NCBI GenBank assembly: GCA_965248535.1 | Contig: CBDFJR010000002.1 | Location: forward strand, 128,001 to 192,000 | Direction: 5' to 3' | Length of the DNA stretch: 64,000 nt | From: Phormidesmis sp. | GTDB taxonomy: Bacteria; Cyanobacteriota; Cyanobacteriia; Leptolyngbyales; Leptolyngbyaceae | Shown: positions 1-64,000 of the stretch, one piece after another | Layout: each line of letters starts with the position of its first letter | Numbering within the stretch: the stretch's first letter is position 1 | Notes under the pieces: generated by a model | What the model was told of the DNA's origin: nothing | The model's database searches: none | What the model saw: only the letters and a program-made list of their open reading frames with translations | Position numbers and translations under genes: made by a program

Positions 1-2
1 CG

Positions 3-410
3 CCGCTTCCCCCGTTTACGTTTGAGACCGCAAAAGCTAAAGTTCAAGCTGCCGAAGATGCCTGGAATACCTGCAATCCCGACAAGGTAGCGCTGGCTTA
101 CACCGAAGATTCGCAGTGGCGCAATCGAGACGAGTTTTTTAGCGGACGAGATGCGATTCGCGAATTTCTTAAGCGCAAGTGGGCAAAAGAATTAGACTAC
201 CGTTTGAAAAAAGAACTCTGGAGCTTCACCGACGATCGCATCTCAGTCTGCTTTCAATATGAGTGGCACGACGATGCAGACAACTGGTATCGCGCCTATG
301 GAAACGAACAGTGGGAGTTTGCTGAAAGTGGCTTGATGCGGCGGCGAGAAGCCAGCATTAATGATGTTGCCATTCAAGAGTCTGAACGCATGTTTCAATG
401 GGAGCGCTAA
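3..410 (+). CDS. DUF1348 / SnoaL-NTF2-like family protein, 5' truncated by window edge
   Basis: Frame open from position 3: [22 protein letters not shown]...WRNRDEF...YEWHD...[12 protein letters not shown]...RREASIND. Confidence 0.85.
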
Positions 411-417
411 TCGGTTG

Positions 418-1503
418 ATGAATAAGAAACTATTGATTACTGAGCTTCAGTCGCAGGGGCTGACGTTAATCGACTCCGAGACTGGAGCATCGGGGCGAAA
501 AGGGGGAGCCGGCCCTTCAGATCACAAAGCGGTGACCGTAGATGGCACAACAATCATGGTGCCGATCTACAACAATGTGGCAGCCCGATCGCCCTACACC
601 ATCCGCAATAGTTCATCAGCAGAGTTGTTGTTAGAACGTTATGGAGAGGCAGTTTCGGCGATTAGCTTTCCGCAACAGCCGCAGTTCTATAATCTCACCA
701 CAACAGACGGCATTCCCTATTGGAAGATTGCTCTGTTGCACAGCCGAGATGTGTTAGCCACCACCGTTATGCAAACCTGCATTCGCTATGGTGACACCGC
801 AACGTCGTGTCAATTTTGCGCGATCGGGCAATCTCTAGACTCTGGCAAAACCATTGCCCGCAAGACTCCGGCTCAACTTGCAGAAGTCGCAGAAGCCGCC
901 GTTCGGCTGGATGGAGTCAAGCATTTAGTGATGACGATCGGCACACCCAACACCCACGATCGCGGAGCCGCTTATCTGATCGACTGTGCTGTTGCGATCA
1001 AAGCTAGAGTTGATCTGCCCATTCAAGCGCAGTGTGAGCCACCTGACGATTTTGCCTGGTTCGATCGCATGAAAACGGCGGGCATCGACAGTTTAGGAAT
1101 GCACTTAGAAGCGGCAGATCCGCAGGTTCGGGCTAAGATTATGCCCGGTAAGGCAACAGTGCCCGTAGAGTATTACTTTGCGGCCTTTGCAGCCGCCGTT
1201 AAGGTGTTTGGCTGGGGACAAGTCAGCACTTATTTACTCGCTGGGTTAGGGGACAGTTTAGAGACTTTGTTGGAAGTCAGCGATCGCTTAATTCAAATCG
1301 GAGTTTATCCGTTTGTGGTGCCGTTTGTTCCCATTACCGGAACTCCATTAGCCCATTATCCTTCCCCCAAAAGTGAATTAATGTTCACTCTCTATGAGCG
1401 CATTGGGGCCCAACTCAAACAAGCCGGAATGTCATCAGCAGATGTGAAAGCCGGGTGTGCAAAGTGTGGGGCCTGTTCAGCAATCTCTAACTTTGAATCT
1501 TGA
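418..1503 (+). CDS. Radical SAM protein, MSMEG_0568 family (Nit1C cluster)
   Basis: RKGGAGPSDH motif, C-x9-C-x2-C (CIRYGDTATSCQFC), C-terminal CAKCGACS; ATG 418 follows the upstream stop at 410. Confidence 0.88.
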   Translation: MNKKLLITELQSQGLTLIDSETGASGRKGGAGPSDHKAVTVDGTTIMVPIYNNVAARSPYTIRNSSSAELLLERYGEAVSAISFPQQPQFYNLTTTDGIPYWKIALLHSRDVLATTVMQTCIRYGDTATSCQFCAIGQSLDSGKTIARKTPAQLAEVAEAAVRLDGVKHLVMTIGTPNTHDRGAAYLIDCAVAIKARVDLPIQAQCEPPDDFAWFDRMKTAGIDSLGMHLEAADPQVRAKIMPGKATVPVEYYFAAFAAAVKVFGWGQVSTYLLAGLGDSLETLLEVSDRLIQIGVYPFVVPFVPITGTPLAHYPSPKSELMFTLYERIGAQLKQAGMSSADVKAGCAKCGACSAISNFES

Positions 1504-1506
1504 TTC

Positions 1507-2001
1507 ATGTACCAATTTAAACTAGCCGCTAGTTCTCGCGAAATTGACGATTACTTTGCACTTCGTCGCACCATTTTTGTTGAAGAACAGCAAATCTTTG
1601 AAAATGACGATCGGGACGACATTGATCACAGTGCCTACCCGATCGTGGCGATTGCTCCTAACCACCAAGTGATCGGCGTAGTCCGAATCTATGAAGTCGA
1701 ACCCGGTGTGTGGTATGGCGGCAGACTCGGCACTCATGCTAACCATCGCAAAGGCTGGAAAATCGGCAAAGGACTGATCCATAAAGCAGTCACAACTGCC
1801 AACATGTGGGGATGCCACCAGTTTTTAGCGACCGTGCAGATGCAAAATGTGCGATTTTTTCAACGATTTCACTGGCAGTCTCTTGAAGAACGCTTGATCT
1901 GCGATCGTCTCCATCACTTAATGGAAGCTGACCTCAAGTTCTACCCAGCTAGCCCTGATATGGGGTCGAGGGTGTTGCTGCGATCGCAGGAGGCTTCTTA
2001 A
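1507..2001 (+). CDS. GNAT acetyltransferase, MSMEG_0567/sll0786 family (Nit1C cluster)
   Basis: LRRTIFVEEQ...GVVRIYE...WYGGRL...FLATVQ; directly follows the radical SAM gene. Confidence 0.85.
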   Translation: MYQFKLAASSREIDDYFALRRTIFVEEQQIFENDDRDDIDHSAYPIVAIAPNHQVIGVVRIYEVEPGVWYGGRLGTHANHRKGWKIGKGLIHKAVTTANMWGCHQFLATVQMQNVRFFQRFHWQSLEERLICDRLHHLMEADLKFYPASPDMGSRVLLRSQEAS

Positions 2002-3032
2002 TGCTGTCGTCTCTCATAGAACGGCTCCAACAATCGTTGAGTCTCGTACAAAAACAAGATATTCAAACCGCTTCGCAGGCATTATCAGTCGGCGCAAACT
2101 GGCAATCTGCTGAAGTGCTATTAGGCGATGACTGTGCGGCGATTCCTGATGAAGATGGCTACTTGCTATTGGCAGCCGAGGGAATGTTGCCCTCTCTGGT
2201 CGAGACAGACCCTTGGTTTGCGGGGTGGTGTGCAGTGATGGTGAATGTGAGTGACATCTATGCGATGGGCGGATATCCGATCGCGATCGTCGATGCTCTA
2301 TGGAGTCGATCAACCGATCTCACTGCCTCAATTTGGGACGGCATGAAGGCGGCGGCTGACGCTTATAGAGTCCCGATCGTGGGCGGTCACACCAACTGCC
2401 ATAGCCCCTACAATGCCCTATCAGTGGCGATTTTGGGACGGGCGACGCGATTGATCACGAGCTTTAACGCCCGATCGGGTGACCAACTTCTCGTCATCGC
2501 TGATTTTCGCGGACACCTTCACCCCGACTCTCTCTTCTGGGATGCCGCAACCACTGCCGATGCCGGGCAGCTTCGCAAAAATCTCGCCCTCCTCCCTCAA
2601 CTAGCCGAAACTGAATTGTGTGACGCGGGAAAAGACATCAGCGCGGGCGGCATCATCGGCACCCTGTTAATGTTGCTAGAAACCTCTGGCTGCGGAGCCG
2701 TTTTGGATTTAGATCTGATTCCCTGCCCTCAAGACCTCTCTCTCGAACAGTGGCTCGTTAGCTTTCCAAGTTATGGGTTTCTTCTCAGCGTCCGCCCCGA
2801 TCGCGTCTCTACGATTCAGTCTTGTTTTCATCAACAAAGCTTAATCTGTGAAGTTATTGGAGCCGTGCAGTCCACTCGCGAACTGGTGCTGCAATCAAGC
2901 AAAGCGGATGCTCAATCATCGCACCTAGAATCGGCTGTGTTTTGGAATTTATCTGATCAGAAACTAACGGGCTTTTCAAAGAGACCACGTAGCCCCCTAG
3001 AACATAACGCAACCCATAGTCCCCTATATTAA
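2001..3032 (+). CDS. AIR-synthase-related protein, sll0787 family (Nit1C cluster)
   Basis: GDDCAAIPD, VNVSDIYAMGG, VGGHT, KDISAGG motifs; TAATG stop/start overlap. Confidence 0.87.
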   Translation: MLSSLIERLQQSLSLVQKQDIQTASQALSVGANWQSAEVLLGDDCAAIPDEDGYLLLAAEGMLPSLVETDPWFAGWCAVMVNVSDIYAMGGYPIAIVDALWSRSTDLTASIWDGMKAAADAYRVPIVGGHTNCHSPYNALSVAILGRATRLITSFNARSGDQLLVIADFRGHLHPDSLFWDAATTADAGQLRKNLALLPQLAETELCDAGKDISAGGIIGTLLMLLETSGCGAVLDLDLIPCPQDLSLEQWLVSFPSYGFLLSVRPDRVSTIQSCFHQQSLICEVIGAVQSTRELVLQSSKADAQSSHLESAVFWNLSDQKLTGFSKRPRSPLEHNATHSPLY

Positions 3033-3090
3033 TAACTTATGTTAAGATTATTCACATAACTTTACATCTTTTCTGTAACAGGCATCCATC

Positions 3091-3636
3091 ATGTCGATTA
3101 CCGTGTTCTTAACCAAGATCCTTAAACCCAGCATCAGTTCTGGCTTTTGGGTTCAGACTACTTGGGCCATCCTCCGCACTGTGGCTGGCATCATGATGAT
3201 CCATAACGGGTTAGACAAGCTAGGCGACATCGAAAGCTTTTCTCACGCCTATGTTGAGGTGATTGGCTTACCCTTTCCGATCGTCTTTAGCTATTTAGCA
3301 GCCTTTACCGAGCTACTCGCCGCGCCGCTGCTGGCTATTGGGTTTTTGACTCGCCCCGCAGCCTTGGGTTTGTTGAGCACCATGGGCGTTGCCATTTACC
3401 ATCATGTTCTCGTCGCTGGGCTAAACCTTCCCTATTTAGAACTGTCTGCCGTCTATGCAGCCTGTTTCTTGCTGTTTACCGTCAATGGGGCGGGCTTGTT
3501 TTCGACCGATGCGCTGATCGTGAATTGGCTTGATGCCAGTGCGCTGTCTTTGCAGGCAAAACAAGTAATGCGCCTAGAGAAGGCTTATCAAGCTACAAAT
3601 TCCCAGAAAGAATCGGTCGGTTCTGCGGCTGACTAA
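3091..3636 (+). CDS. DoxX family membrane protein
   Basis: LRTVAGIMMIHNGLDKL, GFLTRPAA, GAGLFSTD; about four hydrophobic segments. Confidence 0.85.
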   Translation: MSITVFLTKILKPSISSGFWVQTTWAILRTVAGIMMIHNGLDKLGDIESFSHAYVEVIGLPFPIVFSYLAAFTELLAAPLLAIGFLTRPAALGLLSTMGVAIYHHVLVAGLNLPYLELSAVYAACFLLFTVNGAGLFSTDALIVNWLDASALSLQAKQVMRLEKAYQATNSQKESVGSAAD

Positions 3637-3921
3637 CGTTCTGCGATCGCAGGCTCTAGATCATGAATCGCGTTTATCTGCCTCAGAAAAAATTCTGGGG
3701 CTTTTTGATGGCGTTTAGTCCGCACCAAACGAGCGCGATCGAGTATCACCCATCTACCTGCTCCAATATTGTCATGACCAGAGTCAAGCATAGACCGACG
3801 TTAGGTAAAATGCAAGTGGCACTTGCAGGCAAAGCTCGAAGTTGGTAGCATAGATGCAATCAGTGCTTGCCTGGTTTTACCGCAACGCCCTGGGAGCTAA
3901 AAATCGAGTCTTTGGAATTTA

Positions 3922-4782
3922 ATGACCTCAAAATCTCTTGCGACTGCTCTTCCTAAGAGCAGCAAGCAGCTTGCGCTTGATTGGACGACGGTAGCTTTTT
4001 TGGCGGTGATGCACGGGCTGGTGCTTCTGGCTCCCTGGTTTTTTTCTTGGTCTGCTTTGGGGGTGGCGCTCTTCCTGCACTGGCTGTTTGGCGGAATCGG
4101 CATTTGCTTAGGATATCACCGACTGCTGAGTCATCGAAGTTTTCAAGTGCCTAAGTGGTTAGAGTATACGATCGCCACCCTAGGCGCGTTAGCGATTCAG
4201 GGCAGCCCCTTGGCTTGGGTGGGTGGGCACCGTCAACACCACGCCCACACCGAAGACCTTGATAAAGACCCTTATTCGGCACGGCGCGGCTTTTGGTGGA
4301 GCCACATGCTATGGCTGATCTACCGTCGCCCAGAGTTTTTTGACCGCGAAGCCTACTTTAAAAATGCCCCTGACCTAGCCAAACAACCCTTTTATCGCTG
4401 GCTCGATCGCTACTTTTTGATCTTGCAAATTCCCCTAGCCATCTTGCTATATGGGCTAGGCGGGTGGTCGTTTGTGATCTATGGGATTGTGGTGCGATCG
4501 GTCTTATTGTGGCACTCCACTTGGCTGGTTAACTCGGCCGCTCACGCTTGGGGCTATCGCACCTTTGACGTTGAAGATGGTGCTCGCAATCTCTGGTGGG
4601 TTTCTCTGTTGACCTATGGTGAAGGCTGGCACAACAATCACCACGCCTACCCCCATGTGGCAAAAGCGGGCTGGCGCTGGTGGGAGATTGACACCACTTG
4701 GTGGGCGATTCAAGTTCTTAAAGGCTTGGGTCTAGCCAAGAAGATCGTCAGGAACCCCATGCTCAATGATAAAAGCCTGTGA
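3922..4782 (+). CDS. desC: Delta-9 acyl-lipid/acyl-CoA desaturase (DesC-like)
   Basis: His boxes HRLLSH, HRQHH and GEGWHNNHH. Confidence 0.88.
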   Translation: MTSKSLATALPKSSKQLALDWTTVAFLAVMHGLVLLAPWFFSWSALGVALFLHWLFGGIGICLGYHRLLSHRSFQVPKWLEYTIATLGALAIQGSPLAWVGGHRQHHAHTEDLDKDPYSARRGFWWSHMLWLIYRRPEFFDREAYFKNAPDLAKQPFYRWLDRYFLILQIPLAILLYGLGGWSFVIYGIVVRSVLLWHSTWLVNSAAHAWGYRTFDVEDGARNLWWVSLLTYGEGWHNNHHAYPHVAKAGWRWWEIDTTWWAIQVLKGLGLAKKIVRNPMLNDKSL

Positions 4783-4787
4783 AATCG

Positions 4788-5273
4788 CTACTCTCCTTGC
4801 ACGGTCAATCGATAGTTTTGACGAATGCCTGGCTCGATCGAGCCAACCCACACTTGATAGGTGCCTGCTTGCCAATCGCCATCTTCTAAGATGGCCCCCT
4901 TGTTTGAAGAGTTGGTGTTATCCCCACAGCGGACTGAGTTGTCAGACCCCTTGATCACGATCGTGGTCTCTCGATCGCCACTGGTCACTTTTAGCCTCAG
5001 CTTTGCGAAGGGCTTTTGCAACACGAGCAGGTGATCAGGCTTGGGGTCGCCAAAGCCGAGACATTTTTTGTCATGGCGATCGCTATTGCTGACGATGGCA
5101 GGCAGCGAAGTCGAGCCGCCCGTCGAGCCGTTTAAATTTCCAGCCGTGCTGCCAGCACTCAAGGTCAGGGTGCCAAAGTTGGCAGTCTGCGCCCAAACAG
5201 GAACCGCACCAAAAACGGTCAACGTTAAGAGCAAAGAGTTCCAGCTAAATCGATGCTTTTGCCAAATTAACAT
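4788..5273 (-). CDS. Secreted beta-sandwich (PPC-like) hypothetical protein
   Basis: Signal peptide ending VWA-Q; CLGF...PDH...RCGD...GTYQVWVG pattern. Confidence 0.7.
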   Translation of the reverse strand: MLIWQKHRFSWNSLLLTLTVFGAVPVWAQTANFGTLTLSAGSTAGNLNGSTGGSTSLPAIVSNSDRHDKKCLGFGDPKPDHLLVLQKPFAKLRLKVTSGDRETTIVIKGSDNSVRCGDNTNSSNKGAILEDGDWQAGTYQVWVGSIEPGIRQNYRLTVQGE

Positions 5274-5608
5274 TTCAACAGTCTCACTTGATAAACACTA
5301 AAAATTTAGGCGTTAGAACTTCAGATTTGACCCATTCCGGTTAGATGAAGCTTATCAGTTGACACACTCTCTCTTTGATCACAATCTTTTAATAATCTTT
5401 CTAGCTAGAGAAGTCTCCGTATTTTGGTTCATGTCTCAGTATTAAAAATCACACACTAAGATAGAAGATTTTGCCCTAACAAACGCTGAGCAGATTAGGT
5501 ATAAAAGTAACCATAGAGGCAGATTGAGGTCACTCTCACTGCGCCTCGCTACAGCGGAGCAACTGTTTGATTGGTGATAACCCAGCCGATCGAGCCAAGC
5601 GATAGCTT

Positions 5609-5806
5609 GTGACGATCGTTCAACAACCGTCCCCTAAAGGAGCCTTGATGCCGTTGCTAGGTTTGAGTCTGATAGTGGTCGTCGGGTTATTGCTCACTCA
5701 AGTTTTGCTGATAGTTCCTTTAGAGCTAGTTTCTGTGGTCAAAGTTCCCCTTTGGCTAATGGCATTGGGTTTATTAATCCTATTTGCTTGGCTTTTAGGT
5801 GATTAG
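5609..5806 (+). CDS. Small two-TM hypothetical protein
   Basis: 65-aa ORF with two long hydrophobic stretches. Confidence 0.5.
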   Translation: MTIVQQPSPKGALMPLLGLSLIVVVGLLLTQVLLIVPLELVSVVKVPLWLMALGLLILFAWLLGD

Positions 5807-5999
5807 TGGGTCTTCAATCACTGGAGTTGAAGGTCGTGAAAGCACTGATTTCTTAAGAGAATCTTAAGCTCAAAAAGCACATTTAACAGATGGCTCGATA
5901 GAGCTAATAAACACCCTTATTAACGTGTGTTCTAACCAGAGGACGATCGCCCTCGATTGACCTTCTCTCAGAGCAGCACCCAAACCCAAAGGCACCCTT

Positions 6000-8900
6000 A
6001 TGACTGACGTTCACCTCCCTAACAGCGTAGCTTATCGCATCGAAACCTTTATGGGCCAATCGCTGTTGGATCAAGAAACGGCCAGACTTGCCGCCCTCGG
6101 CGAGTACAACATTCTAGACACTGGCTCAGAAGACGTGTTTGATCAGCTAGCCCGCTTGACCGCTACTCTGTGTGACACCCCGATCGCTTTCATCAGCTTT
6201 ATTGACGACGATCGTCAGTGGTTTAAAGCCAAAATCGGCATCGAAGCCTCAGTCATGCCCCGTAGCAAAGCCATGTGTGCTCATACGATGACTCAATCAG
6301 ATGTGCTGGTGATCGTTGATGCGTCAGGAGAAGAGCGATTTATCACCAACCCCCAAGGGGCAGCGGCTTTGCCGATCCGAGTCTATGCGGGGGTGCCTCT
6401 GATCAATTCAGAAGGCTATGTGCTGGGCACTTTGGGCGTGATGAACTATGTGCCGCAGTCCTTTTCACCCAAAGAATTAGATATTTTGCGATCGCTCGGT
6501 CAGCAAGTGATGGCCCAACTTGAGCAGCGCCGCCAAATCATCCGCTTGCAGCGAGCCATCGTTCCGAGCAAAACCATCGATATTCATCAACATTTGCGTC
6601 TGCAACACGCGATCGCTCACGTTTTGGCAGAGTCTCTCACCCTCGCTGAAGCCACCCCTCGACTCTTAGAAGCCATTTGCCGTAGCTCTTCGTGGGATGT
6701 AGGGGAATTGTGGATGGTCGATCGGGCGGCTAATGTGATTCGCTGTGCCGCCAACTGGGCCGAACCCTCCGATCGCCAACTTGATGAGTTTGCAACGGGT
6801 GCTAAAGAATGGGTGTTTGCGCCGGGTTTAGGGCTGCCTGGCGGCGTTTGGGCCAGTGGCGAACCGCTTTGGCTCACCGATGCCATTTACGATAAGCGCT
6901 TTTTGCGCGCCCCGATCGCCGATCGAGCCGGGTTACACAGCGCCTTGGGCTGCCCCATCTCTAGCCGTGGAGACGTGTTGGGCGTGATCACCCTATTTAG
7001 TCACGAGATCCAACCGCCTGACGAAAACTCTATGCTGCTGCTGATGGGGGCAATCAGCCATCAGGTGGGCCAGTTTGTTGAGCGCAAGCAAGCCGAAGAA
7101 GAAGTTCAGCGGCAAACGCTGCGATCGCATCTCTTCGCCGCGATCACCCTCCGCATTCGTCAGTCGCTGAATTTAGACGAAATTCTCTCAACTACCGTGG
7201 CAGAAGTGAGGCAGTTTTTGCAAGCCGATCGCGTCGTCATCTATCGATTGAACCCCGAAGGAAACGGCTCTGTCTTAGTTGAGTCGGTCAACGCTGCCTG
7301 GGCACCCAGTTTGGGCGCAGTGATCGAAGACACCTGCTTTGAAGATGGGCGCTGGAGTCTCTATCATCAGGGGCAAACCCTCGCGATCGACGATATTGAA
7401 CTCGCAAATCTCACCGCCTGCCACAGACAGCTATTGAGAAAGTTTCAGGTGAGAGCCAATTTAGTCGTGCCCATTTTGCAAGGTCGCGGAGCCGTTCACG
7501 ATCCGTCTCTCTGGGGGCTGCTGATCGCTCATCAATGTGGAACTCCTCGCCACTGGCAAAATTTTGAGGTCAACTTCTTAACTCAACTGGCTGATCAGGT
7601 CGGCATTGCCTTGAGTCAAGCGCGACTTTTGACCCAAGAAACCCAGCAGCGAGAACAGCTAGCCTGCCAAAACCTGGCCCTTGACCAGGCGCGGGCAGAA
7701 GCCGAACGGGCCTCAGAGATGAAAAGCACGTTTTTGGCGATGATGAGCCACGAAATTCGGACTCCGATGAATGCCGTGTTGGGGATGACGGGCTTGTTGC
7801 TAGACACCGATCTCAGACCCGATCAGCAAGACTTTGTTGAAACCATCCAGTCAAGCGGAGACAGCTTGCTGATGTTGATCAATCAAATTCTAGATTTCTC
7901 AAAGCTAGAAGCGGGCGAAATGGAACTCGAAGCCCTAGACTTTAATCTAGATGCCTGCATTGAAGAAGTGGCGGATTTGCTGGCTGCCTCTGCCCACGCT
8001 AAAAAACTTGAACTCGGCACGCTCATTTATCGAGATCTGCCTACTAAGCTGCGCGGTGATGTGGGTCGTTTGCGGCAGGTTCTGACCAATTTAGTCAGCA
8101 ACGCCATTAAGTTTACCCATACCGGAGACGTGCTGATTCAGGCAGGGTTGCAGTCTGAAACTGAGACGACGGTGACGATCGCCTTCTCGGTCACCGATAC
8201 TGGCATTGGCATTTCTCTAGAGGCTCAGAAAAAGCTATTTCATCCCTTTGCTCAGGTTGACGCGTCAATGACTCGCAAATATGGAGGAACCGGGTTAGGA
8301 CTGGCCATTTCTAAACAATTAGTCGAGTTGATGAGCGGCACGATCGGGGTGAACAGTCACGAACACCACGGCTCACAGTTCTGGTTTAATCTCACCTTTG
8401 AAAAACAGACGACGGCGATCGCCGATGTTGAATCTGCGCCCAAATTTCTCCCCAATTTGAGCCAGCTTCGAGTCTTGATCGTGGATGACAATGCCACCAA
8501 TCGCAAGATTCTGCGCTATCAGCTTTCTGCCTGGGGCATTGAGTCTGATGAGGCTAACAGTGCCACAACCGCTCTGGTAGCGTTGCGCGATCGCGTCTAT
8601 GGGGGGCAACCCTATCATCTAGCGATTTTAGATATGCAAATGCCAGAGATCGATGGCGAAGCCCTGGGCTTGCAGATCAAAGCGGATTCTGTCTTGTCGC
8701 CGACTACCTTGATTATGATGACTTCAGTGCATCCCAAGGGAGGCGCAAAGCGAATGCTGGCAGCCGGGTTTTCTGGCTATCTGGTCAAGCCTGTTAAACC
8801 GTCTCGCTTGCTCGATTGCCTGATGACAGCGCTCACCCAAGCCTCAGTGCCGCAGTCAATGCCGCAATCAGTGCCGCAACTTGTCCCCTATTCTCAAGCG

Positions 8901-9758
8901 GTGGAGCTATTGCCGAGAGGTTTAACGCCGTCGCCTCTCAACACCCTTTCGGCGGTCTCGATCGCGTCTCCTCTAGTCCAATCGACTGCATCTTTATACC
9001 CAAGTTTTTCGTCAAACAAAAAGATTTCAAAGCTCAAAATCTTGCTGGTAGAAGATAATGCAGTCAATCAAAAAGTAACTTTAAATCAGTTAAAAAATCT
9101 GGGTTACACTGCTGACGTTGCTGCCAATGGTCGAGAAGCCCTGCACATGATTCGGCAGATTTCTTACAACCTAGTGTTGATGGATTGCCAGATGCCAATT
9201 TTAGATGGCTATGGGGCGACTCAAGAGATTCGTCAGTTTGAAGGAGATCAGCAACGAACGATCGTGATTGCCCTGACCGCCAATGCGCTGCGTGAAGATC
9301 GAGAAAGATGTCTAGCGGCTGGCATGGATGACTATCTCAGCAAGCCGATTTCAAAAGAAAGGTTGAAGGACAAACTAATTTATTGGGGTGAAGGTTTGGA
9401 AAGCGATCGGGTCAAACGAAAACGGATCACTCTCGCGATCGACTGGGATCATTTGCACCAAATCTCAGACGGCAATGAAGATTTTGAGCGAGAGCTTCTG
9501 CAAATCTTTGTCGAAGACACTTATGATCATCTAGAGGAAGCTCAGTCGGGGCTGCTAGCGGGCGATCATCTGGCGGTTTCGCGGGCAGCCCATCATGTCA
9601 AGGGGGCAAGTGCCAACGTGGGCTTAAAAGAGATGCGGGCGATCGCAGGCAAGTTAGAAACCGATGCTCACGCCAACCACTTATCTGAAGCAGCGGCTAT
9701 GCTAGCGGGGTTGGCAGACTTGCTCCAAGCTGTGCAGGCTTTTCTAGCTCAAGACTAA
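6000..9758 (+). CDS. Hybrid sensor histidine kinase: GAF-GAF-GAF(DXCF cyanobacteriochrome)-HisKA-HATPase-REC-REC-Hpt
   Basis: EDTCF and CH in the third [13 protein letters not shown]-box; [10 protein letters not shown]; two receiver domains (LDMQMP, MDCQMP); AHHVKGAS Hpt. Confidence 0.92.
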
Positions 9759-10025
9759 AAAACGCTAGTGGTTTCGATCTGGGGTGGATGATGCTTCACC
9801 CCCAGATTTTGCATAGTTGAAAAAGAATTGATCGATTTCCTCTGGTTGATTGATCATTGCCGTCGTTGGCTATTGAGATGATCTGCAAAAGATTTTCCGG
9901 ATTGTGAATTAAAAGTAGCGAAACTAACAGAGGAATTGATGAAATGTAGGAAAACTGAACCCAGTTTTTAGGCTGACTTGATGGACAAATTGCTATTGAT
10001 CTCAACGCATAGTGATCAGAGTCAA

Positions 10026-10161
10026 TTAACGCGAATTTGACGACTTCGCTATCAGCCCATCGTGCCCCCTAAATCCCCCGGTATTGGGAGGCTTTGACCT
10101 TTGGCTCTCTAGAGTTGGGAGCTGGGGGCGGTTTGCTAAGGGTTCATCAAATTCACATTAA
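10026..10161. mobile_element. Short MITE-like element with internal GC-rich palindromic repeat
   Basis: Imperfect 18-bp terminal inverted repeats TTAACGCGAATTTGACGA (10026-10043) / TCATCAAATTCACATTAA (10144-10161), enclosing CCCCCTAAATCCCCC...TTGGG. Confidence 0.6.
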
Positions 10162-10388
10162 ATCAAGGTAGATTTTAGGAGGAGCGATCGCTTAAGATAG
10201 CTCTATAAGTTTTGAGATTTTGATCTCTGTAGATCAGAAAACGCGGGGATCACAGCCACCGCAAATCTGCTCCATTTAAGACATGAACTAGAGCAAAAGT
10301 CTGGCGTTTGTCCAGGCTTTTTTCAGATGCTCACAAACGGTCTATAGACAGATCAATCACCGATTTCAATTTCAGAAACTGGGTTAAT

Positions 10389-12170
10389 ATGGCTAGCGGA
10401 TTTTCGTTTATCTCTACCTCCTCTCGCATCAACCAAAGCCGATCGCAACGCTCTCACCGCTCTGTGTTGCTGTTTATGGTGGCGACCACGTTGATTAGTG
10501 GCTGCCTGTTTCGGCTAGCCCAGTTGCAGATTGTGCAGGGGCATCACAATCGCCAGCTTGCCGATCAAAATCGCATTCGTCCCTTGCCGATCGTGTCCGA
10601 TCGCGGCAATATCTTCGATCGCAGAGGTCTGCCCCTCGCCGCTAACCAGTTGTCTCGATCGATCTATCTCTATCCCCGTGAGCAGTCGATGCAGCAATGG
10701 CAAGCCACCGCCGTTCGACTCAGCAAGATTCTCGACACGCCCGCCGAAGAGATGCTTAAAAAGCTTAAACAAGTCGGCTATCGATCGGCGGTTCCGGTTC
10801 GCGTCTATCGCAACCTCACCCCTCCCCAATTTGTAGCGCTGGCCGAGGTCGGGCAAATCCCTGGGTTAGAGATTCAGGCAGAGTCTAGCCGCTATTACCC
10901 AAACGGCAATCTGGCGGCTCACATTTTGGGCTATATCGGTGAAGCCACGGCTGACGATCTCAAAGCCAACCCCGACATCCCGATGGGGATGCTGCTGGGG
11001 CAGATGGGCATTGAGCGCATTGCTGATCCCAGTCTGCGCGGCAAGTGGGGCAGTCACCTGCTCGAAGTCGATTCAGTCGGCAAAGAGTTGAGACTGCTGG
11101 GCGAACAAAAGCCCGTATCCGGGTCTGATCTAAAGCTGACGATCGACCTCAAACTTCAGCAAGCGGCAGAAAAAGCCCTAAACAACCAGCGAGGCGCAGT
11201 GGTGGCCCTAAATGTCAAGACAGGAGCCGTTTTGGTCATGGCCAGCGGGCCCACCTTTGATCCCAATCTGTTCACTCGCAAGATCTCAACCCAAGAGTGG
11301 AAAGACCTTCAGGGGCAAGATCATCCTTTCCTCAATCGGAGTTTGCAGGGCTATCCGCCGGGCAGCACCTTTAAAATTGTCACCACTTCGGCGGGCATTC
11401 AGTCGGGCAAGTTTTCGTCTGACTCGGTGCTGCCCACGTTTGGGGCGATTAATATTGGCGGCACCCTGTTTCATGAGCATGGGGGCAGTGGCTATGGAAC
11501 GATCGGGTTTCGTGATGCCCTTGCCTTTAGCAGCAACACCTTCTTTTATCAGGTGGGCATGGCCGTGGGCCCGAATGAGATCTCAAAATGGGGTCATCGG
11601 CTCGGCATTGGTGAAACTGCCTCAATGGGGCTAGAAGGCGGAAGTCACGGGGTGATCCCCACTCCTGAGCAAAAGCAGAAACTCTATGGCGAACCCTGGT
11701 ATGGCGGAGATACCGTGAGTATGGCGATCGGGCAAGGCGTAGTTCAAGTCACCCCCCTCGAACTGGCGGTGATGGTGTCTGCGATCGCCAATGGCGGTTA
11801 TCGGGTCAAACCCCATCTGATGGCTGACCAAACCAACACGCCCGCCACCATGCGCGAAGCAACCGGGCTAAAGCCAGAGACGATCGAGGTGATTCGCGAT
11901 GGGCTGGCAGCGGTGGTCAAAGAAGGCACGGCTCGTCGATTGAGCGATGGTTCGATTCCGCCGACGGCTGGCAAGACAGGCACGGCTGAAGTGATTGGGC
12001 AGCGAGACAATGCGCTCTATGTTGGCTATGGCCCGTTGAATGATCCTCAAATTGCGATCGCGGTCGTAGTTGAAAATGGTGGATTTGGAGCCGAATCTGC
12101 GGTGCCGATCGCCCACGAAATCTATAAAGCCTATTTTGGAACGCCCAAATCTGCGCCCCCGATTCAGTAA
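10389..12170 (+). CDS. mrdA: Penicillin-binding protein 2
   Basis: N-terminal TM, RGNIFDR, GSTFK (SxxK), SSN, GKTGTAE. Confidence 0.92.
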   Translation: MASGFSFISTSSRINQSRSQRSHRSVLLFMVATTLISGCLFRLAQLQIVQGHHNRQLADQNRIRPLPIVSDRGNIFDRRGLPLAANQLSRSIYLYPREQSMQQWQATAVRLSKILDTPAEEMLKKLKQVGYRSAVPVRVYRNLTPPQFVALAEVGQIPGLEIQAESSRYYPNGNLAAHILGYIGEATADDLKANPDIPMGMLLGQMGIERIADPSLRGKWGSHLLEVDSVGKELRLLGEQKPVSGSDLKLTIDLKLQQAAEKALNNQRGAVVALNVKTGAVLVMASGPTFDPNLFTRKISTQEWKDLQGQDHPFLNRSLQGYPPGSTFKIVTTSAGIQSGKFSSDSVLPTFGAINIGGTLFHEHGGSGYGTIGFRDALAFSSNTFFYQVGMAVGPNEISKWGHRLGIGETASMGLEGGSHGVIPTPEQKQKLYGEPWYGGDTVSMAIGQGVVQVTPLELAVMVSAIANGGYRVKPHLMADQTNTPATMREATGLKPETIEVIRDGLAAVVKEGTARRLSDGSIPPTAGKTGTAEVIGQRDNALYVGYGPLNDPQIAIAVVVENGGFGAESAVPIAHEIYKAYFGTPKSAPPIQ

Positions 12171-12204
12171 ACTTTCGTTTAGATTAGAGTCTGTGCAGTG
12201 CTAA

Positions 12205-13407
12205 GTGGCAATGGTGAAACAACTCAAGCCTCGATATTCTGTTGCCTGGATTAATAAGATTTCTGAGATCCCTCAAGCCGAGTGGGATGCGTTGGCGATG
12301 CCGCTCAAAACCCCATTCTTTGAGTGGGACTGGCTGCACAACATGGAAACATCGGGCAGCACGACCGCAAAATCGGGCTGGTTGCCCAATCACCTGACGG
12401 TTTGGCGCGATCGGGCTTTGATTGCGATCGCGCCCCTCTATCTCAAAGGTCACAGCTATGGCGAGTTTGTCTTTGATCATCAGTGGGCCGATCTGGCCAG
12501 CCGATTAGGAGTCGAATACTATCCCAAACTGTTGGGCATGTCTCCGTTTACGCCTGCCGAGGGCTATCGTTTTTTGATTGCCCCCGGCGAAGATGAAGAT
12601 GAATTGACCGAGGTGATGGTGGGCGAAATCGACCAGTTTTGCACGCGCAACCGGATTTCTGGCTGCAACTTTTTATATGTTGACCCCGCGTGGCGATCGC
12701 AGATGGAGTCGCACGGGTTTAGCACCTGGCAGCACCACAGCTACATCTGGCAAAATCAGGGTTACAGCACGTTTGATGATTATTTAGGGGCATTCAACGC
12801 CAATCAGCGACGCAACATCAAGCGAGAACGCAAAGCCGTCGGGCAAGCCGGATTGTATCTAAAAGCTTTTACAGGAGACGCGATTCCTGAACTGCTGTTT
12901 CCGACGATGTACAGCTTTTATAGCGACACCTGCGATAAGTTTGGCTGGTGGGGCAGTAAGTATTTGACAAAGCGATTTTTTGAGCAACTGCACCCCCAAT
13001 TTTCTAACCGAGTGGTGTTTTTTGCGGCGTATAGTGAACAGGATGATCAGCGCCCGATCGGGATGTCATTTTGCTTGACCAAGGGCGATCGCTTATATGG
13101 ACGCTATTGGGGATCGCTGCAAGAAATTGACTGTTTGCACTTTGATGCTTGCTACTATTCTCCGATCGAGTGGGCGATTCAAAACGGCATTCAACTCTTT
13201 GATCCGGGTGCAGGTGGCCCCCACAAAAAACGCCGTGGGTTTCCGGCCACGGCCAACTATTCTCTGCATCGATTTTATAATAGCCGCCTGTCTCAAATCT
13301 TGCGTTCACACATTGCTCAAGTTAATGATCTAGAGCAGCAAGAGATTGACGCAATCAATCAAGATTTGCCGTTCAAACAAGAATCTATTAACTTCAAAAT
13401 TGATTGA
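12205..13407 (+). CDS. FemAB-like GNAT family protein (DUF482)
   Basis: HSYGEFVFDHQWA, LYGRYWG, LHFDACYY, FDPGAGG.HK..RGF. Confidence 0.88.
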   Translation: MAMVKQLKPRYSVAWINKISEIPQAEWDALAMPLKTPFFEWDWLHNMETSGSTTAKSGWLPNHLTVWRDRALIAIAPLYLKGHSYGEFVFDHQWADLASRLGVEYYPKLLGMSPFTPAEGYRFLIAPGEDEDELTEVMVGEIDQFCTRNRISGCNFLYVDPAWRSQMESHGFSTWQHHSYIWQNQGYSTFDDYLGAFNANQRRNIKRERKAVGQAGLYLKAFTGDAIPELLFPTMYSFYSDTCDKFGWWGSKYLTKRFFEQLHPQFSNRVVFFAAYSEQDDQRPIGMSFCLTKGDRLYGRYWGSLQEIDCLHFDACYYSPIEWAIQNGIQLFDPGAGGPHKKRRGFPATANYSLHRFYNSRLSQILRSHIAQVNDLEQQEIDAINQDLPFKQESINFKID

Positions 13408-13491
13408 GAATGGGATGATTTAGAAAACAGCCCTGCCCCTTCTCTATCAGGTAGAGAAGGCTATAATAGAGAACGCTTTTAAAGTTTGACT

Positions 13492-13875
13492 ATGAACCAG
13501 ACTGTTGCCGATACTACTGCTCTAGATAACCAGCTTTCTAACCGCTTTATTGAACTCGACCCCAACGGTTATTTTATTATTTATCTCGATCGCGACCATC
13601 ATTTAATTTGTGCAAAACATTTCACAAATGTGATTAATGATCAAGGGTTAGCGTGTGACCCTCAAACAGGTGCGCCACTGCCTTGCAACAGCACGCTACA
13701 GCGCCAATCCAGCACAATTTTTAAGGGCAGAACGGCTAAAGAACTTTGCGTTGAACTGTTTGAAAAACCTGAACATTGCGTTGTGACTCGTCTAGATCAC
13801 GCGGCTTATTTAGGCAGAGAATTTGTCCGCGCAGAGGTCGCACTGTTAACCGGGCAAGATTACATTCAAGACTAA
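13492..13875 (+). CDS. DUF4346 domain protein
   Basis: LDPNGYFIIY...GRTAKEL...LDHAAYLGREF.RAE.AL..GQDYIQD. Confidence 0.82.
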   Translation: MNQTVADTTALDNQLSNRFIELDPNGYFIIYLDRDHHLICAKHFTNVINDQGLACDPQTGAPLPCNSTLQRQSSTIFKGRTAKELCVELFEKPEHCVVTRLDHAAYLGREFVRAEVALLTGQDYIQD

Positions 13876-13939
13876 TGGTCTTGACAACGGACTCATTAAT
13901 AACCCGTTGTCAATCTCAGATGCTTTTTGCAGACAGCGA

Positions 13940-14632
13940 TTATTTTACATACCAAAAATAAGTTGCCATGGGGATAATCGTCGCTGCAATCAACAGCCCA
14001 ATTACCCAAACGGTGGCATTGCTTTCCTGGGTCTGTTCAGGAGTTGCAAACGTGCCTTCAACCTGAATCGTGTCTTTGACAACGGGCGGGCCGGGATCTT
14101 CTTGACCCGACAGAACGGCTACTAGGCGATCGCTGGCATCCAAAAATCCCTGATTATAGCGTTCACCAATTTTTAACGGCACTTGCAGAGTTTCTTGAGC
14201 CACACTGTGAGCGATCGCGTCTGACATGATCGCCTTTGCCTGCTCACCCGTGTAAATAGCGCTGTTGTTGGTCAGCTTGTCGAGCACCATCAGGGTTTGG
14301 TTGGCTTGCGCGTCAGGGGTCACAAACCACTGCTTAAATAGTTTTTCGGTAAACGACTCGATCGTTTCGTCATAATCTAAGCCGCGAATCGTGACAAATC
14401 GGACTTCTTGACCCGTTTTTGCCTTGAGATCGGTGAATGACTCGGTGATCTTGCCTTCACTAAACCGACTCAAAATATTGGCTAAATCTAAAACCTGTGA
14501 ATCTGCGGGAATGCCCGGAACCTCATAGAGACTCGTAGCCTGGGCAGGCGCAACCACTAATTGGGTGGTCAAAATTAAAGCAACGATCGGCAAAATCCAA
14601 CGGTTGCTAAGAGCGGAGAGGAGCTTTCTCAT
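13940..14632 (-). CDS. psb32: Photosystem II repair protein Psb32 (TPM domain)
   Basis: Signal peptide, TPM-like core, C-terminal LSG..DPGPP and TIIPMATYFWY. Confidence 0.85.
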   Translation of the reverse strand: MRKLLSALSNRWILPIVALILTTQLVVAPAQATSLYEVPGIPADSQVLDLANILSRFSEGKITESFTDLKAKTGQEVRFVTIRGLDYDETIESFTEKLFKQWFVTPDAQANQTLMVLDKLTNNSAIYTGEQAKAIMSDAIAHSVAQETLQVPLKIGERYNQGFLDASDRLVAVLSGQEDPGPPVVKDTIQVEGTFATPEQTQESNATVWVIGLLIAATIIPMATYFWYVK

Positions 14633-14759
14633 GGGCGATCGACCTTCAGACGACATCTTTTTAGACACAACGGTGATAAATAACGTGAGGAGTTTAAACT
14701 CTTCTCATTAATTACATTACAATTTTTGACAGACTTTGAATCGCAAGGAGCTAATTCAC

Positions 14760-15197
14760 ATGCCTCTTTCTGTTGGCGATAGTGCCCCTAATTTCACCGC
14801 TAAAGATACGAACGGCAACACGGTTTCCTTGTCAAGCTATGCAGGTAAGCCTGTGGTTATCTATTTTTACCCTAAAGATGACACCCCCGGCTGCACAAAA
14901 GAAGCCTGTAGTTTTCGAGATAACTACGCGCAATATCTCAGCAAAGGAGTCACCGTTTTTGGGGTCAGCATGGATGATGAAGCGTCTCACCAGAAGTTTA
15001 CTGAGAAGTTTAGTCTGCCGTTTCCTCTACTAGCCGATACTGACGGTGCGCTCACTAAGGCGTTTGATGTCGATGGTGGCGGCTATTCTAAACGGGTCAC
15101 CTATGTGATTGATGGCGCTGGCAAAATTAGCCAGGTTTACACCACGGTTAAAACTGACACTCACGCCACCGATATCTTGGCTGAGATGGGCAGCTAA
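14760..15197 (+). CDS. bcp: Peroxiredoxin Q / BCP
   Basis: YFYPKDDTPGCTKEACSFRD. Confidence 0.93.
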   Translation: MPLSVGDSAPNFTAKDTNGNTVSLSSYAGKPVVIYFYPKDDTPGCTKEACSFRDNYAQYLSKGVTVFGVSMDDEASHQKFTEKFSLPFPLLADTDGALTKAFDVDGGGYSKRVTYVIDGAGKISQVYTTVKTDTHATDILAEMGS

Positions 15198-15509
15198 ATT
15201 CTCTCTAGGGTTGTGGGTTGAGTCGTATCGGGCACTGCACAGGCAACGGATACGGCGATGCCCTTCCGCTTGACGTTCCCACTTCTTTGCTGAGGAGGGA
15301 ACGTTTTTTGTGAAGCGCTTGATGAAATTCTTAAGTTTGATGGAGAGTGGGGGCATTCTCTCTGAGGTGAGTCAGGCTTAGACAATTGAGCTAAATTGTT
15401 AGGGTTCTTGGCTCGATCGTTGAGCAATCATCTCGCGAAACTGCTAACTCAAGCCGTTTTTTAACAGATAAGTCTGGCGGCACTGTTCACTCTATTCGGG
15501 GCGATTTCT

Positions 15510-17126
15510 ATGACCGACACCACCGCGACCAGCACTCTCTCATCACCCGGAGTCACGACTCCTCCAACTTATTCAGGGCCTAAAGAGGTTTTGATCAACA
15601 AGCCTGTGACGCTAAAAGGCACCTATGATGCAACGCGCATCACTCAGGTTACACTGTCTGCTGAAGATAAGTTTCCGCTTAAGGTCACGACCAATGCTGG
15701 AACTTGGCAGGTGATGATGCCGAATGGATTTTCGACGGCAGGGTCGCGATGGCTGCGGTTAAAAGGCACCGATAGCGCGGGTAAGGTGATTGAGAATCGG
15801 GTTTTTTATATCACGGTGAGCAGTGACCCGTTGACGATCGGGCAATCTTTAACGCTCAAAGTTTTACAAGATACGTTTTTTAAGGCGGCTCCGGCTGATT
15901 CTTCAACGCTCAACGATCAGCAAAAAGTTTTAGTCAAGGCAGGACAGTCGTTTAGCGTCAATCGCTACGGCTCGATCGATGGCCACGTCAAGCTAGAGTT
16001 GGGTGAAGCGATTGCCCCGATCGGCAACTTTGGCTATTTTTATGACAGCCATGTGCAGTTAAGCAAAGGCACTCAGATCTTTCGCTTTAATCTTGAAGAC
16101 GTTCCTGATGTCTCGGTGACGGCTCAGTTGATGATCGCGACCACCACGATTCTCAAGGCAAAGTTAGGAGACTCTTCAACCCTGGCGGCTAATCAAAAAA
16201 CCAATGTGATGCAGGGACAAACCTATGCCATCACGGGCTATGCCTGTGTGAGTGGCCACTTTCGCGTTAAGCTGGCCGACCCGATCGCTGGGTTTGGCGA
16301 TGTAGGCTTTGTCTATTGGAAGTTTGCTCAGATTAAGCGCAACGGCAAGTCCATCCCCTACGACTCAGATGCTTTGACGGTGACGGCGCTCACGACGACG
16401 ATTTTTAAAAAGCGTCCCGTTGATTCGACCCAGCTACAGGCGACAGAGAGAGCCAACTTCAACGCAGGAGCTTTATATGGCGTGTCTAGCTATGCGATTC
16501 AGGGTGGGCACATCAAGGTGGCGCTGACTGAAGAGTTGCCCGGTTTTGGCAATACGGGGTTTGTCTTTCCAAGCTTTGCCCAGATGAAACGCGGTGGGCG
16601 GCCGTTTAACCCGATTCCGCCGACGGTTGAGATGAATGTGCCTTATTTTTCTCAGAGAGATAACCCTCGCTATTATTGGTCAACCTGTAATGTGACCTCG
16701 ATCGCGATGGTCTTTTACTATTACGGGATTCGTTCTAAAGACGGCGGTCAGCTAGAAGATGAACTCTTGCAGTGGTGTCTCAATCAAGGCGGGGAGGGCG
16801 CTCAAACCAATCACAATGTTCTTTCTCAACTGATCCAGTCCTACGGGTTTAAGCCTAGCTTTAATATCAACCGCACCTGGCAAGATGTTAAAGAAGAACT
16901 GATCAACGGTCGTCCGGTCGTCTTATGCGGACTGTTTACCCATGGGGGGCACATTGTGACGGCCATCGGCTACACGTCTCAGGGCTATATTGTGAATGAC
17001 CCTTGGGGCGATGCGATGTCTGGCTACGCCAACACTGAGGGCCGAAAGCGGTTATATCCCTATAGCTATGTTGATGAAGTGGCTGGGCCCGATGGGAAAG
17101 TGTGGGCACATTTTATTGCTAAGTAG
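15510..17126 (+). CDS. C39-like peptidase with N-terminal repeated cyanobacterial beta domains
   Basis: VPYFSQRDN...TCNVTS...GHIV...NDPWG catalytic set; three repeats of the T.FK....SS.L pattern. Confidence 0.82.
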   Translation: MTDTTATSTLSSPGVTTPPTYSGPKEVLINKPVTLKGTYDATRITQVTLSAEDKFPLKVTTNAGTWQVMMPNGFSTAGSRWLRLKGTDSAGKVIENRVFYITVSSDPLTIGQSLTLKVLQDTFFKAAPADSSTLNDQQKVLVKAGQSFSVNRYGSIDGHVKLELGEAIAPIGNFGYFYDSHVQLSKGTQIFRFNLEDVPDVSVTAQLMIATTTILKAKLGDSSTLAANQKTNVMQGQTYAITGYACVSGHFRVKLADPIAGFGDVGFVYWKFAQIKRNGKSIPYDSDALTVTALTTTIFKKRPVDSTQLQATERANFNAGALYGVSSYAIQGGHIKVALTEELPGFGNTGFVFPSFAQMKRGGRPFNPIPPTVEMNVPYFSQRDNPRYYWSTCNVTSIAMVFYYYGIRSKDGGQLEDELLQWCLNQGGEGAQTNHNVLSQLIQSYGFKPSFNINRTWQDVKEELINGRPVVLCGLFTHGGHIVTAIGYTSQGYIVNDPWGDAMSGYANTEGRKRLYPYSYVDEVAGPDGKVWAHFIAK

Positions 17127-17290
17127 CGATCGCTCTACTTGCCGCAGTCGTTTGTCAGCTTAGGTTGCTCGATCGGCACTTAGGCTGCAAGGAGTCCAAT
17201 CTAATTGTCTTCTTGGTGAATTAGACTGCGAAGCTGTCAGCCTAATCTTGTGAGGAGAGAAAGTTGATGTGTGTGTGCCATACTCCCTAA

Positions 17291-17500
17291 GAGGATGTTT
17301 GAAACGTATCGAAAGTTTCTTTGCTGCGTTGCCGTCCCGCCCGTGACTGCAAGTCCGGGCTAACGGTGCAAAACCCGTTGAAACGGGTTGAATTCAACTG
17401 CTACCAGGCGTTTAGTCCCTTCAGTGGACTTCGTTCTGTTAGCCCGGATTTTCAATCACGGGCGGGTTGTGCTAGCAACGACTACTTTTCAAACACCCTC
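17291..17500. mobile_element. 210-bp MITE with IS-like terminal inverted repeats and a long internal palindrome
   Basis: GAGGATGTTTGAAA (17291-17304) / TTTCAAACACCCTC (17487-17500), flanked by CTAA/TTAG; internal IR CCCGCCCGTGA..TCCGGGCTAAC / GTTAGCCCGGA..TCACGGGCGGG. Confidence 0.75.
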
Positions 17501-17638
17501 TTAGCAAACAATCGATTGAAAGAGGATATCAGGCGATCGCCAAAAACTCAGTTGAGTTAGCCGAAAGGAAAAGTCCACGTCCAGAGTTCACTTTGAAGCC
17601 ACGTATGGGTGGAAACAGATAAGTAATCCTCAGGGGCA

Positions 17639-17959
17639 TTAATGTTTTCTCTCGTTCTTAAGTTGGTCTTGAAGACGTTCCCAAGATCCCTCTAGTAGAG
17701 TTAAGATTGTTGTAGCCCCAACAATAATCCGCCGACGTAAATATGGTTCAACTTGAAAAGCGATAGCGCTAACAAATAGAGCCTTAAGATACCCAATGAA
17801 CACGCCTATAGATAGAACTGTTAGTACAGCTTTCCCTAAAGCTGGAGATGCAAGCAAAAAAGGGTGGATTCTTACCAGCCAAACAACCGAAAAGTGTACA
17901 AATGCTGAACTAGGAATACACCAAATTAAGGAAGTAGAAAGAACTTTGAAGTCATGCAT
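17639..17959 (-). CDS. Hypothetical membrane protein, possibly a remnant
   Basis: 106-aa hydrophobic ORF in AT-rich DNA downstream of tRNA-Cys; no recognised motif. Confidence 0.35.
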   Translation of the reverse strand: MHDFKVLSTSLIWCIPSSAFVHFSVVWLVRIHPFLLASPALGKAVLTVLSIGVFIGYLKALFVSAIAFQVEPYLRRRIIVGATTILTLLEGSWERLQDQLKNERKH

Positions 17960-18059
17960 AGGTGAGAATGCTCACCCTAACACGGGCACTTTTGAGCCGT
18001 GCATTAGCCTGATGAATTCTGTCTTGCATACCTTGCTTAAATCTTGCTTAGATTTGCAG

Positions 18060-18095
18060 GTACATAGAGGTACATTTAAGTACATGTGGGTACAT
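18060..18095. repeat. Four GTACAT hexamers at exact 10-bp spacing
   Basis: GTACAT starts at 18060, 18070, 18080 and 18090. Confidence 0.85.
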
Positions 18096-18169
18096 TAAGC
18101 AGTTTCAGTTCTTTCCTGAAACCATTGACTAGCAAGACTTTGACTCAGTTTTCAGACATGAGAAATTAA

Positions 18170-18240
<71 letters not shown>

Positions 18241-18367
18241 GATCGATGAAGCTAATGAGCTTCATTTTTGCAGGTACTATAGCTTACCAAACTTCAGGTC
18301 AGAGTTTTGCAAGAATCTCAAATCATTTATCTATCCGTGTCTGGGGGAATTGAGAAAACTCAACCTG

Positions 18368-19612
18368 TTAAAAGACAGTGCCATCGCTCTCAATGCGAAT
18401 AGGAGAAGCACCGCCAGGTCTTTGGTGGGCGGCAATTTTTCGGCCAGCGGCCCAAGTGCCGCCTTGTAGCACTTTAACCAACGGAAGGTCAGAGACGCTC
18501 AGATTGAGTCGTTGGCGCATGGTATGAGCGATCGCGTCTAACAGGCAAACGGTGAGGGCGCGCCATTCAATAATCACCGCTGACCCTGGTAAGTGGGAGT
18601 GCTCCCAAATTTGCTGATCTTTGACGTTTAACAGCCCTAGGTCGAGACACAATCCGCCATTTCGATATTCTGGCAGCCCGGTTAGGGCATCTAGATCAGT
18701 CATCTCTAAGCCTAATTCTTGCAGGGGTTCTAGCAGAGAATAGGTGAGCCATTGAGACAGTTTGTGAAAGGGCACTAATTTATCGCTGATCTCGTTTCCG
18801 GGCAGAGTTGGATGGAGCCAAACATCTCCCAGGTTGATCCCTGCGATCGCGACTCGCCCAGACCAGATTTCTCCAAAGCCTTCTAGAACGGCGTTGAGGA
18901 TGATCGGGGCTGAGAGCTTGCCATCTTGGGACTGTTCTAAAAGATAACTAACCAGGTTTCCGGGACGGGGATGGGTGTCTCCAAACCAGCTTGGGCGCTT
19001 TTGCAGGGCTTGACCCAGTTTTTGCAGTAGGTGCGATCGTCCTTCTACCCCTACGAGCGGATTTTGATCAGTAACTTGCAAACGGTCTGCCAGAGCGCTT
19101 GGCGTTAGTTGGCGCAGCCCGTCTGCGTCAGTTTGATAGCACCGATCGGGGTCGCTAGAAAACCCTCCCTGGCAGAATAAATCAAAACTGGCGATCGCTA
19201 ACCCTTCTGATCGAGTCCACGTTTGCCCAAGGTCAGACTCAACATAGCGCCAGCGATCGCCAGCGCCCGCATCGAGCAAGACACTGGGAATGACGAGATC
19301 AAACTTTGCTTTGGCTCTTTCTAAGGGAGACAGCGGGGCGAGGGCGCGATCGAGGCGCTTCATTCTCGACAGCGTTCCGACTTCAAAGTGTCGCCAGCGA
19401 CTGTGAAACGGAATCTGCAAATCTGGGTAGTGATGGCGAGTGACAGCAATCACATAATCAGACACCTGCTCTAACTGAGTCAGATCGCACCGAAAATAGC
19501 GAAGTTGATCGGCTTGGGCTAAGGCAAAAAGCTTGCCACAGCGCTCTCTAATCGCTTGAGGAGACCTCAGATAAGCGATCGTATCGACTTCAGAAGGGAG
19601 TTGAGCAGGCAT
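18368..19612 (-). CDS. URC4/Urg3 family protein (DUF1688)
   Basis: IPFHSRWRHF, SVLLDAGAG..W, RSEGLA, PFHKLSQWLTYSL, LTGLPEYRNGGL, SDGTVF. Confidence 0.9.
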   Translation of the reverse strand: MPAQLPSEVDTIAYLRSPQAIRERCGKLFALAQADQLRYFRCDLTQLEQVSDYVIAVTRHHYPDLQIPFHSRWRHFEVGTLSRMKRLDRALAPLSPLERAKAKFDLVIPSVLLDAGAGDRWRYVESDLGQTWTRSEGLAIASFDLFCQGGFSSDPDRCYQTDADGLRQLTPSALADRLQVTDQNPLVGVEGRSHLLQKLGQALQKRPSWFGDTHPRPGNLVSYLLEQSQDGKLSAPIILNAVLEGFGEIWSGRVAIAGINLGDVWLHPTLPGNEISDKLVPFHKLSQWLTYSLLEPLQELGLEMTDLDALTGLPEYRNGGLCLDLGLLNVKDQQIWEHSHLPGSAVIIEWRALTVCLLDAIAHTMRQRLNLSVSDLPLVKVLQGGTWAAGRKIAAHQRPGGASPIRIESDGTVF

Positions 19613-20880
19613 TAGTCAGTCAGTCCTCGTCCTTGAATGGCGGCTAGTCCTTCCGCTGTGAGAACTGGGCTTTCGGTGTAGTAACCAGCCGCTTTTTTTG
19701 CCTCGATCTCGACCTGAGCATCTGCCGGAATCAAGTCGTCAGGGATGGCGACTCGCTGAATGACCTGAATGCCAGATTGAGTGATGGCGTTATATTTGAG
19801 GTCGCTCATTGAGACTAAGCGATCGATGCGGGTGATGCCCAGCCAATGCAGCACGTCGGGCATGAGTTCTTGAAAGCGCATATCCTGCACGCCAGCGACA
19901 CATTCAGTGCGAGTGAAGTAGGAATCAGCCCGATCGCCCCCCGTTTGTCGTTTGCGGGCGTTGTAGACCAAAAACTTAGTGACTTCTCCTAGCGCCCGCC
20001 CTTCTTTGCGGAGGTAGACCACCACACCTGCGCCGCCTGCTTGGGCGGTTTGAATGCAGGTTTCGAGTCCGTGTACCAAATAGGGGCGACAGGTGCAAAT
20101 ATCTGAGCCAAAAACATCAGAGCCATTGCATTCATCGTGAACTCTGACAGCCAGAGGTCTATCGGGATCGGTAATTGCTGCTGGGTCGCCAATCATGTAG
20201 ACGGTGATGCCCCCGATCGGGGGCAGAAAAACTTTCAGATCCGGGCGAGTCACCAGATCTGAAAACATGCCGCCCGTGTGGTCAAACAACGCTCGCCGCA
20301 GCAGACTTTCGTCAACGTTAAACCGTTTGGCCAGACCAGGAAGATACCACACAGGCTCGATCGCCGCTTTGATCACTTCTAGGTTGCCGCCTGGCTTCAT
20401 GACCGTGCCATCTTCGACTAAGCGCCCTTTAGCAACCGCGTCTTGAAGCTCTGGCAGGTTAATATGGGCTTTGGTGATAGCGATCGAGGGTCGAATGTCA
20501 TATCCCTGCTGATAGAGAGACTGATAAACATCGCTGACGACAGCCCCAAAGGGGTCGAGAGAAATAATCCGATCGGGGTCTGCCCAAGCCGGGTGCGGGC
20601 CAATTTTAACCACGGGTGAGGTGTTGGTGAGATCAGCCCGGTGGCTTGCTTGCAGTCTGCCGCTGCCCACAGCTAGCGCTCGATAGACTGCATAGGGCCC
20701 TGAATGGGTGCCAATCACGTTGCGGTGGGCAGGGTTGAGCAGGGTGCCCACGATCGGGCCTCGTTCTAGGGGGTCTGCGGCTCCCCAATTAATAACACTG
20801 GCTGGAGAAAATCGCGATGGGTGGGATGCCAGAACCCTACGGTTCTGCTTTGGACTGATGGGCTGACTGACCATAGACAC
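19612..20880 (-). CDS. URC1/Urg1-type GTP cyclohydrolase II family protein
   Basis: RNVIGTHSG N-terminal domain; RVHDECNGSDVFGSDICTCRPY; EGRALGEVTK. Confidence 0.9.
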   Translation of the reverse strand: MSMVSQPISPKQNRRVLASHPSRFSPASVINWGAADPLERGPIVGTLLNPAHRNVIGTHSGPYAVYRALAVGSGRLQASHRADLTNTSPVVKIGPHPAWADPDRIISLDPFGAVVSDVYQSLYQQGYDIRPSIAITKAHINLPELQDAVAKGRLVEDGTVMKPGGNLEVIKAAIEPVWYLPGLAKRFNVDESLLRRALFDHTGGMFSDLVTRPDLKVFLPPIGGITVYMIGDPAAITDPDRPLAVRVHDECNGSDVFGSDICTCRPYLVHGLETCIQTAQAGGAGVVVYLRKEGRALGEVTKFLVYNARKRQTGGDRADSYFTRTECVAGVQDMRFQELMPDVLHWLGITRIDRLVSMSDLKYNAITQSGIQVIQRVAIPDDLIPADAQVEIEAKKAAGYYTESPVLTAEGLAAIQGRGLTD

Positions 20881-21110
20881 TCCCCGACGTGATGATTAAA
20901 AAATTCTAAAGTTAATCGATTTGGGATAGCCTTCGATATTAGCAACACCTGTTGAAATAGCACAGTAGTCTGTAAGGCAGAAATTATCGGAGTTGTCTAT
21001 TAGGGTTGTTGAGGCTGAATTGTTCACGGCTACTCTCTCGATCGCCCCCGTCGCGTTGCCTTGCCCCAAAGTCTGGGCACTCTACCAAAGCATTCGTCAT
21101 GGAATTTGTC

Positions 21111-22637
21111 ATGCTTGCCAAGGTTTGGAGTGCATCGCTCGTCGGCATTGATGCGGTGAAAGTGGGGGTCGAAGTAGACATCGCGGGAGGGCTGCCCGGA
21201 ATGGTCGTGGTAGGGCTGCCAGACACGAGTGTGCAAGAGTCTAAAGAGCGGGTCAAGACGGCTCTCAAGAATGCAGGCTATGCCTTTCCGATGCGGCGAA
21301 TTGTGATTAATCTAACTCCCGCAGACTTGCGAAAAGAAGGGCCGAGTTTTGATTTGCCAATCAGTGTTGGCATTCTGGCTGCCTCCGAGCAAGTCAAAAT
21401 TGAGTTGCTAGAGACGCATTTGTTTCTGGGCGAAGTTTCGCTTGACGGAACTCTCAGACCTGTGGCAGGGGTGTTGGCGATCGCCGCTGCCGCTCAACGG
21501 CTCGGCATTTCTGGGTTAGTCGTCCCGGCGGGCAATGCCCGCGAAGCGGCGGTAGTCAAAGGCATCTCGGTCTATGGCTTTGGTCACTTGTCTGAGGTGG
21601 GGCAGTTTCTCACCGACCCGACGGCTCACACGCCCATGCAAGTAGATATGGCAGAAGAACTGGAGCGATCGCAGACTCCAGCTTTTGACTTGAGGGATGT
21701 CAAAGGCCAGGCCCATGCGCGTCGAGCGCTAGAAATCGCGGCTGCCGGAGGACACAATCTGGTGTTTGTCGGGCCCCCCGGCAGTGGCAAAACCATGCTG
21801 GCTCGTCGCCTACCCGGAATCTTGCCACCGCTCTCGTTTGAGGAAGCCCTAGAGGTGACCCAGGTTCACTCAGTAGCGGGGTTGCTAAAGGACAAAGGCT
21901 CTTTGGTGAGCACTCGTCCGTTTCGCAGCCCGCACCATTCTGCGTCGGGGGCTTCACTGGTGGGCGGCGGCAGCTATCCGAGACCGGGCGAAATCTCTCT
22001 GGCTCACAGAGGAATATTGTTTCTAGATGAATTGACAGAATTTAAGCGCGACGTGCTGGAGTTTTTGCGGCAGCCTTTAGAAGACGGTCACGTTACCATT
22101 TCTCGCGCTCGGCAGTCGGTCTCGTTTCCGGCTCGATTTACGCTGGTTGCTAGCACTAATCCCTGTCCCTGTGGTTTCTTTGCTGACACGGTGCAGGCTT
22201 GTACCTGTTCTCCGCGATCGCGAGAGCACTATTGGGCAAAACTATCGGGCCCATTGATGGATCGGATTGATCTGCAAGTTGGGGTCAATCGGCTCAAGCC
22301 AGAAGAGATCACTCGACAGCCTACGGGCGAAGACTCAGAAACGGTGCGATCGCGGGTGCAAATTGCTCGTGATCGGGCCCGTCTGCGATTTAAAAACACC
22401 GATTTACGCTGCAATGCCGAGATGCAAAGTTCCCATCTCAGGCAGTGGTGCAAGCTAGATGACTCGACCCGCAATCTTCTCGAAGGCGCGATTCGCAAAC
22501 TGGGATTATCAGTCAGAGCCAGCGATCGCATTCTCAAAGTGGCGCGCACGATCGCCGATCTCGCGGGGGATGAGCCTCTCCAAACCCATCATGTTGCCGA
22601 AGCGGTGCAATATCGCACGATCGATCGAATGCAATAG
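21111..22637 (+). CDS. comM: YifB/ComM Mg-chelatase-like AAA+ ATPase
   Basis: VGLPD..V.ESKERV, NLTPADLRKEG, GPPGSGKT, PFRSPHH, NPCPCG. Confidence 0.93.
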   Translation: MLAKVWSASLVGIDAVKVGVEVDIAGGLPGMVVVGLPDTSVQESKERVKTALKNAGYAFPMRRIVINLTPADLRKEGPSFDLPISVGILAASEQVKIELLETHLFLGEVSLDGTLRPVAGVLAIAAAAQRLGISGLVVPAGNAREAAVVKGISVYGFGHLSEVGQFLTDPTAHTPMQVDMAEELERSQTPAFDLRDVKGQAHARRALEIAAAGGHNLVFVGPPGSGKTMLARRLPGILPPLSFEEALEVTQVHSVAGLLKDKGSLVSTRPFRSPHHSASGASLVGGGSYPRPGEISLAHRGILFLDELTEFKRDVLEFLRQPLEDGHVTISRARQSVSFPARFTLVASTNPCPCGFFADTVQACTCSPRSREHYWAKLSGPLMDRIDLQVGVNRLKPEEITRQPTGEDSETVRSRVQIARDRARLRFKNTDLRCNAEMQSSHLRQWCKLDDSTRNLLEGAIRKLGLSVRASDRILKVARTIADLAGDEPLQTHHVAEAVQYRTIDRMQ

Positions 22638-22700
22638 AAACTAGTTAGATTGAGACCTGATTTGAGCACTCTAGCCAGAGTCTTAAAAGAATTGGTTGCT

Positions 22701-24110
22701 ATGTCAAAAAACTATCGTCAAGTCCGCAAGTCAACAGTCGTCAAAAACTCCGCTGGTCAGCAATTCCAACTAGGCGGCTATCGCCCCGAAAAGCAGAACT
22801 CTCAAGACAAAAAATACAGTGCGGGTCGCGATCGTTCCCTGCCTTCTAAAGTCGATCTTCGCGCCTACATGACTCCGGTCGAAAATCAGGGCAACTCCAA
22901 TAGCTGCACCGCCAACGCCATGGCAGGGGCCTATGAATATCTGACAAACCGCCTGCTCGGACAATCGGAAGATGTCAGCCGTTTGTTCATCTACTACAAC
23001 GCACGAGAATTTGACGGCGACCCCAGCCAAGACCAAGGCACATATCTGAAAAGCTGCGTCAAAGTGTTGCGAAAATATGGCGCTTGTTCTGAAAACACTT
23101 GGTCGTTTAACCTCGAACAAATTCTAGAGCAGCCGCCTAAAAAGGCTTATGCAGAAGCCACAAACTTCCGAGTTGAAGACGCGGCTCGTGTGGAGGTCGA
23201 TCTTCACGCCATGCGGAGTTGTCTGGCAGAGGGCTATCCGTTTGCGTTTGGCTTGCAGCTTTTCGAGTCTTTTCAGCAGGCAGGCTCTAGCGGATTGGTG
23301 CCCATGCCTGACCCCGATCGCGAAAAGCACGACGGCGGCCACGCGATGCTGTGTGTGGGCTATTCTGACCCTGATCAAGTTTTTATCGTTCGCAATTCAT
23401 GGGGCGATGACTGGGGCGAGCAGGGCTATTGCTACATCCCTTACGACTACATGACCAAGCCTGATTTTAACCACGACTGCTGGACGATTCGCCAAGTCAG
23501 CGATCGTGACCTGAGTCAGGGCATTCAGGGCAGTTCGGCTCCTCTGTTTAGTGGGTCAAAGGCGGCGATCGCGACTGCATTTCAAACCCCCGGCGCAATT
23601 TATCAACCCTCAGTGATCGCCTTGTTAGAAGAGTCTCACTATGAGACTTACACGGTTGAATATGAAGAAGAGCTTGTCTACATCGAAAACCAAGGGTTTG
23701 TCTCCGTCGATGCTTACGAGAACCTCGATTTTCTCTACTTCCAGGAGTATGACGAAACTGAAGAAGAGTCCGACGACAGCGACGAAGACTCTGAATTCTA
23801 CGAGGAGACTGTAACCGAATACGAAGAAGAGTCCGACGACGAAAAGTCCGACGAAGACGACTCTGAAGAAATCGATAACAGCGACGACGAAGAGTCTGAC
23901 GAAGACGACGAAGAGGAAAGCGACGAAGACGAAGAAGATATCGACGCAGAGACTGAAGGCAGCGACGACGAAGAGGATTCTGAAGAAGAGGAAGATCCTG
24001 AAGAGGAAGATCCTGACGAAGAGGCTTCCGAAGAAAGCGACGAAGAAAGCGAAGACAGTTATGAAGAAGAGTCTGAAGAAGATTTAGGAGGCGATGAAGG
24101 CGAAGAGTAG
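22701..24110 (+). CDS. Papain-like C1 cysteine peptidase with very acidic C-terminal tail
   Basis: QGNSNSCTA, GGHAM and IVRNSWG catalytic motifs; last ~120 aa mostly D/E/S. Confidence 0.87.
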   Translation: MSKNYRQVRKSTVVKNSAGQQFQLGGYRPEKQNSQDKKYSAGRDRSLPSKVDLRAYMTPVENQGNSNSCTANAMAGAYEYLTNRLLGQSEDVSRLFIYYNAREFDGDPSQDQGTYLKSCVKVLRKYGACSENTWSFNLEQILEQPPKKAYAEATNFRVEDAARVEVDLHAMRSCLAEGYPFAFGLQLFESFQQAGSSGLVPMPDPDREKHDGGHAMLCVGYSDPDQVFIVRNSWGDDWGEQGYCYIPYDYMTKPDFNHDCWTIRQVSDRDLSQGIQGSSAPLFSGSKAAIATAFQTPGAIYQPSVIALLEESHYETYTVEYEEELVYIENQGFVSVDAYENLDFLYFQEYDETEEESDDSDEDSEFYEETVTEYEEESDDEKSDEDDSEEIDNSDDEESDEDDEEESDEDEEDIDAETEGSDDEEDSEEEEDPEEEDPDEEASEESDEESEDSYEEESEEDLGGDEGEE

Positions 24111-24266
24111 GGCTAACCGATAGCGCGATCGCACAAATTCCATCAAAACCTGCTGCAATGCCCAGGCTGACTATTTCAACAGCGTGGGCATTGCCGTGAC
24201 ATAACCCACCATTTATCAAGCAAATTAGACGCTACAATGTGACGGTTGTATTCTGCACGACGAGCC

Positions 24267-25562
24267 TTGATAGAGCGCTATACCCTACCCGAAATGGGCA
24301 ATTTGTGGACTGAAGCCTATAAATTTCAAACCTGGCTAGAGGTTGAGATCGCCGTCTGCGAAGCTCAGGCTGAGTTGGGTTACATTCCGGCTGAGGCCGT
24401 TGCAGACATCAAAGCAAAAGCAACCTTTGACCCCAAACGCATCTTAGAAATCGAGGCCGAAGTTCGGCACGATGTGATTGCGTTTCTCACTAACGTTAAT
24501 GAATCTGTAGGCGAAGCCGGACGATACATCCACTTGGGCATGACCAGTTCTGATGTCCTAGACACCGCCCTGGCACTGCAACTTGTCGCCAGTTTAGATG
24601 TGATTATGTCTCACGTTGAGGCGTTGATTCAGGCACTTCGCTATCAGGCTCAACAGCACCGCAACACCGTCATGATTGGGCGATCGCACGGCATTCACGC
24701 CGAGCCAATCACCTTTGGCTTTAAGCTGGCTGGCTGGCTGGCAGAAATGCTGCGACACCGCGATCGTCTCTGTCAACTCAAAAAAACCATTGCCGTCGGT
24801 CAAATCTCTGGCGCGGTTGGCACCTACGCCAACATTGACCCTCGCATTGAGTCTTTAACCTGTCAAAACCTGGGACTCGAACCCGATGCTGCCTCGACGC
24901 AGGTGATTTCTCGCGATCGCCACGCCGATTATATGAATGGCTTGGCGCTGTTAGCCTCGTCGATCGAGCGTTTTGCCGTAGAAATTCGCAACCTTCAGCG
25001 CACCGATGTTTTAGAAGTTGAAGAGTTTTTCTCAAAGGGACAAAAAGGCTCCTCTGCAATGCCCCATAAGCGGAACCCGATCCGGTCAGAGCGTCTCACC
25101 GGAATGGCTCGTCTCATCCGAGGCTATGCGGTTGCCGCGATGGAAAACGTTGCGCTCTGGCACGAGCGAGATATTTCCCATAGCTCAGTCGAACGGGTGG
25201 CCTTTCCCGATGCCTGCATTTTGACTCACTTCATGTTGGTCGAAACGACTGACTTGGTGAAAAACCTGCTGGTTTACCCCGACAACATGGCGCGCAACAT
25301 GAACCTTTATGGGGGAGTCGTTTTTAGTCAAAGAGTTTTGTTGGCGCTGATTGGCAAAGATGTCAGTCGCGAAGAGGCGTATACGATCGTGCAGTCATGC
25401 GCTCATCAAGCCTGGAACAAACCCGAAGGTGACTTCCGCAAGTTGATTAGTGAAGACCCCCGCGTGGTCGAAAAGCTCTCCCCGGCTGAAATTGCTGATT
25501 GTTTCGATCCTCAACATCATCTCAAAAATCTAGATCAGGTTTATCAACGACTAGGCATTTGA
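24267..25562 (+). CDS. purB: Adenylosuccinate lyase
   Basis: HDVIAF, TSSD, GRSHGIHAEP, GSSAMPHKRNP signature. Confidence 0.96.
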   Translation: MIERYTLPEMGNLWTEAYKFQTWLEVEIAVCEAQAELGYIPAEAVADIKAKATFDPKRILEIEAEVRHDVIAFLTNVNESVGEAGRYIHLGMTSSDVLDTALALQLVASLDVIMSHVEALIQALRYQAQQHRNTVMIGRSHGIHAEPITFGFKLAGWLAEMLRHRDRLCQLKKTIAVGQISGAVGTYANIDPRIESLTCQNLGLEPDAASTQVISRDRHADYMNGLALLASSIERFAVEIRNLQRTDVLEVEEFFSKGQKGSSAMPHKRNPIRSERLTGMARLIRGYAVAAMENVALWHERDISHSSVERVAFPDACILTHFMLVETTDLVKNLLVYPDNMARNMNLYGGVVFSQRVLLALIGKDVSREEAYTIVQSCAHQAWNKPEGDFRKLISEDPRVVEKLSPAEIADCFDPQHHLKNLDQVYQRLGI

Positions 25563-25689
25563 GCTTCTTAGACTCTACTGTTCCATCCAAGGCAGATTCA
25601 CATCGTCAGGCATTCCAATCGGCAAGAAAGATAGTCAACGTAATCAAGTTACTGCACCCTTCTGGAACACAACCGAAAAAGGTTAGCAA

Positions 25690-25839
25690 ATGATGACTAT
25701 ATTGCTTTTGATTGTGTGTTTTGTGGTCACGGTCTTGCTCCTCCTTGGGGTTCTGATCATCGGCATAGGCGTTCACTTCACCCTACAGAACCTTAAAGCG
25801 CCGTTAATTCAAAGAATGGCACGGGTGGTCAGCAAATAA
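25690..25839 (+). CDS. Possible 49-aa single-TM protein
   Basis: MMTILLLIVCFVVTVLLLLGVLIIGIGVHF...; below the ORF-track cutoff, read manually. Confidence 0.35.
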   Translation: MMTILLLIVCFVVTVLLLLGVLIIGIGVHFTLQNLKAPLIQRMARVVSK

Positions 25840-26241
25840 AGAGCGCCAAGTGATGGTTTCAACTGGCTTGGGCACCGTTCCTTTTCCAATATTTTCTGTT
25901 ACTTTTGCCTTCCAAAATAGTTCGCCAGAGAAATTTGAAGTCAGTTCGTCGCAGTATCGGGGCATTCAAGAAGGCAGTTATGGAATCTTTGCCTCCCAAA
26001 GAACCTGGTATAAACGGTTCGATAGTACTGAAGCGTTTCAGTAAGCCCTAGACTTCTGTTTCCCTTTTAGTGGTTGTCTTCTGACCTGCGTTTCTATCTT
26101 TTTTCTACTAGTTTGGTTCGCGATTTATGGAGCAGTTTAATCTTCGTCGGTCGTTGGATGGATTTAATTTAAGTACAGAACAAAAAACTTAGCCTGTGGA
26201 CATACTGCGCTCGCCGACGATCGCACTCACTCTACCCAAAC

Positions 26242-28161
26242 TCACTCCATTCGGGCAAAATGCTCTAGTAGCATCCGATGGACAAAGATATAACCGCCGC
26301 CAACTTTTTGCAGAAAAATGCGCTCACTGGCGTAGTCGAGGAAGCGGGAATAGTCCCAGGGAATACAATTGTTGCGGTGAAGGATGGATCGTAAGATGAA
26401 GTGTTGGAGGCAGGCTTTACCACCTCCAAAAAACAGCCCAAAGATCAGTCCGAAAATTAGCCCCAGTCCCAGCCATTGTAGTTGCCCTAGAAAAATTACA
26501 ATCAGCAAGCCAATTCCTGCGCCTATCATTCCTAAAATAAGGGCGTTTCTAACTGAGTTCCAAATTCCTTGATTAGGAGATGTTTTTCTCTCTATTTTTG
26601 GGCCGATCAGTCCACCTAGCAAGCCCAAAATTAGTCCACTAATTAGCCCATACGCGATTATTAAGATAGGCATGAGTGGTGATAAAAGAGAAATTCCCAC
26701 AATTATTCCCAAAGGCAATCCTCCAAGGAATCCTTGTTTCGCAGACTTTATGGCTTCTTGCCAAGACCATTTCAAGCTTTCATCTTGCCAAGACCATTTC
26801 AACGTTTCAACTGTTTTGATTTCATCCATCCGCCAAGCTAATTTCCATTCCTCCATCTTCCACCAAGCTAAAGGTAGGACGATACTCATTCCAATGATTA
26901 GTCCCTGTAATGGACTCAATACAAAACAACCAATCAGGAAACCCATCATTAACCCCATCAGGCGAGTTCCCCATTCATAGACCTTTTTTTGGGTCGTTTC
27001 TAACCAAGTCGGCTGCATTCCCTCAATAAAAAAGACCGTTTGCGATGCGTGAGACATCCGTTGCGCTAGCCAAGTTAGCCAGTGTATGGACTGACCCTTC
27101 GAGTATTGTTGATTAACTCCCTTTCGCTTGAACATCCGCTCAATATAAGAATTGAATAAGTGTTCACGATGTGCTTCTACTGAACCTGTTTGAAGTATTT
27201 CTTCTACCTTTTTGCCTTGATAAGCCAAAGTCATAACATTAAGCGTTAGAGGAGACTTCGCTAACTCTTGCAGTGCGGTATCTTCGGACAGCAGAGTTTT
27301 GACGGCTTCTAGTTGTTCACCTGCCGCGTCTAAATAGTGGTTAACCTGCTCAGGAGTCAGAGAGCGGATGTAGATCGCGCCCCGTAATTGCAGACGGTTA
27401 GACAGAACTTCATAGTCTGCAATCCGACTACAGACCACTATCTCAGTCTGCCCGTGCGTTTGCATAAACTGGTTGATAGCTTCGACGCAGGCTTCTCGCC
27501 GATCGGACTTTACCTCGTCTAGACCGTCTAGCAGTAGGAGTAGTTGTTGATCTTCAATCCAGGTTTTAGCAAGAGTCTTGGAAACTTTATACTGACTGTA
27601 CAGTTCCTCAATCAGCCAATCTGCGATCGTTTGCCGTTTGCTGCCCCAAGAAGATAAGTTAAACACCACTGGACTCAGCCGACTCAAACCCCCTTCAGCA
27701 CGAGCAATCAAATTCTGTGCCAGTTTTAGGAGGGTTATTGTTTTCCCAGCCCCTGGGTCTCCCAAAATCAACAGAGTTCGCCCCTCTCCGATTTGATTGA
27801 AGACCTCAGTTGCGCCTGTCCCTGAAGGCAAAATTTGTCTGGACTCTTCTGGTAGCTCCTCGAAGCTACTAAATGAACGTTCTATTGCATCCGATCGCTT
27901 TTCTAGACCAAGTTCAATCATTGTCTTGGTGTGCAATGACTTTTCTAAGACCCCTTCAATCCAATAATCTTTGACTTTACTGAGTAAAACTTGCCTCTGG
28001 CGGTATTCTACCTGAGTTAAAGATTGTTCTGCACTGGGTGATTGCCCACTAATTAACTCAGAGACTTGGGAAATGAAGTATTGAGTGACGGCTCCATGAT
28101 TTTCTTGGATAAACCCCTGAACATTTCCGCCAGAGATGTTGACAAAATTATCGGCAGTCAT
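26242..28161 (-). CDS. NACHT NTPase (NLR-like) with N-terminal amyloid-like motif and C-terminal transmembrane repeats
   Basis: Walker A GDPGAGKT, Walker B LLLLDGLDE, CSR, PLTL; Gly/Leu-rich TM repeats; FLDYA....FLQKVGGGYIFVHRML tail. Confidence 0.9.
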   Translation of the reverse strand: MTADNFVNISGGNVQGFIQENHGAVTQYFISQVSELISGQSPSAEQSLTQVEYRQRQVLLSKVKDYWIEGVLEKSLHTKTMIELGLEKRSDAIERSFSSFEELPEESRQILPSGTGATEVFNQIGEGRTLLILGDPGAGKTITLLKLAQNLIARAEGGLSRLSPVVFNLSSWGSKRQTIADWLIEELYSQYKVSKTLAKTWIEDQQLLLLLDGLDEVKSDRREACVEAINQFMQTHGQTEIVVCSRIADYEVLSNRLQLRGAIYIRSLTPEQVNHYLDAAGEQLEAVKTLLSEDTALQELAKSPLTLNVMTLAYQGKKVEEILQTGSVEAHREHLFNSYIERMFKRKGVNQQYSKGQSIHWLTWLAQRMSHASQTVFFIEGMQPTWLETTQKKVYEWGTRLMGLMMGFLIGCFVLSPLQGLIIGMSIVLPLAWWKMEEWKLAWRMDEIKTVETLKWSWQDESLKWSWQEAIKSAKQGFLGGLPLGIIVGISLLSPLMPILIIAYGLISGLILGLLGGLIGPKIERKTSPNQGIWNSVRNALILGMIGAGIGLLIVIFLGQLQWLGLGLIFGLIFGLFFGGGKACLQHFILRSILHRNNCIPWDYSRFLDYASERIFLQKVGGGYIFVHRMLLEHFARME

Positions 28162-28178
28162 TTTCTAAGCGCCCTTGA

Positions 28179-28556
28179 TTAACTGAAGTTTTGAGTTATC
28201 GTCCCAGTATTTTGCTGTGTCAAACCTTGAACTGTACCCCCAGAAATTTGAACACTAAATTTCCCTTCCGCTGCTTCTTGAGGATGTAGTTGTTCCATTA
28301 ACTTTTGAGCCAGTTTAACAATTTCTTCGTCTTTGTCAGCTCCAGCCTCAGTTAATTCATCTTCTAAAAGAGGTCTCGTCTTTTCGGGCTTCTGTTCATA
28401 CTTATCCAGGATAGTAGCTGAATCTGATTTTCCTTGACTCTCAAACTTGTGCTTAATCAAGGCTTTCAAGCCGTTGTAAGCATCTTGAGCGACACCACCA
28501 GCCGTTTTTGCTGCACCAGCTACCAATGCTGCAAGGATAAGAGAAATAGGATCCAT
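28179..28556 (-). CDS. Bell-like helical effector with C-terminal amyloid-like motif
   Basis: MDPISLILAALVAGA...AQDAYNGLKALI N-terminus; C-terminal motif 14/23 identical to the N-terminus of the adjacent NACHT. Confidence 0.8.
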   Translation of the reverse strand: MDPISLILAALVAGAAKTAGGVAQDAYNGLKALIKHKFESQGKSDSATILDKYEQKPEKTRPLLEDELTEAGADKDEEIVKLAQKLMEQLHPQEAAEGKFSVQISGGTVQGLTQQNTGTITQNFS

Positions 28557-28774
28557 AAATTCATCTCCTGAGGTTTAAGTTTTGAGTCAAACCATCTGTT
28601 GCGTTTAAGATAGGACAGGAAAAGAGATAACACTGGAAAGACGCAGATATCGTGATGTTTCTTGATAAACAGATTTGAGTATCAGTGCGATCGCTTTAAC
28701 CAAGAGCTTACGGGGTTTTGGCGATTTCTTCCTACCGATCTCTTCCCGATTGCAGCCTCATCAAGGATTCAGGG

Positions 28775-29560
28775 GCATAACGGCTCAAATCAGCGGCGGC
28801 AGACAATTTCTGTGACTCCACCGAGACCTCGCGCCCTTCCGCTCCAACGTGTTGTGTACGCCCAGCATGGGTGTGAACTAATGGGGTGAAAGTCCCCTGT
28901 CGGAGAACCAACGTCCAAATGATCCCAAAAGATCCGAGTGACGACAACGACTAGCTTAAGGTAAGGGCGTTTCCGCGAGGAAGGGTCTGAAGGAAGCCAG
29001 CGGCAAATCTGCGAGCTGACGGACAGAAACGTCATAGAAGGCTGAGATTCCTGTGGCAAGTGAGCACAACATCATGAAGCCTTTTGGTTCAGGGAACACA
29101 GTAAATGACGCAGTTGTGCAGAGACAGTTCACGTTCTTATCTGGGGAGATCTGCTCAAAGGGCGGTCTGAGGGTCTACGGGAGTCTGATTGAGGTCTAGC
29201 GGGAAACGGCTAGGGAGCCACGGAACCCTAAGGACATTCAGGCAGCGTGAGTCATGGCAACAGGACTCATGATTGAGCAGAAGTCAGCAGAGGTCATAGT
29301 AGCCAAACACTCACCGTAATGGGTGAGACAGGGTGAAGGGCTGAACCTTAGAAAGCAGGGAGGAGTTGCAAAGCTCGACTGGGCGATGAACCCGAACGGG
29401 GGAGCTATTTTGTCGGCGCTTAACTGCACAACCAGCCCTGGATATTCAGTTCTATTGAACTGGCTTGTCTAAAACTTTTCTGGGGACGCGCCCCGTGCGG
29501 AGCCGCACGCGGGGTGCCGTGGGGACTGGGGGAGAAAATCCCCTGGTTACCCGATTATGC
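28775..29560 (-). other. attC site interrupted by a group II intron (86 bp when rejoined: 28775-28855 + 29556-29560)
   Basis: On the cassette strand, rejoined GCATAAC ... GTTATGC with internal AGCGG/CCGCT pairing; starts 4 nt after the dprA stop. Confidence 0.85.
28856..29555 (+). mobile_element. ORF-less group IIC-attC intron, 700 nt
   Basis: 5' GTACGCCCAGCATGGG after exon TTGT; short class-C domain V with CGC triad (~29485-29520); domain VI ending TTACCCGAT; no RT ORF; antisense to cassette genes. Confidence 0.88.
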
Positions 29561-29564
29561 TGTT

Positions 29565-30557
29565 CTACGATGATGCAATAAGACTGAGTTGAACCATCTG
29601 ATTATCTAGAGCCTTGTTCTCATTTACAGAATCACTCCTCTCTAAAATTGAAGTGATTTTTTGAACACCATTTTCCAATGAGATCTCGTGACAGCCTAGT
29701 TGAATTAAGTCCGAATTACCAATTGGGGGTTGTGCCAAGCAGTTTGGTGAGAGAACAAAAACTGGTATGTTCATCGCCATTGCACTTCTAGCAGCATCAA
29801 ACGTGCCACTCATCCTGCCTTTACTATCAATTTCTTGTCCTGAAGCTATAACAACAACTGCATCTGCCAGCGCACAAACCAACTTATTTCGTGCCATAGC
29901 ATTTCGAGCAAGCCACTTTTCTGAAGGGTTGAATTGCGAAAGAACAAGAGTGTTATACGCAGTAAAAAAGGGTTTGAATTCCTTCTTGGCTTCAAAATTT
30001 AGAATGCCTAGACTAAGAATAATCGTAGTAGTACCTTCTGCTTCTAAAGCGCCTAAATGAGCGGCAGAATCAACACCTTTAGCATAACCAGAGACAATAT
30101 TAAACCCTGCTCTAGCTAGTCCCTTTGCTAACTCAGCTGTGATGGCAAGAGCATCTTCACCAACGTTACGCGAACCAACAATTGAAATGCTTGGTGATTT
30201 TGCAAGTGGTGTATGCCCTCTTGCGTACAAGACTGGGGGAATGTTGTATTGCCGCCCATACTTCTTCAGTCTAGAGGGAAAGTCAGGAGATTCAGGATGC
30301 AGAATCTTCACTCTATTTGTCTCTAGCTGTTCGTAAGCGCGTTGAATCAATTCGTAATCCTGTTCATGCGGAAAGGATTTGAGTGTAGTTCTCAGTCTTC
30401 CTGAGATTTTTGGAAAATCTAATTTCCTATTAGTTAGGAAATTGTTAAGATCGGTAGATTCTCCAGATACGAGATCGTGAACTTCCCACAGCAATTTCGT
30501 CCCTATTCCTTTGGCGCGAGCCAACCGAAACCAATCGAAACTGCTGCTGTAAGTCAT
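29565..30557 (-). CDS. DprA/Smf-family protein (ShosA-like)
   Basis: PPVLYARG, SIVGSR, IVSGYAKGVDSAAH, ARNKLV; ATG 30557 overlaps the upstream TGA (ATGA). Confidence 0.87.
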   Translation of the reverse strand: MTYSSSFDWFRLARAKGIGTKLLWEVHDLVSGESTDLNNFLTNRKLDFPKISGRLRTTLKSFPHEQDYELIQRAYEQLETNRVKILHPESPDFPSRLKKYGRQYNIPPVLYARGHTPLAKSPSISIVGSRNVGEDALAITAELAKGLARAGFNIVSGYAKGVDSAAHLGALEAEGTTTIILSLGILNFEAKKEFKPFFTAYNTLVLSQFNPSEKWLARNAMARNKLVCALADAVVVIASGQEIDSKGRMSGTFDAARSAMAMNIPVFVLSPNCLAQPPIGNSDLIQLGCHEISLENGVQKITSILERSDSVNENKALDNQMVQLSLIASS

Positions 30558-31177
30558 CTTTTTGTCCTCGTCATCGTTATCGTTAGCACGTAGACTCTCG
30601 CTACACCCCCCTGGAACGTGAGAGCATTGCACACTGCGTTCAAGGTTTCCCCAGACCTAAAGAGATCGTCAAACACCAAAAGAGACTGCTGAGCGTATCT
30701 TTGGTCAGCGACCTGAAACGCACCTTGCATTTGTTGCTGGCGAATTTCAGCGTCTTCTATATCTTTCAGCGCTTGTGTCTGTCTAACCTTGATGAGGTAA
30801 TCGTCTGGTACAGAAAGCCCAGTCTTCTCCCCGATCGCTTTCGCTAATTCTAACACTGGCTGAAAAGGGCGGTCTAATTTGGATGGTGGAACAGCGACGA
30901 TGCTTTGGAAGTAGCGAAAAACCCTAAAATTATTCCGGATATAATTTGCAGCAATCTCAGCCATTGGCTCGACTTTGCTACGGTCAAAATTATACTTTAG
31001 CTGATAGAGAGCTTCACCCAGTTCAGTACGGGTTGTATCAAACCCTCCATCACTCCGAGAAACGCTCGACACTGTATGTAGATCAAGTGCTACTCCATAA
31101 ATCCACGAACCATTAATAACTCTTGGGTCAATATTCACGGTCGAAGCCCGCCCTATCCCGTCTTGTGAAGCTCTCAT
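30554..31177 (-). CDS. ComF-like phosphoribosyltransferase (ShosT-like)
   Basis: LYQLKY, VPPSK..R.FQP, PRPP loop LVFDDLFRSGETL. Confidence 0.85.
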   Translation of the reverse strand: MRASQDGIGRASTVNIDPRVINGSWIYGVALDLHTVSSVSRSDGGFDTTRTELGEALYQLKYNFDRSKVEPMAEIAANYIRNNFRVFRYFQSIVAVPPSKLDRPFQPVLELAKAIGEKTGLSVPDDYLIKVRQTQALKDIEDAEIRQQQMQGAFQVADQRYAQQSLLVFDDLFRSGETLNAVCNALTFQGGVARVYVLTITMTRTKR

Positions 31178-31242
31178 TTTATCTTGTGTGACTATACCTG
31201 ATTACCAGGCCTAGATTGCCCACAAAATAAAGCGAATGTGCA

Positions 31243-31328
31243 GCCTAACGTTCCCAATCAGCGGCGACAGATATGACTGAAACGAAGTGCAAAGACTTTT
31301 TACGTCCGCTGCATTGGGGTTGTTATGC
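31243..31328 (-). other. attC recombination site (86 bp)
   Basis: Cassette strand: GCATAAC-AACCC-AATGCAGCGG ... CCGCTGATT-GGGAAC-GTTAGGC, 4 nt after the stop at 31333; unpaired base in the L arm. Confidence 0.9.
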
Positions 31329-31332
31329 CGCG

Positions 31333-32466
31333 CTATGGACACGAACTGTTTTTGCCATTAATAGTCCACGTATCGTTAGCGATCCAACCTGTTCGTCCTC
31401 CAGATGTAATTTCAAAATAGCCTTCTGTAGAACCCGCAAATTCTCTTGTCACGTAATCCGAGACCGTATAATTGCCAGAGCTTACCCTGATAAGCTCTTG
31501 ACTGAATCTGTCTGGGGCACTTCTTAAGGAAACCAAAGAATTATTAATTGCTACAACACATCCTGACGAAGCAATAGCTTGCCTCCTAGCTACTTCTGCC
31601 CGTTGACGCGCAAGCTCCTGTTGCCGTGCAAGTTCTTGCTGACGTGCAGCCTCTGCTTGCTGACGTGCAAATTCTCTCTGCCGTTCAGCCTCTTCCTGAG
31701 CAGCACGTTGTCTTGCAGCCTCTTCCTGAGCAGCACGTTGTCTTGCAGCCTCTTCCTGGGCAGCGCGTTGCCGTTCAGCTTCTTCTTGGGCGGCACGTTG
31801 TCTTGCAGCCCCTTGCTCGTCAGTGTTTGAGTTAGGGGGTACAGATGGCTTATTACCTGAACTTGATGGTAGTTGCGGCGAGACAACGGTGTTAGGCTTG
31901 CTAGGCTCTCCAACTTCGCCACCAACAGCTTTAGCAAATTTTAGAGCTTTAGTGTCAGAAATAAAACTTGCGACTAGGACTGCCTTCTCACCTGTTTGCC
32001 TAGTTGCGTTGATGGCATCTTTGCAGTACTTCTGCTTGACTTCATCTAAGTTTCCACCATTTATAAATACTGGATACCAAGTACTGTTGGAATCTGTAGA
32101 CTTATCCCCACAAGAGTCTTGGGGAAACTGAGGTTCACTGAGTTGAGAGTCATTACTCTGTTCAGGCTTTCTATTGATCGGGCTTTGGGTAGGTAACGCA
32201 ATAGCTGACGATTCCTCAGATTTCGGACTGAAAGTCCCAACTACTTTAATTCCAACCTCCCTAGCTCCATAAAGAAAGAGAAAAAGAGGTATTAATGCAA
32301 AAGCAACCTTTCCCCAGTGTCCGTTTCGAGAATTATTGTAGATGTACTGAATATAGTCTCGTCCGACTTGAATTAAATCTCTACCAGCTTGACCTATTTG
32401 TCCTGAATTTTCAGCGTTGTTAAGCTCGATATCCTGATCTACATCATGAGGCTTTTTCTGGCTCAT
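31333..32466 (-). CDS. Membrane-anchored protein: N-terminal SGQIGQAGRDL motif, TM, Cys-paired extracellular domain, coiled-coil repeats, C-terminal SH3b-like domain
   Basis: TM VAFALIPLFLFLYG; FPQDSCGD...YPVF...YCKDA...VASF...GGEVGEP; (AARQRAAQEE)n; VSLRSAP...YFEI....TGWI. Confidence 0.75.
   Translation of the reverse strand: MSQKKPHDVDQDIELNNAENSGQIGQAGRDLIQVGRDYIQYIYNNSRNGHWGKVAFALIPLFLFLYGAREVGIKVVGTFSPKSEESSAIALPTQSPINRKPEQSNDSQLSEPQFPQDSCGDKSTDSNSTWYPVFINGGNLDEVKQKYCKDAINATRQTGEKAVLVASFISDTKALKFAKAVGGEVGEPSKPNTVVSPQLPSSSGNKPSVPPNSNTDEQGAARQRAAQEEAERQRAAQEEAARQRAAQEEAARQRAAQEEAERQREFARQQAEAARQQELARQQELARQRAEVARRQAIASSGCVVAINNSLVSLRSAPDRFSQELIRVSSGNYTVSDYVTREFAGSTEGYFEITSGGRTGWIANDTWTINGKNSSCP
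31680..31811. repeat. 30-bp coding tandem repeat, about 4 units (A[A/E]RQRAAQEE)
   Basis: Repeats of GCAGCACGTTGTCTTGCAGCCTCTTCCTGA with variants. Confidence 0.85.
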
Positions 32467-32489
32467 AATTTTGCTCTATGGTTGATGAA

Positions 32490-32909
32490 TCAAAGTCCAA
32501 AGAAACTTTTTGCCACACCGAACCAAGGTAGAAGACCTTCAATAATTGGCTTTACCTTTCCAAATAAGCCTTGACCCGCACTAACTGTCTCATCTGCATT
32601 CTTCAAAACTTCAGTAGCCCTCTGCAAGCTAGTTGCTGCAAAATTCTTTTGAGGCTCTTTACTTTCTGCTTCTTCTTTCGCTGTCTCGATATGCCGAATT
32701 GCTTTGCTTTTCTCTGAATCGGACAAGTTTGAACTCCAAATTAATTCCTCAATTTGTGCCAAACCTGCCACTACGTCGGTAGGAGTCAATATTCCCTCAG
32801 TTTTGATCTGGTTCTGGGTCAAATCTCGTCCTGCTTGACCGATTTGTCCTGATACTTGACTACCGCTAATGGAGATGGATTGAGACTGGTAGGGCTTTTC
32901 TCCTGACAT
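32490..32909 (-). CDS. Small helical protein with N-terminal SGQIGQAGRDL motif and amphipathic C-terminus
   Basis: 139 aa; GGAG RBS upstream; ends GLFGKVKPIIEGLLPWFGVAKSFFGL. Confidence 0.78.
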   Translation of the reverse strand: MSGEKPYQSQSISISGSQVSGQIGQAGRDLTQNQIKTEGILTPTDVVAGLAQIEELIWSSNLSDSEKSKAIRHIETAKEEAESKEPQKNFAATSLQRATEVLKNADETVSAGQGLFGKVKPIIEGLLPWFGVAKSFFGL

Positions 32910-33067
32910 AGAACTCCTTATTTTACAACCGAGTAATATGGTCTGCTTCAGTATGCGTAACTTACTTCAGCTCTGACAGTACCCTTGAGGGTACTTTTCT
33001 CTGAAATAACTTGACTCTGGACAACAACAGATAACCTTCCAATTGCGTCCTTACCAAGAACTAAGCG

Positions 33068-33181
33068 GCATAACGATTGAGTTGAACCGCACCAAATCAA
33101 TCAAGCAACACCAACTTTAGTTGGTAGTGCGGTTAACCTTACGACTATTTGTAGCGTGTCGGTTCCAACGAAATGTTCTAC
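33068..33181 (-). other. attC-like site (114 bp) nearest intI
   Basis: Cassette strand: GTAGAAC-5nt-GTTGGAACC ... GGTTCAAC-6nt-GTTATGC, with an extra G in the left arm. Confidence 0.75.
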
Positions 33182-33233
33182 GGAACTGGGTGGATGTAGT
33201 GTTCCCAATGGGTAACATTTATATCCAGTTCTC

Positions 33234-33250
33234 GTGGAACTATTATGTGG
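33234..33250 (-). other. Candidate attI core (CATAATA-GTTCCAC on the cassette strand)
   Basis: GTTCCAC is one mismatch from the complement of the GTAGAAC box of the next attC; lies between intI and the array. Confidence 0.35.
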
Positions 33251-33465
33251 ACTGAAAGTTTCTGCCTAAGATCCCAATTTTAACGACTTAGCCTGAGTCT
33301 TTCCGCCCAAGTCCGAATCAAGCGACTTAGCCCGATATGATTTCCGCATAGTACCCCTCGACAGGGATCTTGGGCGGAAATCTTCAGTATTTCTTCCAAG
33401 AGAGAACCTGTTACCGTCCGCCTAAGATCCCGAATGACAGAATTACAGCCTTGGAACTCGCCGGG

Positions 33466-34431
33466 ATGGAACCACGACCCAGAAAGCTGCTCGAACAAGT
33501 CTCTGACCTGTTGCGAGTGAAGCACTATTCATACCGCACCGAGCAGACCTACGTTCAATGGATTCGGCGCTACATCCTGTTTCACAACAAGACCCATCCC
33601 AAAGACATGGGAAGTCCAGAGATTGAAGCCTTTCTAACGCATCTTGCAGTGCAAGAACAAGTGGCGGCATCGACGCAAAACCAAGCCCTCAGCGCCATTT
33701 TGTTCCTCTACCGCGAGGTGCTACGGCAAGAACTAGATGCTTCGATCGATGCTGTTCGAGCCAAGCAACCCCGCTATTTGCCCACGGTCTTGACAAAAGA
33801 TGAAGTCAGAGCCGTCATTGGCAACCTCAGTAGGGTGTATCAACTCGTCGTGCAGGTTCTTTATGGCAGCGGGGTGCGGTTAAACGAAGGATTGAACATC
33901 CGGGTCAAAGACCTCGATTTTGCTCAACAGCAAATCATCGTTCGCACGCCAAAAGGGGTTGAGAGTCGAGTCACGATGCTGCCCACCAGTCTAAACGAAC
34001 CGCTACATGAGCATCTGCAACGGGTACGCCGATTGCACCAGCAAGATTTAGCCCAAGGCTATGGAGCCGTGCATCTGCCGTATGCACTGGCTCGAAAGTA
34101 TCCGAATGCGGAGCGATCGTGGGTATGGCAGTTTGTGTTTCCGTCAGACCGTCGCTGTCGTGACCCTAGAACGGAGCAAATCAATCGCTTTCATCTGCAT
34201 GAAAGCGGAGTGCAGAAAGCCTTGAAGCAAGCCGTGTTTTCCGCAAGGATTCAAAAGCGAGTCGGCTGTCATACCTTTCGCCATAGCTTTGCGACGCATC
34301 TGCTGGAAGCAGGCTATGACATTCGGACGGTTCAAGAACTGCTGGGGCACAAAGATGTGAAAACGACGATGATTTATACTCACGTTCTCAATCGAGGTGG
34401 AAAAGGCGTGCGAAGTCCGCTTGATCCATAG
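33466..34431 (+). CDS. intI: Integron integrase (tyrosine recombinase)
   Basis: [23 protein letters not shown]; integron-specific insertion [12 protein letters not shown]....WQFVFPS; catalytic R (GVRLNE), HTFRH, LLGH, Y (TTMIYTHV). Confidence 0.96.
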
Positions 34432-34520
34432 CGATCGGGCGTCCACTTCTCTCAAAAATGGTCGTTAAATACAAAAAGAGCGGACATTACATTCGCTCTT
34501 ATGAATTTTTGTAGAGGAGT

Positions 34521-35045
34521 TTAATTAGAAACTTCTGCAAGCTCTACAACGTGGCCTGAGAAGTCTTTAACTAAAAAATTAAGGGGTTTTTCACGCCGAA
34601 TCTTATGCTTTAGATTAGAGGCTTGGACGCGCAGCAAGATCTGATCGAGACAATCCCGATCGAAGCACACATGGCGCTGACGATCTTTCTCACCCAAACT
34701 CGCCCCCGAAATGACGTGAAGCTGCGTATTTTTTTTAAGCTGATACCACAGACCATCGTTGCCATTGCCCCGCGCTGTGGTGCTGCCCACATTGCCCGAC
34801 AAATACATGGGGCTAATGCCTGCGGTGCCTAGCGACTGCTCATAGTTATAGTAATAGTGCAGCGGCACATCTGCCACAGGCAGACTGAGCATCCCTTCAT
34901 AAAAGTCTCGTGCCAACTCCACATCTGACACCATCACCGTATGCACCTTGGGCGCACTGGTCAAAAACATCCACATGGCAACCGCATAGGCACCCAGCAG
35001 CATGACCATGATTCCCTGGGTGGAGAATAAGCTATCTAATCCCAT
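34521..35045 (-). CDS. Glyoxalase/VOC-like cyanobacterial protein
   Basis: N-terminal TM; VHTVMVSDVELARDFY, QLHVI, RHVCFD, VKD..G.VVELAE. Confidence 0.78.
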   Translation of the reverse strand: MGLDSLFSTQGIMVMLLGAYAVAMWMFLTSAPKVHTVMVSDVELARDFYEGMLSLPVADVPLHYYYNYEQSLGTAGISPMYLSGNVGSTTARGNGNDGLWYQLKKNTQLHVISGASLGEKDRQRHVCFDRDCLDQILLRVQASNLKHKIRREKPLNFLVKDFSGHVVELAEVSN

Positions 35046-35280
35046 AGAAAACCAAAACGAGTGAACGATCGTAGCGAGTCGAGAAATCTAGTAACTAGTA
35101 TCCCTGAGCTTACTCATTCTATCAAGCTCAGTTTGAGCAAATCCGTAACGAACTTAGTAAAAATTTAGAAATTCGAGCCATAATCACCCCACGGCGCTAG
35201 ATTTTGAAAAAAAAGATGTCCAAATCGAGAAAGACGCTGTATATAGTTACAGTGCACGTCCTCTAGTTTGAACCCAAGCT

Positions 35281-35946
35281 GTGGCTATCCCAACGTTTCC
35301 TGAAGCCCATCACCCGATCGTCAAGTCGCTCTCTCACTATAGCGATCAAGAGTTGCTGACGCTATTTCAACGCTACGCTGAGGCGGGGCAATATTTCACG
35401 GCGATTTTTTGCCGCTATAGCCCGATGGTCTATACGTTGATTCAGCATCGCGCCCGATCGCCCGTGCAAGCCGATTATCTGTTTGCGCTGCTGTGGCGAC
35501 ACATTTTTTATGAAATGGGCGGGCTAGATCTGCGGGCGTTTGGGTCAGAAGAAATCACGTTTCAGAGTTGGCTGATCAACGTCACAGCCTTGACCATCAA
35601 TCAGTCTGAGTTGCCCCCCGTCGAAGAAATTCACTACAACCTGCGGGCCATGTCGCCGCCCCTGTGGTGCTATCTCGATCGGGCGTTAGATCAGCTTCCG
35701 CCCACAATGCGGCTGATGGTGACATTAGCCCAAACCTTTCACTGGAGCGATACGCGCATCTCTGCCTACCTGCAAGCTGAGGGCGAACGCATTCCCCCGG
35801 CTGAGGTCAAAGCGCGACTGCAAGAGGGCTATCACCTGCTAGAAACGACTTTGCCAGACGACATTAGAGCCATCTATCTAGATGGGAACGCTAGTGTTCA
35901 AGGATATGGATTGGATTCAGCGCCACTAGAGGCTAGGCTGGACTAA
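35281..35946 (+). CDS. Sigma-70 (ECF)-like conserved cyanobacterial protein
   Basis: SDQELL..FQ, FTAIFCRY, FQSWL, ALDQLPP..R region-2/4-like pattern. Confidence 0.7.
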   Translation: MAIPTFPEAHHPIVKSLSHYSDQELLTLFQRYAEAGQYFTAIFCRYSPMVYTLIQHRARSPVQADYLFALLWRHIFYEMGGLDLRAFGSEEITFQSWLINVTALTINQSELPPVEEIHYNLRAMSPPLWCYLDRALDQLPPTMRLMVTLAQTFHWSDTRISAYLQAEGERIPPAEVKARLQEGYHLLETTLPDDIRAIYLDGNASVQGYGLDSAPLEARLD

Positions 35947-35991
35947 TCGTGTTTCCTTGTTCGCTTAATAATGTCGGGTGGAGGTTCTGAA

Positions 35992-37038
35992 ATGCGTTGG
36001 ATGGTGGCACCGCTTGTAGTGGGGTTGGGGGTTGCTCAGGGTTTGATCGGTGGCATGGTGCTGGTTCCGGGGGCGCAGGCATCAGACCTGAGTGATCAGT
36101 TGAGCATCAAACTCTATAACGGCACTCGCGGCACTGCTCGCACTGAAGCCGATCGCCTCGTGCGGTTGGGCAACCAGCAGAATCAAGCTGGGTTTATAGA
36201 CAAAGCGATCGGGTCTTGGCAGCAGGCGCTAGCCATCTATCACGACATTAAAGAAGTCGAAGCGGAGGGCACGACCTATGAGGCGTTAGGTCAGGCCTAC
36301 TCAAAGGTGGGGCGGTTTGCTGAAGCCGAGGATGCGGTGCGACGCAGCTTGGCGATCGCTCGTGACACTAAAGATTTTCAACGTCAAATCTATGGCTTTA
36401 ATAATTTAGGCACGCTGCTGCTGCGACGATCGAGCGTTGTGGAGGCCCAAAAAACTTTTGCCGAAGGTTTAAAGGTGGCCCAAGACGTGCAAAACCCGGC
36501 TGGGCGGGGCTTATCTCTGAGCAACTTGGGTTTGGTTGCCTATTCGCAGGGCAATTATAAAGAAGCCATTCGCTATTATGAACAGGCAAAACCCTTGCGC
36601 GAACAGGCTAAAGACCCCGGCGTTGCTAACACGCTGAATAATTTGGGCGATGCCTATCGAGCCATTCGCGATTATCGAACGTCTTTGGTCAGCTATCGGC
36701 AGGCGCTGTTTGTGGCTCAAAATAGTCTCGATCGTCCCAATCAATTTCGGGCTTTAGAAGGGCTGACGCGGGCGTTTTATGGGCTGGGTCAAAACTCCAA
36801 CGCTTCAGAAACGCTCGATCAACGATTGGCGCTGGCTCTAGAGCAAAACGATTCTAAACAGGTGATTGCAGCGCTGAAGGGGTTGGCGCAATTCTATACT
36901 GCGAAGGGCGATTGGGTGGCGGCAGATAGCTATTATCAGCAGGCGCTGGCGGTAGCTCAAGGTTTGAATGACACTCAAGAACAGCAGGGATTGTTGACGC
37001 AAATCGGGACGCTGCGATCGCGCAAGTTTACCCAATAG
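35992..37038 (+). CDS. Secreted tetratricopeptide repeat protein
   Basis: Signal peptide; repeated NNLG..Y...G.Y..A..YY.QAL units. Confidence 0.85.
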   Translation: MRWMVAPLVVGLGVAQGLIGGMVLVPGAQASDLSDQLSIKLYNGTRGTARTEADRLVRLGNQQNQAGFIDKAIGSWQQALAIYHDIKEVEAEGTTYEALGQAYSKVGRFAEAEDAVRRSLAIARDTKDFQRQIYGFNNLGTLLLRRSSVVEAQKTFAEGLKVAQDVQNPAGRGLSLSNLGLVAYSQGNYKEAIRYYEQAKPLREQAKDPGVANTLNNLGDAYRAIRDYRTSLVSYRQALFVAQNSLDRPNQFRALEGLTRAFYGLGQNSNASETLDQRLALALEQNDSKQVIAALKGLAQFYTAKGDWVAADSYYQQALAVAQGLNDTQEQQGLLTQIGTLRSRKFTQ

Positions 37039-37152
37039 AGCAAGGGTCGCCCAGTCTTCTCACAAATGCATCTGTGGGTTGAAGAGCAGCAGTAGACTTA
37101 GGGTATAGTGAAACCCATTCGCTGCATTGACTGACCCTGTATTTTAACTGCT

Positions 37153-38487
37153 ATGAGTGATTATCGCGCCAAAACTTTGAAGGAAGCTTTTCGTCTCTGT
37201 GATGTCGATCCTTTGTCGGGAGCGAGCTTAGAGCGCTACTATGTCGATTTAGTCTCGGTTCGGAAGGCAGAAGCGATTAATGAGGTCAACACATTATTAG
37301 ACTTTCAGGAGCCAGGAGACTTTTGCACGATTTTGTTCACGGGTCATCGCGGGTGCGGCAAAAGCACAGAACTTCAGCGCATTCGTCGCCAGTGGGAACA
37401 AGACTATCGGGTGATTTATTTAGAAGCCAATGAAGAAACCGATATTAACGATGCTGAATATACAGACTTTTATCTAATCGTCATTAAGAGAGTTGAGTCT
37501 GAGCTACGGGAAATGGGACTCAGCTTTGATCCAGGGCTGCTGAAGAGTTTTGAAAAGTGGTTTATGGAAATCACTAACGAAAATGAAGAATCGATTGAAA
37601 GCTCGGTCAGCATAGCGGCTGAGGCGAGTGTAGGAAGCCCGACTCCGTTTATTGCCAAGCTGTTGGTTAAGCTTTTGGCGCAGATTAAGGGAGCCGCGAA
37701 GCAGAAAACCGTGATTAGGCAGACTTTGCAAAAAGATATTTCTCGGTTGAAGGCGGATATTAATTTGTTGCTGCGCGATGCCTATCAAAAGATTAAGCAT
37801 CGATATTCAAAAGGTTTTTTGGTTATTTTTGATAATCTCGATCGCGTGCCGCCAACGGTTGGAAATCACCTATTTTTTGATTATGCGTCTCAGCTTCAAG
37901 AGTTAGATTGCACGACTATTTACACGGTTCCTATTTCTGTGTTGTGTTCTTCTAAAAATATCTCTAATAGCTTTGGTGAGCCGCATGTGGTGTCAATGGT
38001 GGGCATCTATCAACTGGTGCGAGATCGCTGTGAGCTTGACTATAACCCTGAAGGGCTGAAGGGCTTGATGCAGATTATTGAGAGGCGGGTTAATGTGGCT
38101 CACTTGTTTGAGTCGTCAGATCAAGTTTTAGCGCTGGCGCAGGCAAGTGGGGGTCATGTGCGGCAGTTGATGCAGATGGTGCGGAGTGCGTGTCTGAGGG
38201 CTAGCACTCACAAACACGTCAAGATTCAGGCGGAGGACGTGCTGCATGCGGTCAAGCAGCAGCAGTTTAATTTTGAGCGATTTATCCCTGATGATCACTA
38301 TTCGCTGTTGGCAAAGGTTTGTTTGAGCAAAAATATTACGAAAGATGAGACGGGACAGTTGATGTTGTTTAACACGTCAGTGTTGGAATATAACGGACTC
38401 GATCGCTGGAATTATCCCAACCCGGCTGTGCGGCAAAGTGCTTTGTTTCAAACCGCCCTTGATGATCTTCTGGCTCAAAATGCTTGA
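37153..38487 (+). CDS. P-loop AAA/STAND-like ATPase
   Basis: Walker A GHRGCGKST, Walker B LVIFDNLDR, SGGHVRQL. Confidence 0.85.
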   Translation: MSDYRAKTLKEAFRLCDVDPLSGASLERYYVDLVSVRKAEAINEVNTLLDFQEPGDFCTILFTGHRGCGKSTELQRIRRQWEQDYRVIYLEANEETDINDAEYTDFYLIVIKRVESELREMGLSFDPGLLKSFEKWFMEITNENEESIESSVSIAAEASVGSPTPFIAKLLVKLLAQIKGAAKQKTVIRQTLQKDISRLKADINLLLRDAYQKIKHRYSKGFLVIFDNLDRVPPTVGNHLFFDYASQLQELDCTTIYTVPISVLCSSKNISNSFGEPHVVSMVGIYQLVRDRCELDYNPEGLKGLMQIIERRVNVAHLFESSDQVLALAQASGGHVRQLMQMVRSACLRASTHKHVKIQAEDVLHAVKQQQFNFERFIPDDHYSLLAKVCLSKNITKDETGQLMLFNTSVLEYNGLDRWNYPNPAVRQSALFQTALDDLLAQNA

Positions 38488-40571
38488 TCAAACTCACCCC
38501 GATCGCACTGTGTTTTTAGAGCAAAATCAGTCAGAGTTTGCTGAACTCTTGACGTTTATTGACTTTGCTGAGGGGTTGACGATCGGGTTTGTTGAGATCA
38601 ATCAAGAGTCAGATAAGGCGGCGTTGGTGGCGGCGCTGCGAGATCGTCTGGATGAGGCGGCGGTGCGATTGGAGGTGTTAAATTTTTCTCAAGAGTGGGA
38701 TTTGCGGCTTCGAGATGCTTTGGTGCAGCGCATTGCGAGAATTCACACCGATAAGAAGCTGGTGTTGCTGATTCAAGGGTTAGAGGTGGCGATCGGGACT
38801 GATGGCGTGGGGTCTTATCCGCCGATTTTGCAGGATTTGAATTTTGTGCGCGATGCCTATCGCGAGAGTGCGCCACACCCACTGCTGTTTGTGCTGCCAG
38901 ATTATGCGATTACGAGAGTCAGCAAATATGCGCCTGATTTTTGGGCTTGGAAGTCGGGGCTATTTAGGTTTAAGACTTCTGAGCAAAGCCTAAAACAGTT
39001 GCGGGTCGAGGCTTTTGAGTCGCCTGCGGTGCGGGTTGCGTCGAGGGAAAATCAGGCTCAGATTGACCAGCTTAAGCAGCTTTTGATGGAGCTTCGTCCT
39101 TCGGGGCGATCGATCGCTCCCGCCGAGGTGCGGCTGTGTGGTGAGGTGTATTACAACATTGGGTCGGCTTATCTGACTCAACAGCAGCCAGACAAAGCAA
39201 AAGATTATTTGCTAGAAGGGTTAAAGGTGATCGAGCGGCACCCTGACCCAGGGTTGAGGCTCAGTCTACAGCGCAGGTTAGGCAATGCTTATGAGCAGAT
39301 GCGGCAGTTTGAGCAGGCGATTAATAGTTATGAGACTGCCCTTGAGATGGCTCAATCGTTGAATCAACCTGAAAGAGTTGCCACTGTGTTGATGGATTTG
39401 GGCGATGTGGCATAGCTATTAAGGAAGCAGCGACAGTTTGAGCAAGCTAAAGCGTTTTATCAACGATCGCTACCAAAGTTTAGCTATTAAGGAAGACCTC
39501 AACGATCGCTACTCACAAGCCAGCACCTACCACCAATTAGGCAATGTAGCGCTGGAGTTGCGCGAGTTTGAGCAGGCCCGAAATGACTACCAACAAGCCT
39601 TGCAAATCTACATCGAGTTCAACGATCGCTACTACTACCACATTGAGCAGGCCCGAAAGAGCACCTACCACAACTTAGGCATGGTAGCCCAGGAGTTGCG
39701 CGAGTTTGAGCAGGCCCGAAATGACTACCAACAAGCCTTGCAAATCTACATCGAGTTCAACGATCGCTACAATCAAGCCAGCACCTACCACCAATTAGGC
39801 AATGGTAGCCCTGGAGTTGCGCGAGTTTGAGCAGGCCCGAAATGACTACCAACAAGCCTTGCAAATCAAAATCGAGTTCAACGATCGCTACTCACAAGCC
39901 AGCACCTACCACCAATTAGGCATGGTAGCGCAGGAGTTGCGCGAGTTTGAGCAGGCCCGAAATGACTACCAACAAGCCTTGCAAATCAAAATCGAGTTCA
40001 ACGATCGCTACTCACAAGCCAGCACCTACCACCAATTAGGCAGGCAGGAGTTGCGCGAGTTTGAAATGACTACCAACAAGCCTTGCAAATCTACATCGAG
40101 TTCAACGATCGCTACTCAGCAAGCGGGCACCTACCACCAATTAGGCATGGTAGCCCAGGAGTTGCGCGAGTTTGAGCAGGCCCGAAATGACTACCAACAA
40201 GCCTTGCAAATCAAAATCGAGTTCAACAGCACTACGAACAAGCCCTGCAACAAGCCTTGCAAAAAATCGAGTTCAACGATCGCTACTCACAAGCCAGCAC
40301 CTACCACCAATTAGGCAGGGTAGCCCAGGAGTTGCGCGAGTTTGAGCAGGCCCGAAATGACTACCAACAAGCCTTGCAAATCTACATCGAGTTCAACGAT
40401 CGCTACTCACAAGCCAGCACATATGGTCAGCTAGGATTACTCGCAGAGACAGAGGGAAACCAAGCAGAAGCAAAAGCCTGTCTACAGCAGGCACTGGAAA
40501 TCTTTGTTGAGTTTGGCGATGAGTATTATGCAGCGATCGTCCAGCAGCATCTCGATCGACTTTCAAGTTAG
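38480..40571 (+). pseudogene. Degenerate-NTPase-like + TPR repeat protein, broken into four ORFs (real frameshifts or mis-assembly)
   Basis: ORFs 38438-39415, 39438-39830, 39802-40314 and 40257-40571 are pieces of one TPR protein; LNFVRD...APDFWAW N-terminal domain; ATG 38480 overlaps the ATPase stop. Confidence 0.75.
39500..40425 (+). repeat. Near-identical ~120-bp (40-aa TPR) tandem repeats, 7 copies
   Basis: GAGTTGCGCGAGTTTGA begins at 39555, 39693, 39814, 39934, 40048, 40159 and 40329. Confidence 0.9.
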
Positions 40572-40735
40572 AAGCTGCGGTCATGTCGAATGCAAAGCGC
40601 GATCGGGCTTCAGCCAACTTCAAACTAAACCAGCGATAGAGCCTGATGGAAGACTGCGATCGCAAATACCATTACGACAATCGGCAGGTTGCCGTAGAAT
40701 TTGACTCAAACCAGATCAACCCTTTGCTAAAAATA

Positions 40736-41176
40736 GTGACCCTAACCTTTACTCAGCGTCTTTTAACGGGCGATCGTCACCCCGTTGACCACACGCTATC
40801 GCTAACCGCAGAAGAACGATCGCGATCGCGCCATCCCTTTCAAACAGATCAGGGTCAGGCAGTTTATCTACATCTTCCGAGAGGCACGACCCTGCGAGAG
40901 GGCGATCTCCTGCAAGCCGACTCTGGCGAACTCGCCCAAGTGTGTGCCAAACCAGAACCCGTGCTGACCGTCACAGCCAAGAGCGCGATCGCGCTGCTGC
41001 AAGCCGCCTATCACCTCGGCAACCGCCACGTCTCACTCGAAATCACCGAGACTTATTTGCGCCTTTCACCCGATGCCGTGCTGCAAGAGTTGCTCCACCA
41101 TCGCGGGCTGACCGTGACCGAAGAAATCGCCCCCTTTCAGCCAGAAATCGGAGCCTATGGACATCATGCCCACTAA
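40736..41176 (+). CDS. ureE: Urease accessory protein UreE
   Basis: [38 protein letters not shown] start inferred. Confidence 0.92.
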
Positions 41177-41840
41177 TGCTGCCTTGCTCAAGCTATTGCA
41201 GCTTGCTAGCCCTACCCTCCCGATCGGGGCTTATAGCTATTCTGAAGGTCTCGAAACCCTGGTCGATGCCGCTAAAATCACGAGCGCGTCTAGTCTAGAC
41301 CACTGGCTGCGGCAAGAATTGCGCTATGGAGCCATCCGAGTTGAGTCCTCTGTGATGATTCGCGCTTATCACGCTGCCCTCGCCGAAGACTTTTCTGCCT
41401 TGACTGACTGGAATCACTGGCTATCAGCAACGCGAGAAACGGAAGAGCTACGATCGCAAAGCTGGCAAATGGGACGATCGCTGCTGCGATTAGTTCAAGA
41501 CCTAGAAGCAGATGAGATCACGTCACGATTGCTGCAAGACGAGTGTAATTTTGCGATCGCCTTTGGCACGATCGCGGCTCAGTGGCAAATCGACGAACAA
41601 TCTGCTAGTTTGGGCTATCTCCACAGTTGGGCCACTAATCTCATCAGTGCTGGCATTAAGCTGATTCCGTTAGGGCAAACCGCCGGGCAACGACTGCTTT
41701 TAGAACTCAGCGAAGCGTTTGAGCAAGCTACTCAAGAAGTATTGACTTTGCCAGATCACGATCTGAGTAGCTGCGGCTGGGGCTTATCTCTGGCCAGCAT
41801 GAACCACGAAACGCTCTATAGCCGACTATTTCGCAGTTAG
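41166..41840 (+). CDS. ureF: Urease accessory protein UreF
   Basis: [37 protein letters not shown]. Confidence 0.93.
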
Positions 41841-42003
41841 GGTTGCTCTCAAGACTCAATACTTTGCGATCAAACCATCAGTTTATAACTTAGATGTTCT
41901 CTTAGAACAAAAAATATGTCTGCGATATGAGCAGTATGTGTGTGGATTCTTTTGCAATGCTCAAAAATCCCCACTGTTGCTCTACGTTCGGACGCTCAAT
42001 CTC

Positions 42004-42276
42004 ATGACAATCTATGTTGGAAATCTATCCTATCAAGCGACTGTAGATGATTTGCAGTCTGTGTTTGCTGAATATGGCACGGTCAAGCGCGTCGTCTTGC
42101 CGACCGATCGTGAAACCGGACGAATGCGAGGCTTTGCTTTTGTAGAAATGACCGAAGACGCGCAAGAAGATGCCGCTATCACCGAGCTAGACGGCGCAGA
42201 GTGGATGGGGCGACAACTGCGAGTCAACAAAGCAAAACCCAAGGAAGAAAGCCGAGGAGGAATGGGACGAGGATAA
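42004..42276 (+). CDS. rbp: RRM RNA-binding protein (Rbp)
   Basis: IYVGNL (RNP2), RGFAFVEM (RNP1), short Gly-rich tail; TTCGGA upstream. Confidence 0.93.
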   Translation: MTIYVGNLSYQATVDDLQSVFAEYGTVKRVVLPTDRETGRMRGFAFVEMTEDAQEDAAITELDGAEWMGRQLRVNKAKPKEESRGGMGRG

Positions 42277-42438
42277 CCTCACACCCTGACAACAGGCAGA
42301 TCTGCGTAAGGGTGGAGCATTGCTGTGCTCATTACCTGTGCTGTAACCGCTCCGATTTAACTCACGAGTCTAACAGCAGTGCTGTTCCCATTCCTTGTGC
42401 TGCAACCGCTCCGATTCAATTCGCCATCCCCCATAGTG

Positions 42439-42481
42439 AAAGGTTCTTGCTAGAGCCATTGTCTCTTAGCAAGAACCTTTT
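42439..42481. terminator. Probable bidirectional intrinsic terminator between convergent genes
   Basis: AAAGGTTCTTGCTA ... TAGCAAGAACCTTT stem. Confidence 0.7.
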
Positions 42482-42529
42482 CAATTTAGCCACCATTACA
42501 CGATTTCTTGGTCGAACTCGATCGCTAGC

Positions 42530-42799
42530 TTAGACAGCCCGACGAGTAAACAGACCCCACAAGAAGATGGCGACAATTGCCCCTAAGACTGCGACAAAGA
42601 TGCCAGGAATGCTGAGTCCGGCTGAGGTGACAGCCAAGGTTCCGGTGTTGATGAGGGTAAACAGACTGCCCCCCACAAATGCTCCAATGATGCCTAAAAC
42701 GATGGTTCCAAGAATGCCACCGCCCTGATCACCAGGGTAAATCGCTTTTGCAATAGCGCCTGCAATCAGACCTAAAACCACCCAAGCAATGATATTCAT
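42530..42799 (-). CDS. GlsB/YeaQ/YmgE stress membrane protein
   Basis: IAWVVLGLIAGAIAK...G..GG....LGIIGAFVGG. Confidence 0.9.
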   Translation of the reverse strand: MNIIAWVVLGLIAGAIAKAIYPGDQGGGILGTIVLGIIGAFVGGSLFTLINTGTLAVTSAGLSIPGIFVAVLGAIVAIFLWGLFTRRAV

Positions 42800-42984
42800 A
42801 TCGGTTTTCTCCTAAAGCTTTATGTCTACGAAATCAGAATATCAAGGTGGTCGATTGAAGTTATCTATCAGAGGAGATAACTGAAATAATCATCAGGAAT
42901 AGACCCATTTTGTCAGGGTTTATTGATCGACGATCGGGCAACCGCCAGAGCCAACCCTGGTTGAATTAGCTCTAAGCTCAGAGG

Positions 42985-43178
42985 CTAGTAGTCCGCCAAA
43001 CTAACTCTGAGGAGTCATGTCGAACTACTTAGCCAAGATTTCGTTTGCAGGGGGTTTGGGGGAGGCAACCGTCCCCCAATGGGGGTTTGGGGGCACGCCC
43101 CCAAGGGTCGGAAGCCCAAGACTATCGCATCATCGCCAAAGATCTGTACTAGTCAAAGTTGAATTGGTGAACTACTAG
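42985..43178. mobile_element. MITE-like element with internal GGGGTTTGGGGG...CCCCCAA palindromes
   Basis: 26-bp imperfect TIRs CTAGTAGTCCGCCAAACTAACTCTGA / TCAAAGTTGAATTGGTGAACTACTAG (20/26 match). Confidence 0.6.
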
Positions 43179-43217
43179 AGTTGAATTGTTTAGAACATTC
43201 CGGGAGTGTCTTCTGAG

Positions 43218-45137
43218 CTATTGAGCATCCCCCCCGATCGGAACTTTCACCAAGTCTAAAAAATTCACTTCACGTTGGTGTCTAAGTTCTTGAATGCGCT
43301 TATATTCCGATTGCCCTTTCTGTTGATAATAGTGACCGAGTTCTGCATTAGTGGCGAGATCAGTTGTTTTCCACAGATCTAAGAAATGACGGCGACGCTT
43401 TTCGCACATGACTTCTTCAATAGCGGCGGCGGCCGATCGGATGCCTAACTCAGCCCGAAGAATGTCACGATCGGTCTTTTCATTGAGTTCAAACAGCGCG
43501 TAGACTTGCGCCATCTCTCGCGGAAAATCGGTGCAGCGATCGCGCAACAGCGACATCAAATCGGGAGTCTGTTGACCTTGAGCAGATTGCTCGACCTCGA
43601 CAATTTGCCGCCACAAAAAGCGGTGATGAGACAGGCTAAATTCTAAATCTTGAGCGTCTAATGCCTCGACGATCGCGCCCCGATGCGACGGGGAATGGAG
43701 ATAGAGTCTGAGCAGCAGCGCTTCCGATTCTTCTAGCAGGGTGCGCTCACCGGGGGTTTGCCATTTTTGCGATCGCCCGTGCCAGCGTTGACCCCGCACT
43801 TGCAGCCGCAGATCTTCTTCGATTTGCTGCATCATGCGACTGTTGCCCTGGCTCAAAAGCTCGGCGCAGTGGTGAATGTAGTGAGTCCGGCTAGTGGGGT
43901 TGGGCAGATTGCCTAACAGCGTCACCATCTCGACGACGACTAACTGAAACTGGTCTGACTGCTTTAAATCTTTGCCAACCAGCGCTTGCTGAATTTGCCA
44001 ATCAATCCACAAAGGCGCATCATCCAGCAGATCTTGATAACTGGCAGCAGAATGGGTTTTGAGAAAATCGTCAGGATCTTTGCCATCGGGAATATTTAAA
44101 ACCCGCAGTTGCACGTCGCCTTGATAGGCTAGAGATGCGACTTCTCCGATCGCTCGCTCGGCCGCTTGCACGCCTGCACGATCGGCATCGAAGTTAAAAA
44201 TAATTCGCTTTGACTCGGTGTAGCGCAACAGTTGCCGCACTTGCCCGATACTCAGCGCCGTTCCTAACGAGGCGACCACATTCGTAATTTTGCCCGCGTG
44301 CAGGGCGATCACATCAAAATATCCCTCCACGACGACCGCTTGATCGGTTTTGGCGATCGTGGCCCGCGCCTTATCCAATCCATAAAGCGTGTTGCCTTTG
44401 TCAAATAACTCCGTCTCAGGCGAGTTGAGATATTTGGGTTGCTCGTCGCTGAGAGTGCGACCGCCAAAGGCAATGACGCGCCCCTGCAAATCGAGAATCG
44501 GAATCATCAAGCGATCGCGGAAGCGATCGTAATAGCCATCTCCGGTTTTGCGCGGCACAATCAACCCGGCTTGTTCTACCAGCGCCACGGGGTAATGCTT
44601 TTGTTCAACCAAATAACCATAGAGCGTTTCCCAACCGCCCGGAGCGTAGCCGAGTTGAAACTGCTGAATGGTGGCTTGATTGAGCTTGCGATCGGTCTGC
44701 AAATAGGCTAGGGCCACTTTTCCATCGTTTTGATTAAGCGCGTGTTCATAAAATCGGGCTGTGATCGCCAAAATCTCATATAGTTGCTCTCGAATGGAGA
44801 GTTGCCGCTGCAATTCTTGCCGTTGTTCAGGTTCTAAGGTTTGGACGGCAACCTGATAGCGCTTGGCTAAATCGAGGACGACCTCACTAAACGATCGCTT
44901 GCCCAACTCCATCAAAAACTTAATCGCGTTGCCGCCTGCCCCGCAGCTAAAGCAATAATAAAACTGCTTACTAGGGCTGACGCTAAAGCTCGGCGATTTG
45001 TCGTCATGAAACGGACACAGCCCCGTGAAGTCTTTGCCCTGTTTTTTAAGCACAACGTGCTCAGAGACAATATCCACAATGTCGAGCCGCTGTTTGACTT
45101 GTTCGATCGTGTCGGGGTGGAGGCGAGGGACGTTCAT
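43218..45137 (-). CDS. dnaG: DNA primase
   Basis: CPFH...CFSC zinc finger, DRFRDRLMIPI, KYLNSPET, VEGYFDV, FDAD.AG, KDPD. Confidence 0.96.
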   Translation of the reverse strand: MNVPRLHPDTIEQVKQRLDIVDIVSEHVVLKKQGKDFTGLCPFHDDKSPSFSVSPSKQFYYCFSCGAGGNAIKFLMELGKRSFSEVVLDLAKRYQVAVQTLEPEQRQELQRQLSIREQLYEILAITARFYEHALNQNDGKVALAYLQTDRKLNQATIQQFQLGYAPGGWETLYGYLVEQKHYPVALVEQAGLIVPRKTGDGYYDRFRDRLMIPILDLQGRVIAFGGRTLSDEQPKYLNSPETELFDKGNTLYGLDKARATIAKTDQAVVVEGYFDVIALHAGKITNVVASLGTALSIGQVRQLLRYTESKRIIFNFDADRAGVQAAERAIGEVASLAYQGDVQLRVLNIPDGKDPDDFLKTHSAASYQDLLDDAPLWIDWQIQQALVGKDLKQSDQFQLVVVEMVTLLGNLPNPTSRTHYIHHCAELLSQGNSRMMQQIEEDLRLQVRGQRWHGRSQKWQTPGERTLLEESEALLLRLYLHSPSHRGAIVEALDAQDLEFSLSHHRFLWRQIVEVEQSAQGQQTPDLMSLLRDRCTDFPREMAQVYALFELNEKTDRDILRAELGIRSAAAAIEEVMCEKRRRHFLDLWKTTDLATNAELGHYYQQKGQSEYKRIQELRHQREVNFLDLVKVPIGGDAQ

Positions 45138-45211
45138 AAACAGAGGGATGAAACGACGGGAAGAGCTACATTATTAAGATAAATTGTTGCCACGAAAGTT
45201 TAACTCAATAC

Positions 45212-45225
45212 AGTACACATATACT
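45212..45225. promoter_or_regulatory. Candidate cyanobacterial LexA box between divergent dnaG and HD gene
   Basis: AGTAC-ACAT-ATACT, one mismatch from AGTAC-N4-GTACT, inside palindrome ACAGTA...TACTGT. Confidence 0.4.
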
Positions 45226-45297
45226 GTGGATTCGACTGGGTTTTGAGTCTGCCATTTAGAATAAGGGTTTTTTAGAAATTCAATCACTAATTTCATA

Positions 45298-45900
45298 ATG
45301 GAACCTGATCATACGCGACTGCATCAACAACTTCAGTTCATCGTCGAAATCGACAAGCTCAAGCGCGTCTTGAGGCAAACGCTTTTAATGGATAAATCTA
45401 GACGAGAGAATGATGCAGAACACTCTTGGCATCTGGCAATGATGGCGATCTTGCTCTCTGAATATGCGGGTGCCGAGGTGAATCTAGTCCGGGTGCTCAA
45501 GATGGTGTTGATTCACGACCTGGTTGAAATTGATGCCGGAGACACCTTTTGCTATGACGAGCAAGCCATCCAAACCCAACCCGATCGTGAAAAAGTCGCC
45601 GCCGATCGCATCTTTGGGCTACTGCCCACCGATCAAACTGACCAACTGCGATCGCTCTGGGAAGAATTTGAAGCCAAACAATCGGCCGATGCGTGTTTTG
45701 CCACTGCCCTCGATCGCTTGCAGCCCATATTGCACAACTACCATACCCAAGGCGGCACCTGGAAAAAGGCAGGGGTGACGATCGCCCAAGTTCGCCAGCG
45801 GATTGCGCCGATCGCCCTTGGCTCACCCCGTCTAGGAGAATTTGCCGAAACTCTGATTCAAGACGCTCTAAAGCAAGGATTTCTGGCAAAAGAAGGATGA
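45298..45900 (+). CDS. HD domain phosphohydrolase (YfbR/HDDC2-like)
   Basis: ENDAEHSWH, IHDLVEIDAGD, LWEEFE, LDRLQP. Confidence 0.88.
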   Translation: MEPDHTRLHQQLQFIVEIDKLKRVLRQTLLMDKSRRENDAEHSWHLAMMAILLSEYAGAEVNLVRVLKMVLIHDLVEIDAGDTFCYDEQAIQTQPDREKVAADRIFGLLPTDQTDQLRSLWEEFEAKQSADACFATALDRLQPILHNYHTQGGTWKKAGVTIAQVRQRIAPIALGSPRLGEFAETLIQDALKQGFLAKEG

Positions 45901-46021
45901 ATCGAGAAAAATCAACCGCTATGACTGCGGAGGAATCAGTTTCGAGGTATAAGTTCTAAGCAGCGGATTTTGAGCTACAAATTCTAAGCGACCCCTGACA
46001 ACCACTAATCACGGATATCCG

Positions 46022-47398
46022 ATGGGACGAATCTTTCTTTCAGCCGGGCACGGCGATCGCATTAATGGCGTAAGCGAACCGGGAGCCATTGTCGCCGGAA
46101 CCACCGAAGCCAAAGAAATGATCCTGACTCGCGATCTGGTCGTGGCAGAGCTACGATCGCGCGGCGCAGAAGTCTTGTCAGTGCCCGACGAACTCAGCCC
46201 TCGCGCCACCTATGACTGGATCAACGCCCGTGGCAGCCGCAGTGATGTCGCGTTAGAAATTCGCGCCAACGCCTTTTCAAATCCCTCGGTGCGGGGGGCA
46301 GCGGTCTTCTACATCGCCAACAACAACGAGCGCAAAAGTCACGCTGATTTGGTGCTGCGATCGCTGATACGCCGCGTGCCTCAGCTTCCGAGTCGAGGCA
46401 TCCAAGCCGATACGGTCTCTACACTGGGCAGCCTGGCGTTTTGTCGCCAAATTACACCGCCATCGCTGCTGATGGAAGTCGGGTTTCTGACTAACCCCGA
46501 CGATCGTTCTATTTTGCAAAATCAACGTCGTGACCTCGCCGCTGGCATCGCAGATGGTCTGATCGCCTGGAGTCGAACCGTCTCAGGGCTGCCCGTTCCC
46601 ACCCCAGCGCCGACCCCGACCCCGACCCCAACTGACACCTATGAAGCGATCACCATTAATCTAAATGGTCAAGTCTATGGCGAAAAAGGAATTCTCGTCA
46701 GTGGCAATGCTTATATTCCGATCGATCTGGTCGATCAGTTGGGGGTTGACTTATCGACCGACCAAAACACGCGCCGCCTCAACTATCGAGGGGTCGTGTT
46801 TATCAGAGCCGTTGACCTGCGAAACTACAATATCGTGGTCGGTTGGGATGCTCAATCGCGGACGGTGCTGCTGCGATCGATTCTCAAAATTTGTGCGGGG
46901 TCTCTCGATCAAATTATGAGCAGTGGCGTGACGACAGAAGCTAACCTCAATCTCTTTCTCAAAAATAACAATGCGACGGCTCTAACTCAGTTTCCTGATC
47001 TGGCAAAACTCTATCGAGACGAGGGCAAGATCGAAGGCGTAAATTATGACATCGCCTTTTCTCAAATGTGCTTAGAGACAGACTTTTTGCGCTTTGGTGG
47101 GTTGATTAAGCCGAGCCAAAACAATTTTGCAGGGCTAGGTGACGTGGCGGGCAGTGCGGCCGGGGCCTCTTTTCCGAGCGCTCAAATCGGCGTGAGAGCG
47201 CACATTCAGCTTCTCAAAGCCTATGCCAGCACAGCACCGCTGACCCTAGACAGCGTAAACCCTCGATTTGGCTTTGTGACGCGGGGGGTTGCGCCGCTGG
47301 TGGATCAACTCAGTGGGCGCTGGGCAGCCGATGTGCAATATGGGGAGAAAATCAAAGCGATTTTGAGACGGCTCTATGAGCTAGCCTTGGTGTTGTGA
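46022..47398 (+). CDS. N-acetylmuramoyl-L-alanine amidase domain + C-terminal glucosaminidase-like domain (TftA-like)
   Basis: LSAGHG, TE, LLMEVGFLTN; PT linker; AFSQMCLET.FL.FGG, QNNFAGLG, GRWA.D..YG. Confidence 0.82.
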   Translation: MGRIFLSAGHGDRINGVSEPGAIVAGTTEAKEMILTRDLVVAELRSRGAEVLSVPDELSPRATYDWINARGSRSDVALEIRANAFSNPSVRGAAVFYIANNNERKSHADLVLRSLIRRVPQLPSRGIQADTVSTLGSLAFCRQITPPSLLMEVGFLTNPDDRSILQNQRRDLAAGIADGLIAWSRTVSGLPVPTPAPTPTPTPTDTYEAITINLNGQVYGEKGILVSGNAYIPIDLVDQLGVDLSTDQNTRRLNYRGVVFIRAVDLRNYNIVVGWDAQSRTVLLRSILKICAGSLDQIMSSGVTTEANLNLFLKNNNATALTQFPDLAKLYRDEGKIEGVNYDIAFSQMCLETDFLRFGGLIKPSQNNFAGLGDVAGSAAGASFPSAQIGVRAHIQLLKAYASTAPLTLDSVNPRFGFVTRGVAPLVDQLSGRWAADVQYGEKIKAILRRLYELALVL

Positions 47399-47467
47399 AG
47401 CCGATCGGGTTGGAATTCTCAGAGTTGGGAGATTTGGAGTCTGAGCAGCAACCGCCCGATCGCCCTC

Positions 47468-49795
47468 CTATTTACCTGGTGGCTCAGTGGGGGGCACTTC
47501 TTCTAAGCCAAAGGCTTCGGGCCAGGGTCGCGTTTGGGTGGCAGAGTCTTCAAGCTCAGGCACGATAAAAAGCTCTTGGTTTAGCTGCAACGTCGAGAAA
47601 TTGGAGAGCTTTTTCAACTCTTGCAGGGTCTCGATCGCCGACTGATAGCGCTTGACAGAATCGCAGCGCACCATTTTAGACAAGACGGTGGCTAGCCCAC
47701 TGCTGACAAAGGCTTTCTCCTCCCAGCGAATTTCTCCGGTTAGAGAATCGGGTCTTAGCTGGCTGGGCGGCAACCCGGTCAAAGCCTGAATGCCGATCAT
47801 GCCCACCGCATAGATATCACTGTTGTGTTGAGGTTTACCCGCTGCCTGCTCAGGAGCCATATAGCCTTGGGTGCCGATGCCGATCGTTAAATTGTTGCTG
47901 GTGTCTTCGGCGGCCAGTTTGCTGTATTGGTCTTTGACAGCTCCAAAGTCAATCAAGACGAGCAATCGATCGGTTTGGCGACGAATCACATTGCTCGGCT
48001 TAATATCTCGGTGAATCACCCGCTCACCGTGAACAAAGGTAAGAATCTCTAGCAGTTCTTTGAGAATATCGACGACTCTGGCTTCAGGAAGCTGTCTCCC
48101 TAACGAAAGCTCTTCGCTTAACGAGTGCCCCGGAATATATTCTTGAACGAGATAAAATTCTCCGTCTTCCTCAAAATAAGCCAGCAAGCGCGGAATTTGT
48201 TCATGCTTGCCCAACCGCTCTAGGGTTTCTGCTTCACGATCGAACAGTCGTCTTGCCAACTTTAAATGACCAGGGTTGTTGGTGGCAGGGCTGAGTTGTT
48301 TGACCACGCACTGCGGACTCTGGGGACGCTTGATATCTTGAGCAATATAGGTTTCACCAAAGCCGCCGTGACCCAAAATCTGTGTGATTTTATAGCGGCC
48401 GCCCAGGGTCTTGTTGGCGAGTTCAAGTTCTCGTTCTCGCAGCAGGTCTTCGCGATCGCTGCGCTGAGTCATCATCTCAATGGTTCTCGTAGAGCGCTTA
48501 ACTTCTTCGCTGATGCGCTTGTTGCGTTGGTTGATCAGATGCCCTGAGGCCGAGCCAGTCAGCCAATAGGTCACGCCCACTAGCCCGATCACGGCGATCG
48601 GCACGGCCATCGGCAAAATCACCAGTCCGCTGCCAAAGGTCACATAGCAGGCGCTGCCCCAGCCCAGCCCCAACACCCCCGCCCAAAACAGTCTAAACAG
48701 GGGTCGTCTGGCTTGACTCTGCAATAGCCCCGCCATAAAGATCACCAGCAGCACCAGCCCACCTGCCATAGCCGGGTCAGCAAACGCCTCGCGAATCGAG
48801 CGATCTTGCAAAAGGGTGGCGATCGCGTTAGCGTGAATTTCGACCCCTGCCATCTCGCCCATCGGAGTCGAGTGAAAATCTGGATTTGACTTTGTGATCA
48901 CTCCCAGCAGCACAATTTTATCTTTGAAGAACTTTCCCTGCTGGAGGTAATCGCTGTTCCAATTCTGAGCCGAGATCACGTTCCAAAACGAGACGGGCTT
49001 AAACGTGCCTGCTCCCCCATAAAAGAAAATATTGTCTCCCTGGGGCGGTGAATATTTGATCTTAGTCGCTTGCAGAGCCGCCTCTGCTAAAGAAGACACT
49101 TTGGCAGACCGAATAATTTCGGCTTCTGGGGTCGGCAGTCTGTCAATAAATCGACTGCCCAAGCGATGAACTTGACCGTTGGGTTCGGCTAAAAAGTTGA
49201 CATACCCGATCGGGGTGCGATCGCTGAGAAACGGCGCGTAAGGCAAGCTGAGGTTAGACTGCTCTCCTTGACGGCTGTCGCCTTGCACAAACCTGGCCGA
49301 TAGCGCGATCTGCCCGTCATAGCGCTGCAAAACGGCTTGGAGTTGGCGATCGTCGTCTGAAACCGCGCCCTCATAGGGGACTGAGCCATAGCTGCTGGGC
49401 AGATCCCACAAAACATCGGCGACCACCGCCTTGGCCCCGGCTTGCATCAATTTCTCGATCGCTTCCGCATAGATGGCCCGTCGCAAGGGCAGGCTGGTGA
49501 GTTGCGCGATCGAGGCTTCGTCGATCGCCAAGATCACAATCTCGCTGGGCGGCGGAACGGGGCCGCGCACTTTAAACAGCAAGCTTTGGGCTTGTCGCTC
49601 TAACCCCTGCACCGAGGGCGGGTTAGAAGCAGTCAACGCGGCTGCCCCGATCGCCCACGCCACCATCAGCAGGTGCCCTAAGCGATCGAATCTAAATCGG
49701 GGGCTAGACCGTTCGGGGCGGGTGGTGTCGTTGGCAGGCGTTGGCCGACCCTGCGGCAAGGGTTCTGTGAGCGGCGTTGACGGCTTTTCGGGCAT
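47468..49795 (-). CDS. CHASE2-domain Ser/Thr protein kinase
   Basis: IVILAIDE..S, GVEIHANAI (CHASE2), TMs, LG.GGFGETY, HRDIKPSN, DFG, APE. Confidence 0.92.
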   Translation of the reverse strand: MPEKPSTPLTEPLPQGRPTPANDTTRPERSSPRFRFDRLGHLLMVAWAIGAAALTASNPPSVQGLERQAQSLLFKVRGPVPPPSEIVILAIDEASIAQLTSLPLRRAIYAEAIEKLMQAGAKAVVADVLWDLPSSYGSVPYEGAVSDDDRQLQAVLQRYDGQIALSARFVQGDSRQGEQSNLSLPYAPFLSDRTPIGYVNFLAEPNGQVHRLGSRFIDRLPTPEAEIIRSAKVSSLAEAALQATKIKYSPPQGDNIFFYGGAGTFKPVSFWNVISAQNWNSDYLQQGKFFKDKIVLLGVITKSNPDFHSTPMGEMAGVEIHANAIATLLQDRSIREAFADPAMAGGLVLLVIFMAGLLQSQARRPLFRLFWAGVLGLGWGSACYVTFGSGLVILPMAVPIAVIGLVGVTYWLTGSASGHLINQRNKRISEEVKRSTRTIEMMTQRSDREDLLRERELELANKTLGGRYKITQILGHGGFGETYIAQDIKRPQSPQCVVKQLSPATNNPGHLKLARRLFDREAETLERLGKHEQIPRLLAYFEEDGEFYLVQEYIPGHSLSEELSLGRQLPEARVVDILKELLEILTFVHGERVIHRDIKPSNVIRRQTDRLLVLIDFGAVKDQYSKLAAEDTSNNLTIGIGTQGYMAPEQAAGKPQHNSDIYAVGMIGIQALTGLPPSQLRPDSLTGEIRWEEKAFVSSGLATVLSKMVRCDSVKRYQSAIETLQELKKLSNFSTLQLNQELFIVPELEDSATQTRPWPEAFGLEEVPPTEPPGK

Positions 49796-50507
49796 GTCTT
49801 GTCTAGCAATAGAAACTACTTATCGCGTGTCTTAACTGCACCCGTTGCGGAGAATCGCCATCCTCCGTCCATACGATAATAGTACTCACTTTCAAGAGCG
49901 AATGTCTGCGATCGTGCCTCTGCCTTACGTCAACCTTTTTTAAGAGTTTGAGAGGTGTCTAGGGCAGATCTGCCTGCTGTCTAAGATCCTGCTAGCCTCT
50001 TTCAAAAGAGGGCCGACCTCACTCTAGCCAAAGCAGTTTGCGATCGTTCGTAATGCGTGACCTTCACTCTTTTTAAAATATTTGTGATAATTGAATGAAC
50101 TCAAAATCTATCCTACAGGTGAGGAATCTCATTTATAGCTCAGAGTTCACTTTATAAAGATCATTAAGAGTCGCGATGAATCATGATTTTAGATAGCAGG
50201 AGAGTCTAACAAAAATCAGATCAATTCACTCATCAACCTGCGGACTTAGAGCTTTTTGTTTTTTAAAACGTCTACCCTTAGACGGTCTTACCCTCGCCAT
50301 TCACGCAATCGGAGATCAGACGTGAGGGTTGCGTCTAGTGTGGGAAAACTTTAGGTCAAGGTTTAACGACAGAACCGTTCAAACCACCGCTCAAACCGAT
50401 GAAGTGATTAATTCTTGAGGCGTTATTCCTAGCAACCAACAGGTTTTGCGTTGCTAGAATTAATTATTCCAATTTTGATTCTACAAATTATAGGTCTTAA
50501 ATTATCT

Positions 50508-51026
50508 ATGCATTACTCCATGAACCGTCTCTCTATTTTTGTAGACGGAAACAATATGTTCTATGCACAACAGAAAAATGGATGGTTTTTCGATCCAAAA
50601 CGAGTGCTGGAATATTTCATTAGTGAACGAGAGATTGAGTTAGTCAACGCTTTTTGGTACACCGGGTTAAAAGATCCGCAAGATCAGAGAGGCTTTCGAG
50701 ACGCGCTGATTAGCCTTGGTTACACCGTTAGAACTAAGATTCTTAAGGAATATTACGACGATACATCGGGTCGCTATTCGCAAAAAGCAAATCTCGATAT
50801 TGAGATTGTGGTGGATATGTTTAATACCGTCGATCAATACGATCGAGTGATTTTATTTAGCGGCGACGGCGATTTTGAGCGGGCGATCGAGCTTTTGCGC
50901 TCTAAAAGCACTCACATTACGGTCGTCTCAACCGAGGGCATGATCGCGAGAGAGTTGCGAAATGTCACCGATCGCTACATCGATTTGAATGACATTCGTC
51001 CTCACATTGAAAAAGCTGAATACTGA
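50508..51026 (+). CDS. labA: NYN-domain LabA family protein
   Basis: FVDGNNMFY, KANLDIEIVVDM, FSGDGDF. Confidence 0.85.
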   Translation: MHYSMNRLSIFVDGNNMFYAQQKNGWFFDPKRVLEYFISEREIELVNAFWYTGLKDPQDQRGFRDALISLGYTVRTKILKEYYDDTSGRYSQKANLDIEIVVDMFNTVDQYDRVILFSGDGDFERAIELLRSKSTHITVVSTEGMIARELRNVTDRYIDLNDIRPHIEKAEY

Positions 51027-51177
51027 AAGCAACCTTCCCCGATTCGTCACCCATCAACGGTCTTAAAGTAAATTCGCGTACTAGAATAGATTTTAAGATT
51101 GCGCCCCCGATAGCGATCGCTGTTTTTTGCATCTCTGAGGGTTCGATCGATCATCCCTTACTCAACTAAATCGAGCC

Positions 51178-52800
51178 ATGAACGTGCCATCTCAATCAGA
51201 CCAGATCATCATTTTTGATACGACTTTGCGCGACGGCGAGCAGTGCCCCGGAGCCACCCTTAACGTCGATGAAAAGCTGGCGATCGCTCGGCAACTGGCA
51301 CGACTTGGCGTAGATGTGATTGAGGCGGGGTTTGCCTATGCTAGCCCTGGCGATTTTGCGGCCGTTCAGCGCATCGCCAAGACCGTTGGCACCGCAGACG
51401 GCCCGATCATTTGCAGTTTGGCGCGGGCGATCGCCGCAGATATCAAGGCGGCGGCTGAAGCCCTCAAGCCTGCTGCCCATGCGCGAATTCACACCTTTAT
51501 CTCTACGTCAGATATTCATCTCGAATATCAGCTAAAGAAGACCCGATCGGAGGTGTTAGCGATCGCCGAAGAAATGGTCGCCTACGCAAAATCTTTTGTG
51601 ACCGATGTTGAGTTTTCACCGATGGATGCGGCACGGTCTGACCCAGGGTTTTTATATCAGGTGTTAGAGAGAGCGATCGCGGTCGGCGCAACGACCATCA
51701 ACATCCCCGACACCGTGGGCTATATGACACCGAGCGAGTTTGGCGACATGATTCGCGGCATCAAAGAAAACGTGCCGAATGTCGATCAGGCAGTCATTTC
51801 AGTTCACGGTCACAACGATTTGGGGCTAGCCGTTGCCTGCTTTTTAGAAGCGGTGAAAAACGGTGCACGGCAGCTAGAATGCACAATTAACGGCATTGGC
51901 GAACGGGCCGGAAACGCGGCCCTCGAAGAATTGGTGATGGCGCTGCACGTCAGACGGCAATATTTCAACCCGTTTTTGGGCCGCCCGGCTGAGTCAGAAA
52001 CGCCCCTGACTCGCATCAACACCCAAGAAATCTATAAAACCTCTCGTCTGGTGTCCAATTTAACCGGGATGCTGGTGCAGCCTAATAAAGCGATCGTGGG
52101 GGCCAACGCTTTTGCTCACGAGTCGGGCATTCACCAAGATGGAATGCTCAAAAACAAGCAAACTTACGAAATTATGGATGCTCAGTCGATCGGGCTGACC
52201 AGCAACCAGATGATTCTCGGCAAGCATTCGGGGCGCAACGCCTTTCGGACTCGTCTGAAAGAATTGGGCTTTGAGTTGGGTGACACCGAGCTAAACAAAG
52301 CATTTATTCGCTTTAAAAATTTAGCCGACAAGAAAAAAGAAGTCACCGATTGGGATCTTGAATCGATCGCCAATGACGAAGTGCAGCAGGTTCCTGAACT
52401 GTTCCGATTAGAGATGGTGCAGGTGTCTTGCGGCGATCGGGCCTATCCTACGGCAACGATTCGGTTGAGAAATCCCCAGGGCGAAGAACTCACCGACGCT
52501 GCCACGGGAACGGGCCCAGTCGATGCCGTTTATAAAGCCATTAACCGCGTTGTGAATGTGCCCAATCAACTCATCGAATTCTCAGTGCAATCGGTCACGG
52601 CGGGCATTGACGCGATCGGGGAAGTGACGATTCGGCTCAAATATGGCGATCGGATCTTCTCAGGTCATGCAGGCAACACAGATATTATTGTGGCATCGGC
52701 TCAAGCTTATGTGAATGCCCTCAATCGTCTCTATGCCGCCTTGCAGTCAACTCCGAGCGAACAAACACAAGACGAAGAAGCGGTGGTTGAAACTCGGTAA
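51178..52800 (+). CDS. leuA: 2-isopropylmalate synthase
   Basis: [41 protein letters not shown]. Confidence 0.96.
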
Positions 52801-52871
52801 GTCGGCACCTCGTCGAAAATAGTGGTACTTTGTGGGGTGGCATTTGGTTCACCCCTTTTTTGTCAGGCGCT

Positions 52872-53672
52872 ATGCAAGAAGACGTGTTACGCAAAGAGCA
52901 AGACTTCCACGATCGCTGGGCTAGCACGATCGAGGTGGATGGCATTCGAGTCGCTGATTATTTTGAAGCCTGCACTGCCCCAGAAAATCGGTTTATTCTC
53001 CGACAACTGGGCGATGTCAAGGGTCAATATTTGCTCGATCTCGGCTGTGGTGCCGGAGAAAACAGCGTTTATTTTGCGCTACTCGGTGCGCGCTGTGTTG
53101 CGGCTGATTATTCACCAGGAATGGTTGAGGTAGCGCTAAAACTAGCCGAAATGAATGGTGTGCAAATTGAAGGACGAACGATTAACGCAATGGCGATCGA
53201 CTTTCCTGACAACACGTTTGATATCGTCTATGCGTCTAATTTGCTGCATCACATTCCTGACCCAAAACTCACGTTAAAAGAAATGCACCGAGTGCTAAAA
53301 CCGGGCGGCAAAGCCTGTTTTTGGGATCCGCTCAAGCACAATCCGGTGATCAATGTCTATCGGCGCATGGCTACCGAAGTCAGAACTGAAGACGAAACTC
53401 CGCTTGACATTAATTTGGTGAACTATATCCGATCGCTCTACTCTAAGACTGACTACGATACCTTTTGGATCGCGACTCTTTGGATATTTCTACAGTTTTA
53501 TCTGATTGAGAAAGTCAACCCCAACCGAGAGCGCTATTGGAAGAAGATCATTCTTGAACAGGCGCGGCTCGAAAAAACCTATCTGCGTTTAGAAAAGCTA
53601 GACCAATGGCTAAAAAAGCTGCCGTTCATGAAGCGGTTAGCCTGGAATCTAGCGATCGTCGCCACCAAATAG
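52872..53672 (+). CDS. Class I SAM-dependent methyltransferase
   Basis: LLDLGCGAG, FPDNTFD, RVLKPGG. Confidence 0.88.
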   Translation: MQEDVLRKEQDFHDRWASTIEVDGIRVADYFEACTAPENRFILRQLGDVKGQYLLDLGCGAGENSVYFALLGARCVAADYSPGMVEVALKLAEMNGVQIEGRTINAMAIDFPDNTFDIVYASNLLHHIPDPKLTLKEMHRVLKPGGKACFWDPLKHNPVINVYRRMATEVRTEDETPLDINLVNYIRSLYSKTDYDTFWIATLWIFLQFYLIEKVNPNRERYWKKIILEQARLEKTYLRLEKLDQWLKKLPFMKRLAWNLAIVATK

Positions 53673-53684
53673 AGTTTGCCCCAA

Positions 53685-54518
53685 ATGAAACAACGCGCTC
53701 AGGTTTGGCGATCGCTTCTCAACTATGGTGTGTTGAGCACGATCGCGGTTTTCATGTTGATTCCGCTGGTCTGGCTGGTCAGCACCTCGTTTAAATCTCC
53801 ATCTGAAGACATTTTTCAGTTTCCGCCACAGTTGTTGCCGAGTCATCCCACGTTTAATAATTTTGTCACTGTTTGGCAGAGCAATCCCTTTGGGCAATAT
53901 TTGTATAACAGCACGATCGTATCCGTGTTGACGGTCGTGTTAAATTTATTGTTTTGCTCTCTGGCTGCTTATCCATTAGCAAGACTGAATTTTAAGGGGC
54001 GAGAAGTTATCTTTAGCGCGATCGTTGCCACGATTCTGATTCCGTTTCAGATTGTGATGATTCCCTTATATATTTTGACAGTGCAGTTGGGGTTGCGAAA
54101 TAGTTATTTAGGGATCATCTTTCCAGCGATCGCGTCTGCGTTTGGCATCTTTTTATTACGGCAGGCGTTTCAGGGAGTTCCTAAAGAGCTAGAAGAAGCC
54201 TCTCGAATGGATGGCTGCTCTGAGTTGGGCGTGTGGTGGCACATTATGTTGCCGTCCATCCGTCCAGCGTTGGTGACGTTATCGATTTTTGTGTTTATCG
54301 GATCTTGGAGCGATTTTCTTTGGCCCCTGATTGTCTTGGATCGCCCAGAGCTATACACCCTGCCGCTCGGAGTCGCCAACCTCGCCGGAACCTTTACGCT
54401 AGACTGGCGACTAATTGCGGCGGGATCGGTGATCTCGATCGTGCCCATTCTCCTATTTTTCTTGGCAATGCAGCACTATATCGTGCCGTCTGAAACCGGA
54501 AGCGGTGTGAAAGGATAA
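53685..54518 (+). CDS. Carbohydrate ABC transporter permease
   Basis: Six TM segments, EAA loop ELEEASRMDG, WSDFLWPL. Confidence 0.92.
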   Translation: MKQRAQVWRSLLNYGVLSTIAVFMLIPLVWLVSTSFKSPSEDIFQFPPQLLPSHPTFNNFVTVWQSNPFGQYLYNSTIVSVLTVVLNLLFCSLAAYPLARLNFKGREVIFSAIVATILIPFQIVMIPLYILTVQLGLRNSYLGIIFPAIASAFGIFLLRQAFQGVPKELEEASRMDGCSELGVWWHIMLPSIRPALVTLSIFVFIGSWSDFLWPLIVLDRPELYTLPLGVANLAGTFTLDWRLIAAGSVISIVPILLFFLAMQHYIVPSETGSGVKG

Positions 54519-54567
54519 GCCTAGTGATTTAACGCGATGCACGACCTTTCTAGAACTGCCCAGAAGC

Positions 54568-54598
54568 AACCCTCACACCAGTTTGGGATGAGGGTTCT
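54568..54598. terminator. Possible terminator hairpin
   Basis: AACCCTCA...TGAGGGTT between convergent genes. Confidence 0.45.
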
Positions 54599-54701
54599 TA
54601 GTTGCACATTGCGTTATTTAAGTAAATTGAAGGCTCAATAGTGACCCTAAGACAAGCTAAAAAAAATGCTTCAGAGATGACTTTTCTACAGACTGAGCAC
54701 G

Positions 54702-55298
54702 TTATTGTTGAATCAATGTCCTGATCATAAAATCTGAAATGGCGTACAAAGTGGTTCCCAGCCCTAATACGAAAAAAAGCATCAACGCAAACAAACTGTA
54801 CTGAGAACCCTCAAGTATTTTTAATTCTGGAAAGAACTTACTGAAAATACGAAATCCGTCTAATGGCGGAATCGGCAAAAGGTTAAATAAGCACAGCGCA
54901 AAGTTGGTTTGTGCACCCAAACGGAAAAACTCAACGCTGAGAAGATCGGTATGTAGTGCGATCGCTAAGAATCCAACAAACACCAACCCTAGCACCAGGT
55001 TAGACAGAGGCCCGGCTGCTGACACTAACACATCACCCCACTGACGCGATCGAAACTTAGCTGGATTCACAGGCATAGCGCCCCAAGCAATGCCACCAAT
55101 GCACAGAAAAATGATGGACTCCCAGCCCATATGCACGACTGGATTAAGCGTCATGTGTCCGGTTTGCTGTGGCGTATCGTCTCCTTGACTGATCGCTGCT
55201 AGACCATGGGCTAATTCATGTAGGCAAATCGAAAGAATGATGACGACGATTAACTGAAAATAGCGAATGGGATGCTGAGATAATAGTTGAAAAAGCAT
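54702..55298 (-). CDS. Site-2 protease (M50) family
   Basis: HELAH, AAGPLSN, FNLLPIPPLDG. Confidence 0.92.
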   Translation of the reverse strand: MLFQLLSQHPIRYFQLIVVIILSICLHELAHGLAAISQGDDTPQQTGHMTLNPVVHMGWESIIFLCIGGIAWGAMPVNPAKFRSRQWGDVLVSAAGPLSNLVLGLVFVGFLAIALHTDLLSVEFFRLGAQTNFALCLFNLLPIPPLDGFRIFSKFFPELKILEGSQYSLFALMLFFVLGLGTTLYAISDFMIRTLIQQ

Positions 55299-55384
55299 TA
55301 GTTTTAGCTCCTTGAATGACACCCAAGAAAGTATTTTGATAGCGGAGACTTTCAACAACACTAGGCAAGAAAAGTCTATTGATT

Positions 55385-55561
55385 CTATTTCTCAGGTGAC
55401 TGATGAACAGGGAGCGATTGAGAGGATTGTGAAGGTATAGAACACCCTGAATAAATTTGAAATGCTGCAATAGCTAACACTGCGATCGTGGTTAATAGCT
55501 GCGATTTCTGATGGAGAGGCTGCCAAATCTTTCGAGTGTGTTGAGGCTGGCTTCCAGACAT
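55385..55561 (-). CDS. Possible small single-TM protein
   Basis: LLTTIAVLAIAAF hydrophobic core in a 58-aa ORF. Confidence 0.35.
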   Translation of the reverse strand: MSGSQPQHTRKIWQPLHQKSQLLTTIAVLAIAAFQIYSGCSIPSQSSQSLPVHQSPEK

Positions 55562-55813
55562 GGGTTGGTTCCTGATAGAGTTCAACGATTTCGTTATGCT
55601 CTATTAAGGTAATGTCCTAACAGATGGTTCTTGACTGGAGAATCTACTGAAATAGACGAGCAAACCTCTTCGATATTGCTATTTCTCCACATAAATGAGT
55701 CGCAACCGAGAGGGTTATTAACTGCAAAAGCGCACGCCTATTGACAACCGACCTGCGAGAAAAAGTCATCAGGTCAGCATCAGCCAAGTCGTTATGGATT
55801 AGTTAGAAAATCT

Positions 55814-58267
55814 CTATTTGGAGGTCAATTTAGGGTAAGCAATGCGCTGGTGATTAGATTGTTGCCAGACTTGGACAAAAATTTGAGCGATCGTGGTCAT
55901 CTCATCCCGCGTCAGACCCGTCTCGGCGAGTTGCCCATCTTGCCAACGAGCGCGCAGAATTTTGTTAATCATATTCAGTGCATCGTCAGGCGTGGCATCT
56001 TTGAGCGATCGCAGCGCCGCCTCACACGAATCGGCCACCATAACGATCCCCGTCTCGCGTGATTGAGGAGCCGGGCCCGCATAGCGAAAATCGTCATCAT
56101 TGACTGATTTAGTAGGGTCTTGCTGCGAGATCTGCTGCGCCTGATGATGAAAATAAGTGATCAGCATCGAACCCTGATGTTCAGGAATAAACGCCTGCAC
56201 GAGTTTTGGCAACCGAGCTTTGCGCGCCATCACCATGCCCTCAGTGACGTGCTTTCTAATAATCGCTGCACTCTTCCAAGGGTCGTTAATCAGATCGTGC
56301 TTATTGGGCCCGCCCATTTGATTTTCGATAAAGCCCTGCGGGTCGTGCATCTTGCCGATGTCGTGGTAGAGCGTTCCCGTTCTCACAAGTTCGACATTGC
56401 AGCCCAACTCTCGTGCAGCAGCTTCGGCCAGCGTCGCCACAAACAGCGTGTGCTGAAAGGTGCCGGGGGTTTCTGCCGCCAATCGTTTGAGCAAGGGACG
56501 ATTGGGATTTGCCAGCTCAACTAAGCGAATCGTGGTGACCAAATCAAACAGGTTTTCAAGATAGGGACTCAGCCCGATCGCGACCACACTCCACGCCAAA
56601 CCCAACAGCGCATTGATTGCAGTGGCTCCTAAAAGCTCATACCAGCCGATTCCAGAAGCCAGGCTGAGCATCAAAAACAGTCCACCTTGAGTTAACCCAA
56701 CCGCAATGCCTAAGAGAGCTAACTCTTCTCGCGATCGCAGCCTGCCCCCAAAAAAGGCCGCCAGCAAACCGCCCGCCACACTGGGCAACCCATGACTGAT
56801 CCCGATCGTCATCCCCATCGGCAGCAGCCCACTGATCAGCCCGGTGAGCGTTAGGGCCATTGCTGACCCATAAAACGTGCCCATCAGCAGCCCGATCGCA
56901 GGCAAATTGGTAGACGGAACGCCAAGCATGATCAGCATCGGTGTACTCAGCGTCAGCAGCCACACGAGAATATAGTCTCGATTGCGTAAACCCTTGACAT
57001 AAAAGCGGCGATCGACAAACCAAAACAGCACCACTGCCCCACTCACCAGCACTCCAAACGTGATAAACCCCAGCCAGTTAGTGCCTCTGAGACTGAGATT
57101 AAATGAGTCGAGCAGCACAAATTCTCTGGGCGTGATCGTTTGACCCGCTGCCACAATCACTTCACCCTGCCGAATTGAAATGATCTCTGGCTTGACTTCT
57201 TGAGCCGCTTGCTCTGCTTTGAGTTTGCTTTGCTCTTGATCTTTGACGAGATTGGGTTGCAGCGTCAGCAGCAGCAGTTTGGCCGTCAGCGATCGCCACT
57301 CTGGCGCAATGCCAACCTGAGTTTGCAGATTGACCGCGTTTTCTAGCAGACTTTGGGGCAACCCCGGCGAGATGCCTTGGGCGAGGATGCGATCGCTGAC
57401 TTGAGTGATTTGCATCTGCAACTGCTCCCAGTCAAGATCCGGCAGATCTAAAAAAGCCGCGTCATAAAGACCGCTAGATTGAGCCATCGCCGGATCTTTG
57501 AGGGTCGCGATCGCGCCAGCATAGAGTCGGCGGGCTTCGGTGACTTTATCGAGCACGATCGCCAGCGCTTGAGGGGTGGTCAGTCGGCGATAGGCTTGCA
57601 ACTCAGCGATCGCTTGACCTTGAGTGGTACTCGCGATCGTCACTTTGGGCAACGTCGGCGCAGGCTTGCCAGGAACCTGTTTAATGGGGGCTTTTTCCTG
57701 CAAGGCGGCTAAAATCCCTCGCCACTCGCCTTCTTCGGCCATTCGCAGATAGCGCTGGGTTTGAGCCGACAGCGTTTTGGTATCGACAAAGGGATAAGAC
57801 CCTGCCAGTTGCCGAAAACTGTTGCCCTTGGCAAAGGCCGCTTGCAGATCTTGGCGAATTTGATCATTAATTCGGGGATCGACCATTAAAACAGTTATGG
57901 CGATCGTGCGCGCCGCTTTCCGTTTTTCTTCGGTGGCTTTTGTGTCGATCACGGCTGCATCGGCAGGGGCGTGAATGGTCTGCGACGACACCTTGCCTGC
58001 GCTTAACTGCGGCTGATTATAAAAGCGTTGTCCAAAGGCGCTTGTGATCGAAATGACCATAATGGCGATCACAAGCGTGGGATGCGCCCCTTCTCGAAAG
58101 CTGAGTTGTCTTCGCAGACGCTTGCTGCCCTGCGACAGATTTGCCGATGCCGGGATCGAAGACAGAATCAGACGCGGCAACCCTGAATCTGCCTTCTGAC
58201 GCAAAGACTTGCCAGACCTAATGCACATCTGTTGAATTCGTCGTGTCAAAGACTGAAGAGATCGCAT
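55814..58267 (-). CDS. 7TM-HDIG phosphodiesterase-family protein (PgpH-like)
   Basis: Large extracellular domain, about 7 TMs, PGTFQH, YHDIGK, EHQG, ADSCEAA. Confidence 0.9.
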   Translation of the reverse strand: MRSLQSLTRRIQQMCIRSGKSLRQKADSGLPRLILSSIPASANLSQGSKRLRRQLSFREGAHPTLVIAIMVISITSAFGQRFYNQPQLSAGKVSSQTIHAPADAAVIDTKATEEKRKAARTIAITVLMVDPRINDQIRQDLQAAFAKGNSFRQLAGSYPFVDTKTLSAQTQRYLRMAEEGEWRGILAALQEKAPIKQVPGKPAPTLPKVTIASTTQGQAIAELQAYRRLTTPQALAIVLDKVTEARRLYAGAIATLKDPAMAQSSGLYDAAFLDLPDLDWEQLQMQITQVSDRILAQGISPGLPQSLLENAVNLQTQVGIAPEWRSLTAKLLLLTLQPNLVKDQEQSKLKAEQAAQEVKPEIISIRQGEVIVAAGQTITPREFVLLDSFNLSLRGTNWLGFITFGVLVSGAVVLFWFVDRRFYVKGLRNRDYILVWLLTLSTPMLIMLGVPSTNLPAIGLLMGTFYGSAMALTLTGLISGLLPMGMTIGISHGLPSVAGGLLAAFFGGRLRSREELALLGIAVGLTQGGLFLMLSLASGIGWYELLGATAINALLGLAWSVVAIGLSPYLENLFDLVTTIRLVELANPNRPLLKRLAAETPGTFQHTLFVATLAEAAARELGCNVELVRTGTLYHDIGKMHDPQGFIENQMGGPNKHDLINDPWKSAAIIRKHVTEGMVMARKARLPKLVQAFIPEHQGSMLITYFHHQAQQISQQDPTKSVNDDDFRYAGPAPQSRETGIVMVADSCEAALRSLKDATPDDALNMINKILRARWQDGQLAETGLTRDEMTTIAQIFVQVWQQSNHQRIAYPKLTSK

Positions 58268-58509
58268 AGAGACTGACGGGTGAGGTGATTCAGAACAGCC
58301 CAATTGAGCAGGTTAACGAAGCGCTAATTAAATCGACTGTAATGCAAGTGTCCTATGGAATGGCTTTCCTCGGCTAAACTCACAGCATTATCTTGATTAT
58401 AAGAATTCACTCGCTAAAGGATGAGTATCCCTAACCCCCCACCCATCAAAAATTACACGTCATGGATGGGCATTGCCGCGCCTCAGCCTTCTGCAAACAA
58501 CCCACGATC

Positions 58510-59428
58510 CTACACAACTCGTCGGATCACCTGCGGAGCCGCGATCGCCGGAACTTGTCCAAATTCTTTTGAGAAGGTGAGCGGCTCATAAACGCCAGAC
58601 CATCTTGCCAACAGGCAATTTGCTAGATTCAAAAGCTCAGGCTGGGTCGTGATTTCTTCAGAAGAAATCTCCCAAGCATCCAGCGCTAGCTGCCAGTCGA
58701 TCGGAATGCCACTCAGGCTGTTAAATGCCCCCGATAATGCCCCTGTGAGCGCTCCCACCAACGGCGCACACGGCCCTGTCTGTGCGGCTCTCAGCAAGGC
58801 TAACCGCAGATCATAGGGAGTGCTGAGAAAACAGTAGAACGCCAGAGCGATCGCTGCGTCATGATCTGAATTCGTGCTCACCCGATCGCAGGCAGTTTCT
58901 AACCCTGCTTGCTCATCTAACAGACGTTGAACTTGCTCAAACGGATGACTGCTGTTTGTCGCGTCTCTACTCAAAGACGTGAGACGGCTCGATCACCGTT
59001 GCCATCAGAGTGTGGGGATCGAGCTTTTCTTGCAGAGCGTCAGCGATCGCTCCCGCCACCGCAAAACTCTCTTGCTGGGCGATCGCCGAAGGCTGCCAAA
59101 CTGCCGTCTGTTTAAGGGTTTGCTCCAGTTTTTGACGGTCTTCGTGAAAGAACAGCACAATCGGCAAGAGCGCAACGATCGTTTCTCCGGCGGTTTTTGG
59201 CAGCGGTTTCTCGCCAAACTCCACCCGGTCAAAGCGGGTCGGCTGAAGCATCTGCTGTGTGTAGAACTGAGTCAGAGCCGCCCATTGCAGCCTGGTCTGA
59301 GGCGTTTTAGAACCTGACCTCCGACCTAAAGCGGGCATGTTTGGCCGAAGACGCTGAAGCCCGATCGCTTCTCCTAAAACTGCCCCAAACAGAGTGGCTT
59401 GAAATCGATGCAGAAGCGCGTATTGCAT
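58510..59428 (-). pseudogene. ADP-ribosylglycohydrolase-like gene split into two overlapping ORFs
   Basis: 58967-59428 has RFQATLFGAVLGEAIG; 58510-58974 has ALAFYCFL...GALTGALSGAFN...IP..W; frame change near 58970. Confidence 0.65.
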
Positions 59429-59487
59429 GAGTTTGAAGTTTATCGCTTAAAATAGCTCTGTCTCAATTCTGCTGAGGGTCAAGTTTC

Positions 59488-60195
59488 ATGAATCGATGCC
59501 TGATCAATGCCCCAAACGTCAGCGCTCTCTCACGGTGGGGGCTGTTTTGCGGCACCTTTGGGTTAGTGTGTCTGAGCGGTTTGAGTGCTCAAAGCTTTGA
59601 TGTTGACCGTGCTTTAACCATATCGCAAGCTTCCCCTTCGCAGCCTTCTAATTCTGTAGCGGCCGGTGAGAGAATGGGTCGAGCGATTTTGAGATCGGGC
59701 AGTCGGGGCACTGATGTTAACGAGCTTCAAGCCACCCTAAGACTGCTGGGGTTTTATGACGGCGCGGTAGATGGCTTTTTTGGAGACAGCACCGTCGCGG
59801 CGGTGGGGCGATTTCAAGAAGCGGCTGGGGTCGGCAAAGACGGCATTGTCGGGCCCGCCACCTGGGAGCGCCTGTTTCCTCCTGACGTGATCGTGCCCAC
59901 TCCGACCGTTACCCCCCGCGCCCCTGACCTGACGCGATCGGGCGAGACGACTCCTAAACCGCAGCCCGCAGTGGCTCCTACGTCTGCCGCTTTTCCCATT
60001 CTCAGAAAAGGCATGAGTGGCGATGCCGTGAGAGGATTGCAGGAACGGCTACGATCGCTAGGCGTGTTTGAAGGCACGATAGACGGTGCGTTTGGTGAAG
60101 CCACCGAAACCGCAGTTAAAGCGGCGCAGCGCAAATATCAGCTTGATCCCGATGGTGTGGTGGGGCCCGGCACCTGGAGCGCAATTTTGCGCTAA
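59488..60195 (+). CDS. Secreted peptidoglycan-binding domain protein (two PG_binding_1 domains)
   Basis: Two L..G..G..V..LQ..L..LG...G..DG.FG..T..AV...Q...DG.VGP.TW repeats. Confidence 0.9.
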   Translation: MNRCLINAPNVSALSRWGLFCGTFGLVCLSGLSAQSFDVDRALTISQASPSQPSNSVAAGERMGRAILRSGSRGTDVNELQATLRLLGFYDGAVDGFFGDSTVAAVGRFQEAAGVGKDGIVGPATWERLFPPDVIVPTPTVTPRAPDLTRSGETTPKPQPAVAPTSAAFPILRKGMSGDAVRGLQERLRSLGVFEGTIDGAFGEATETAVKAAQRKYQLDPDGVVGPGTWSAILR

Positions 60196-60580
60196 AACGA
60201 GATTTTTTTGATGATTATTTCGTCTGATTAACTGATATAAACTTTGTCAAACAAGAGCGCTTTAATTCTGATTTAGGTGATAGCTTAAACATAGACACAA
60301 AAGAAGCAAAGCGCTTCTCTCACCAAACACTTTCGATTAAGGCGTGTGTCTCCTGCTTTAATCAAATTGCAGAGCCTGATTCTGTTGATAATGATTTCAA
60401 AGATTAGTTTGAAGAAGTCTCACTTCACTTCAGATTTAAATATTTGAGACTTAAACTCTTCGCTAAAAGTGCAGCCTGAATTGGCTGAAAATCTGGTCAA
60501 TAAGCGGTGCTGTTGCAACGTCAACCCTACTTTATCCTTCATTGATTGATCCAACTAAAGCTGTTTAGTCTACTGCTCTT

Positions 60581-60612
60581 AAAGGGTCTAGCCATCTTCT
60601 GCTAGACCCTTT
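60581..60612. terminator. Intrinsic terminator hairpin
   Basis: Perfect 12-bp stem AAAGGGTCTAGC / GCTAGACCCTTT, 8-nt loop, downstream of the DUF4168 gene. Confidence 0.7.
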
Positions 60613-60666
60613 GCCGTTTAAATCGTGATGCGTTGAGCATGAAACTCGCTGTGTAGAACCCAGTGC

Positions 60667-61158
60667 CTACTTTTGCTGAACGAATTTTTGAATCTCCTGA
60701 CGCAATTGAGGATTTTTTTGGGCGGCTTCAAAAATTTGGTTAAAGCGCGGCACGTCTAACCCTTGAGCTTGAACTGCTTTCTCCATCTTGGTATCACTGT
60801 CTTTTTGAATCTGCATCAGTTTGGTCACTACCCGATCGTAGCCTTGCCGCTCTTTGGGCTGAATTTGAACCGTAGGCACGACCTTGGGATCTCGCTGCGA
60901 CTTATAGATTTCGTCAAATCGCTGTTCGGTTAACCCTTCACCTTTGAGGGCTTGTGCCGCCTCTGTTTCAGATGCCCGGTTGATCACCAAAATCTGCTTA
61001 ATCGCACTCGCAAATTTCTGCACTTCTTCTTTGCTGACGGGGGTGGTTGGGGTTGCCTGGGGCGCAGGAGCCGGGCCCGGAGTCTGTGCCTGAGCCGGGA
61101 AGTGAGCAGCACCGACTAAGACAGCCGTGCAGCAAGCAACCAAAACACGTTTGACCAT
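60667..61158 (-). CDS. DUF4168 domain secreted protein
   Basis: Signal peptide; VS..EVQKFA.A; two GL...RF..I repeats. Confidence 0.8.
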   Translation of the reverse strand: MVKRVLVACCTAVLVGAAHFPAQAQTPGPAPAPQATPTTPVSKEEVQKFASAIKQILVINRASETEAAQALKGEGLTEQRFDEIYKSQRDPKVVPTVQIQPKERQGYDRVVTKLMQIQKDSDTKMEKAVQAQGLDVPRFNQIFEAAQKNPQLRQEIQKFVQQK

Positions 61159-61551
61159 GTTGAATTCTCCATAGACGTTAGGGGTGAGCTTGTGCCAACT
61201 CTGCATTTCAAGGCTGCTGATCGACAACGGCTTTGAGATCAATAGTGACGCACCCTGACCAATGGTATCGAGAATTATCTAAATCAACATCCGCTCGTGA
61301 CAGTTCTCTAGAGTATCTCGCGATCGCTCGATTTCTCTCTCTGGGCATAGGTGGGCGATCGCAAGTCAGAACCCTTGACAGAGATAACTTTTTGAGCGCG
61401 CCGATACAAGTTAGAGACGCAGGTGACGTGATGGATCACTTGACGTTTCTATCGAGAGACCGCTTAAATCTAGCGCAGGTTCCATCTATTGACCCTCTTG
61501 AGGTCAGACAAAAGCCACTGCGTCTACACCATTACGCACGAGTTAACCTCT

Positions 61552-61920
61552 ATGCAGTCTGCTGATTTTACTCCGCCCGCCGACTCTCTTATTCTTGCTC
61601 AATCGTCCCTGACTGAATCTCGTCCTTTATCTGCATCTCAAAGTACGGCGATCGTGACTCAAGATGCAGCACTGTTAATCATTCCGCTTGGCTTTGTAGC
61701 CATCTGGGCAGCCGTAGTCTGTGTATTATCTAACACTTGGAAGCCCAGTCGCAAAGAGACTGAAAATAGCAAACACACGGCTCAACTTCCCTGTAAAAAG
61801 TGCGTTTACTTTAACAATAATCCCTATATAAAATGTGCGGCTAACCCCCATATTGCGATGACAAAAGCTGCCAAAGATTGTGGTGATTTTCACTTGCGAG
61901 ATAGCAAGCCACTGCGTTGA
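61552..61920 (+). CDS. Single-TM protein with C-terminal Cys4 motif
   Basis: TM then PCKKCVYF....YIKCA.NP........CGDF. Confidence 0.7.
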   Translation: MQSADFTPPADSLILAQSSLTESRPLSASQSTAIVTQDAALLIIPLGFVAIWAAVVCVLSNTWKPSRKETENSKHTAQLPCKKCVYFNNNPYIKCAANPHIAMTKAAKDCGDFHLRDSKPLR

Positions 61921-62001
61921 GAAGCCATCTCAAACTAGGGGTCAGCAGGGAGGATTGATGATGGGTTAGATGGGTTAGCGATCGCGCAACTTCGGCTAAT
62001 G

Positions 62002-62029
62002 CTGGGTTTCATGCTTTAACCCAACCTAC
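62002..62029 (-). repeat. GTAG-type REP palindrome
   Basis: Reverse strand GTAGGTTGGGTTAAAGCATGAAACCCAG. Confidence 0.55.
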
Positions 62030-62278
62030 GAGCATCTTCATCAGCAATAAACTTTCTTGAGTTGCTGTAGGGGTTTCAGCGTTTAAGAGCGCAACTCCAA
62101 GCTTCAAACGGGTGGTAAGTCTCTAACGATCGTTCCGGGTCAAGCTAGTCCATAGGTGGATCTTGATCAAGAAGGCACTGTTCACTGACTGATCGCGTCA
62201 GCTTTGCCTGTAGACTAAAGGGCTAGAAAAGTTTGACCCTTTACTCTTAACGATCACGATTTAAACGCTCAGTGATTC

Positions 62279-63484
62279 ATGCCTATAAAATTGCGGTTGG
62301 TGCTTCAAGGTGGGCGGCAATGGGTTTGCCATCTCCTCCCCCTGCTGTTTGTGATGTCGCTGGTGGTGGTCTTGCTGGTCGGTCGGGTGGCTTCTCCTGC
62401 GATCGGGCAAGATGCCCGTCAAGAGATTCGAGGGGTTTGGATGACCCTTAACGATATGGACGTTCTCAAAGATCGGCTCAAACTGCAAGATGCCATTCAC
62501 CAACTGCGACAGCTAAACTTCAACACGGTCTATCCCGTTGTGTGGAACTCTGGCTATGTGATGTATCCCAGCGCGGTGGCCCAACGCACCGGAATCCAAC
62601 CCTTTGTTTACACAGGCTCGACTGGGCAAGACATCATCGCCGATGTGACGGCTCAAGTCCATCAGCAAGGTTTATTGGTTATTCCCTGGTTTGAGTTTGG
62701 GTTGATGGCTCCTCCCACGTCAGAGTTGGCTTTAAGCCACCCCGATTGGCTCACTCAAAAGCGAGATGGCAGTCAAACCTCGGTGAGTGGTGCGGGTGAA
62801 GTGATGTGGTTAAATCCATTTCTCCCTAGCGTTCAACAATTTATTACCGATCTGGTTATTGAAATTGTTACTCAATACGATGTCGATGGCATTCAGTTTG
62901 ACGATCACATGAGTCTGCCCTATGAGTTTGGCTACGATGACTATACGATCGCGCTGTACCTCAAAGAAACTAAAAAAGCGCCGCCCGCAAATGCCTCTGA
63001 TGCTGCCTGGGTGCGATGGCGTGCCAACAAAATTACGGCATTTATGACCCAGCTAAACCAGGCGATAAAAGCCAGAAAGCCCAACGCGATCGTGTCGGTT
63101 TCGCCTAACTACTTTGACTTTGCTTACCGATTTCACCTACAAGACTGGCTGAGTTGGGTGCGCCAAGACCTAGTTGATGAATTGATTGTGCAGGTTTATC
63201 GTCCTGATTTGCAGAGTTTCACTGAGCAAATTAGTCGATCAGAGATTCAAGAAGCTCAACAAAAAATTCCCACGGGCATCGGCATCATGGCTGGGTTGAG
63301 AAATAGCCCCGTTTCGATCAGTCAGATTCAGTCTCAGGCGCGGGCCGCCCACGATCGTGAGTTGGGTACATCTTTTTTCTACTACGAAAGCTTGTGGAAC
63401 AATGCCTCCGAATCGGTCAGCGATCGCCAGTCTGGGTTTCAAGCCATTTTTGCGGCTCCTGCGCTACGATCGGCGATCAAATAG
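62279..63484 (+). CDS. Glycoside hydrolase-like family 10 (GHL10/DUF187) protein
   Basis: EIRGVW, NFNTVYP.V, PWFEFG, WLNP..P.V, YDVDGIQFDDH, QDW..W. Confidence 0.88.
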   Translation: MPIKLRLVLQGGRQWVCHLLPLLFVMSLVVVLLVGRVASPAIGQDARQEIRGVWMTLNDMDVLKDRLKLQDAIHQLRQLNFNTVYPVVWNSGYVMYPSAVAQRTGIQPFVYTGSTGQDIIADVTAQVHQQGLLVIPWFEFGLMAPPTSELALSHPDWLTQKRDGSQTSVSGAGEVMWLNPFLPSVQQFITDLVIEIVTQYDVDGIQFDDHMSLPYEFGYDDYTIALYLKETKKAPPANASDAAWVRWRANKITAFMTQLNQAIKARKPNAIVSVSPNYFDFAYRFHLQDWLSWVRQDLVDELIVQVYRPDLQSFTEQISRSEIQEAQQKIPTGIGIMAGLRNSPVSISQIQSQARAAHDRELGTSFFYYESLWNNASESVSDRQSGFQAIFAAPALRSAIK

Positions 63485-63549
63485 GGGAGCGTTCCCCAAA
63501 ATGACAAATGCCTTACCATAAAGGCGGGCGAGTCGTGAATGAACCGATT

Positions 63550-64000
63550 ATGGCAAAGCGCAAAAAAGATAACCTACGGTGGATCAAAGAAACCCTCGAA
63601 CTCAAGGCCGACCATCGCTGGCAGTGCAGCCCCGGCTACAAGGTGTTTGTTGCCGATCGGGGGGCCGTCCGCTTTGATGTGCCTCAAAACTGGTTTTTTG
63701 AGCCAGACACTAAATCGTTTAAGTTTCTCGATCGCCAGCCTCCTGACGATGACTGCCGTCTCGAAATGTCGTTTAATCGCCTGCCTGAAGGAGATTGGAG
63801 TCTGTTTCCTCTCAAGCACACGCTGCAAAAAATTTTGCAAGATGACAAACGCGAGGTGATTGAGCGAGGCGACGTGATCACCCTCAAACGCCAAACAGCC
63901 CGCATCGTCTGGGCAGAAATTAAATTCATTGACGTTCAAGACCGTCGAGAAGCCTTTTCGCGCACTTGCATTGGCTTAGGGTCAAACGTCCAATGCCTAA
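63550..64000 (+). CDS. Conserved hypothetical protein, 3' truncated by window edge
   Basis: Open frame MAKRKKDNLRWIKETLELK...GYKVFVADRGAVRFDVPQNW...PPDDDCRLE continuing to the window end; not in the ORF track because it has no stop. Confidence 0.7.
   Translation, partial: MAKRKKDNLRWIKETLELKADHRWQCSPGYKVFVADRGAVRFDVPQNWFFEPDTKSFKFLDRQPPDDDCRLEMSFNRLPEGDWSLFPLKHTLQKILQDDKREVIERGDVITLKRQTARIVWAEIKFIDVQDRREAFSRTCIGLGSNVQCL

Follow-up and report, generated by a model that had tools for sequence, protein, structure and literature searches.

Signalling from an NLR to a pore-forming protein by amyloid templating is well studied in fungi. In the HET-S/NWD2 system, a motif at the N-terminus of the NLR templates the amyloid fold of a HeLo-type pore-former whose gene lies next door; the NLR, NWD2, combines NACHT and WD40 in a soluble protein, and this eukaryotic system functions in allorecognition. 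In bacteria, the Bell-BASS/NLR pairs (Dyrka et al.) are typically collinear and separated by small gaps, as stated in passages of one preprint (bioRxiv 2020.01.06.895854), and their published NLR partners consist of NB-ARC or NACHT domains plus TPR or WD repeats. The passages at hand of the cited BASS publications name no bacterial BASS-NLR pair with a known trigger, and those on Bell-BASS pairs mention neither transmembrane regions nor integrons. Experimental demonstration of amyloid-templated signalling in bacteria is, in such excerpts, limited to a non-NLR partner, namely Bab/Agp of E. coli ECOR25 (BASS11), where a Bell-related protein was shown to carry out abortive infection under amyloid control and the effector moves to the cell periphery (bioRxiv 2024.11.07.622273, in part). 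NACHT proteins with transmembrane (TM) regions inserted in the NACHT module form a named category, predicted by its authors to sense signals from within the membrane or the periplasm, and in passages of that preprint (Kibby et al.) no experimental test of the class was found. Finally, integrons accumulate phage-defence genes downstream of intI, as cassettes bounded by attC sites (bioRxiv 2024.07.02.601719; PMC12614218), those in the excerpts concerned being from Proteobacteria (mobile integrons; Vibrio and other chromosomal arrays).

In the window analysed here (the whole 64,000-nt stretch of Phormidesmis sp. DNA), a compact cassette of 2.3 kb and two genes, of a type widespread in cyanobacteria, resembles the Bell-BASS/NLR pairs: a protein of ~125 aa with a hydrophobic N-terminal helix, an acidic position 2, five predicted helices and a ~23-aa C-terminal motif is followed, 17 bp downstream on the same strand, by a collinear NACHT protein that repeats the motif at its N-terminus (Table 1). 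Unlike the published partners, the NACHT protein is free of repeats and contains an internal membrane block. The arrangement of an NLR N-terminal motif and an adjacent effector gene is shared with HET-S/NWD2 as well, yet the motif families (HRAM and the present one) are unrelated in sequence, and the soluble, WD40-bearing nature of NWD2 is a further difference. We read the pair, with a probability of about 0.7 for the whole proposed mechanism, as a two-gene regulated-cell-death module (abortive-infection type) of the Bell/BASS-NLR kind. A NACHT (STAND) NTPase would be anchored in the cytoplasmic membrane through about six helices; upon a trigger it would open, exchange nucleotide and oligomerise, by analogy with established NLR behaviour, whereupon its 23-residue Gly/Gln/Asn-rich N-terminal motifs would gather and probably take a cross-beta fold. 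As in HET-S/NWD2 and Bab/Agp, this fold may template the near-identical C-terminal motif of the effector from the same operon, and conversion of the effector tail would then free the hydrophobic MDPIS helix for membrane insertion, leading to cell death. The module would move as an integron cassette.

The original prediction had named a gapless motif with 14/23 identities shared by a 125-aa protein and a NACHT protein 17 bp apart, an effector-motif plus motif-NACHT (Bell/BASS) architecture, a position at the end of an integron array, and a second, different pair carrying SGQIGQAGRDL. Both ORFs and the alignment were recovered, the architecture is borne out by motif co-variation and by Bell-type hallmarks, an integrase, attC sites and the terminal position were found, and the second pair exists as the first cassette of the array (Table 1).

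Table 1. Features of the pair and of the adjoining integron array (window coordinates).
Feature	Coordinates	Strand	Basis
Bell-type small effector gene (125 aa)	28179..28556	-	ORF
Codons for effector residues 1-20 (MDPISLILAALVAGAAKTAG), hydrophobic N-terminal helix	28497..28556	-	Sequence; helix H3-20
Effector-side motif, residues 102-124 (VQISGGTVQGLTQQNTGTITQNF)	28185..28253	-	Gapless alignment
17-bp intergenic spacer	28162..28178	-	Sequence
NACHT NTPase gene (639 aa), N-terminal motif and internal six-helix membrane block	26242..28161	-	ORF
NLR-side motif, residues 7-29 (VNISGGNVQGFIQENHGAVTQYF), in disordered N-terminus	28075..28143	-	Gapless alignment
NACHT nucleotide-binding domain, residues 128-277	27331..27780	-	Pfam PF05729, E 5.5e-10
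Membrane block, residues 389-578	26428..26997	-	Hydropathy; AF2 helices
Conserved soluble C-terminal segment, residues 581-639 (..IPWDYSRFLDYASERIFLQKVGGGYIFVHRMLLEHFARME)	26245..26421	-	Mean identity 0.71
Partial attC (3' part, model positions 22-107), directly upstream of pair	28771..28855	-	R1, 28.8 bits
ORF-less group II intron inside attC, opposite strand to cassettes	28806..29560	+	Rfam; boundaries approximate, by eye
PsyrTA/ShosTA-like defence cassette	29565..31177	-	PADLOC PsyrA E 5.5e-53, PsyrT E 1.3e-16
Complete attC between cassettes 1 and 2	31239..31344	-	attC covariance model R1, 101.5 bits (site belonged to the R1 training set; paired arms visible in sequence)
First cassette, 139-aa (32490..32909) and 377-aa (31333..32466) proteins	31333..32909	-	PADLOC; shared motif
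Integron integrase IntI, divergent from cassette array	33370..34431	+	NCBIfam TIGR02249; Pfam Phage_integrase and Phage_int_SAM_4

Between effector and NACHT protein, BLASTP aligns nothing but the two motifs, and does so without gaps (E 8e-7, for a single comparison). When all 20,192 ORFs of at least 50 aa in the 5.03-Mb genome were scanned without gaps, the next-best matches reached 9/23 for the Bell-side motif and 10/23 for the NLR-side motif, versus 14/23 for the partner. The effector-side motif, of the ~20-25-aa length expected of such elements, is rich in Q/N/G/V/I and poor in K/P by counted composition (5 Q, 2 N, 4 G, 2 V, 2 I and 5 T, with 0 K, 0 P and 0 charged residues). Co-conservation of the motif in homologous pairs, on which the original prediction hinged, was found: the motif is kept at the same termini in 36 of the 38 homologous places with a downstream ORF, and seven motif classes occur among the pairs, changing jointly on both partners. 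For 35 of 36 loci the best NLR-side match falls only within the own class, and the true pairing of classes outscores all others, with 1 of 5,040 permutations attaining the observed score (one representative per class). Gene spacing is likewise short in class A loci (3-28 bp in 18 of 19; 123 bp in L011), and some of the homologous loci, L018 and L022 among them, show a spacer of similar TAATCAAG..CTTAGAAA(A/G)TG form. In seven loci the effector gene seemed to contain a 107-nt insertion; this was an artefact, tblastn having also matched the NLR-side motif.

The motif identity might be a functionless relic of duplication or gene conversion between neighbours, and at the DNA level the two motif regions are indeed 69-75% identical to each other over 72-75 nt in three of the seven loci examined (L013, L019 and L024); however, this is hardly credible, as every one of the seven distinct classes recurs on both partners, across genera, and the motif occupies the same termini in nearly all places, so that the motif co-variation already contradicts such an origin. 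Since the seven co-varying classes offer swaps, the cassette could also make motif specificity approachable.

The original prediction had left open whether the motif family is new. It probably is not, and the kind is already known: for the orthologous pair of Stenomitos frigidus ULC18 (L006), the PMC8086366 supplement gives the N-terminal 28 residues of the NLR, letter for letter, as entry Ccya03_s017, Cya03 being BASS9. The assignment is through the ortholog, and the effector-side string was not found among the supplement entries listed. BASS9 is the most poorly modelled class, with an average precision of 0.42-0.63 in the published BASS models, and other listed members are unlike the present motif, thus the motif may deserve a class of its own. 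A kinship with BASS3/RHIM through the G-phi-Q-phi-G signature was rejected, as the motif reads G-T-V-Q-G and does not fit.

Co-variation proves a specific interaction of the partners, not its structural nature, and the monomer models show no more than disorder in either motif region; the motif could thus be a non-amyloid homotypic adaptor by which the NACHT oligomer binds and concentrates the effector, with neither cross-beta templating nor prion-like spread, and adaptor-type effector-associated domains are described for bacterial NACHT systems in passages of the Kibby et al. preprint. We consider this unlikely. The layout of the motif is that of BASS, with four Gly spacing short V/I/T/Q/N-rich runs over ~23 residues and neither Pro nor Lys; BASS11 likewise comprises four short beta-strands interrupted by four glycines (bioRxiv 2024.11.07.622273, in part). 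The cataloguing of the Stenomitos motif as BASS9 (PMC8086366) points the same way, as do the fibrils reported for BASS1, BASS3 and BASS11 in excerpts of published work.

As for the effector, AlphaFold2 (AF2; 31-sequence alignment) predicted a domain of five helices, the first of them hydrophobic, and a disordered, motif-bearing C-terminal tail, with helices at H3-20, 24-40, 44-55, 57-71 and 77-96 (pTM 0.65; mean pLDDT ~85 over residues 1-95 and <50 in the tail, 105-125). This agrees with a globular five-helix bundle in helix count. The N-terminus reads MDPISLILAALVAGAAK, with an MDPIS start, and S5, I7, A10 and L11 are invariant across 31 effector homologs; residues 1-20, with the acidic residue at position 2, are predicted to form the membrane-inserting element. 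In length, hydrophobic N-terminal helix and acidic residue at position 2 or 3, the protein falls within the bounds for Bell proteins (~120-140 aa). MDPIS, the hydrophobic first helix, the five predicted helices and the disordered motif tail thus support Bell-type hallmarks in the 125-aa protein, on the strength of the model. In passages describing Bab/Agp (bioRxiv 2024.11.07.622273), a Bell-related small protein likewise has a conserved first helix of the 'MEPIS' type and a C-terminal amyloid motif with four glycines, and its adjacent partner bears the motif at the N-terminus; in contrast, the Bab domain is shorter (~80 aa), Bab/Agp is located in the defence hotspot of a prophage and not in an integron, and the likeness is one of description.

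Homologs of the effector (n=254, all organism names among the matches listed being cyanobacterial) are annotated as Pfam HetE-N in a precomputed table, and the closest ESM Atlas clusters in a language-model search are HetE-N, PF20701. HetE-N was not reported for the effector or five homologs by a local Pfam-A scan (E up to 10), nor was the effector gene matched when the genome was searched with the PF20701.3 profile; HetE-N membership therefore rests on the table and the language-model search. The listing of the Stenomitos partner under BASS9, a set derived from published Bell/NLR pairs, lends indirect support to a Bell relationship. NCBIfam and PADLOC scans of the effector were empty or insignificant, PADLOC having no model for it, and a PDB sequence-profile search returned a DnaA fragment alone (E 0.019, not meaningful). 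With the effector model as query, Foldseek found nothing in the PDB at E <= 0.001 (three rows, all E >7, with Z 2.9 on a second look). Among 48,161 representative chains, VIA ranked highest 2au5_A, an unrelated helical protein, whose Z of 5.7 lies within helical-bundle noise, and HeLo, MLKL and Bab chains were absent from the best 50 rows. These empty fold searches do not demonstrate a differing fold. The effector profile is distributed patchily (31 of 401 sampled cyanobacterial genomes), and the domain is also found as an N-terminal fusion on TM-WD40 proteins.

The partner carries, as judged from Pfam, the Walker motifs and a modelled NBD-HD1-WHD fold, a true NACHT (STAND) module. The PF05729 match scores 39.8 bits, above the cut-off of 26.7, and Walker A (GDPGAGKT, residues 134-141) and Walker B (DGLDE, residues 212-216) are both present, with G137, G139, K140, T141 and D212-E216 invariant in 35 NACHT sequences. 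The predicted structure matches NLRC4 (Foldseek E 1.1e-7; VIA against 4kxf, Z 21.9, rmsd 4.4 over 331 residues, model 47..639 on chain 93..456) as well as NLRP3 and NOD2 (VIA Z 19-20); these alignments span from about residue 47 to 639 and stop within the NACHT modules of the targets. Upstream of them, residues 1-45 are modelled as disordered (AF2, pLDDT <50). A second ORF of 639 aa in the window (43218..45137) has the same length by coincidence and is a DnaG primase by sequence.

The membrane block comprises six predicted helices (389-414, 417-434, 467-491, 497-519, 533-558 and 561-578; AF2), arranged as three hairpins, and is the most variable region of the protein, with a mean identity of 0.36 versus 0.67-0.78 elsewhere (34 homologs). 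The soluble segment that follows is conserved (H587, L590, R591 and other positions invariant, H628 and R629 nearly so) and is read as what remains of the NACHT winged-helix domain, the TM block being an insertion within the NACHT module, between the helical domain and the last winged-helix part. The earlier claim that the NLR ends in transmembrane Gly/Leu repeats thus stands as to a membrane-embedded protein devoid of TPR and WD40, and fails as to a C-terminal TM end, since the soluble segment of 55-60 residues follows. Pfam matches of the 639-aa protein include no repeat family (TPR, WD40 or LRR), which places it outside the strict NLR definition; lacking repeats and ending ~55-60 residues past the TM block, it is a NACHT-TM rather than a NACHT-repeat NLR protein. 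Multiple TM helices inside the NACHT module are the hallmark shared with the category of Kibby et al., yet the members in passages of that preprint have fused enzymatic or adaptor effectors, with amyloid unmentioned, whereas here the effector is separate and linked by a shared motif.

The membrane block is the likeliest site of input, as it varies more than any other region, adjoins the conserved His-Arg of the winged-helix segment and is, the motif aside, the only non-NACHT portion of the protein. It is doubtful, and we offer it as speculation, that the six-helix bundle is itself the sensor of phage-induced membrane disturbance, which would make the locus an integron-moved circuit of membrane integrity, amyloid and pore, with the SGQIGQAGRDL pair as a parallel, non-cross-seeding channel. 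Candidate disturbances would be genome injection, holin or superinfection proteins, depolarisation and lipid changes; movement of the bundle might pull the His-Arg winged-helix segment off the nucleotide site and license in-membrane oligomerisation, and the in-membrane oligomer would fire the amyloid relay to the pore-former. Another possibility, less likely than not, leaves the pair and its motif coupling as proposed and makes the block merely an anchor that places the NACHT oligomer and effector at the site of the pore, with the trigger perceived in some other way, such as through the linker and helix at 31-115, the nucleotide state, or the binding of a phage protein to the NACHT core. The modelled periplasmic turns between helices 414/417, 491/497 and 558/561 are very short (2-5 residues), and thus offer no obvious site for an external ligand; the low identity of the TM helices is also expected of weakly constrained anchors, and the conserved motifs (EIKT.ETL.W.W and PNQGIW) lie in cytoplasmic loops, not in helices. 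Against a mere anchor, six helices within a NACHT module far exceed the need for anchoring, the insertion point adjoins the conserved His-Arg segment, which aligns with the end of animal NACHT modules, and the NACHT protein has no other candidate sensor domain. In addition, NACHT relatives carry an extra C-terminal DUF3365 domain flanked by further hydrophobic segments, which suggests sensing at the envelope. With the membrane block as the sole candidate for input in its NACHT protein, the cassette could serve as a tractable model of membrane-bound NLR switching.

The genomic context of the proposed death module is defence-like. All cassette genes lie on the minus strand, divergent from intI, as in an integron array, and IntI scores 467.6 bits on TIGR02249 (cut-off 265). 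In the first cassette, SGQIGQAGRDL lies near the N-termini of both proteins, and the 139-aa protein matches PADLOC PDC-M14B (E 3.1e-9). The second encodes a DprA-like protein (29565..30632; Pfam DNA_processg_A) and a PRTase-like protein (30554..31177). Directly upstream of the pair, the partial attC (E 1.9e-5 in an 8.6-kb search) retains the recombination core GTTATGC (28782..28788). A 3' attC was not found downstream of the NACHT gene (best R1 4.8 bits, E 4.3, filters off), and homology to the Stenomitos loci ends ~20 nt past the NACHT stop codon, where the Stenomitos attC starts. The Stenomitos orthologous pair has attC sites on both flanks; the 3' site scores 63.6 bits in L006 and 58.7 bits in L009, both of them orthologous loci. 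The pair, which has lost its 3' attC, thus closes a defence-rich array of three cassettes. As in published integron-borne systems (seen in excerpts), defence-like cassettes stand in succession, here three; in contrast to the proteobacterial cases, the host is a cyanobacterial chromosomal integron and the cargo a two-gene NLR module, which adds NLR-type death modules to integron cargo outside Proteobacteria. A promoter and terminator scan of 25500-29000 was uninformative (three promoter-like sites versus 3.9 expected; 0 terminators).

It is quite unlikely that the module is not antiviral and instead acts as a stress- or kin-related switch for cell death upon damage to membranes or photosynthesis, or as an addiction module that stabilises the array. 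Loss of the 3' attC, the fixed position beside a housekeeping gene and a literature that ties Bell domains to multicellularity rather than phages would favour such a role, yet anti-phage models (PsyrTA/ShosTA and PDC-M14B) match both of the neighbouring cassettes, patchy distribution and a cassette-borne ortholog are typical of defence genes, and the sole tested Bell-related pair is an abortive-infection system.

The attC upstream of the pair also houses the group II intron, which was recognized by Rfam matches to RF02001 (28969-29135; 127.8 bits) and RF01998 (29246-29341; 63.7 bits), and an identical intron end adjoins three other attC sites in the genome.

The small effector ORF and the NACHT ORF downstream of it were recovered with the sizes and spacing originally predicted (125 and 639 aa, both on the minus strand, 17 bp apart), and the two genes are linked as an operon. 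The gapless 23-residue match claimed between their products likewise held: residues 102-124 of the effector align to residues 7-29 of the NACHT protein with 14/23 identities, and this match is the sole BLASTP alignment between the two (E 8e-7). As a chance control, each motif was slid without gaps over the 20,192 ORFs (at least 50 aa) of the 5.03-Mb genome, where the next-best scores besides the partner were 9/23 and 10/23.

Among the 320 candidates scored, 254 were relatives of the effector at E <= 0.001, with organism names cyanobacterial throughout among the 120 matches listed. A one-genome-per-species scan yielded 39 loci, their titles all cyanobacterial, and thus 40 places including the window, of which 38 were usable for motif comparison since L008 and L044 stop at a contig edge. 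With motif sharing defined as at least 8/20 residues common to the effector C terminus and the N terminus of the downstream ORF, the shared motif was kept in 36 of the 38 places, the exceptions (L025 and L027) being those with truncated effector genes (85 and 93 aa). Sorted by eye, the motifs fell into seven classes (ISGGTVQG..., TKNVGIG..., DLRGAKAVQIG..., ISGGVQNVVG..., GGDIKGMVGDG...KGIAGDISGG, FQGEVKGAQVGD and KYAATSGSGNA). The best NLR-side match was confined to the own motif class in 35 of 36 loci, a count inflated by kinship among loci; fairer is a permutation at the level of these author-defined classes, in which the true pairing gave the top summed identity among 5,040 permutations of one representative per class. 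The motif is thus co-conserved in homologous pairs, the opposite of what the original prediction had named as grounds for abandoning it. The peptide match is specific and co-evolving, and links an NTPase switch to a small protein whose hydrophobic first helix is conserved.

The effector begins with MDPISLILAALVAGAAK. Its AF2 model (31 sequences) consists of five helices (residues 3-20, 24-40, 44-55, 57-71 and 77-96), with mean pLDDT of ~85 over residues 1-95 and a tail that stays below 50 from residue 105. Bell domains are described as bundles of five helices, ~120-140 aa in length, that open with a hydrophobic helix and have an acidic residue at position 2 or 3, and by this text description the effector agrees with them in size, hydrophobic first helix, acidic position and number of helices. 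Its start also agrees with the ‘MEPIS' region, which the available part of bioRxiv 2024.11.07.622273 presents as common to Bell, Hell, Bab and some antiphage NLRs. PDB fold and sequence-profile searches returned no solved structure that the model resembles. The Pfam domain HetE-N (PF20701) is assigned to effector homologs in a precomputed table, and a HetE-N-carrying cluster set takes 21 of the effector's 30 ESM Atlas feature matches (score 0.96); a local Pfam scan did not report HetE-N for the effector or five homologs. HetE-N is an uncharacterised effector domain, present also in fungal HetE proteins, according to the available portion of Kaur et al., and no paper connecting it to Bell emerged from the literature search. 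In two other cyanobacteria the effector domain is also fused N-terminally to TM-WD40 proteins, which is the usual place of an effector domain. At L057 (630-2672, minus strand) and L058 (521-2074, minus strand), in two other cyanobacterial genomes, a Bell-type domain leads straight into a linker, a single hydrophobic segment and then WD40 repeats, and no NTPase lies between them.

The NACHT protein exceeds the Pfam NACHT cut-off, and its Walker A (G137, G139, K140 and T141) and Walker B (D212-E216) residues are invariant among 35 aligned sequences. In its AF2 model (pLDDT 71, pTM 0.63), disordered residues 1-45 precede an alpha/beta NBD, a helical domain, six long helices (389-414, 417-434, 467-491, 497-519, 533-558 and 561-578, with concordant hydropathy) and three short helices that reach the C terminus. 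The top Foldseek matches were animal NLRs, with NLRC4 at E 1.1e-7. By VIA-align, model residues 47..639 matched residues 93..456 of the NLRC4 chain (Z 21.9, rmsd 4.4, 331 residues), while NLRP3 and NOD2 gave Z of 19-20 over ranges that stop at model residue 639, inside their NACHT modules. As these alignments run to residue 639 within NACHT modules, the last 55-60 residues belong to the module and most likely represent its winged-helix domain. The protein had been predicted to end in transmembrane repeats; instead, the membrane block is an insertion, with 55-60 conserved residues after it. In this C-terminal segment (...GGGYIFVHRMLLEHFARME), H628 and R629 are nearly invariant, and H628 may be the counterpart of the His that contacts the nucleotide in animal NLRs.

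The NACHT switch is membrane-embedded. Within the modelled block, loops 414/417, 491/497 and 558/561 are of only 2-5 residues, and the longer loops (435-466 and 520-532) are Lys/Arg-rich and carry the conserved motifs; based on this alternation, three hairpins are predicted, with both NACHT parts cytoplasmic. Hydropathy revealed a multi-segment block after ~residue 388 in 10 of 11 class A loci (the count covering class A outside L012-14, L018, L019, L022 and L024), the exception being L010 with its truncated 323-aa ORF; 15 downstream ORFs examined from the motif classes outside ISGG and TKNV each had at most one hydrophobic segment. Conservation within the protein is lowest in the block, with a mean identity of 0.36 vs 0.67-0.78 elsewhere. 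The trigger would act via this block; the main alternative is that the block is a mere anchor of the NACHT protein. Relatives of ~900 aa carry an extra C-terminal DUF3365 domain with further hydrophobic segments on both sides; in others, the N-terminal motif is a different one, or a zinc ribbon or CHAT domain is present. A 27-nt tandem duplication (26756-26809, minus strand; 93% identical) in the NACHT gene gives the block's long cytoplasmic loop a second copy of a 9-residue unit (LKWSWQDES / LKWSWQEAI), and in the 35-sequence alignment the extra unit is shared only with the homolog P0123.

The ‘>Ccya03_s017' entry in Supplementary file 1 of PMC8086366, where the README assigns Cya03 to BASS9, comprises 28 residues that are the N terminus of the NACHT protein at L006, the Stenomitos frigidus ULC18 ortholog; thus, the Bell/NLR-derived BASS collection already includes the orthologous pair. 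The window motif differs from this entry at a few positions, and its own assignment to BASS9, by way of the ortholog's listing, is putative. The pair is a genuine, well-conserved Bell/BASS-type pair, of which an ortholog was catalogued beforehand. Since the Dyrka preprint (bioRxiv 2020.01.06.895854) does not mention transmembrane regions and the word integron is absent from the amyloid-signalling papers searched, the combination of a Bell/BASS pair, a membrane-inserted NACHT and an integron is unremarked in the literature searched, the single elements being known. What the pair adds to that literature is a predicted NACHT sensor inserted in the membrane, and integron carriage. Mechanistically, NACHT oligomerisation would nucleate a cross-beta fold of the NLR-side motif, which would template the effector tail; helix 1 of the effector would then be released and insert into the membrane, with cell death as the outcome. 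Alternatively, the shared motif may be a non-amyloid adaptor.

That the pair ends an integron array, as proposed originally, was supported by an IntI (33370..34431, plus strand; TIGR02249, 467.6 bits vs a cut-off of 265), by attC sites and by the position of the pair last before purB. The attC covariance model (R1) drew on 13 genomic attC-like sites, the arms of which show compensatory changes. No attC was detected downstream of the NACHT gene (best R1 4.8 bits, E 4.3, filters off). The Stenomitos frigidus orthologous pair is attC-bounded (R1; L006 589-694 and 3753-3859; L009 7429-7535), and past the stop codon the window resembles these loci for ~20 nt only, to their attC start. A group II intron takes the place of the missing 5′ part of the partial attC, and the same intron end adjoins three other genomic attC sites. 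The attC arms on its two sides resemble different attC subtypes, which suggests that the Bell/NACHT cassette joined the array via recombination between intron copies. Based on the attC and intron positions and the Stenomitos comparison, the array reads attI, SGQIGQAGRDL pair, attC, PsyrTA/ShosTA-like pair, intron-split attC, Bell plus NACHT-TM pair, and convergent purB.

Coordinates of the gene pair, neighbouring cassettes and attC-related features
Feature	Position	Strand	Evidence
Effector ORF, 125 aa	28179..28556	-	ORF
NACHT ORF, 639 aa	26242..28161	-	ORF, 17 bp from effector gene
First cassette, 139-aa and 377-aa proteins	31333-32909	-	Both with SGQIGQAGRDL near N termini; 139-aa protein, PADLOC PDC-M14B, E 3.1e-9
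Second cassette, DprA-like and PRTase-like pair	29565-31177	-	PADLOC PsyrA E 5.5e-53, PsyrT E 1.3e-16; weaker ShosA, ShosT
attC, complete	31239-31344		R1; site among R1 training set
attC, partial (model positions 22-107)	28771-28855		R1 28.8 bits
Weak attC-like site	33064-33197		R1 18.9 bits
ORF-less group II intron in attC	about 28806-29560	+	Rfam D1-D4 models; opposite to cassette transcription
Further attC-like sites, genome G000, C2	about 1133980-1136944, 1282028, 1340894, 1669527		
Further attC-like sites, genome G000, C5	about 353162-358241, 792342-793580, 937191, 1066355-1067151, 1693069		

The genomic context of the pair is mobile and defence-rich, and integron-borne defence cassettes are a published theme in the available excerpts of that literature. 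The sequence matches support a defence-like character of the first and second cassettes, those of the second being to models for a known antiphage system of the toxin-antitoxin type. In the first cassette, the 139-aa protein has a domain (257 representatives) with a conserved hydrophobic helix at its end (..PWFGVAKSFFGL), and its 377-aa partner spans the membrane once and contains an Ala/Gln/Glu/Arg repeat. The 139-aa domain, preceded by the motif, also follows CHAT, TIR and pentapeptide-TM modules in fusion proteins, and NACHT-TM homologs elsewhere (P0193) have the SGQIGQAGRDL core as their N-terminal motif; thus, a second motif channel alongside the Bell/NACHT motif, with which it has 9/23 positions in common, is plausible. 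The ~45 nt after the GTTATGC cores of the intron-split attC (28734-28782) and the attI-side site (33027-33075) are 71% alike, and therefore cassettes one and three begin with a similar leader. Some 20 further attC-like sites of the genome, some in small clusters and the three with the same intron end among them, are remote from the window's single integrase, the window being the region that the integrase count covers. At 22650-24110 (plus strand), a papain-family peptidase (Peptidase_C1) has an Asp/Glu-rich C-terminal tail of ~130 residues. Beyond intI, the stretch 35971-39415 (plus strand) encodes TPR proteins along with a P-loop protein resembling KAP/ATPase_2, possibly a further conflict system.

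Follow-up and report, generated by a model that had tools for sequence, protein, structure and literature searches.

We find that a locus of Phormidesmis sp. is very probably a small, genuine chromosomal integron of a filamentous cyanobacterium, with two-gene cassettes of defence type. The locus lies within a window of 64,000 nucleotides (the whole stretch of DNA that we analysed), between purB and a TPR/ATPase cluster that is upstream of ureEF. The integron had been proposed in an original prediction, and every structural point that can be tested agrees with it: IntI and attI, the three attC sites, and the way in which the cassette boundaries follow the circle rule. The observations are of three kinds, namely sequence features, family matches and comparative conservation. 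Cyanobacterial integrons and defence cassettes in integrons have already been published; the greatest novelty of the locus is an intron lineage without a protein gene.

In the mechanism that we propose, IntI would recombine attI with attC sites, the latter taken as folded bottom strands; the attI crossover falls between 33240 and 33239. The platform would thereby have gained a gene-less cassette of 167 nt, a two-gene cassette of unknown function, and a two-gene Shosta/PsyrTA-like cassette; a Bell-like/NACHT pair would most likely have been acquired by the platform too. Recombination activity and expression are predicted here from sequence. The features of the locus are shown in Table 1, where a slash marks the crossover.

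Table 1. Features of the integron locus (window coordinates)
Feature	Position	Strand	Description
Compositionally foreign block	25563..34431		between purB and right-hand flank
intI	33466..34431	+	321 aa from ATG 33466; open frame extends back to TTG 33370
attI	33235..33293	-	imperfect palindrome TTAGGCAGAAACTTTCAGTCCA, then ATAG/TTCCAC
Cassette 0	33073..33239	-	167 nt, no ORF; 53-nt leader and attC; from attI crossover to attC R' G
attC of cassette 0	33068..33181	-	114 nt; R'' GTAGAAC, R' GTTATGC
Cassette 1	31249..33072	-	1824 nt; two genes of unknown function
Cassette 1 gene	32909..32490	-	139 aa
Cassette 1 gene	32466..31333	-	377 aa; one transmembrane helix, coiled-coil repeat, weak SH3_3 match
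attC of cassette 1	31243..31328	-	86 nt; GCATAAC..CCCAAT-G-CAGCGG-A-C...GCCGCTGATTGGG..GTTAGGC
Cassette 2	28781..31248	-	1768 nt excluding intron; Shosta/PsyrTA-like pair
ShosT-like PRTase	31177..30554	-	207 aa
DprA-like ShosA	30557(30632)..29565	-	PF02481 1.2e-40
attC of cassette 2, main part	28775..28855	-	L'', loop, L', R' GTTATGC
attC of cassette 2, remaining 5 nt of R'' (GCATA)	29560-29556	-	other side of intron
Group IIC-attC intron without protein gene	28856..29555	+	700 nt, antisense to cassettes; RF02001
Module 3	26242..28780	-	no terminal attC
Module 3 small protein	28556..28179	-	125 aa; hydrophobic N-terminal helix, helical bundle, C-terminal motif
Module 3 NACHT NTPase	28161..26242	-	639 aa; N-terminal motif, NACHT, C-terminal membrane segments

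Integrase, attI and composition

The intI gene is intact, as the original prediction had it. Its product scores 467.6 bits against TIGR02249 (cut-off 265) and aligns end to end with VchIntIA (2a3v, IntI4; E 3.6e-88), with the integron-specific insert ungapped; its homologues reach 95% identity. The ORF spans 33370-34431, and the ATG at 33466 is its likely start, since the resulting 321 aa equal the length of the homologues. The array is indeed divergent from intI: all six of its ORFs lie on the minus strand, as three pairs, while intI is on the plus strand. The partners of the first pair are separated by 23 nt and those of the second overlap by 4 nt. The attI motif is kept in nine sources, among which similarity ends directly after AGTT. 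The profile drawn from these sources matches the window at 33293-33235, and it also matches many further loci, at a distance of about 165-240 nt upstream of intI.

The block that contains the integron has a GC content of 0.44, compared with 0.51 in the flanks (0.42-0.46 by part, intron and intI excepted). The hexamer CGATCG occurs in it at 0-2.1 per kb, compared with about 5 per kb in the flanks, with the exception of the module 3 leader (224 nt), where 4.5 per kb amounts to one site. The scarcity of HIP1 that had been noticed by eye is real: the window contains 71 sites, and a single one (28687) falls between 24913 and 36352. For the foreign block, this is 1 site against about 14 expected (Poisson P about 1e-5).

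attC sites and cassette boundaries

We searched the 64 kb of the window, on both strands and with filters off, using a covariance model (R2) for which 64 attC sites were taken from other cyanobacterial integron loci, and no sequence from the window. R2 finds all three attC sites that had been claimed, each on the minus strand: 31243-31328 (67.2 bits, E 3e-17), 28775-28861 (38.7 bits, E 1e-8) and 33068-33181 (37.9 bits, E 1.8e-8). It finds no further attC in these 64 kb; the sole other match at E<1.8 is a reverse-strand echo of 31243-31328, at 24.8 bits. With an earlier model of 13 sequences (R1), the site of cassette 1 scores 81.1 bits and that at 33068-33181 just 9 bits. In agreement with the original prediction, neither R1 nor R2 detects an attC after the NACHT gene.

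The structure of the attC family is evident from its alignment, in which 89.4% of 282 cells pair and 13 of the 22 pairs are changed on both sides; none of 500 shuffles matches the observed structure, and slid controls pair at 26-48%. The specificity of R2 was assessed in 80 related loci, where all 73 matches fall upstream of intI (291 kb) and none downstream (597 kb), 71 of them on the strand opposite intI. On a Providencia plasmid, too, R2 detects class 1 attC sites; they score 19-29 bits and lie on the cassette strand.

The boundaries of the cassettes were likewise predicted correctly. Two stop codons end at 31333 and 29565, and the attC sites begin 4 nt past them, at 31328 and 29560; the start of cassette 1, G/TTATGC at 33073, exactly complements its own R'' box GCATAAC (31328-31322), as expected of an integrated circle. 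For the three cassettes, the first six bases together with the G complement the cassette's own R'' at 6/7, 7/7 and 6/7 positions.

The attC at 33068-33181 belongs to a gene-less cassette (cassette 0) that precedes the first cassette of the original prediction. Its 53-nt leader carries the conserved motif TGTTAC-N5-TTGGGAAC. Relatives of cassette 0 occur in three loci (L075, L023 and L049), and the L075 counterpart of its attC scores 33.9 bits with R2. Cassette 0 is short, has an attC but no ORF, and occupies the first position, and in this it is like the ORF-less promoter cassettes described for integrons (Tansirichaiya 2019, summarised in PMC8876359); it differs from them in that a consensus scan yields only one weak site, 33218-33246, directed towards intI.

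The attC of cassette 1 is near-consensus, and in its DNA fold a 3-nt spacer separates the R box from an L box in which one base bulges out. The R2 score of the cassette 2 attC is low, 5 of its 22 pairs are non-canonical, and its intron-side arm (ACGTTG-G-AGCGG) does not pair with the opposite arm (CCGCTG-ATTTGAG). This attC looks like a hybrid, its two L arms apparently derived from different attC subtypes. The distal half of the array is probably frozen, given that in this attC R'' lies 700 nt from L'' and the L arms appear to be of different subtypes, and that the last module lacks an attC. According to the rules of attC structure, only the gene-less cassette 0 and cassette 1 still look excisable, and the phrase 'shuffling defence island' was thus an overstatement.

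One might ask whether the entire locus is a fossil, that is, an inherited relic platform and array that has lost recombination and become fixed in its lineage. We consider this unlikely. Points in favour of a fossil are the shortness of the array, one split and mismatched attC, the absence of a terminal attC, and a HIP1 site that has arisen within the array, at 28687; moreover, a consensus promoter scan produced eight sigma-70-like sites where 10.3 were expected, none of them assignable as a promoter. Against a fossil, however, intI is full length and none of its conserved blocks is missing, and the attC of cassette 1 scores 67-81 bits. The composition of the block is still strongly foreign, and so the block has been resident too briefly to converge on that of its host. 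A copy of cassette 0 in another locus (L009) is 90% identical, although IntI identity between the two integrons is only 72%, suggesting that cassettes have recently been exchanged. Finally, contigs end less than 400 nt upstream of intI in 31 of the 80 related loci, as expected if cassettes vary within populations. We therefore favour an integron whose proximal half may still be mobile.

A group IIC-attC intron without a protein gene

The split of the cassette 2 attC is caused by a group II intron, which scores 127.8 bits with RF02001, 63.7 with RF01998 and 43.5 with RF00029. The intron begins GTACGCCC and ends ACCCGAT, and its insertion point is GTTGT/TATGC (TTGT/T, attC bottom strand). Four further full-length copies reside in other attC sites, at 87.7% (L056), 68.7% (L066), 86.7% (L082, from Kovacikia) and 86.6% (L083). 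The five full-length copies set the ends of the intron, as similarity begins and stops there. Each of the five adjoins an attC match in the opposite orientation, and the intron overlaps the match with its 5' end. Of the 211 consensus pairs in the fold, 46 show compensatory changes, and domain 5 is invariant. For exons that end GTTGT, EBS1 reads ACAAC, and for those that end CTTGT it reads ACAAG; the L082 copy is inserted at TAGT/T, and its EBS1 pairing is only partial.

The rules given for IIC-attC introns in PMC7923331 are insertion into the bottom strand, in R'', at TTGT/T and in the opposite orientation. The group IIC-attC introns of class 1 integrons, such as S.ma.I2 and the intron of the blaIMP-4-qacG2-aacA4-catB3 array (locus L081), occupy the same site as ours, R'' TTGT/T of the bottom strand, are antisense to the cassettes, and have the start GTACGCCCAG in common with it. 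Bases 1-510 and 634-700 of our intron match the sequences that flank ltrA in the IEP-bearing class 1 integron intron; identity to the L081 intron is 68% for the first 510 nt and 79% for the last 67 nt, and the homology ends exactly at the ltrA ORF. Unlike the class 1 introns, ours lacks ltrA: 123 nt stand in place of the 1.3-kb ORF region, for a total of 700 nt. Its hosts differ as well, being cyanobacteria and one gammaproteobacterial MAG. No gene for an intron-encoded protein was found in the window or in 82 other loci.

In the proposed history, a non-autonomous intron whose reverse-transcriptase gene was lost would have reverse-spliced into the bottom strand of the cassette 2 attC. Entry would have been at the usual TTGT/T, guided by pairing of EBS1 (ACAACA) with IBS1 (TGTTGT), and the intron must presumably have relied on an intron-encoded protein produced elsewhere.

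Gene content of the cassettes

The original prediction described two-gene modules as a departure from the usual single ORF. The three gene pairs are confirmed, but such modules are not unusual: related cyanobacterial arrays have a median attC spacing of 1497 nt (39 intervals). The description of the array as loaded with defence-like modules is supported for module 2 (cassette 2), plausible for module 3, and unsupported for module 1 (cassette 1), for which the 139-aa protein gives a weak match to PDC-M14B (3.1e-9) and no other known family is found. This protein has only 25 relatives, and all four that carry an organism name are cyanobacterial. The 377-aa protein has a single transmembrane segment (residues 55-73) and matches SH3_3 at E 0.029. 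An N-terminal motif is common to both proteins of cassette 1 (18/33 identical). In a search of solved structures, neither small protein was matched (best E 4.9 and 0.3).

Cassette 2 is Shosta/PsyrTA-like by its PADLOC hits, to PsyrA (5.5e-53), ShosA (2.4e-35), PsyrT (1.3e-16) and ShosT (4e-5). Shosta itself has been published as a defence system. As in Shosta/PsyrTA systems, a PRTase-domain protein is encoded first and a DprA-like protein second, the stop codon of the one and the start codon of the other sharing the sequence ATGA (30557-30554). The first protein departs from the PsyrT model (689 residues), of which it matches the C-terminal 150 residues only, and from the ShosT model, which it matches weakly; it is therefore a short, divergent form.

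Module 3 has the layout of bacterial NLR amyloid-signalling pairs, and by this analogy it is plausibly a defence pair. A motif of 23 residues (14/23 identical, E 8e-7) is found at the C-terminus of the small protein and at the N-terminus of the adjacent, collinear NACHT protein, 17 nt away, as in Bell/NLR BASS pairs (10.1101/2020.01.06.895854) and Bab/Agp (10.1101/2024.11.07.622273). That the small protein is helical and has a hydrophobic helix at its N-terminus is a further feature in common with them. The 125-aa protein belongs to a family with 1248 representatives that have the same C-terminal motif. It matches no Pfam family, and only 5 of 60 family members match PF20701; its identity as a Bell domain is a weak lead. 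The second protein matches NACHT (PF05729) at 39.8 bits (cut-off 26.7). Unlike the NLR pairs described in these sources, it ends in membrane segments (hydrophobic segments at residues 400-585), without TPR or WD repeats, and the pair differs from the described BASS pairs in being located in an integron array.

Abortive-infection or cell-death modules are the best reading of the cargo, any defence phenotype being a prediction. NLR/amyloid-motif pairs are proposed to act in defence, and the E. coli pair Bab/Agp is reported as an abortive-infection system (10.1101/2024.11.07.622273). Modules 1 and 3 might instead function in recognition between cells, or in cell death during development, of a multicellular cyanobacterium. 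Bell/NLR amyloid pairs are mostly reported in multicellular bacteria, and the 2020 preprint (10.1101/2020.01.06.895854) did not settle their role; in addition, module 1 has an extracytoplasmic SH3-like tail. We regard such a function as improbable, however, given the report on Bab/Agp, the published defence type of the neighbouring cassette 2, and the reported richness of integron cassettes in defence systems (10.1101/2024.07.02.601686).

The distal module

Since no attC closes the array, the status of module 3 as a cassette is argued from composition and position. Its composition is like that of the cassettes (GC 0.442, CGATCG 1.3 per kb). It is doubtful, though conceivable, that module 3 was never a cassette, in which case the array stops at 28775 and the pair is part of an adjacent island or of the DNA that carried the integron in. 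There is no attC between 26241 and purB, the 2.5 kb of the module exceed most attC intervals (33 of 39 are shorter), and the sole HIP1 site falls within its leader. Nevertheless, module 3 starts exactly at the R' box, it resembles cassettes 1 and 2 in orientation, two-gene layout and foreign composition, and its motif resembles that of cassette 1. The hybrid attC would furthermore imply earlier remodelling of this array end by deletions. We therefore continue to treat module 3 as a probable acquisition of the integron.

Comparison with sedentary chromosomal integrons

The Vibrio-type sedentary chromosomal integrons described with anti-phage cassettes (10.1101/2024.07.02.601686) likewise have an intact IntI, a divergent array, attC sites with R and L boxes and bulged bases, and small defence-type cargo, two-gene cassettes included. 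The present integron differs from them in its cyanobacterial host, its very short array (three attC) and its own attC family, of an 84-88-nt type. Its attI is a palindrome flanked by repeats, its first cassette is gene-less, and its distal end is remodelled.

The integrase and its array

The DNA analysed here is cyanobacterial chromosome, with 71 HIP1 octamers and with housekeeping genes that include purB, ureE/ureF, dnaG and leuA. Within it, the region 25563-34431 is distinguished by a GC content of about 0.44, versus 0.51 in the flanks, and by a CGATCG density that is mostly 0-2.1 per kb, versus approximately 5 per kb. Module 3, the gene pair at 26242-28780, has the same composition as the rest of this region, and to the right of intI the DNA is native-looking in composition.

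The product of intI is a tyrosine recombinase of the integron type with the IntI-specific insert, as seen both in the TIGR02249 match and in its alignment to the IntI4 structure 2a3v, which is gap-free across residues 41-352 (E 3.6e-88). It has at least 8000 relatives (all 8000 scored candidates), and those that are named are mostly cyanobacterial; the closest among those scored are proteins of 95% identity, attributed to Gloeocapsopsis crepidinum and to a MAG of Myxacorys chilensis. The original prediction of an array made up of two-gene modules holds: six ORFs lie on the minus strand, divergent from and upstream of intI, and are paired tightly as three modules of two genes. A consensus scan for a promoter (Pc) and terminators did not exceed chance (8 promoter sites, versus 10.3 expected), and no placement was convincing.

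Positions and scores of the integron features, and identities of the intron copies
Feature	Position	Strand	Remarks
intI	33466-34431	+	integron integrase; TIGR02249 467.6 bits versus cut-off 265
attI	33293-33235		match to the profile of the palindrome motif
Cassette 0	33239-33073		167 nt, crossover to R' box; ORF absent
attC of cassette 0	33068-33181		R2 37.9 bits; R1 only 9 bits
attC of cassette 1	31243-31328		R2 67.2 bits
attC of cassette 2	28775-28861		R2 38.7 bits
Group IIC-attC intron without protein gene	28856-29555	+	700 nt; ends set by full-length homologues
Intron copy, L056 (Coleofasciculaceae MAG)			87.7% identity over 700 nt
Intron copy, L066 (gammaproteobacterial MAG)			68.7% identity
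Intron copies, L082 and L083 (Kovacikia minuta plasmid pA)			86.7% and 86.6% identity

A covariance model for cyanobacterial attC sites

Because Rfam contains no attC model, we built one. In other loci, a BLAST search with the candidate sites of the window matched short stretches that lie upstream of intI, and 13 such sites, each of 84-88 nt, could be aligned to one pattern, R''(nnTAAC)-AA-L''-G-CAGCGG-A-C...GCCGCTG-L'-AAC-GTTAnnn. In this alignment 89.4% of the paired cells do pair, and 13 of the 22 pairs carry changes on both sides; none of 500 shuffles is as good, and slid controls pair at 26-48%. The resulting model, R1, finds 64 sites in 80 related loci. From these 64 sites, with the window sequence excluded, we rebuilt the model as R2, which finds 73 sites in the same loci. 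All 73 fall upstream of intI (291 kb of sequence in total); the 597 kb that lie downstream of it contain none. Of the 73, 71 lie on the strand opposite to intI. R2 also detects the class 1 attC sites of a Providencia plasmid, on the cassette strand. Across the 80 related loci the attC model draws a clean line between array and other DNA, and it could therefore serve in mining for cyanobacterial cassettes.

In the window, R2 recovers exactly the three attC sites that had been proposed from the sequence alone, and the only other match at E<1.8 is a reverse-strand echo of 31243-31328 (24.8 bits). The sites have the attC architecture, that is, R''-L''-loop-L'-R' with bulged bases, and follow the cassette ORFs on the same strand as these. 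The earlier statement that no attC follows the NACHT gene of module 3 likewise stands, as R2 finds none there. A GGCTAAG at 26188-26194, 47 nt past the NACHT stop, is a single base away from GGCTAAC, the usual R'' box, and has no L box after it; it may have arisen by chance or may be what remains of a lost attC.

Elsewhere, 17358-17444 was considered as an attC and rejected, given its E-values (0.096 with R1, 2.7 with R2) and its fold, a branched hairpin unlike an attC. The intergenic 103-nt element at 17350-17452 has a 12-bp outer stem of attC-like boxes (GGCTAAC...GTTAGCC) and a folding z-score of -4.1.

attI and a cassette without genes

The site 33068-33181 was first taken for attI, given its low R1 score; this reading was dropped in view of its R2 score and an alignment of attI regions. 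That alignment, which covers the stretch from intI to the first cassette in nine sources, shows a common imperfect palindrome, TTAGRCnGAAA..TTYCnGTCTA, followed by ATAGTT and then by divergence. A profile of this motif matches the window and, at a conserved distance from intI (about 165-240 nt on its upstream side), many loci. Because similarity ends after the conserved AGTT, and because of the profile match, we place the crossover G|TT at 33240|33239. A weak sigma-70-like site on the plus strand (33218-33246) spans the attI junction and is directed to intI.

It had been noted that cassette 1 begins with the complement of its own R'' box. The same rule extends over the array: the first six bases of a cassette, together with its closing G, are complementary to its own R'' at 6/7, 7/7 and 6/7 positions in the three cassettes, which is expected of an integrated circle.

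The first of these cassettes, cassette 0, carries no gene. A copy in another locus, L009, is 90% identical over 136 nt, up to the end of the L009 contig, which falls within the copy; the IntI proteins of the two loci are only 72% identical. Further relatives of cassette 0 occur in L075, L023 and L049. At least five cyanobacterial integrons (the window; L009, 1-135; L023, L049 and L075, just upstream of intI) have a short gene-less cassette at the head of the array, with the conserved motif TGTTAC-N5-TTGGGAAC. In 31 of the 80 related loci the contig breaks off upstream of intI at a distance of at most 400 nt, where attI and the first cassette lie; such breaks would be expected of sampled populations with variable cassette content. 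No same-species genome is among the 80 loci, and the shared cassette 0 and these contig ends may be read as indirect signs of integron activity. The attI site, the attC family and the cassette boundaries are now mapped for this cyanobacterial integron.

A group IIC-attC intron without a protein gene

The attC of cassette 2 is split (28775-28855 and 29560-29556), and the DNA between its parts is a group II intron. Within 28969-29555, Rfam detects group II domains on the plus strand: RF02001 (127.8 bits), RF01998 (63.7 bits) and RF00029 (43.5 bits, threshold 40). A 5' end at 28854, considered initially, made the attC fold badly; comparison of copies places the ends at 28856 and 29555. We see five full-length copies, the window included, each in another attC, and all five adjoin an attC match of opposite orientation. 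Kovacikia minuta pA has at least four intron copies, its two full-length sites being approximately 270 kb apart. Of 72,556 plasmid records, only that of Kovacikia pA contains the segment specific to this ORF-less form, and it does so in four places.

The termini are constant: all five copies start with GTACGCCC and end with ACCCGAT or ACCCGAG. In the window the 5' exon ends in GTGTTGT and the 3' exon begins with TATGC, the intron lying on the plus strand and the cassettes on the minus strand. Among the copies, the 5' exon ends in TTGT in four of five and in TAGT in L082, and the first base of the 3' exon is T. The EBS1 loop tracks the exon, reading ACAAC with GTTGT ends and ACAAG with CTTGT ends. 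Introns of the IIC-attC group, according to PMC7923331, enter the bottom strand of an attC at TTGT/T in R'' and run antisense to the cassettes; the site of the window intron, in the bottom strand of R'' and antisense, fits the rule as given there.

The ribozyme is related to that of a known IIC-attC intron, in a class 1 integron carrying blaIMP-4-qacG2-aacA4-catB3 (L081). The sequence of the latter is 68% identical to ours over the first 510 nt and 79% over the last 67 nt, and these matched parts flank its ltrA gene, whereas the window intron has 123 nt in that place. No ORF for an intron-encoded RT/maturase is found in domain 4 of the window intron, and tblastn with ltrA finds no homologue, whether in the window or in any of the other 82 loci fetched. 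Four copies, cyanobacterial and proteobacterial, have a predicted fold of 211 pairs in common. Compensatory changes occur in 46 of these pairs, domain 5 does not vary, and a bulged A is present in domain 6.

One tentative reading, which we consider possible but somewhat doubtful, is that the 700-nt element represents a non-autonomous IIC-attC lineage that has lost its RT gene, retains a conserved and covarying ribozyme, and is still spreading between attC hairpins, as a MITE-like parasite of integrons. Full-text searches, which did not reach the main 2008 survey of ORF-less introns (PMC2525955), found no report of ORF-less IIC-attC introns or of cyanobacterial IIC-attC introns.

In L056 a second attI-like motif, inverted, lies at 1376-1434 (+), approximately 8.5 kb from the intI of that locus, and adjoins an inverted attC and an intron copy (2320-3101). 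This suggests an inverted or a second integron platform.

The attC of cassette 2, a probable hybrid

With the intron removed, the attC of cassette 2 reads GCATAAC-AAC-ACGTTG-G-AGCGG...CCGCTG-ATTTGAG-CC-GTTATGC. Its outer L helix is unpairable, and five of the 22 model pairs are non-canonical. The Kovacikia copy has the same type of 3' arm as the window attC, but with a matching partner arm. In L056, L066 and L083 the arm on the intron side has the usual CCGCTG-C form, and in L056 and L066 the opposite arm matches, as judged by eye. We infer a deletion that fused two half-sites, the intron-bearing half coming from cassette 2's own attC and the distal half from another. Since the window copy adjoins this apparent hybrid, the intron lineage may reshape arrays by locking cassettes or fusing them, in line with Leon and Roy's idea of cassette formation.

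We consider this gene-less intron the most useful lead of the analysis: it is conserved, present in multiple copies and targeted to attC, while its own RT is missing. It offers a compact natural system for studying the mobilisation of such introns in trans, the ways in which they block or rewire cassette expression, and whether they drive attC hybridisation and cassette fusion. For reviews of ORF-less cassettes and of how IIC-attC introns affect the expression of cassettes, see PMC8876359 and PMC3001079.

Gene content of the modules

Module 2 is Shosta/PsyrTA-like. Its protein 2 is DprA-like (SLOG), with matches to PF02481 (1.2e-40) and to PADLOC PsyrA (5.5e-53) and ShosA (2.4e-35). Protein 1 has a PRTase domain, matching PADLOC PsyrT (1.3e-16, C-terminal 150 residues only) and ShosT (4e-5); its Pfam Pribosyltran match is at only 0.091. 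The two genes are adjacent and co-directional, with a 4-nt overlap (ATGA).

In module 3, the 639-aa protein has the NACHT domain of an NLR-type NTPase (PF05729, 39.8 bits versus a cut-off of 26.7) and C-terminal hydrophobic segments at residues 400-585. No TPR, WD or other repeat family was found at its C-terminus, where the NLRs of the described BASS pairs carry TPR or WD repeats; the hydrophobic segments stand there instead. The first 29 residues of this protein share a motif with the C-terminus of the 125-aa protein (14/23 identical, E 8e-7), and the two genes are adjacent and collinear, with a gap of 17 nt. Members of the family of the 125-aa protein (1248 representatives) begin with a hydrophobic helix, contain a helical bundle and carry the same motif at the C-terminus.

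The nearest Atlas clusters to the 125-aa protein carry PF20701 HetE-N (score 0.96). This domain, which we assume to be the Bell domain, is matched by five of 60 family members; the window protein itself matches no Pfam family. For the 125-aa model (pLDDT 79.5) no PDB fold match is significant (best E 4.9), and a PDB sequence search gave nothing meaningful; the Bell assignment is therefore only a lead. The arrangement of module 3 is that of the Bell-domain/NLR pairs with bacterial amyloid signalling motifs, as described in 10.1101/2020.01.06.895854, and a related amyloid-motif pair is reported in 10.1101/2024.11.07.622273 as an abortive-infection system. The 23-residue motif has low AlphaFold confidence, and its amyloid role is putative. 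Module 3 suggests that amyloid-motif NLR cell-death pairs can move as integron cargo.

Module 1 encodes proteins of 139 and 377 aa with a common N-terminal motif (18/33 identical) that, by eye, is like that of module 3. The 139-aa model (pLDDT 78.4) has no significant PDB fold match (best E 0.3), and for the 377-aa protein the Atlas search stayed below 0.8; no further assignment was obtained for the pair. The leader of cassette 1 contains, at 32978-32995 on the plus strand, a hairpin resembling a terminator (AGTACCCTTGAGGGTACT, then a T run), antisense to the genes of the cassette.

Cyanobacterial integrons were noted when IntegronFinder was published (PMC4889954), and defence systems in cassettes of chromosomal integrons, two-gene ones included, are described in 10.1101/2024.07.02.601686. 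The window integron is therefore a further case of a known type, and relatives may already be included in the preprint-supplement lists of integron defence systems or BASS pairs. It adds a well-resolved cyanobacterial case to the view of integrons as stores of small defence systems.

The flanks of the array

By tblastn, the six array proteins and four right-flank proteins have a single match in the 80 loci, that of the TPR protein in L030, and six more flank proteins (purB, ureE, ureF and others) have none in any fetched locus. To the right of the integron, 35971-40571 encodes a TPR protein and a P-loop ATPase (37153-38487). The four successive short TPR ORFs at 38438-40571 resemble a single frameshifted STAND-type gene. 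HIP1 is sparse over these 4.6 kb (two sites), and the CGATCG density is native-like. The left flank contains two genes for papain-like or C39-like cysteine peptidases, at 15510-17126 and 22650-24110, one of which lies between a ComM-like Mg-chelatase gene and purB.

Follow-up and report, generated by a model that had tools for sequence, protein, structure and literature searches.

Group IIC-attC introns are defined by their target in the accessible text of the papers that describe them (PMC7923331, PMC3001079): they insert into the bottom strand of integron attC sites, at TTGT/T (IBS1/IBS3) within the R'' box, and in the orientation opposite to cassette transcription. The scarcity of introns in integrons has been called perplexing, the proposal in the accessible part of that work being that their antisense position perhaps limits expression (PMC3001079). 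The intron analysed here lies in a 64,000-nt stretch of cyanobacterial DNA (the whole of which is called the window) and shows all three parts of this published definition. With the described members (S.ma.I2, E.c.I7, Kl.pn.I1 and Kl.pn.I3) it shares the bottom-strand TTGT/T position in R'' and the antisense orientation to the cassettes, as well as the protein architecture, since the RT of its full-length relative has about 444 residues with RVT_1 and GIIM only. Additionally, IIC-attC introns are often found in the last cassette, as far as the accessible text goes (PMC3001079), and the window copy occupies the last attC. Nevertheless, it differs from them in having no RT gene (a 28-codon remnant is all that is left), in being present in many copies, which fill 8 of the 32 detected attC sites, and in its host, a filamentous cyanobacterium with scattered chromosomal attC sites, where no Pout-like promoter is predicted around the intron.

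Group II introns without an RT have been described in bacteria before, and the available part of a review treats them as rare and short-lived (PMC4424553). One example given there is C.te.I1 of Clostridium tetani, an ORF-less, single-copy intron with no related protein in its genome, which splices host mRNA (PMC4424553, accessible text). Like C.te.I1, the window intron is an ORF-less group II intron of a bacterium, but it is antisense to genes, multi-copy and accompanied by a candidate helper in the genome. In Thermosynechococcus elongatus, group II introns that lack an ORF are mobilised in trans by the proteins of related introns, and, as in the present case, RT-less derivatives multiply in a cyanobacterial genome beside RT-encoding relatives (PMC2882425, in the part available). 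The window family differs from these introns in having a deletion form that is common to many species and genera. Moreover, the window family consists of class C introns directed at attC hairpins, unlike the T. elongatus introns, which are reportedly chloroplast-like class 2 (IIB) elements homing to sequence-defined sites. SINE/LINE and MITE/transposon pairs offer a further, conceptual, analogy: there too a short derivative keeps the parts needed for recognition by a partner's enzyme, and here the RT-less copies outnumber the autonomous one 8 to 1 and form a lineage of their own. The analogy stops at the chemistry, the window element being a ribozyme that would carry out its own insertion into DNA.

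IIC-attC introns are therefore already known, and so are RT-less introns of bacteria that have helpers. Our literature search, which covered openly searchable papers and not subscription journals, turned up no paper in which an IIC-attC intron lacks its RT, and the combination described here (RT-less, attC-homing, multi-copy, cross-genus and occupying about a quarter of the detectable attC sites) is not in the searchable papers. In this genome, the gene-less form is the dominant form of the IIC-attC lineage, and it recurs in many species. The explanation that we consider likely, taken as a whole, is that the window holds one copy of a non-autonomous group IIC-attC intron, which would depend on a helper acting in trans and would block the recombination site into which it has inserted.

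The split attC site and its integron

The intron (28856-29555, + strand) is 700 nt long and runs from GTACG to CCCGAT. Its joints with the exons can be read to the base: TTGT (28852-28855) is followed by the GTACG that starts at 28856, and the CCCGAT that ends at 29555 is followed by TATGC (29556-29560). In the bottom-strand reading, the 5' part of the split attC (28775-28855, +; nhmmer attC profile match 28763-28855, E 4e-21) contains the R' complement box GCATAAC (28775-28781), the L-box stem and the first two bases of the R'' complement, while the 3' part (29556-29560, +) is the TATGC that makes up the remaining R'' complement. IBS1 corresponds to TTGT at 28852-28855 and IBS3 to the T at 29556. 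When 28775-28855 and 29556-29560 are rejoined, an attC of 86 nt is recovered, with an inverted 7-mer pair at its ends and a computed DNA hairpin of -10.3 kcal/mol. The intact neighbour, attC1 (31243-31328, +), which closes cassette 1, also has 86 nt (nhmmer E 3e-19) and folds at -15.3 kcal/mol. A first-pass annotation of this DNA had placed the intron between exactly these limits and had rejoined the same 86-nt site, and the sequence agrees with it to the base.

The host is a complete integron, with an integrase adjoining two attC sites, the split attC2 being the terminal one. The integron integrase gene (33370-34431, +; TIGR02249 467.6 bits, cut-off 265) is divergent from the cassettes, and a weak partial attC match (33057-33093, nhmmer) lies at the expected attI position. 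On the minus strand, the order is two cassette-1 ORFs without family (32490-32909 and 31333-32466), attC1, a ComF-like phosphoribosyltransferase gene (30554-31177; weak ComF/GntX matches, E 1e-5), a DprA/SLOG-like gene (29565-30632; PF02481 139.5 bits) and the split attC2. The last two genes overlap and together form cassette 2 (29565-31177, -), the owner of the split site. The intron on the plus strand is thus antisense to the cassette genes and interrupts the bottom strand of the attC at TTGT|T, an arrangement that the earlier annotation had also recognised. As side observations on the cassettes, the ComF-like and DprA/SLOG-like pair of cassette 2 resembles a conflict- or defence-type module rather than competence genes, and the 377-aa ORF of cassette 1 (31333-32466, -), which has no family match, carries a run of near-identical QRAAQEEA(E/A)R repeats.

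In the window, the nhmmer profile (E up to 10) returned no attC beyond the two sites and the weak partial match near attI, and a relaxed R-box pattern gave no accepted further site over 20000-34000; its matches at 29064-29119 and 30082-30171, which fall within the intron and the DprA gene, respectively, were discounted as spurious. With no attC found downstream of the split site by either search, there is no support for regarding the downstream genes as a cassette, and the proposal of the first-pass annotation that the intron locks the phosphoribosyltransferase-DprA cassette to a downstream module is not supported either. Neither a sigma-70-like promoter nor a terminator was predicted on either strand of 28400-29800, and this empty scan lends no support to a Pout-like promoter or to a promoter driving the intron. 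The genes upstream on the plus side of the intron run in the opposite direction.

Ribozyme architecture and lineage

Three Rfam models, which together cover D1, D2/D3 and DV-DVI, match the intron: RF02001 at 28969-29135 (127.8 bits, gathering threshold), RF01998 at 29246-29341 (63.7 bits, gathering threshold) and RF00029 (DV-DVI) at 29486-29555, the last one seen only in E-value mode with more permissive filters, at 43.5 bits against a gathering score of 40. In order to obtain a consensus fold, eight RT-less copies from six genomes were aligned. The resulting structure has 205 pairs arranged in the expected six domains, with 97.5% of the cells paired, and 49 of the 205 pairs show compensatory (both-side) changes among the eight sequences. 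Column shuffles gave 23.5 +/- 3.0 such pairs, none of 500 shuffles reaching 49, and controls in which the partners were slid by 1-3 columns gave 5-14.

The domains can be followed along the plus strand. Domain I (28861-29145, delimited by RF02001, the alignment and the fold) includes the EBS1 hairpin (29060-29075), whose invariant loop GCACAACA (29064-29071) contains, at 29066-29069, the ACAA that is the complement of the exon end UUGU; the hairpin stem shows compensatory changes in four of the eight sequences. Domain II (29146-29285) is a long branched arm of about 140 nt, and its consensus helices 15-19 contain 14 pairs altered on both sides. It is followed by J2/3 and domain III (29286-29345, from the RF01998 span and the fold) and by what remains of domain IV (29346-29485), which aligns to positions 460-570 of the full-length copy. 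According to the RF00029 alignment, domain V (29488-29517; helix 31, two compensatory pairs) has a CGC catalytic triad and a G-U wobble, and domain VI (29521-29552; helix 32, four compensatory pairs) has a bulged A at 29549. A CGC rather than AGC triad in domain V is linked to class C. Further class C features are a short IBS1 only (-4 to -1, with +1 conserved, and -5/-6 mixed over 26 sites) and a hairpin directly upstream of the insertion point. The group II review, in its accessible part, gives the triad as "CGC for some introns" (PMC4424553).

Domain IV is where the gene has been lost. Besides a 28-codon remnant beginning MNPNGGA (29386-29472, +), there is no longer ORF on the intron strand inside this domain. 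The remnant lies in the D4a arm (29356-29440, +), where a Shine-Dalgarno-like GGAGGAG and the place at which the RT used to start can still be read. The region aligns to the beginning of the full-length relative's RT gene, taking in the Shine-Dalgarno, the start codon and the first 20 or so codons. Invariant columns make up 65% of D4a, close to the 67% of D1, and 33% of distal D4. The conservation of D4a is at the level of the RNA, not of the peptide, since one-base indels among the aligned copies disrupt the reading frame of the remnant. The intron-encoded protein of well-studied group II introns binds mainly at D4a.

The stretch 28856-29555 is, in short, a complete six-domain group II ribozyme under structural selection, without an RT gene. 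This bears out the reading of the earlier annotation, in which a class C intron of the lineage that targets attC sites has no ORF but the MNPNGGA remnant in place of the RT ORF, by way of the Rfam models that it had proposed to run (all three of those named above match), the fold, the target site and the homology of the RNA. That annotation had let its reading depend on whether domains I-III fold and whether EBS1 pairs with TTGT: D1-D3 do fold, with covariation support, and the invariant loop offers ACAA to UUGU. Its description of GUACG as a variant 5' end needs to be amended, as GUACG is the norm of the lineage: the intron in the blaIMP-4 attC (Kl.pn.I3-type) also starts with GTACG.

That intron provides the link to class 1 integrons. 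A search with the C-terminal 329 aa of the full-length relative's RT retrieves many plasmid records at 53% identity; among plasmids, this RT is best matched by the RT of the integron intron (53%) and by an RT from a Methylocalor plasmid (68%). In the plasmid record examined (NZ_CP124701.1), the 53%-identical RT belongs to a class 1 integron, where it is flanked by blaIMP-4 and qacEdelta1 and runs antisense. The intron RNA of this record is 71-80% identical to the window intron over three segments, begins after TTGT with the same 16 bases (GTACGCCCAGCATGGG), has the same ACCCGAT end and is inserted at TTGT|TAG. We take Kl.pn.I3 to be a class C intron. In the published order blaIMP-4-Kl.pn.I3-qacEdelta-sul1, it sits in the blaIMP-4 attC (PMC5725488, in the text available). 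The RNA of the window intron is, on sequence comparison, homologous to the Kl.pn.I3-type intron, the lineage being placed by site, termini and RNA rather than by a protein tree. The window intron is accordingly a group IIC-attC derivative and not a standard member of that lineage, as the RT/maturase of domain IV is absent.

Copies, target sites and a candidate helper

Searching the 5.0-Mb genome (G000) with the 700-nt intron returned ten places. Six copies are 100% identical over positions 1-700 and have exactly the same ends, one copy (99%) has a damaged 5' end and a degraded site, one is 85% identical, one is a 130-nt fragment, and a full-length RT-encoding relative is 79% identical over query positions 1-447 (D1-D3). 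The near-full copies number eight, the window intron among them, and all eight complete copies lie inside attC-like sites, after (T/A)TGT and before T. The repetition of the same 700 nt six times at 100% identity, with identical ends and each time in an attC-like site, excludes chance as an explanation of 28856-29555. The 500-nt flanks of nine copies contain one related pair only (E 1e-5), which makes the copies separate insertions and not segmental duplications. This pair, 88.5% identical over 270 nt, lies downstream of an RT-less copy (G000:C2:1133221) and of the full-length one (C2:1673018), and the two flanks are paralogous cassettes whose attC sites carry different forms of the intron.

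In the genome, 32 attC-like sites were detected at E<1e-3 by an nhmmer profile that was built from the eight rejoined occupied sites, and that is therefore biased toward sites of this kind. They are scattered over two large contigs, and eight of them abut an intron. There are two integron integrases in the genome, the second of which (G000:C2:1131581-1132513, 466 bits) adjoins two more intron copies. The array next to it (G000:C2:1133221-1136863) has an identical RT-less intron in each of its first and third attC sites, and an empty attC in the middle.

The target is most strictly kept next to the insertion point. Over 26 sites of ORF-less copies from several genomes, -1 T and -2 G are invariant (26/26), -3 T is present in 24, -4 T in 19 and +1 T in 25, so that ACAA has a mismatch at -4 in seven of the 26. 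This count leaves out L073 (on the same contig as L017), L082 (whose 5' end was not found), L007 (with a damaged end) and the cut copies L015, L016, L074 and L079. Hairpins other than attC are also used by the family: in two other cyanobacteria, RT-less copies (L072:367-1067 and L071:370-1068) follow non-attC hairpins, one of them terminator-like with T's. These sites fit the ability of the IIC-attC lineage to use terminators, as given in the accessible text of PMC7923331.

Some part of the intron is matched in 22 of 61 related genomes (G000 counted). Contiguous RT-less copies are found in G000, G010 (nine full copies), G014 and G047, and copies cut by contig ends in G007 and G015; in all six genomes the RT-less copies share the same deletion junction. 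A pattern specific to this junction hit 15 stretches in a collection of species-representative genomes, all of filamentous cyanobacteria to judge by their titles (Leptolyngbyaceae, Oculatella, Stenomitos, Phormidesmis, Kovacikia, Pantanalinema, Leptolyngbya and two unclassified Cyanobacteria), and another 15 stretches in contigs from metagenomes. In the tree calculated from the 5' 490 nt, the full-length cyanobacterial copies form two clades (99/100 and 99/97) with no RT-less member, and both RT-less subfamilies of G000 fall in a 98/98 clade of eight RT-less copies from several genomes, over an unresolved backbone. The argument for a single origin of the RT-less form is the shared deletion junction, while the 5'-region tree neither shows nor excludes it. 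As a side observation, in four ice metatranscriptome runs, and in several glacier, sediment, soil and lichen metagenome runs, 8-16% of the words sampled from 27800-30600 were found; this is about the share of the intron in that stretch, and says nothing about expression or habitat.

TIGR04416 identifies a single group II RT locus in the genome, inside the full-length RT-encoding intron (G000:C2:1673018-1675016), and the only other RT match is of retron type (G000:C2:2381286). In the deposited assembly, the group II RT is split into two frames by an imperfect tandem duplication of roughly 80 nt (L011:1414-1501, that is, G000:C2:1673852-1673939). We compared this locus with Logan contigs from four runs of unrecorded kind (DNA or RNA); X1 and X2 carry 92-94% of the sampled words of the window, and X3 has another organism label. 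Contigs joining L011:1413 to 1502, with 17 letters between, are present in X1 (depth 30.7, shorter side 155 letters), X2 (depth 22.4, 97 letters) and X3 (depth 2, 255 letters). In X1 and X2, the joining contigs account for the full depth of the bin with the skipped 88 nt, and nothing covers these 88 nt. The joined form, put together from slices of the genome sequence, has a single ORF of 444 aa from the first Met, with YVDD, which is collinear without gaps, at 87% identity, with the intact RTs of G035 and G018, and in which RVT_1 and GIIM are the only domains. The duplication is probably an assembly error, and the group II RT is most likely intact in the organism, its split being a feature of the assembly. 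An additional joint in X3, which skips the whole full-length intron, was considered as an empty allele and rejected, its shorter side having only 24 letters; a paralogous empty attC is its most likely source.

The intact 444-aa RT of the read-derived contigs makes a helper acting in trans plausible. The first-pass annotation had expected that an RT would be needed in trans and had pointed to the rest of the genome for a full-length copy with an RT and for other 700-nt copies in attC sites. One full-length RT-encoding relative and further 700-nt copies in attC-like sites are indeed there, and its expectation gains support from this one relative, from the RT that is intact in the read-derived contigs and from the conserved D4a. 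As far as sequence comparison goes, the RT-less family most likely borrows the enzyme of this one full-length relative in the same genome. Elsewhere, the full-length relatives are broken in many assemblies and intact in three. In G010, nine near-identical RT-less copies occur alongside a cognate RT that looks interrupted in the assembly, which points either to frequent mis-assembly or loss of helpers or to a different route of spread. The apparent interruption can be seen in G010:C1:2201130-2210815 (L064, L048), where profile positions 2-74 of the cognate RT are followed, about 8 kb further on, by positions 69-353 (with a TGA).

Proposed spread of the RT-less form and its possible effect on cassettes

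Based on these observations, the following course of events can be proposed. An RT-less copy would be transcribed, and the maturase/RT of the full-length relative (G000:C2:1673018-1675016) would bind its retained D4a arm. The intron RNA would then recognise the folded, single-stranded attC bottom-strand hairpin, with the ACAA of EBS1 facing UUGU and a putative EBS3 facing the U at +1, and would reverse-splice into the DNA, where it would be copied by the helper RT. The proposal assumes cross-recognition, as the ribozyme of the helper is only 79% identical (D1-D3) to the RT-less copies. The insert separates five of the seven R'' bases from their R' partner by 700 nt, a distance at which IntI should not be able to use the split attC. 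The DprA/phosphoribosyltransferase cassette should then no longer be excisable by IntI. Since the split attC is terminal, the expected effect is an immobilised cassette and not a fusion to a downstream one.

The alternative that survives best, although we regard it as improbable, is that the copies are immobile fossils of a past spread, which have no working helper left and persist because deletion is rare. It would accommodate the split of the only group II RT in the deposited assembly, the several broken full-length relatives of other genomes, the copy in this genome whose 5' end is damaged and whose site is degraded, and the empty promoter scan (28400-29800). What it does not easily explain is that six copies are still 100% identical over 700 nt, that the read-derived contigs carry an intact RT and that purifying selection has acted on the ribozyme and on D4a across genera.

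Slightly less probable still is that the element is kept for a use to the host or the integron, be it the freezing of useful cassettes, the termination or driving of transcription into downstream genes (as with the Pout promoters of S.ma.I2) or the seeding of new cassettes in the model of Leon and Roy. For S.ma.I2, both Pout activity and impeded read-through from Pc have been described (PMC3001079, accessible text), and the occupation of 8 of the 32 detected attC sites and the persistence of the family across genera would fit a useful element. However, the scan predicted no promoter-like site on either strand of the intron, and what is conserved, the ribozyme and the protein-binding arm, would be needed equally by a selfish mobile element.

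A spread at the level of DNA and not by reverse splicing, whether cassettes were duplicated, copies were moved by the integrase or attC sites recombined homologously with one another, has a very low probability. Integrons do move cassettes, the attC sites resemble each other and the downstream flanks of two copies are 88.5% identical over 270 nt; yet these two copies are different forms of the intron, the other flank pairs of the nine copies are unrelated at E 1e-5, the attC sequences vary around intron ends that are exact to the base, and two copies in other species follow hairpins that are not attC. We give as little credence to mobilisation without the cognate RT, whether by the retron-type RT (G000:C2:2381286) or by host repair after protein-free reverse splicing, which would suit G010 with its nine copies and a cognate RT that looks interrupted in its assembly, but against which stand the conserved D4a arm (arguing for dependence on a maturase-type protein) and the lack of a maturase domain in retron RTs, the intron RT being marked by RVT_1 and GIIM.

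The trans-mobilised, attC-blocking intron thus remains the preferred explanation. If the family is mobile by way of a trans helper, it would offer a compact 700-nt system for the recognition of folded single-stranded DNA by class C introns, as well as a natural test of introns that switch off the recombination sites of integrons. Going further, one might think of a long-lived RT-less lineage that has lived beside its RT partner in numerous genera of the Leptolyngbyaceae type, in the manner of SINEs and LINEs, fills about a quarter of the attC sites detected in this genome and, by splitting R'', progressively disables them, driving the immobilisation of cassettes and the break-up of cyanobacterial integrons into scattered attC clusters that have no integrase, an idea that we put forward tentatively and hold to be possible but rather doubtful.

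Several other features of the window can be recorded. Directly downstream of the integron (26242-28556, -) are an ORF of 125 aa that matches no family and a NACHT ATPase of 639 aa, whose C-terminal half is hydrophobic and which has weak matches to antiphage NACHT proteins. Further away, a tRNA gene (18170-18240, -; Rfam RF00005, 66.5 bits) and a 486-aa ORF (22650-24110, +) are found, the C-terminal third of the latter being extremely acidic and rich in Asp and Glu.

Follow-up and report, generated by a model that had tools for sequence, protein, structure and literature searches.

A candidate amyloid-type signalling pair with a shared N-terminal motif beside an integron integrase in Phormidesmis sp.

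Two adjacent genes of Phormidesmis sp. encode proteins that carry the same 11 residues, SGQIGQAGRDL, near their N-termini, which raises the question of what keeps the two copies identical and what the two proteins might do together. The genes, here called A and B, lie on the same (minus) strand with a gap of 23 nt between them, within a stretch of 64,000 nucleotides (positions 128,001 to 192,000 of contig CBDFJR010000002.1) that is referred to as the window and gives the coordinates of Table 1. The common residues are residues 20-30 of B (DNA 32820-32852) and 21-31 of A (DNA 32374-32406). The reading favoured here is that the two genes make up a receptor/effector unit whose signal passes through a G/Q/S-rich motif of about 25-30 residues found at the N-terminus of both proteins, following the logic of BASS, HET-s and RHIM; taken with all of its steps, from the topology of A to killing, its chances are judged to be evenly balanced.

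Table 1. Features of the A-B locus and its surroundings, with positions in the window.
Feature	Position	Strand	Description
Gene B	32490-32909	-	139 aa ORF; disordered N-terminal motif region and four-helix bundle, last helix hydrophobic; proposed effector
Motif region of B	32808-32888	-	Residues 8-34 (QSQSISISGSQVSGQIGQAGRDLTQNQ); part common with A at 32820-32852
Four-helix bundle of B	32499-32783	-	Residues 43-137; AF2; C-terminal PIIEGLLPWFGVAKSFFGL is the most hydrophobic window
Gene A	31333-32466	-	377 aa ORF; proposed receptor, built of N-terminal motif, single TM helix, alpha/beta domain with Cys pair, long helix and SH3b-like end
Motif copy of A	32374-32406	-	Residues 21-31; behind it, another GRD unit (VGRDYIQYI) extends to the TM helix
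Predicted single TM helix of A	32248-32307	-	About residues 54-73; KD19 maximum 1.61 at 55-73; AF2 helix 51-77
Alpha/beta domain of A	31897-32121	-	About residues 116-190; conserved Cys pair C119/C148; AF2
Helical stalk of A	31564-31821	-	Residues 216-301 (86 residues); AF2 pLDDT 88-98
SH3b-like C-terminal beta domain of A	31336-31560	-	Invariant Cys pair C303/C376
attC-like imperfect hairpin	31243-31328	-	Directly 3' of A; AAC...GTTAGGC ends
Integron integrase intI	33370-34431	+	Divergent from the B-A pair; TIGR02249 E 2.1e-140, 467.6 bits vs cut-off 265; Pfam Phage_integrase and Phage_int_SAM_4
Bell-like protein	28179-28556		125 aa; motif C-terminal
NACHT protein	26242-28161		Motif N-terminal; partner of the Bell-like protein

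The first-pass annotation had reported 11 identical residues in two adjacent co-oriented genes, and five differences between the DNA copies, all of them synonymous; the open reading frames and their translations confirm the identity, and a recount of the differences agrees. The differing positions of the two 33-nt copies are four third-codon positions and one first position (AGA/CGA). Because only about a quarter of the single-base changes in this stretch are synonymous (24/99 and 26/99), five synonymous differences out of five would be expected by chance with P ~0.001. The likeness of the two N-termini extends past the 11-mer to about 33 residues, with a Smith-Waterman score of 82 vs 21.1±4.2 for shuffled sequence (0/1000 shuffles reach 82), and beyond the motif the codons of the two genes are unrelated. 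When all six frames of the 5.03-Mb genome were scanned by regex, the strict motif proved to be confined to the A and B genes; a third match of the same scan is an unrelated frame with stops and was discarded. Residues 8-34 of B include four Gly, seven Gln, six Ser and three Ile, with Lys and Pro absent, and Q10, S11, G24, G27, Q32 and Q34 are nearly invariant among the 25 near-length homologues of B. The invariant residues of the A N-terminal module, in a 6-row alignment, are Q23, G25, A27, G28, R29, D30, L31, Q33, V34, G35, R36, D37 and Y38. Both families keep the motif in homologues down to ~40-55% identity. Judged from the sequences, the sharing of the motif by A and B is not chance.

In the AF2 model of B, residues 1-40 have a pLDDT <50, that is, the motif lies in a disordered N-terminus, and the rest of the protein consists of helices with pLDDT >90 (43-58, 64-81, 88-108, 115-130 and 134-137), the first and last of which delimit the four-helix bundle. 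The hydrophobicity maximum (KD19, 1.12) is found at residues 121-139, the N-terminus is hydrophilic, and Cys is absent. The bundle model gave no match to the PDB by Foldseek at E<=1e-3, and B has no Pfam or NCBIfam match, with Pfam being negative even at E<=10. An ElaB/YqjD/DUF883 identity for B is not supported, the name coming only from the label of homologue P0015 in one source and no such Pfam or NCBIfam model matching B at E<=1 and E<=10. A profile search recovered 368 clusters, in which the B module either stands alone or forms the C-terminal part of other proteins, CHAT, TIR and pentapeptide proteins among them. Among 42 long matches, the fused domains are CHAT (10), pentapeptide (9), TIR (2), then DUF4062, AbiTii, Roc-COR, Helicase_C and PMT with a single case each, and one weak DUF553; 15 are without family. 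TIR-B and CHAT+TIR-B fusions were also seen elsewhere, and in the CHAT-B fusions the motif sits between the protease and the bundle. A B homologue is present in 18/401 sampled genomes of the phylum, and the Phormidesmis genome itself has a single B-module match, which leaves B with no other output domain in it. Residues 9-126 of B match positions 151-262 of 267 of the PADLOC profile PDC-M14B (E 3.1e-9), which is also matched by other B homologues and by TIR-B and CHAT-B fusions. The description of the pair as undescribed therefore needs qualifying: no paper was found on this layout, but the bundle of B matches a catalogued candidate and belongs to a large family.

The AF2 model of A starts with residues of low confidence (1-29, pLDDT <50), followed by a helix at residues 32-47, comprising the second GRD unit, that is continuous with the TM helix, and then by the alpha/beta domain (120-185), the long helix and a beta barrel (304-363). 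These models, together with the Cys positions, agree with the domain descriptions that had been given for both proteins. About 52 hydrophilic residues precede the one TM helix of A, and there is no signal peptide. The segment before the TM helix has a net charge of +2 and the one after it a charge of 0, a weak positive-inside signal; of 11 family members, 9 have a net positive N-flank and 10 a neutral or negative C-flank. All four Cys (119, 148, 303 and 376) are found beyond the TM helix; the homologue alignment keeps C303 and C376 without exception and C119 and C148 almost always. From the flank charges, the lack of a signal peptide, the placement of the Cys and the SH3b-like end, the N-terminus of A is predicted to face the cytoplasm, as the first-pass annotation had supposed for the motif. 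A is thus inferred to be a type II membrane protein, with a cytoplasmic motif and with the Cys-paired domain, the stalk and the SH3b-like domain in the periplasm.

The search for A recovered 20 homologues, and its alpha/beta domain is also found in the SH3b-bearing proteins P0042 and P0043. The likeness of this middle domain to SPOR is a lead only (Atlas score of 0.87, with SPOR on 21% of the members of that cluster), and no match to Pfam SPOR (PF05036) was obtained for it. The stalk is partly encoded by 30-nt tandem repeats (AAQEEAxRQR units; direct-repeat family at 31679-31828), differs in length among homologues and gives a weak TolA match (E 0.004). The C-terminus of A scores against Pfam SH3_3 with E 0.029 and 15 bits, below the cut-off of 27, and the homologue at locus L037 with E 0.0036; Foldseek places bacterial SH3b domains from endolysins and autolysins at the top for this domain, with prob 0.95-1.0 but E 0.02-0.1. 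A receptor lacking an NTPase had been proposed, and this holds in the libraries searched, with no NTPase match for A in Pfam, NCBIfam or PADLOC; likewise, no PADLOC model matched A. Separately, a TCAD2 lead (Atlas 0.89) was dropped: PF19971 was absent from the 5 genomes searched, but its control matched nowhere either, which makes the search uninformative.

Whether the motif also joins neighbouring genes elsewhere was examined in 13 loci with a stand-alone B homologue outside the Phormidesmis genome. In 12/13 of these loci B adjoins a gene with a matching N-terminal motif, the remaining locus being without one, and the motif-bearing neighbour is a NACHT NTPase in seven, an inactive STAND (iSTAND) protein in two and a protein with no Pfam family in three. 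The NACHT and iSTAND partners have 600-900 aa with the motif at the head, and iSTAND-MoxR-vWA systems are among the neighbours of B. The usual NACHT partners are predicted membrane proteins, not plainly cytosolic ones, so the contrast originally drawn with known receptors as normally cytosolic NLRs has to be qualified for the partners of B themselves. The motifs of B and its cognate partners align with scores of 46-83 vs 26.8±6.6 for shuffled sequence. For 14 pairs the sum of cognate scores is 915 vs 556±59 with permuted partners, and 0/20000 permutations reach 915; L024b, a second NACHT gene beside the same B (score 60), was excluded from the permutation because one B would count twice. The motif blocks read QIGQAGRDL, VQQAQAGRD, VQGDNNRAVQGDNN and AGRDIINN, and the variants track between partners by clade. 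Partner specificity is seen at the clade level only, the cognate partner being ranked first for 6/14 B proteins. Some A/B pairs also differ inside the motif, as in P0008 (GQIGMGGRDVI) vs P0028 (GQIGQAGRDLV).

The combination of A with B is rare. Homologues of both occur putatively on one contig in seven pairs, one of these with adjacent locus tags, and an A-B pair was observed directly at L037, so that the expected co-occurrence of the two genes is borne out. Among the 401 sampled genomes the A module is present in four, and A and B are found together only in the Phormidesmis genome. This rarity follows from A-like N-modules occurring without B (L038, L040-L042, L053 and L054) and from most B homologues occurring without A. 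Elsewhere the motif+TM module of A precedes pentapeptide repeats (L040), collagen+ARC6-IMS (L042) or other C-terminal parts (L041, L053 and L054), and the gene next to an A-like N-module often encodes a small protein whose GRD motif is related. Receptors are thus swapped, a point that the first-pass annotation had proposed to check for sensor ectodomains: B homologues pair with NACHT, iSTAND or unassigned proteins, and the A N-module is joined to other C-terminal parts.

The pair had been described as lying in an attC-bounded cassette, and this stands in part: one attC-like hairpin follows A and intI is divergent from the pair, but a second convincing attC was not found in the window scan. The DNA fold of the hairpin region (31225-31335) has -19.6 kcal/mol (z -2.5). 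A loosened scan of the window (AAC...GTTRRRY hairpins) gave two matches, this one and a poorly matching one at 871-1015, and the strict scan (RYYYAAC...GTTRRRY) gave none; no repeated attC family and no further site downstream of 31243-31328 were detected. The L037 genome has an integron integrase, with one in-frame TGA, on another contig than its A-B pair.

The same island in Phormidesmis also holds a Shosta/PsyrTA-like pair and, 3.6 kb from A-B, a canonical-looking motif pair of a Bell-like and a NACHT protein, in which the C-terminal motif of the former and the N-terminal motif of the latter align with a score of 72 (0/1000 shuffles reach it). The B motif resembles the Bell-like C-terminal motif (score of 41 vs 23.7±4.7, reached by 2/1000 shuffles), and the N-terminus of A does not, 269/1000 shuffles reaching its score. 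The B bundle and the Bell-like protein, compared with hhalign, align over 16 motif columns only, with a probability of 2.5%. The presence of intI, the Shosta/PsyrTA-like pair and the Bell-like/NACHT pair nearby suggests phage defence by abortive infection as the role of A-B, a suggestion drawn from the neighbours only, and the pair is probably a defence or cell-death system.

In the proposed mechanism, the ectodomain of A (Cys-paired domain, stalk and SH3b-like domain) would lie in the periplasm and attach to the cell wall or envelope or sense its state, and a change there, such as damage or clustering, would gather the cytoplasmic motifs of several A molecules. The gathered motifs would adopt a stacked beta fold and template the same fold in the motif of B, which would free the four-helix bundle, and the hydrophobic C-terminal helix could then enter the membrane and kill or arrest the cell. 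The first-pass claim of an amyloid-type transmembrane signalling pair is partly supported: all computational checks proposed with it were favourable and none of the refuting outcomes named with it was observed, while its novelty and its contrast with cytosolic NLRs need the qualifications given above.

The same observations can be read without an amyloid. The motif may be an ordinary docking tag, either a short linear motif or one that works by beta-augmentation, and keep B bound to the cytoplasmic side of A at all times. B would then belong, as a peripheral or tail-anchored subunit, to an envelope complex for stress response or cell-wall maintenance, with no templating switch or cell death involved. 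The C-terminal PW...G...F..G tail and helical body of B, on account of which one source labelled homologue P0015 ElaB/YqjD/DUF883-like, would suit such a subunit, although B lacks a Pfam DUF883 match even at E<=10. The second GRD unit of A modelled by AF2 as a juxtamembrane helix, the pairing of A-like N-modules with small proteins made up of the motif and a TM helix, in which no killing domain is evident, and the resemblance of the A ectodomain to cell-wall-binding modules point in the same direction. However, the NACHT and iSTAND partners of B and its fusions with CHAT, TIR and AbiTii are the company of conflict systems and not of housekeeping, the locus adjoins intI, the Shosta/PsyrTA-like pair and the Bell-like/NACHT pair, and the composition of the motif and the disorder around it fit the descriptions of BASS; permanent docking is considered unlikely, though a serious contender. 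It is also conceivable that the motif is a site for a third factor, either cut at G-R-D by a CHAT or orthocaspase-type protease or acting as a degron or chaperone site common to both proteins. The orthocaspases of cyanobacteria cleave after basic residues, GRD is the best-conserved part of the A module, and CHAT is the commonest domain upstream of motif+bundle (10/42), with the motif exactly between protease and bundle. Against this, the Arg varies across motif clades (QAGQN/QAGGD at L029, QAGEN at L030), the Phormidesmis genome has no CHAT-B fusion, its single B-module match being B itself, and a cleavage site leaves the tracking of variants between neighbours unexplained, all of which makes this option improbable.

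Two further explanations concern the position and the origin of the motif. Many leader-bearing peptides are encoded by cyanobacteria, and an N-terminal, Gly-rich motif with an AG/GG-like site could be an export leader, for example of the double-glycine type, common to two secreted or processed products; yet NACHT NTPases and iSTAND proteins of 600-900 aa begin with this motif too, it is also internal, after TIR or CHAT domains, and no peptidase-transporter gene is adjacent, so that very little credence is given to a leader. Least credible of all is that the identity has no function and was left behind by recent duplication or gene conversion at the locus, as the short distance between the copies (446 nt) might suggest: the 5/5 synonymous differences (P ~0.001) and the unrelated flanking codons speak against it, and it is contradicted by the conservation of the motif in the homologues of both families.

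In bacterial amyloid signalling as known so far, cytosolic NLR-type or TPR receptors act on Bell-type proteins with a C-terminal motif. No paper on the present layout was found in the literature, and Table S2 and Fig. S5 of Dyrka et al. might list some such proteins. A broader proposal, possible but somewhat short of an even chance, is that B represents a second, unnamed class of cyanobacterial amyloid-signalling executioner, the reverse of Bell/HeLo, with the motif first, then the four-helix bundle and the membrane helix last. This class would be used by membrane-embedded NACHT and iSTAND receptors and in CHAT and TIR fusions, and here it would be driven by an NTPase-free, single-pass, cell-wall-binding receptor that relays a periplasmic event across the membrane solely by templated folding of its cytoplasmic tail, as a bacterial counterpart of the route from insect PGRP-LC to Imd. 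If the receptor/effector reading holds, the layout opposite to Bell would belong to a family of effectors that numbers at least 368 sequence clusters, and the same motif logic would serve membrane-embedded NACHT proteins and inactive-STAND systems. Also, the minimal NTPase-free transmembrane receptor would make templated-folding signalling across a membrane testable with two small genes, and integrons would carry such receptor/effector units as mobile cassettes.

Several known systems share parts of this design. The insect receptor PGRP-LC spans the membrane once, in type II orientation, and has its motif in the cytoplasmic N-terminal part. In signalling from PGRP-LC and PGRP-LE to Imd, the link is made by cryptic RHIM amyloids (Kleino et al. 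2017, cited through PMC13506858), so that, as proposed for A, a peptidoglycan-recognising receptor reaches an adaptor by a short amyloid-forming motif; this system differs in being eukaryotic, in a PGRP fold that is not SH3b-like and in an NF-kB output in place of membrane damage. In the fungal NWD2/HET-S system, the N-terminal motif of the receptor templates the effector motif and frees a membrane-inserting helix from a helical domain (PMC13506858); there, HeLo precedes the prion-forming domain and the receptor is a cytosolic NLR, unlike in A-B. The effector-associated domains (EADs) of NTP-dependent conflict systems place one adaptor copy on a core or sensor protein and another on the effector encoded next door (Kaur et al. 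2020, PMC7159879); they are folded helical domains, whereas the element shared by A and B is a short disordered motif and B has no Pfam EAD match.

The candidate system PDC-M14 is included in the PADLOC library without a described mechanism. B covers only the C-terminal half of its PDC-M14B profile, and PDC-M14A has no match in A or in the scanned NACHT and iSTAND partners of B. The core tetrad of RHIM/BASS3 is (I/V)-Q-(I/V/L/C)-G, from which the motif in the window departs with G-Q-I-G, while relatives have VQIG (L024 and L025) and VQVG (L026); neither B nor the motif segments match any Pfam family, RHIM included, at E<=10.

The Bab/Agp antiphage system with its BASS11 motif (Ibarlosa et al. 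2024, 10.1101/2024.11.07.622273) resembles A-B as two genes in a defence island that encode a small helical protein and a non-NLR receptor sharing a Gly-containing motif. Bab/Agp acts by two-gene abortive infection, with a membrane-targeting Bab and Gly beta-breakers in the motif; unlike B, Bab has its motif C-terminal and its hydrophobic helix N-terminal, and it was tested by experiment, whereas A-B is a prediction from sequence. BASS1-10 comprise Bell-domain/NLR pairs, including those of filamentous cyanobacteria, encoded by adjacent collinear genes with a small gap and sharing a G/Q/N-rich, K/P-poor motif of ~25 residues (Dyrka et al. 2020, 10.1101/2020.01.06.895854). A-B are alike in being adjacent and collinear, in ~33 aligned residues that a small helical protein has in common with the N-terminal end of the protein encoded next to it, and in a G/Q-rich motif with no K or P in B 8-34 and with pLDDT <50 for B 1-40 and A 1-29. 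The BASS receptor is an NLR-type NTPase (NACHT or NB-ARC), and the partners of B homologues are NACHT proteins in 7/13 loci, unlike A; the BASS effector motif is C-terminal and the receptor motif N-terminal, whereas both motifs of A-B are N-terminal; and the hydrophobic helix is N-terminal in Bell and C-terminal in B, whose bundle has no detectable homology to the Bell-like protein. A-B departs from the defined BASS pairs in its layout, and it is best placed as a BASS-like homotypic-motif pair with a candidate new effector family, a predicted NTPase-free envelope receptor and a putative amyloid state.

The proposed effector B and the proposed receptor A carry the same 11 residues, SGQIGQAGRDL, at positions 20-30 and 21-31, respectively, and their 33-nt coding stretches differ at five positions, all synonymous, as the first-pass annotation had reported. 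Because only 24-26 of the 99 single-base changes possible in this stretch are synonymous, the chance that all five would be so is about 0.001. When the complete 5.03-Mb genome was scanned in all six frames, the strict motif was confined to these two genes. The likeness is broader than the 11-mer first noticed: the first ~33 residues align as MS..KP...Q.I......SGQIGQAGRDL.Q (local score 82; shuffles 21 ± 4, 0/1000 as high), and past this stretch the codons of the two genes are unrelated.

Coordinates of the features in the window and at related loci
Feature	Location	Strand	Details
ORF B	32490-32909	-	139 aa
Motif copy in B	32820-32852	-	33 nt
ORF A	31333-32466	-	377 aa; 23 nt after B
Motif copy in A	32374-32406	-	33 nt
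Stalk repeats in A	31679-31828	-	four 30-nt units
attC-like imperfect hairpin	31243-31328		immediately past A; 86 nt, ends AAC...GTTAGGC, as expected of attC
Integron integrase	33370-34431	divergent from B-A	TIGR02249, E 2e-140, exceeds curated cut-off
PRTase gene	30554-31177	-	207 aa; PADLOC PsyrT/ShosT match
DprA-like gene	29565-30632	-	355 aa; PADLOC PsyrA/ShosA match (PsyrA E 5.5e-53)
Bell-like protein	28179-28556	-	125 aa
NACHT protein	26242-28161	-	639 aa; next after Bell-like gene
Papain-family peptidase	22650-24110	+	Peptidase_C1 E 5e-15
Tandem repeats of peptidase tail	23760-24115		degenerate
TPR, P-loop and TPR proteins	35971-39415	+	far side of integrase
Integrase match, genome of second A-B pair	L043 (G401:C32:2649-3587)		exceeds cut-off; one in-frame TGA
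iSTAND gene sets with B homologue	L033:6396-10976; L035:6753-11817
Small GRD-motif proteins with TM helix	L038:1754-2047; L040:7702-7953; L042:6793-7035; L053:2055-2426		beside A-like membrane proteins
Neighbour of A-like protein	L054:1795-2169	-	124 aa, ends ...IIQVGRDY

Both genes had been placed inside an attC-bounded cassette. The divergent integrase and the attC-like hairpin right after A agree with this; however, scans of the window for attC-like hairpins and repeats gave no second convincing attC. B and A likely form one two-gene integron cassette. The genome with the second A-B pair (L037) also has an integrase match, on another contig. The PRTase and DprA-like genes, directly following the attC-like site, are by sequence a predicted Shosta/PsyrTA-like defence pair. 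On the far side of the integrase, a KAP/ATPase_2-like P-loop protein (weak matches) lies between two TPR proteins, and these genes may be another NTPase-based conflict system. The Bell-like protein has a hydrophobic helix, MDPISLILAALVAGAA, at its start and FSVQISGGTVQGLTQQNTGTITQNFS at its C-terminal end, and the adjacent NACHT protein begins with MTADNFVNISGGNVQGFIQENHGAVTQYFIS, which matches the motif of its neighbour (score 72; 0/1000 shuffles as high), and has a multi-pass hydrophobic C-terminal half. This canonical-looking layout is that of published Bell/BASS pairs (bacterial amyloid signalling sequences, with Bell as their small effector domain), and thus the island of the B-A pair already contains a motif-sharing pair of known type. 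Elsewhere in the window, the papain-family peptidase has a long Asp/Glu/Ser-rich tail.

In the AlphaFold2 (AF2) model of A, built on 11 sequences, residues 1-29 are disordered and residues 32-47 are helical, continuing into a transmembrane (TM) helix (51-77), followed by a disordered linker, an alpha/beta domain (120-185), an 86-residue helix (216-301, pLDDT about 95) and a beta barrel (304-363). The domain order first described for A (motif, TM, Cys-paired domain, stalk and SH3b-like end) was recovered here, with weak SH3b matches for the barrel: Pfam E is 0.029 here and 0.0036 in L037, and the top Foldseek rows are SH3b domains, yet with E above 0.01. The SPOR likeness of the middle domain is an Atlas lead only. 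Part of the stalk is encoded by tandem units giving AAQEEAxRQR repeats. Homologues differ in stalk length (overall lengths 283-377 aa), which may make the ectodomain's reach tunable. The family retains C303 and C376 throughout and C119 and C148 almost throughout. The long, hydrophilic N-terminus without signal peptide, the TM flank charges (N side positive in 9/11 members, C side 0 or negative in 10/11) and the paired Cys point to a predicted topology with the motif inside and the ectodomain outside. Among the 20 relatives of A found, seven lie on contigs of the same length as that of a B relative, one pair has adjacent locus tags, and the pair in L037 was read directly, in line with the expected co-occurrence of the two genes.

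A word-indexed search gave 25 relatives of B, mostly near 140 aa, with a lowest identity of 53%; all the named ones are cyanobacterial. Their N-terminal consensus is QSISISGSQVSGQIGQAGRDLxQxQ, where Q10, S11, G24, G27, Q32 and Q34 hardly vary. Among 1.84 billion representatives, 368 matched the profile at E<=1e-3 (249 at E<=1e-10), and in these the B module is often the C-terminal part of longer proteins. The 42 long proteins scanned include CHAT (10), pentapeptide repeats (9), TIR (2), DUF4062, AbiTii, Roc-COR, Helicase_C and PMT (1 each), DUF553 (1, weak) and no family (15); a separate search added two TIR fusions and one CHAT+TIR fusion. In the fusion proteins read, the enzyme domain precedes the motif and the bundle follows it. 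B itself matched no Pfam or NCBIfam family, and a Pfam search of B and the motif segments gave no match to the RHIM model. The AF2 model of B (25 sequences) has residues 1-40 disordered (pLDDT about 45) and a four-helix bundle at 43-137 (pLDDT 87-97, pTM 0.67), for which a Foldseek search of the PDB gave no significant match and which has no detectable relatedness to the Bell-like protein of the window. The last helix, PIIEGLLPWFGVAKSFFGL, has the peak hydrophobicity of the protein (KD 1.12) and is packed into the bundle in the model. Cys is absent from B.

Sampling 401 genomes of the phylum showed B homologues in 18 of them; the 23 sites comprise 14 stand-alone and nine fused copies. Excluding the own genome, 13 stand-alone loci were analyzed for a neighbouring gene whose N-terminus matches the B motif. 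The partner is a NACHT protein at seven (L024, with two such genes, L025, L026 and L028-L031), an iSTAND protein followed by a MoxR-type AAA protein at two (L033 and L035) and a protein without Pfam family at three (L027, L032 and L036); L034 has no motif-matching neighbour. Examples of such motifs are ...HVQIGQAGSDLTQNQ in B and ...EAQIGQAGNDLQQIQ in NACHT (L025), ...LIQQAQAGRDVQQSQ and ...AIQQAQAGRDTVSFQ (L031), and ...LQGDNNRAVQGDNNQVVLGDGN in B and ...LQGNENTALQGDKNQAILGNSN in iSTAND (L035). Cognate motifs score 46-83, versus 26.8 ± 6.6 for shuffled sequence. The cognate sum over 14 pairs is 915 versus 556 ± 59 for permuted partners (0/20000 permutations as high), a result inflated by related sequences, and the co-variation is between clades; inside clades the cognate is the top-scoring partner for only 6/14 B proteins. 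In six full-length NACHT partners, as in the NACHT protein of the window, the NTPase is followed by 3-8 strongly hydrophobic segments, so the usual receptors of B are predicted to be membrane proteins themselves. These NACHT proteins have a membrane-embedded NLR-type look, without WD or TPR repeats, and the one in L025 has an additional Tll0287-like domain. In the L036 partner, which lacks an NTPase, a TM segment immediately follows the motif, and the L032 partner combines two TM segments with an SH3-like end; A is therefore not the sole NTPase-free partner. At L033 and L035, the B homologue lies ahead of iSTAND and has an N/Q/G-rich motif in common with it, and a large protein, with a GUN4-like C-terminus in L033, follows the AAA protein; these gene sets resemble published iSTAND ternary systems.

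The N-terminal module of A, G.AGRDL.QVGRDY....N...G.W plus TM, was also found on other proteins by genome-collection and phylum scans, with pentapeptide repeats (L040), collagen repeats and an ARC6-like IMS domain (L042) or unassigned C-terminal parts (L041, L053 and L054); it is rare (4/401 sampled genomes). Instead of B, the neighbour at L038, L040, L042 and L053 is an 80-125-aa protein that combines a single TM helix with a related GRD motif, which in L053 has up to three VGRD units. Such proteins may be a minimal partner class. At L054, the A-like protein has 177 aa and starts ...LKQVGRDYVEYI, and the motif is C-terminal in its partner. This module, too, thus generally has its motif in common with a neighbour, and A-type proteins do not need B.

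The reading favoured here makes B an executioner or adaptor under the control of motif templating and A its receptor, because the pair matches the BASS/HET-s-type pattern and because the B motif has an in-register likeness, SI.ISG..V.G........TQN, to the Bell-type motif of the window (score 41; 2/1000 shuffles as high). From the periplasm, A would signal events at the envelope or cell wall, templating would switch B, and the likely mechanism would be release of the hydrophobic last helix of B into the membrane, presumably in defence. The own genome has a single B-module gene, which makes B the probable output. A templated beta/amyloid state of the motif is a proposal, against which count the helical second GRD unit in the model of A, the weak partner specificity inside clades and motif differences within some pairs. 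The main rival, in which the motif simply docks the two proteins permanently within an envelope complex, is considered less likely than the templating reading, given the recurrence of the motif with NACHT, iSTAND, CHAT and TIR proteins.

Also speaking against the reading, B-A departs from published BASS pairs in three defining features (where the effector carries its motif, the presence of a Bell domain, and an NLR as receptor), no RHIM match was found, and the B bundle has no recognizable kinship with the Bell-like protein. The literature search found no description of a reverse-layout effector, although the supplementary tables of Dyrka et al. 2020 (10.1101/2020.01.06.895854) may list some of these proteins, nor of a bacterial transmembrane NTPase-free receptor in such signalling. 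The B bundle is already in PADLOC as the unnamed candidate PDC-M14B, whose C-terminal half matches B (E 3e-9) and its relatives. Non-NLR receptors are already known, as in Agp (Ibarlosa et al. 2024, 10.1101/2024.11.07.622273) and, in insects, PGRP receptors with cryptic RHIM (Kleino et al. 2017, as cited in the review PMC13506858). B-A matches the defining pattern of BASS and HET-s-type signalling (Dyrka et al. 2020; Ibarlosa et al. 2024) in having a short conserved G/Q/S-rich motif that is disordered in the monomer, carried both by a small helical protein and by the adjacent receptor at its N-terminus, swapped between receptor types, and associated with NACHT, iSTAND, CHAT and TIR.
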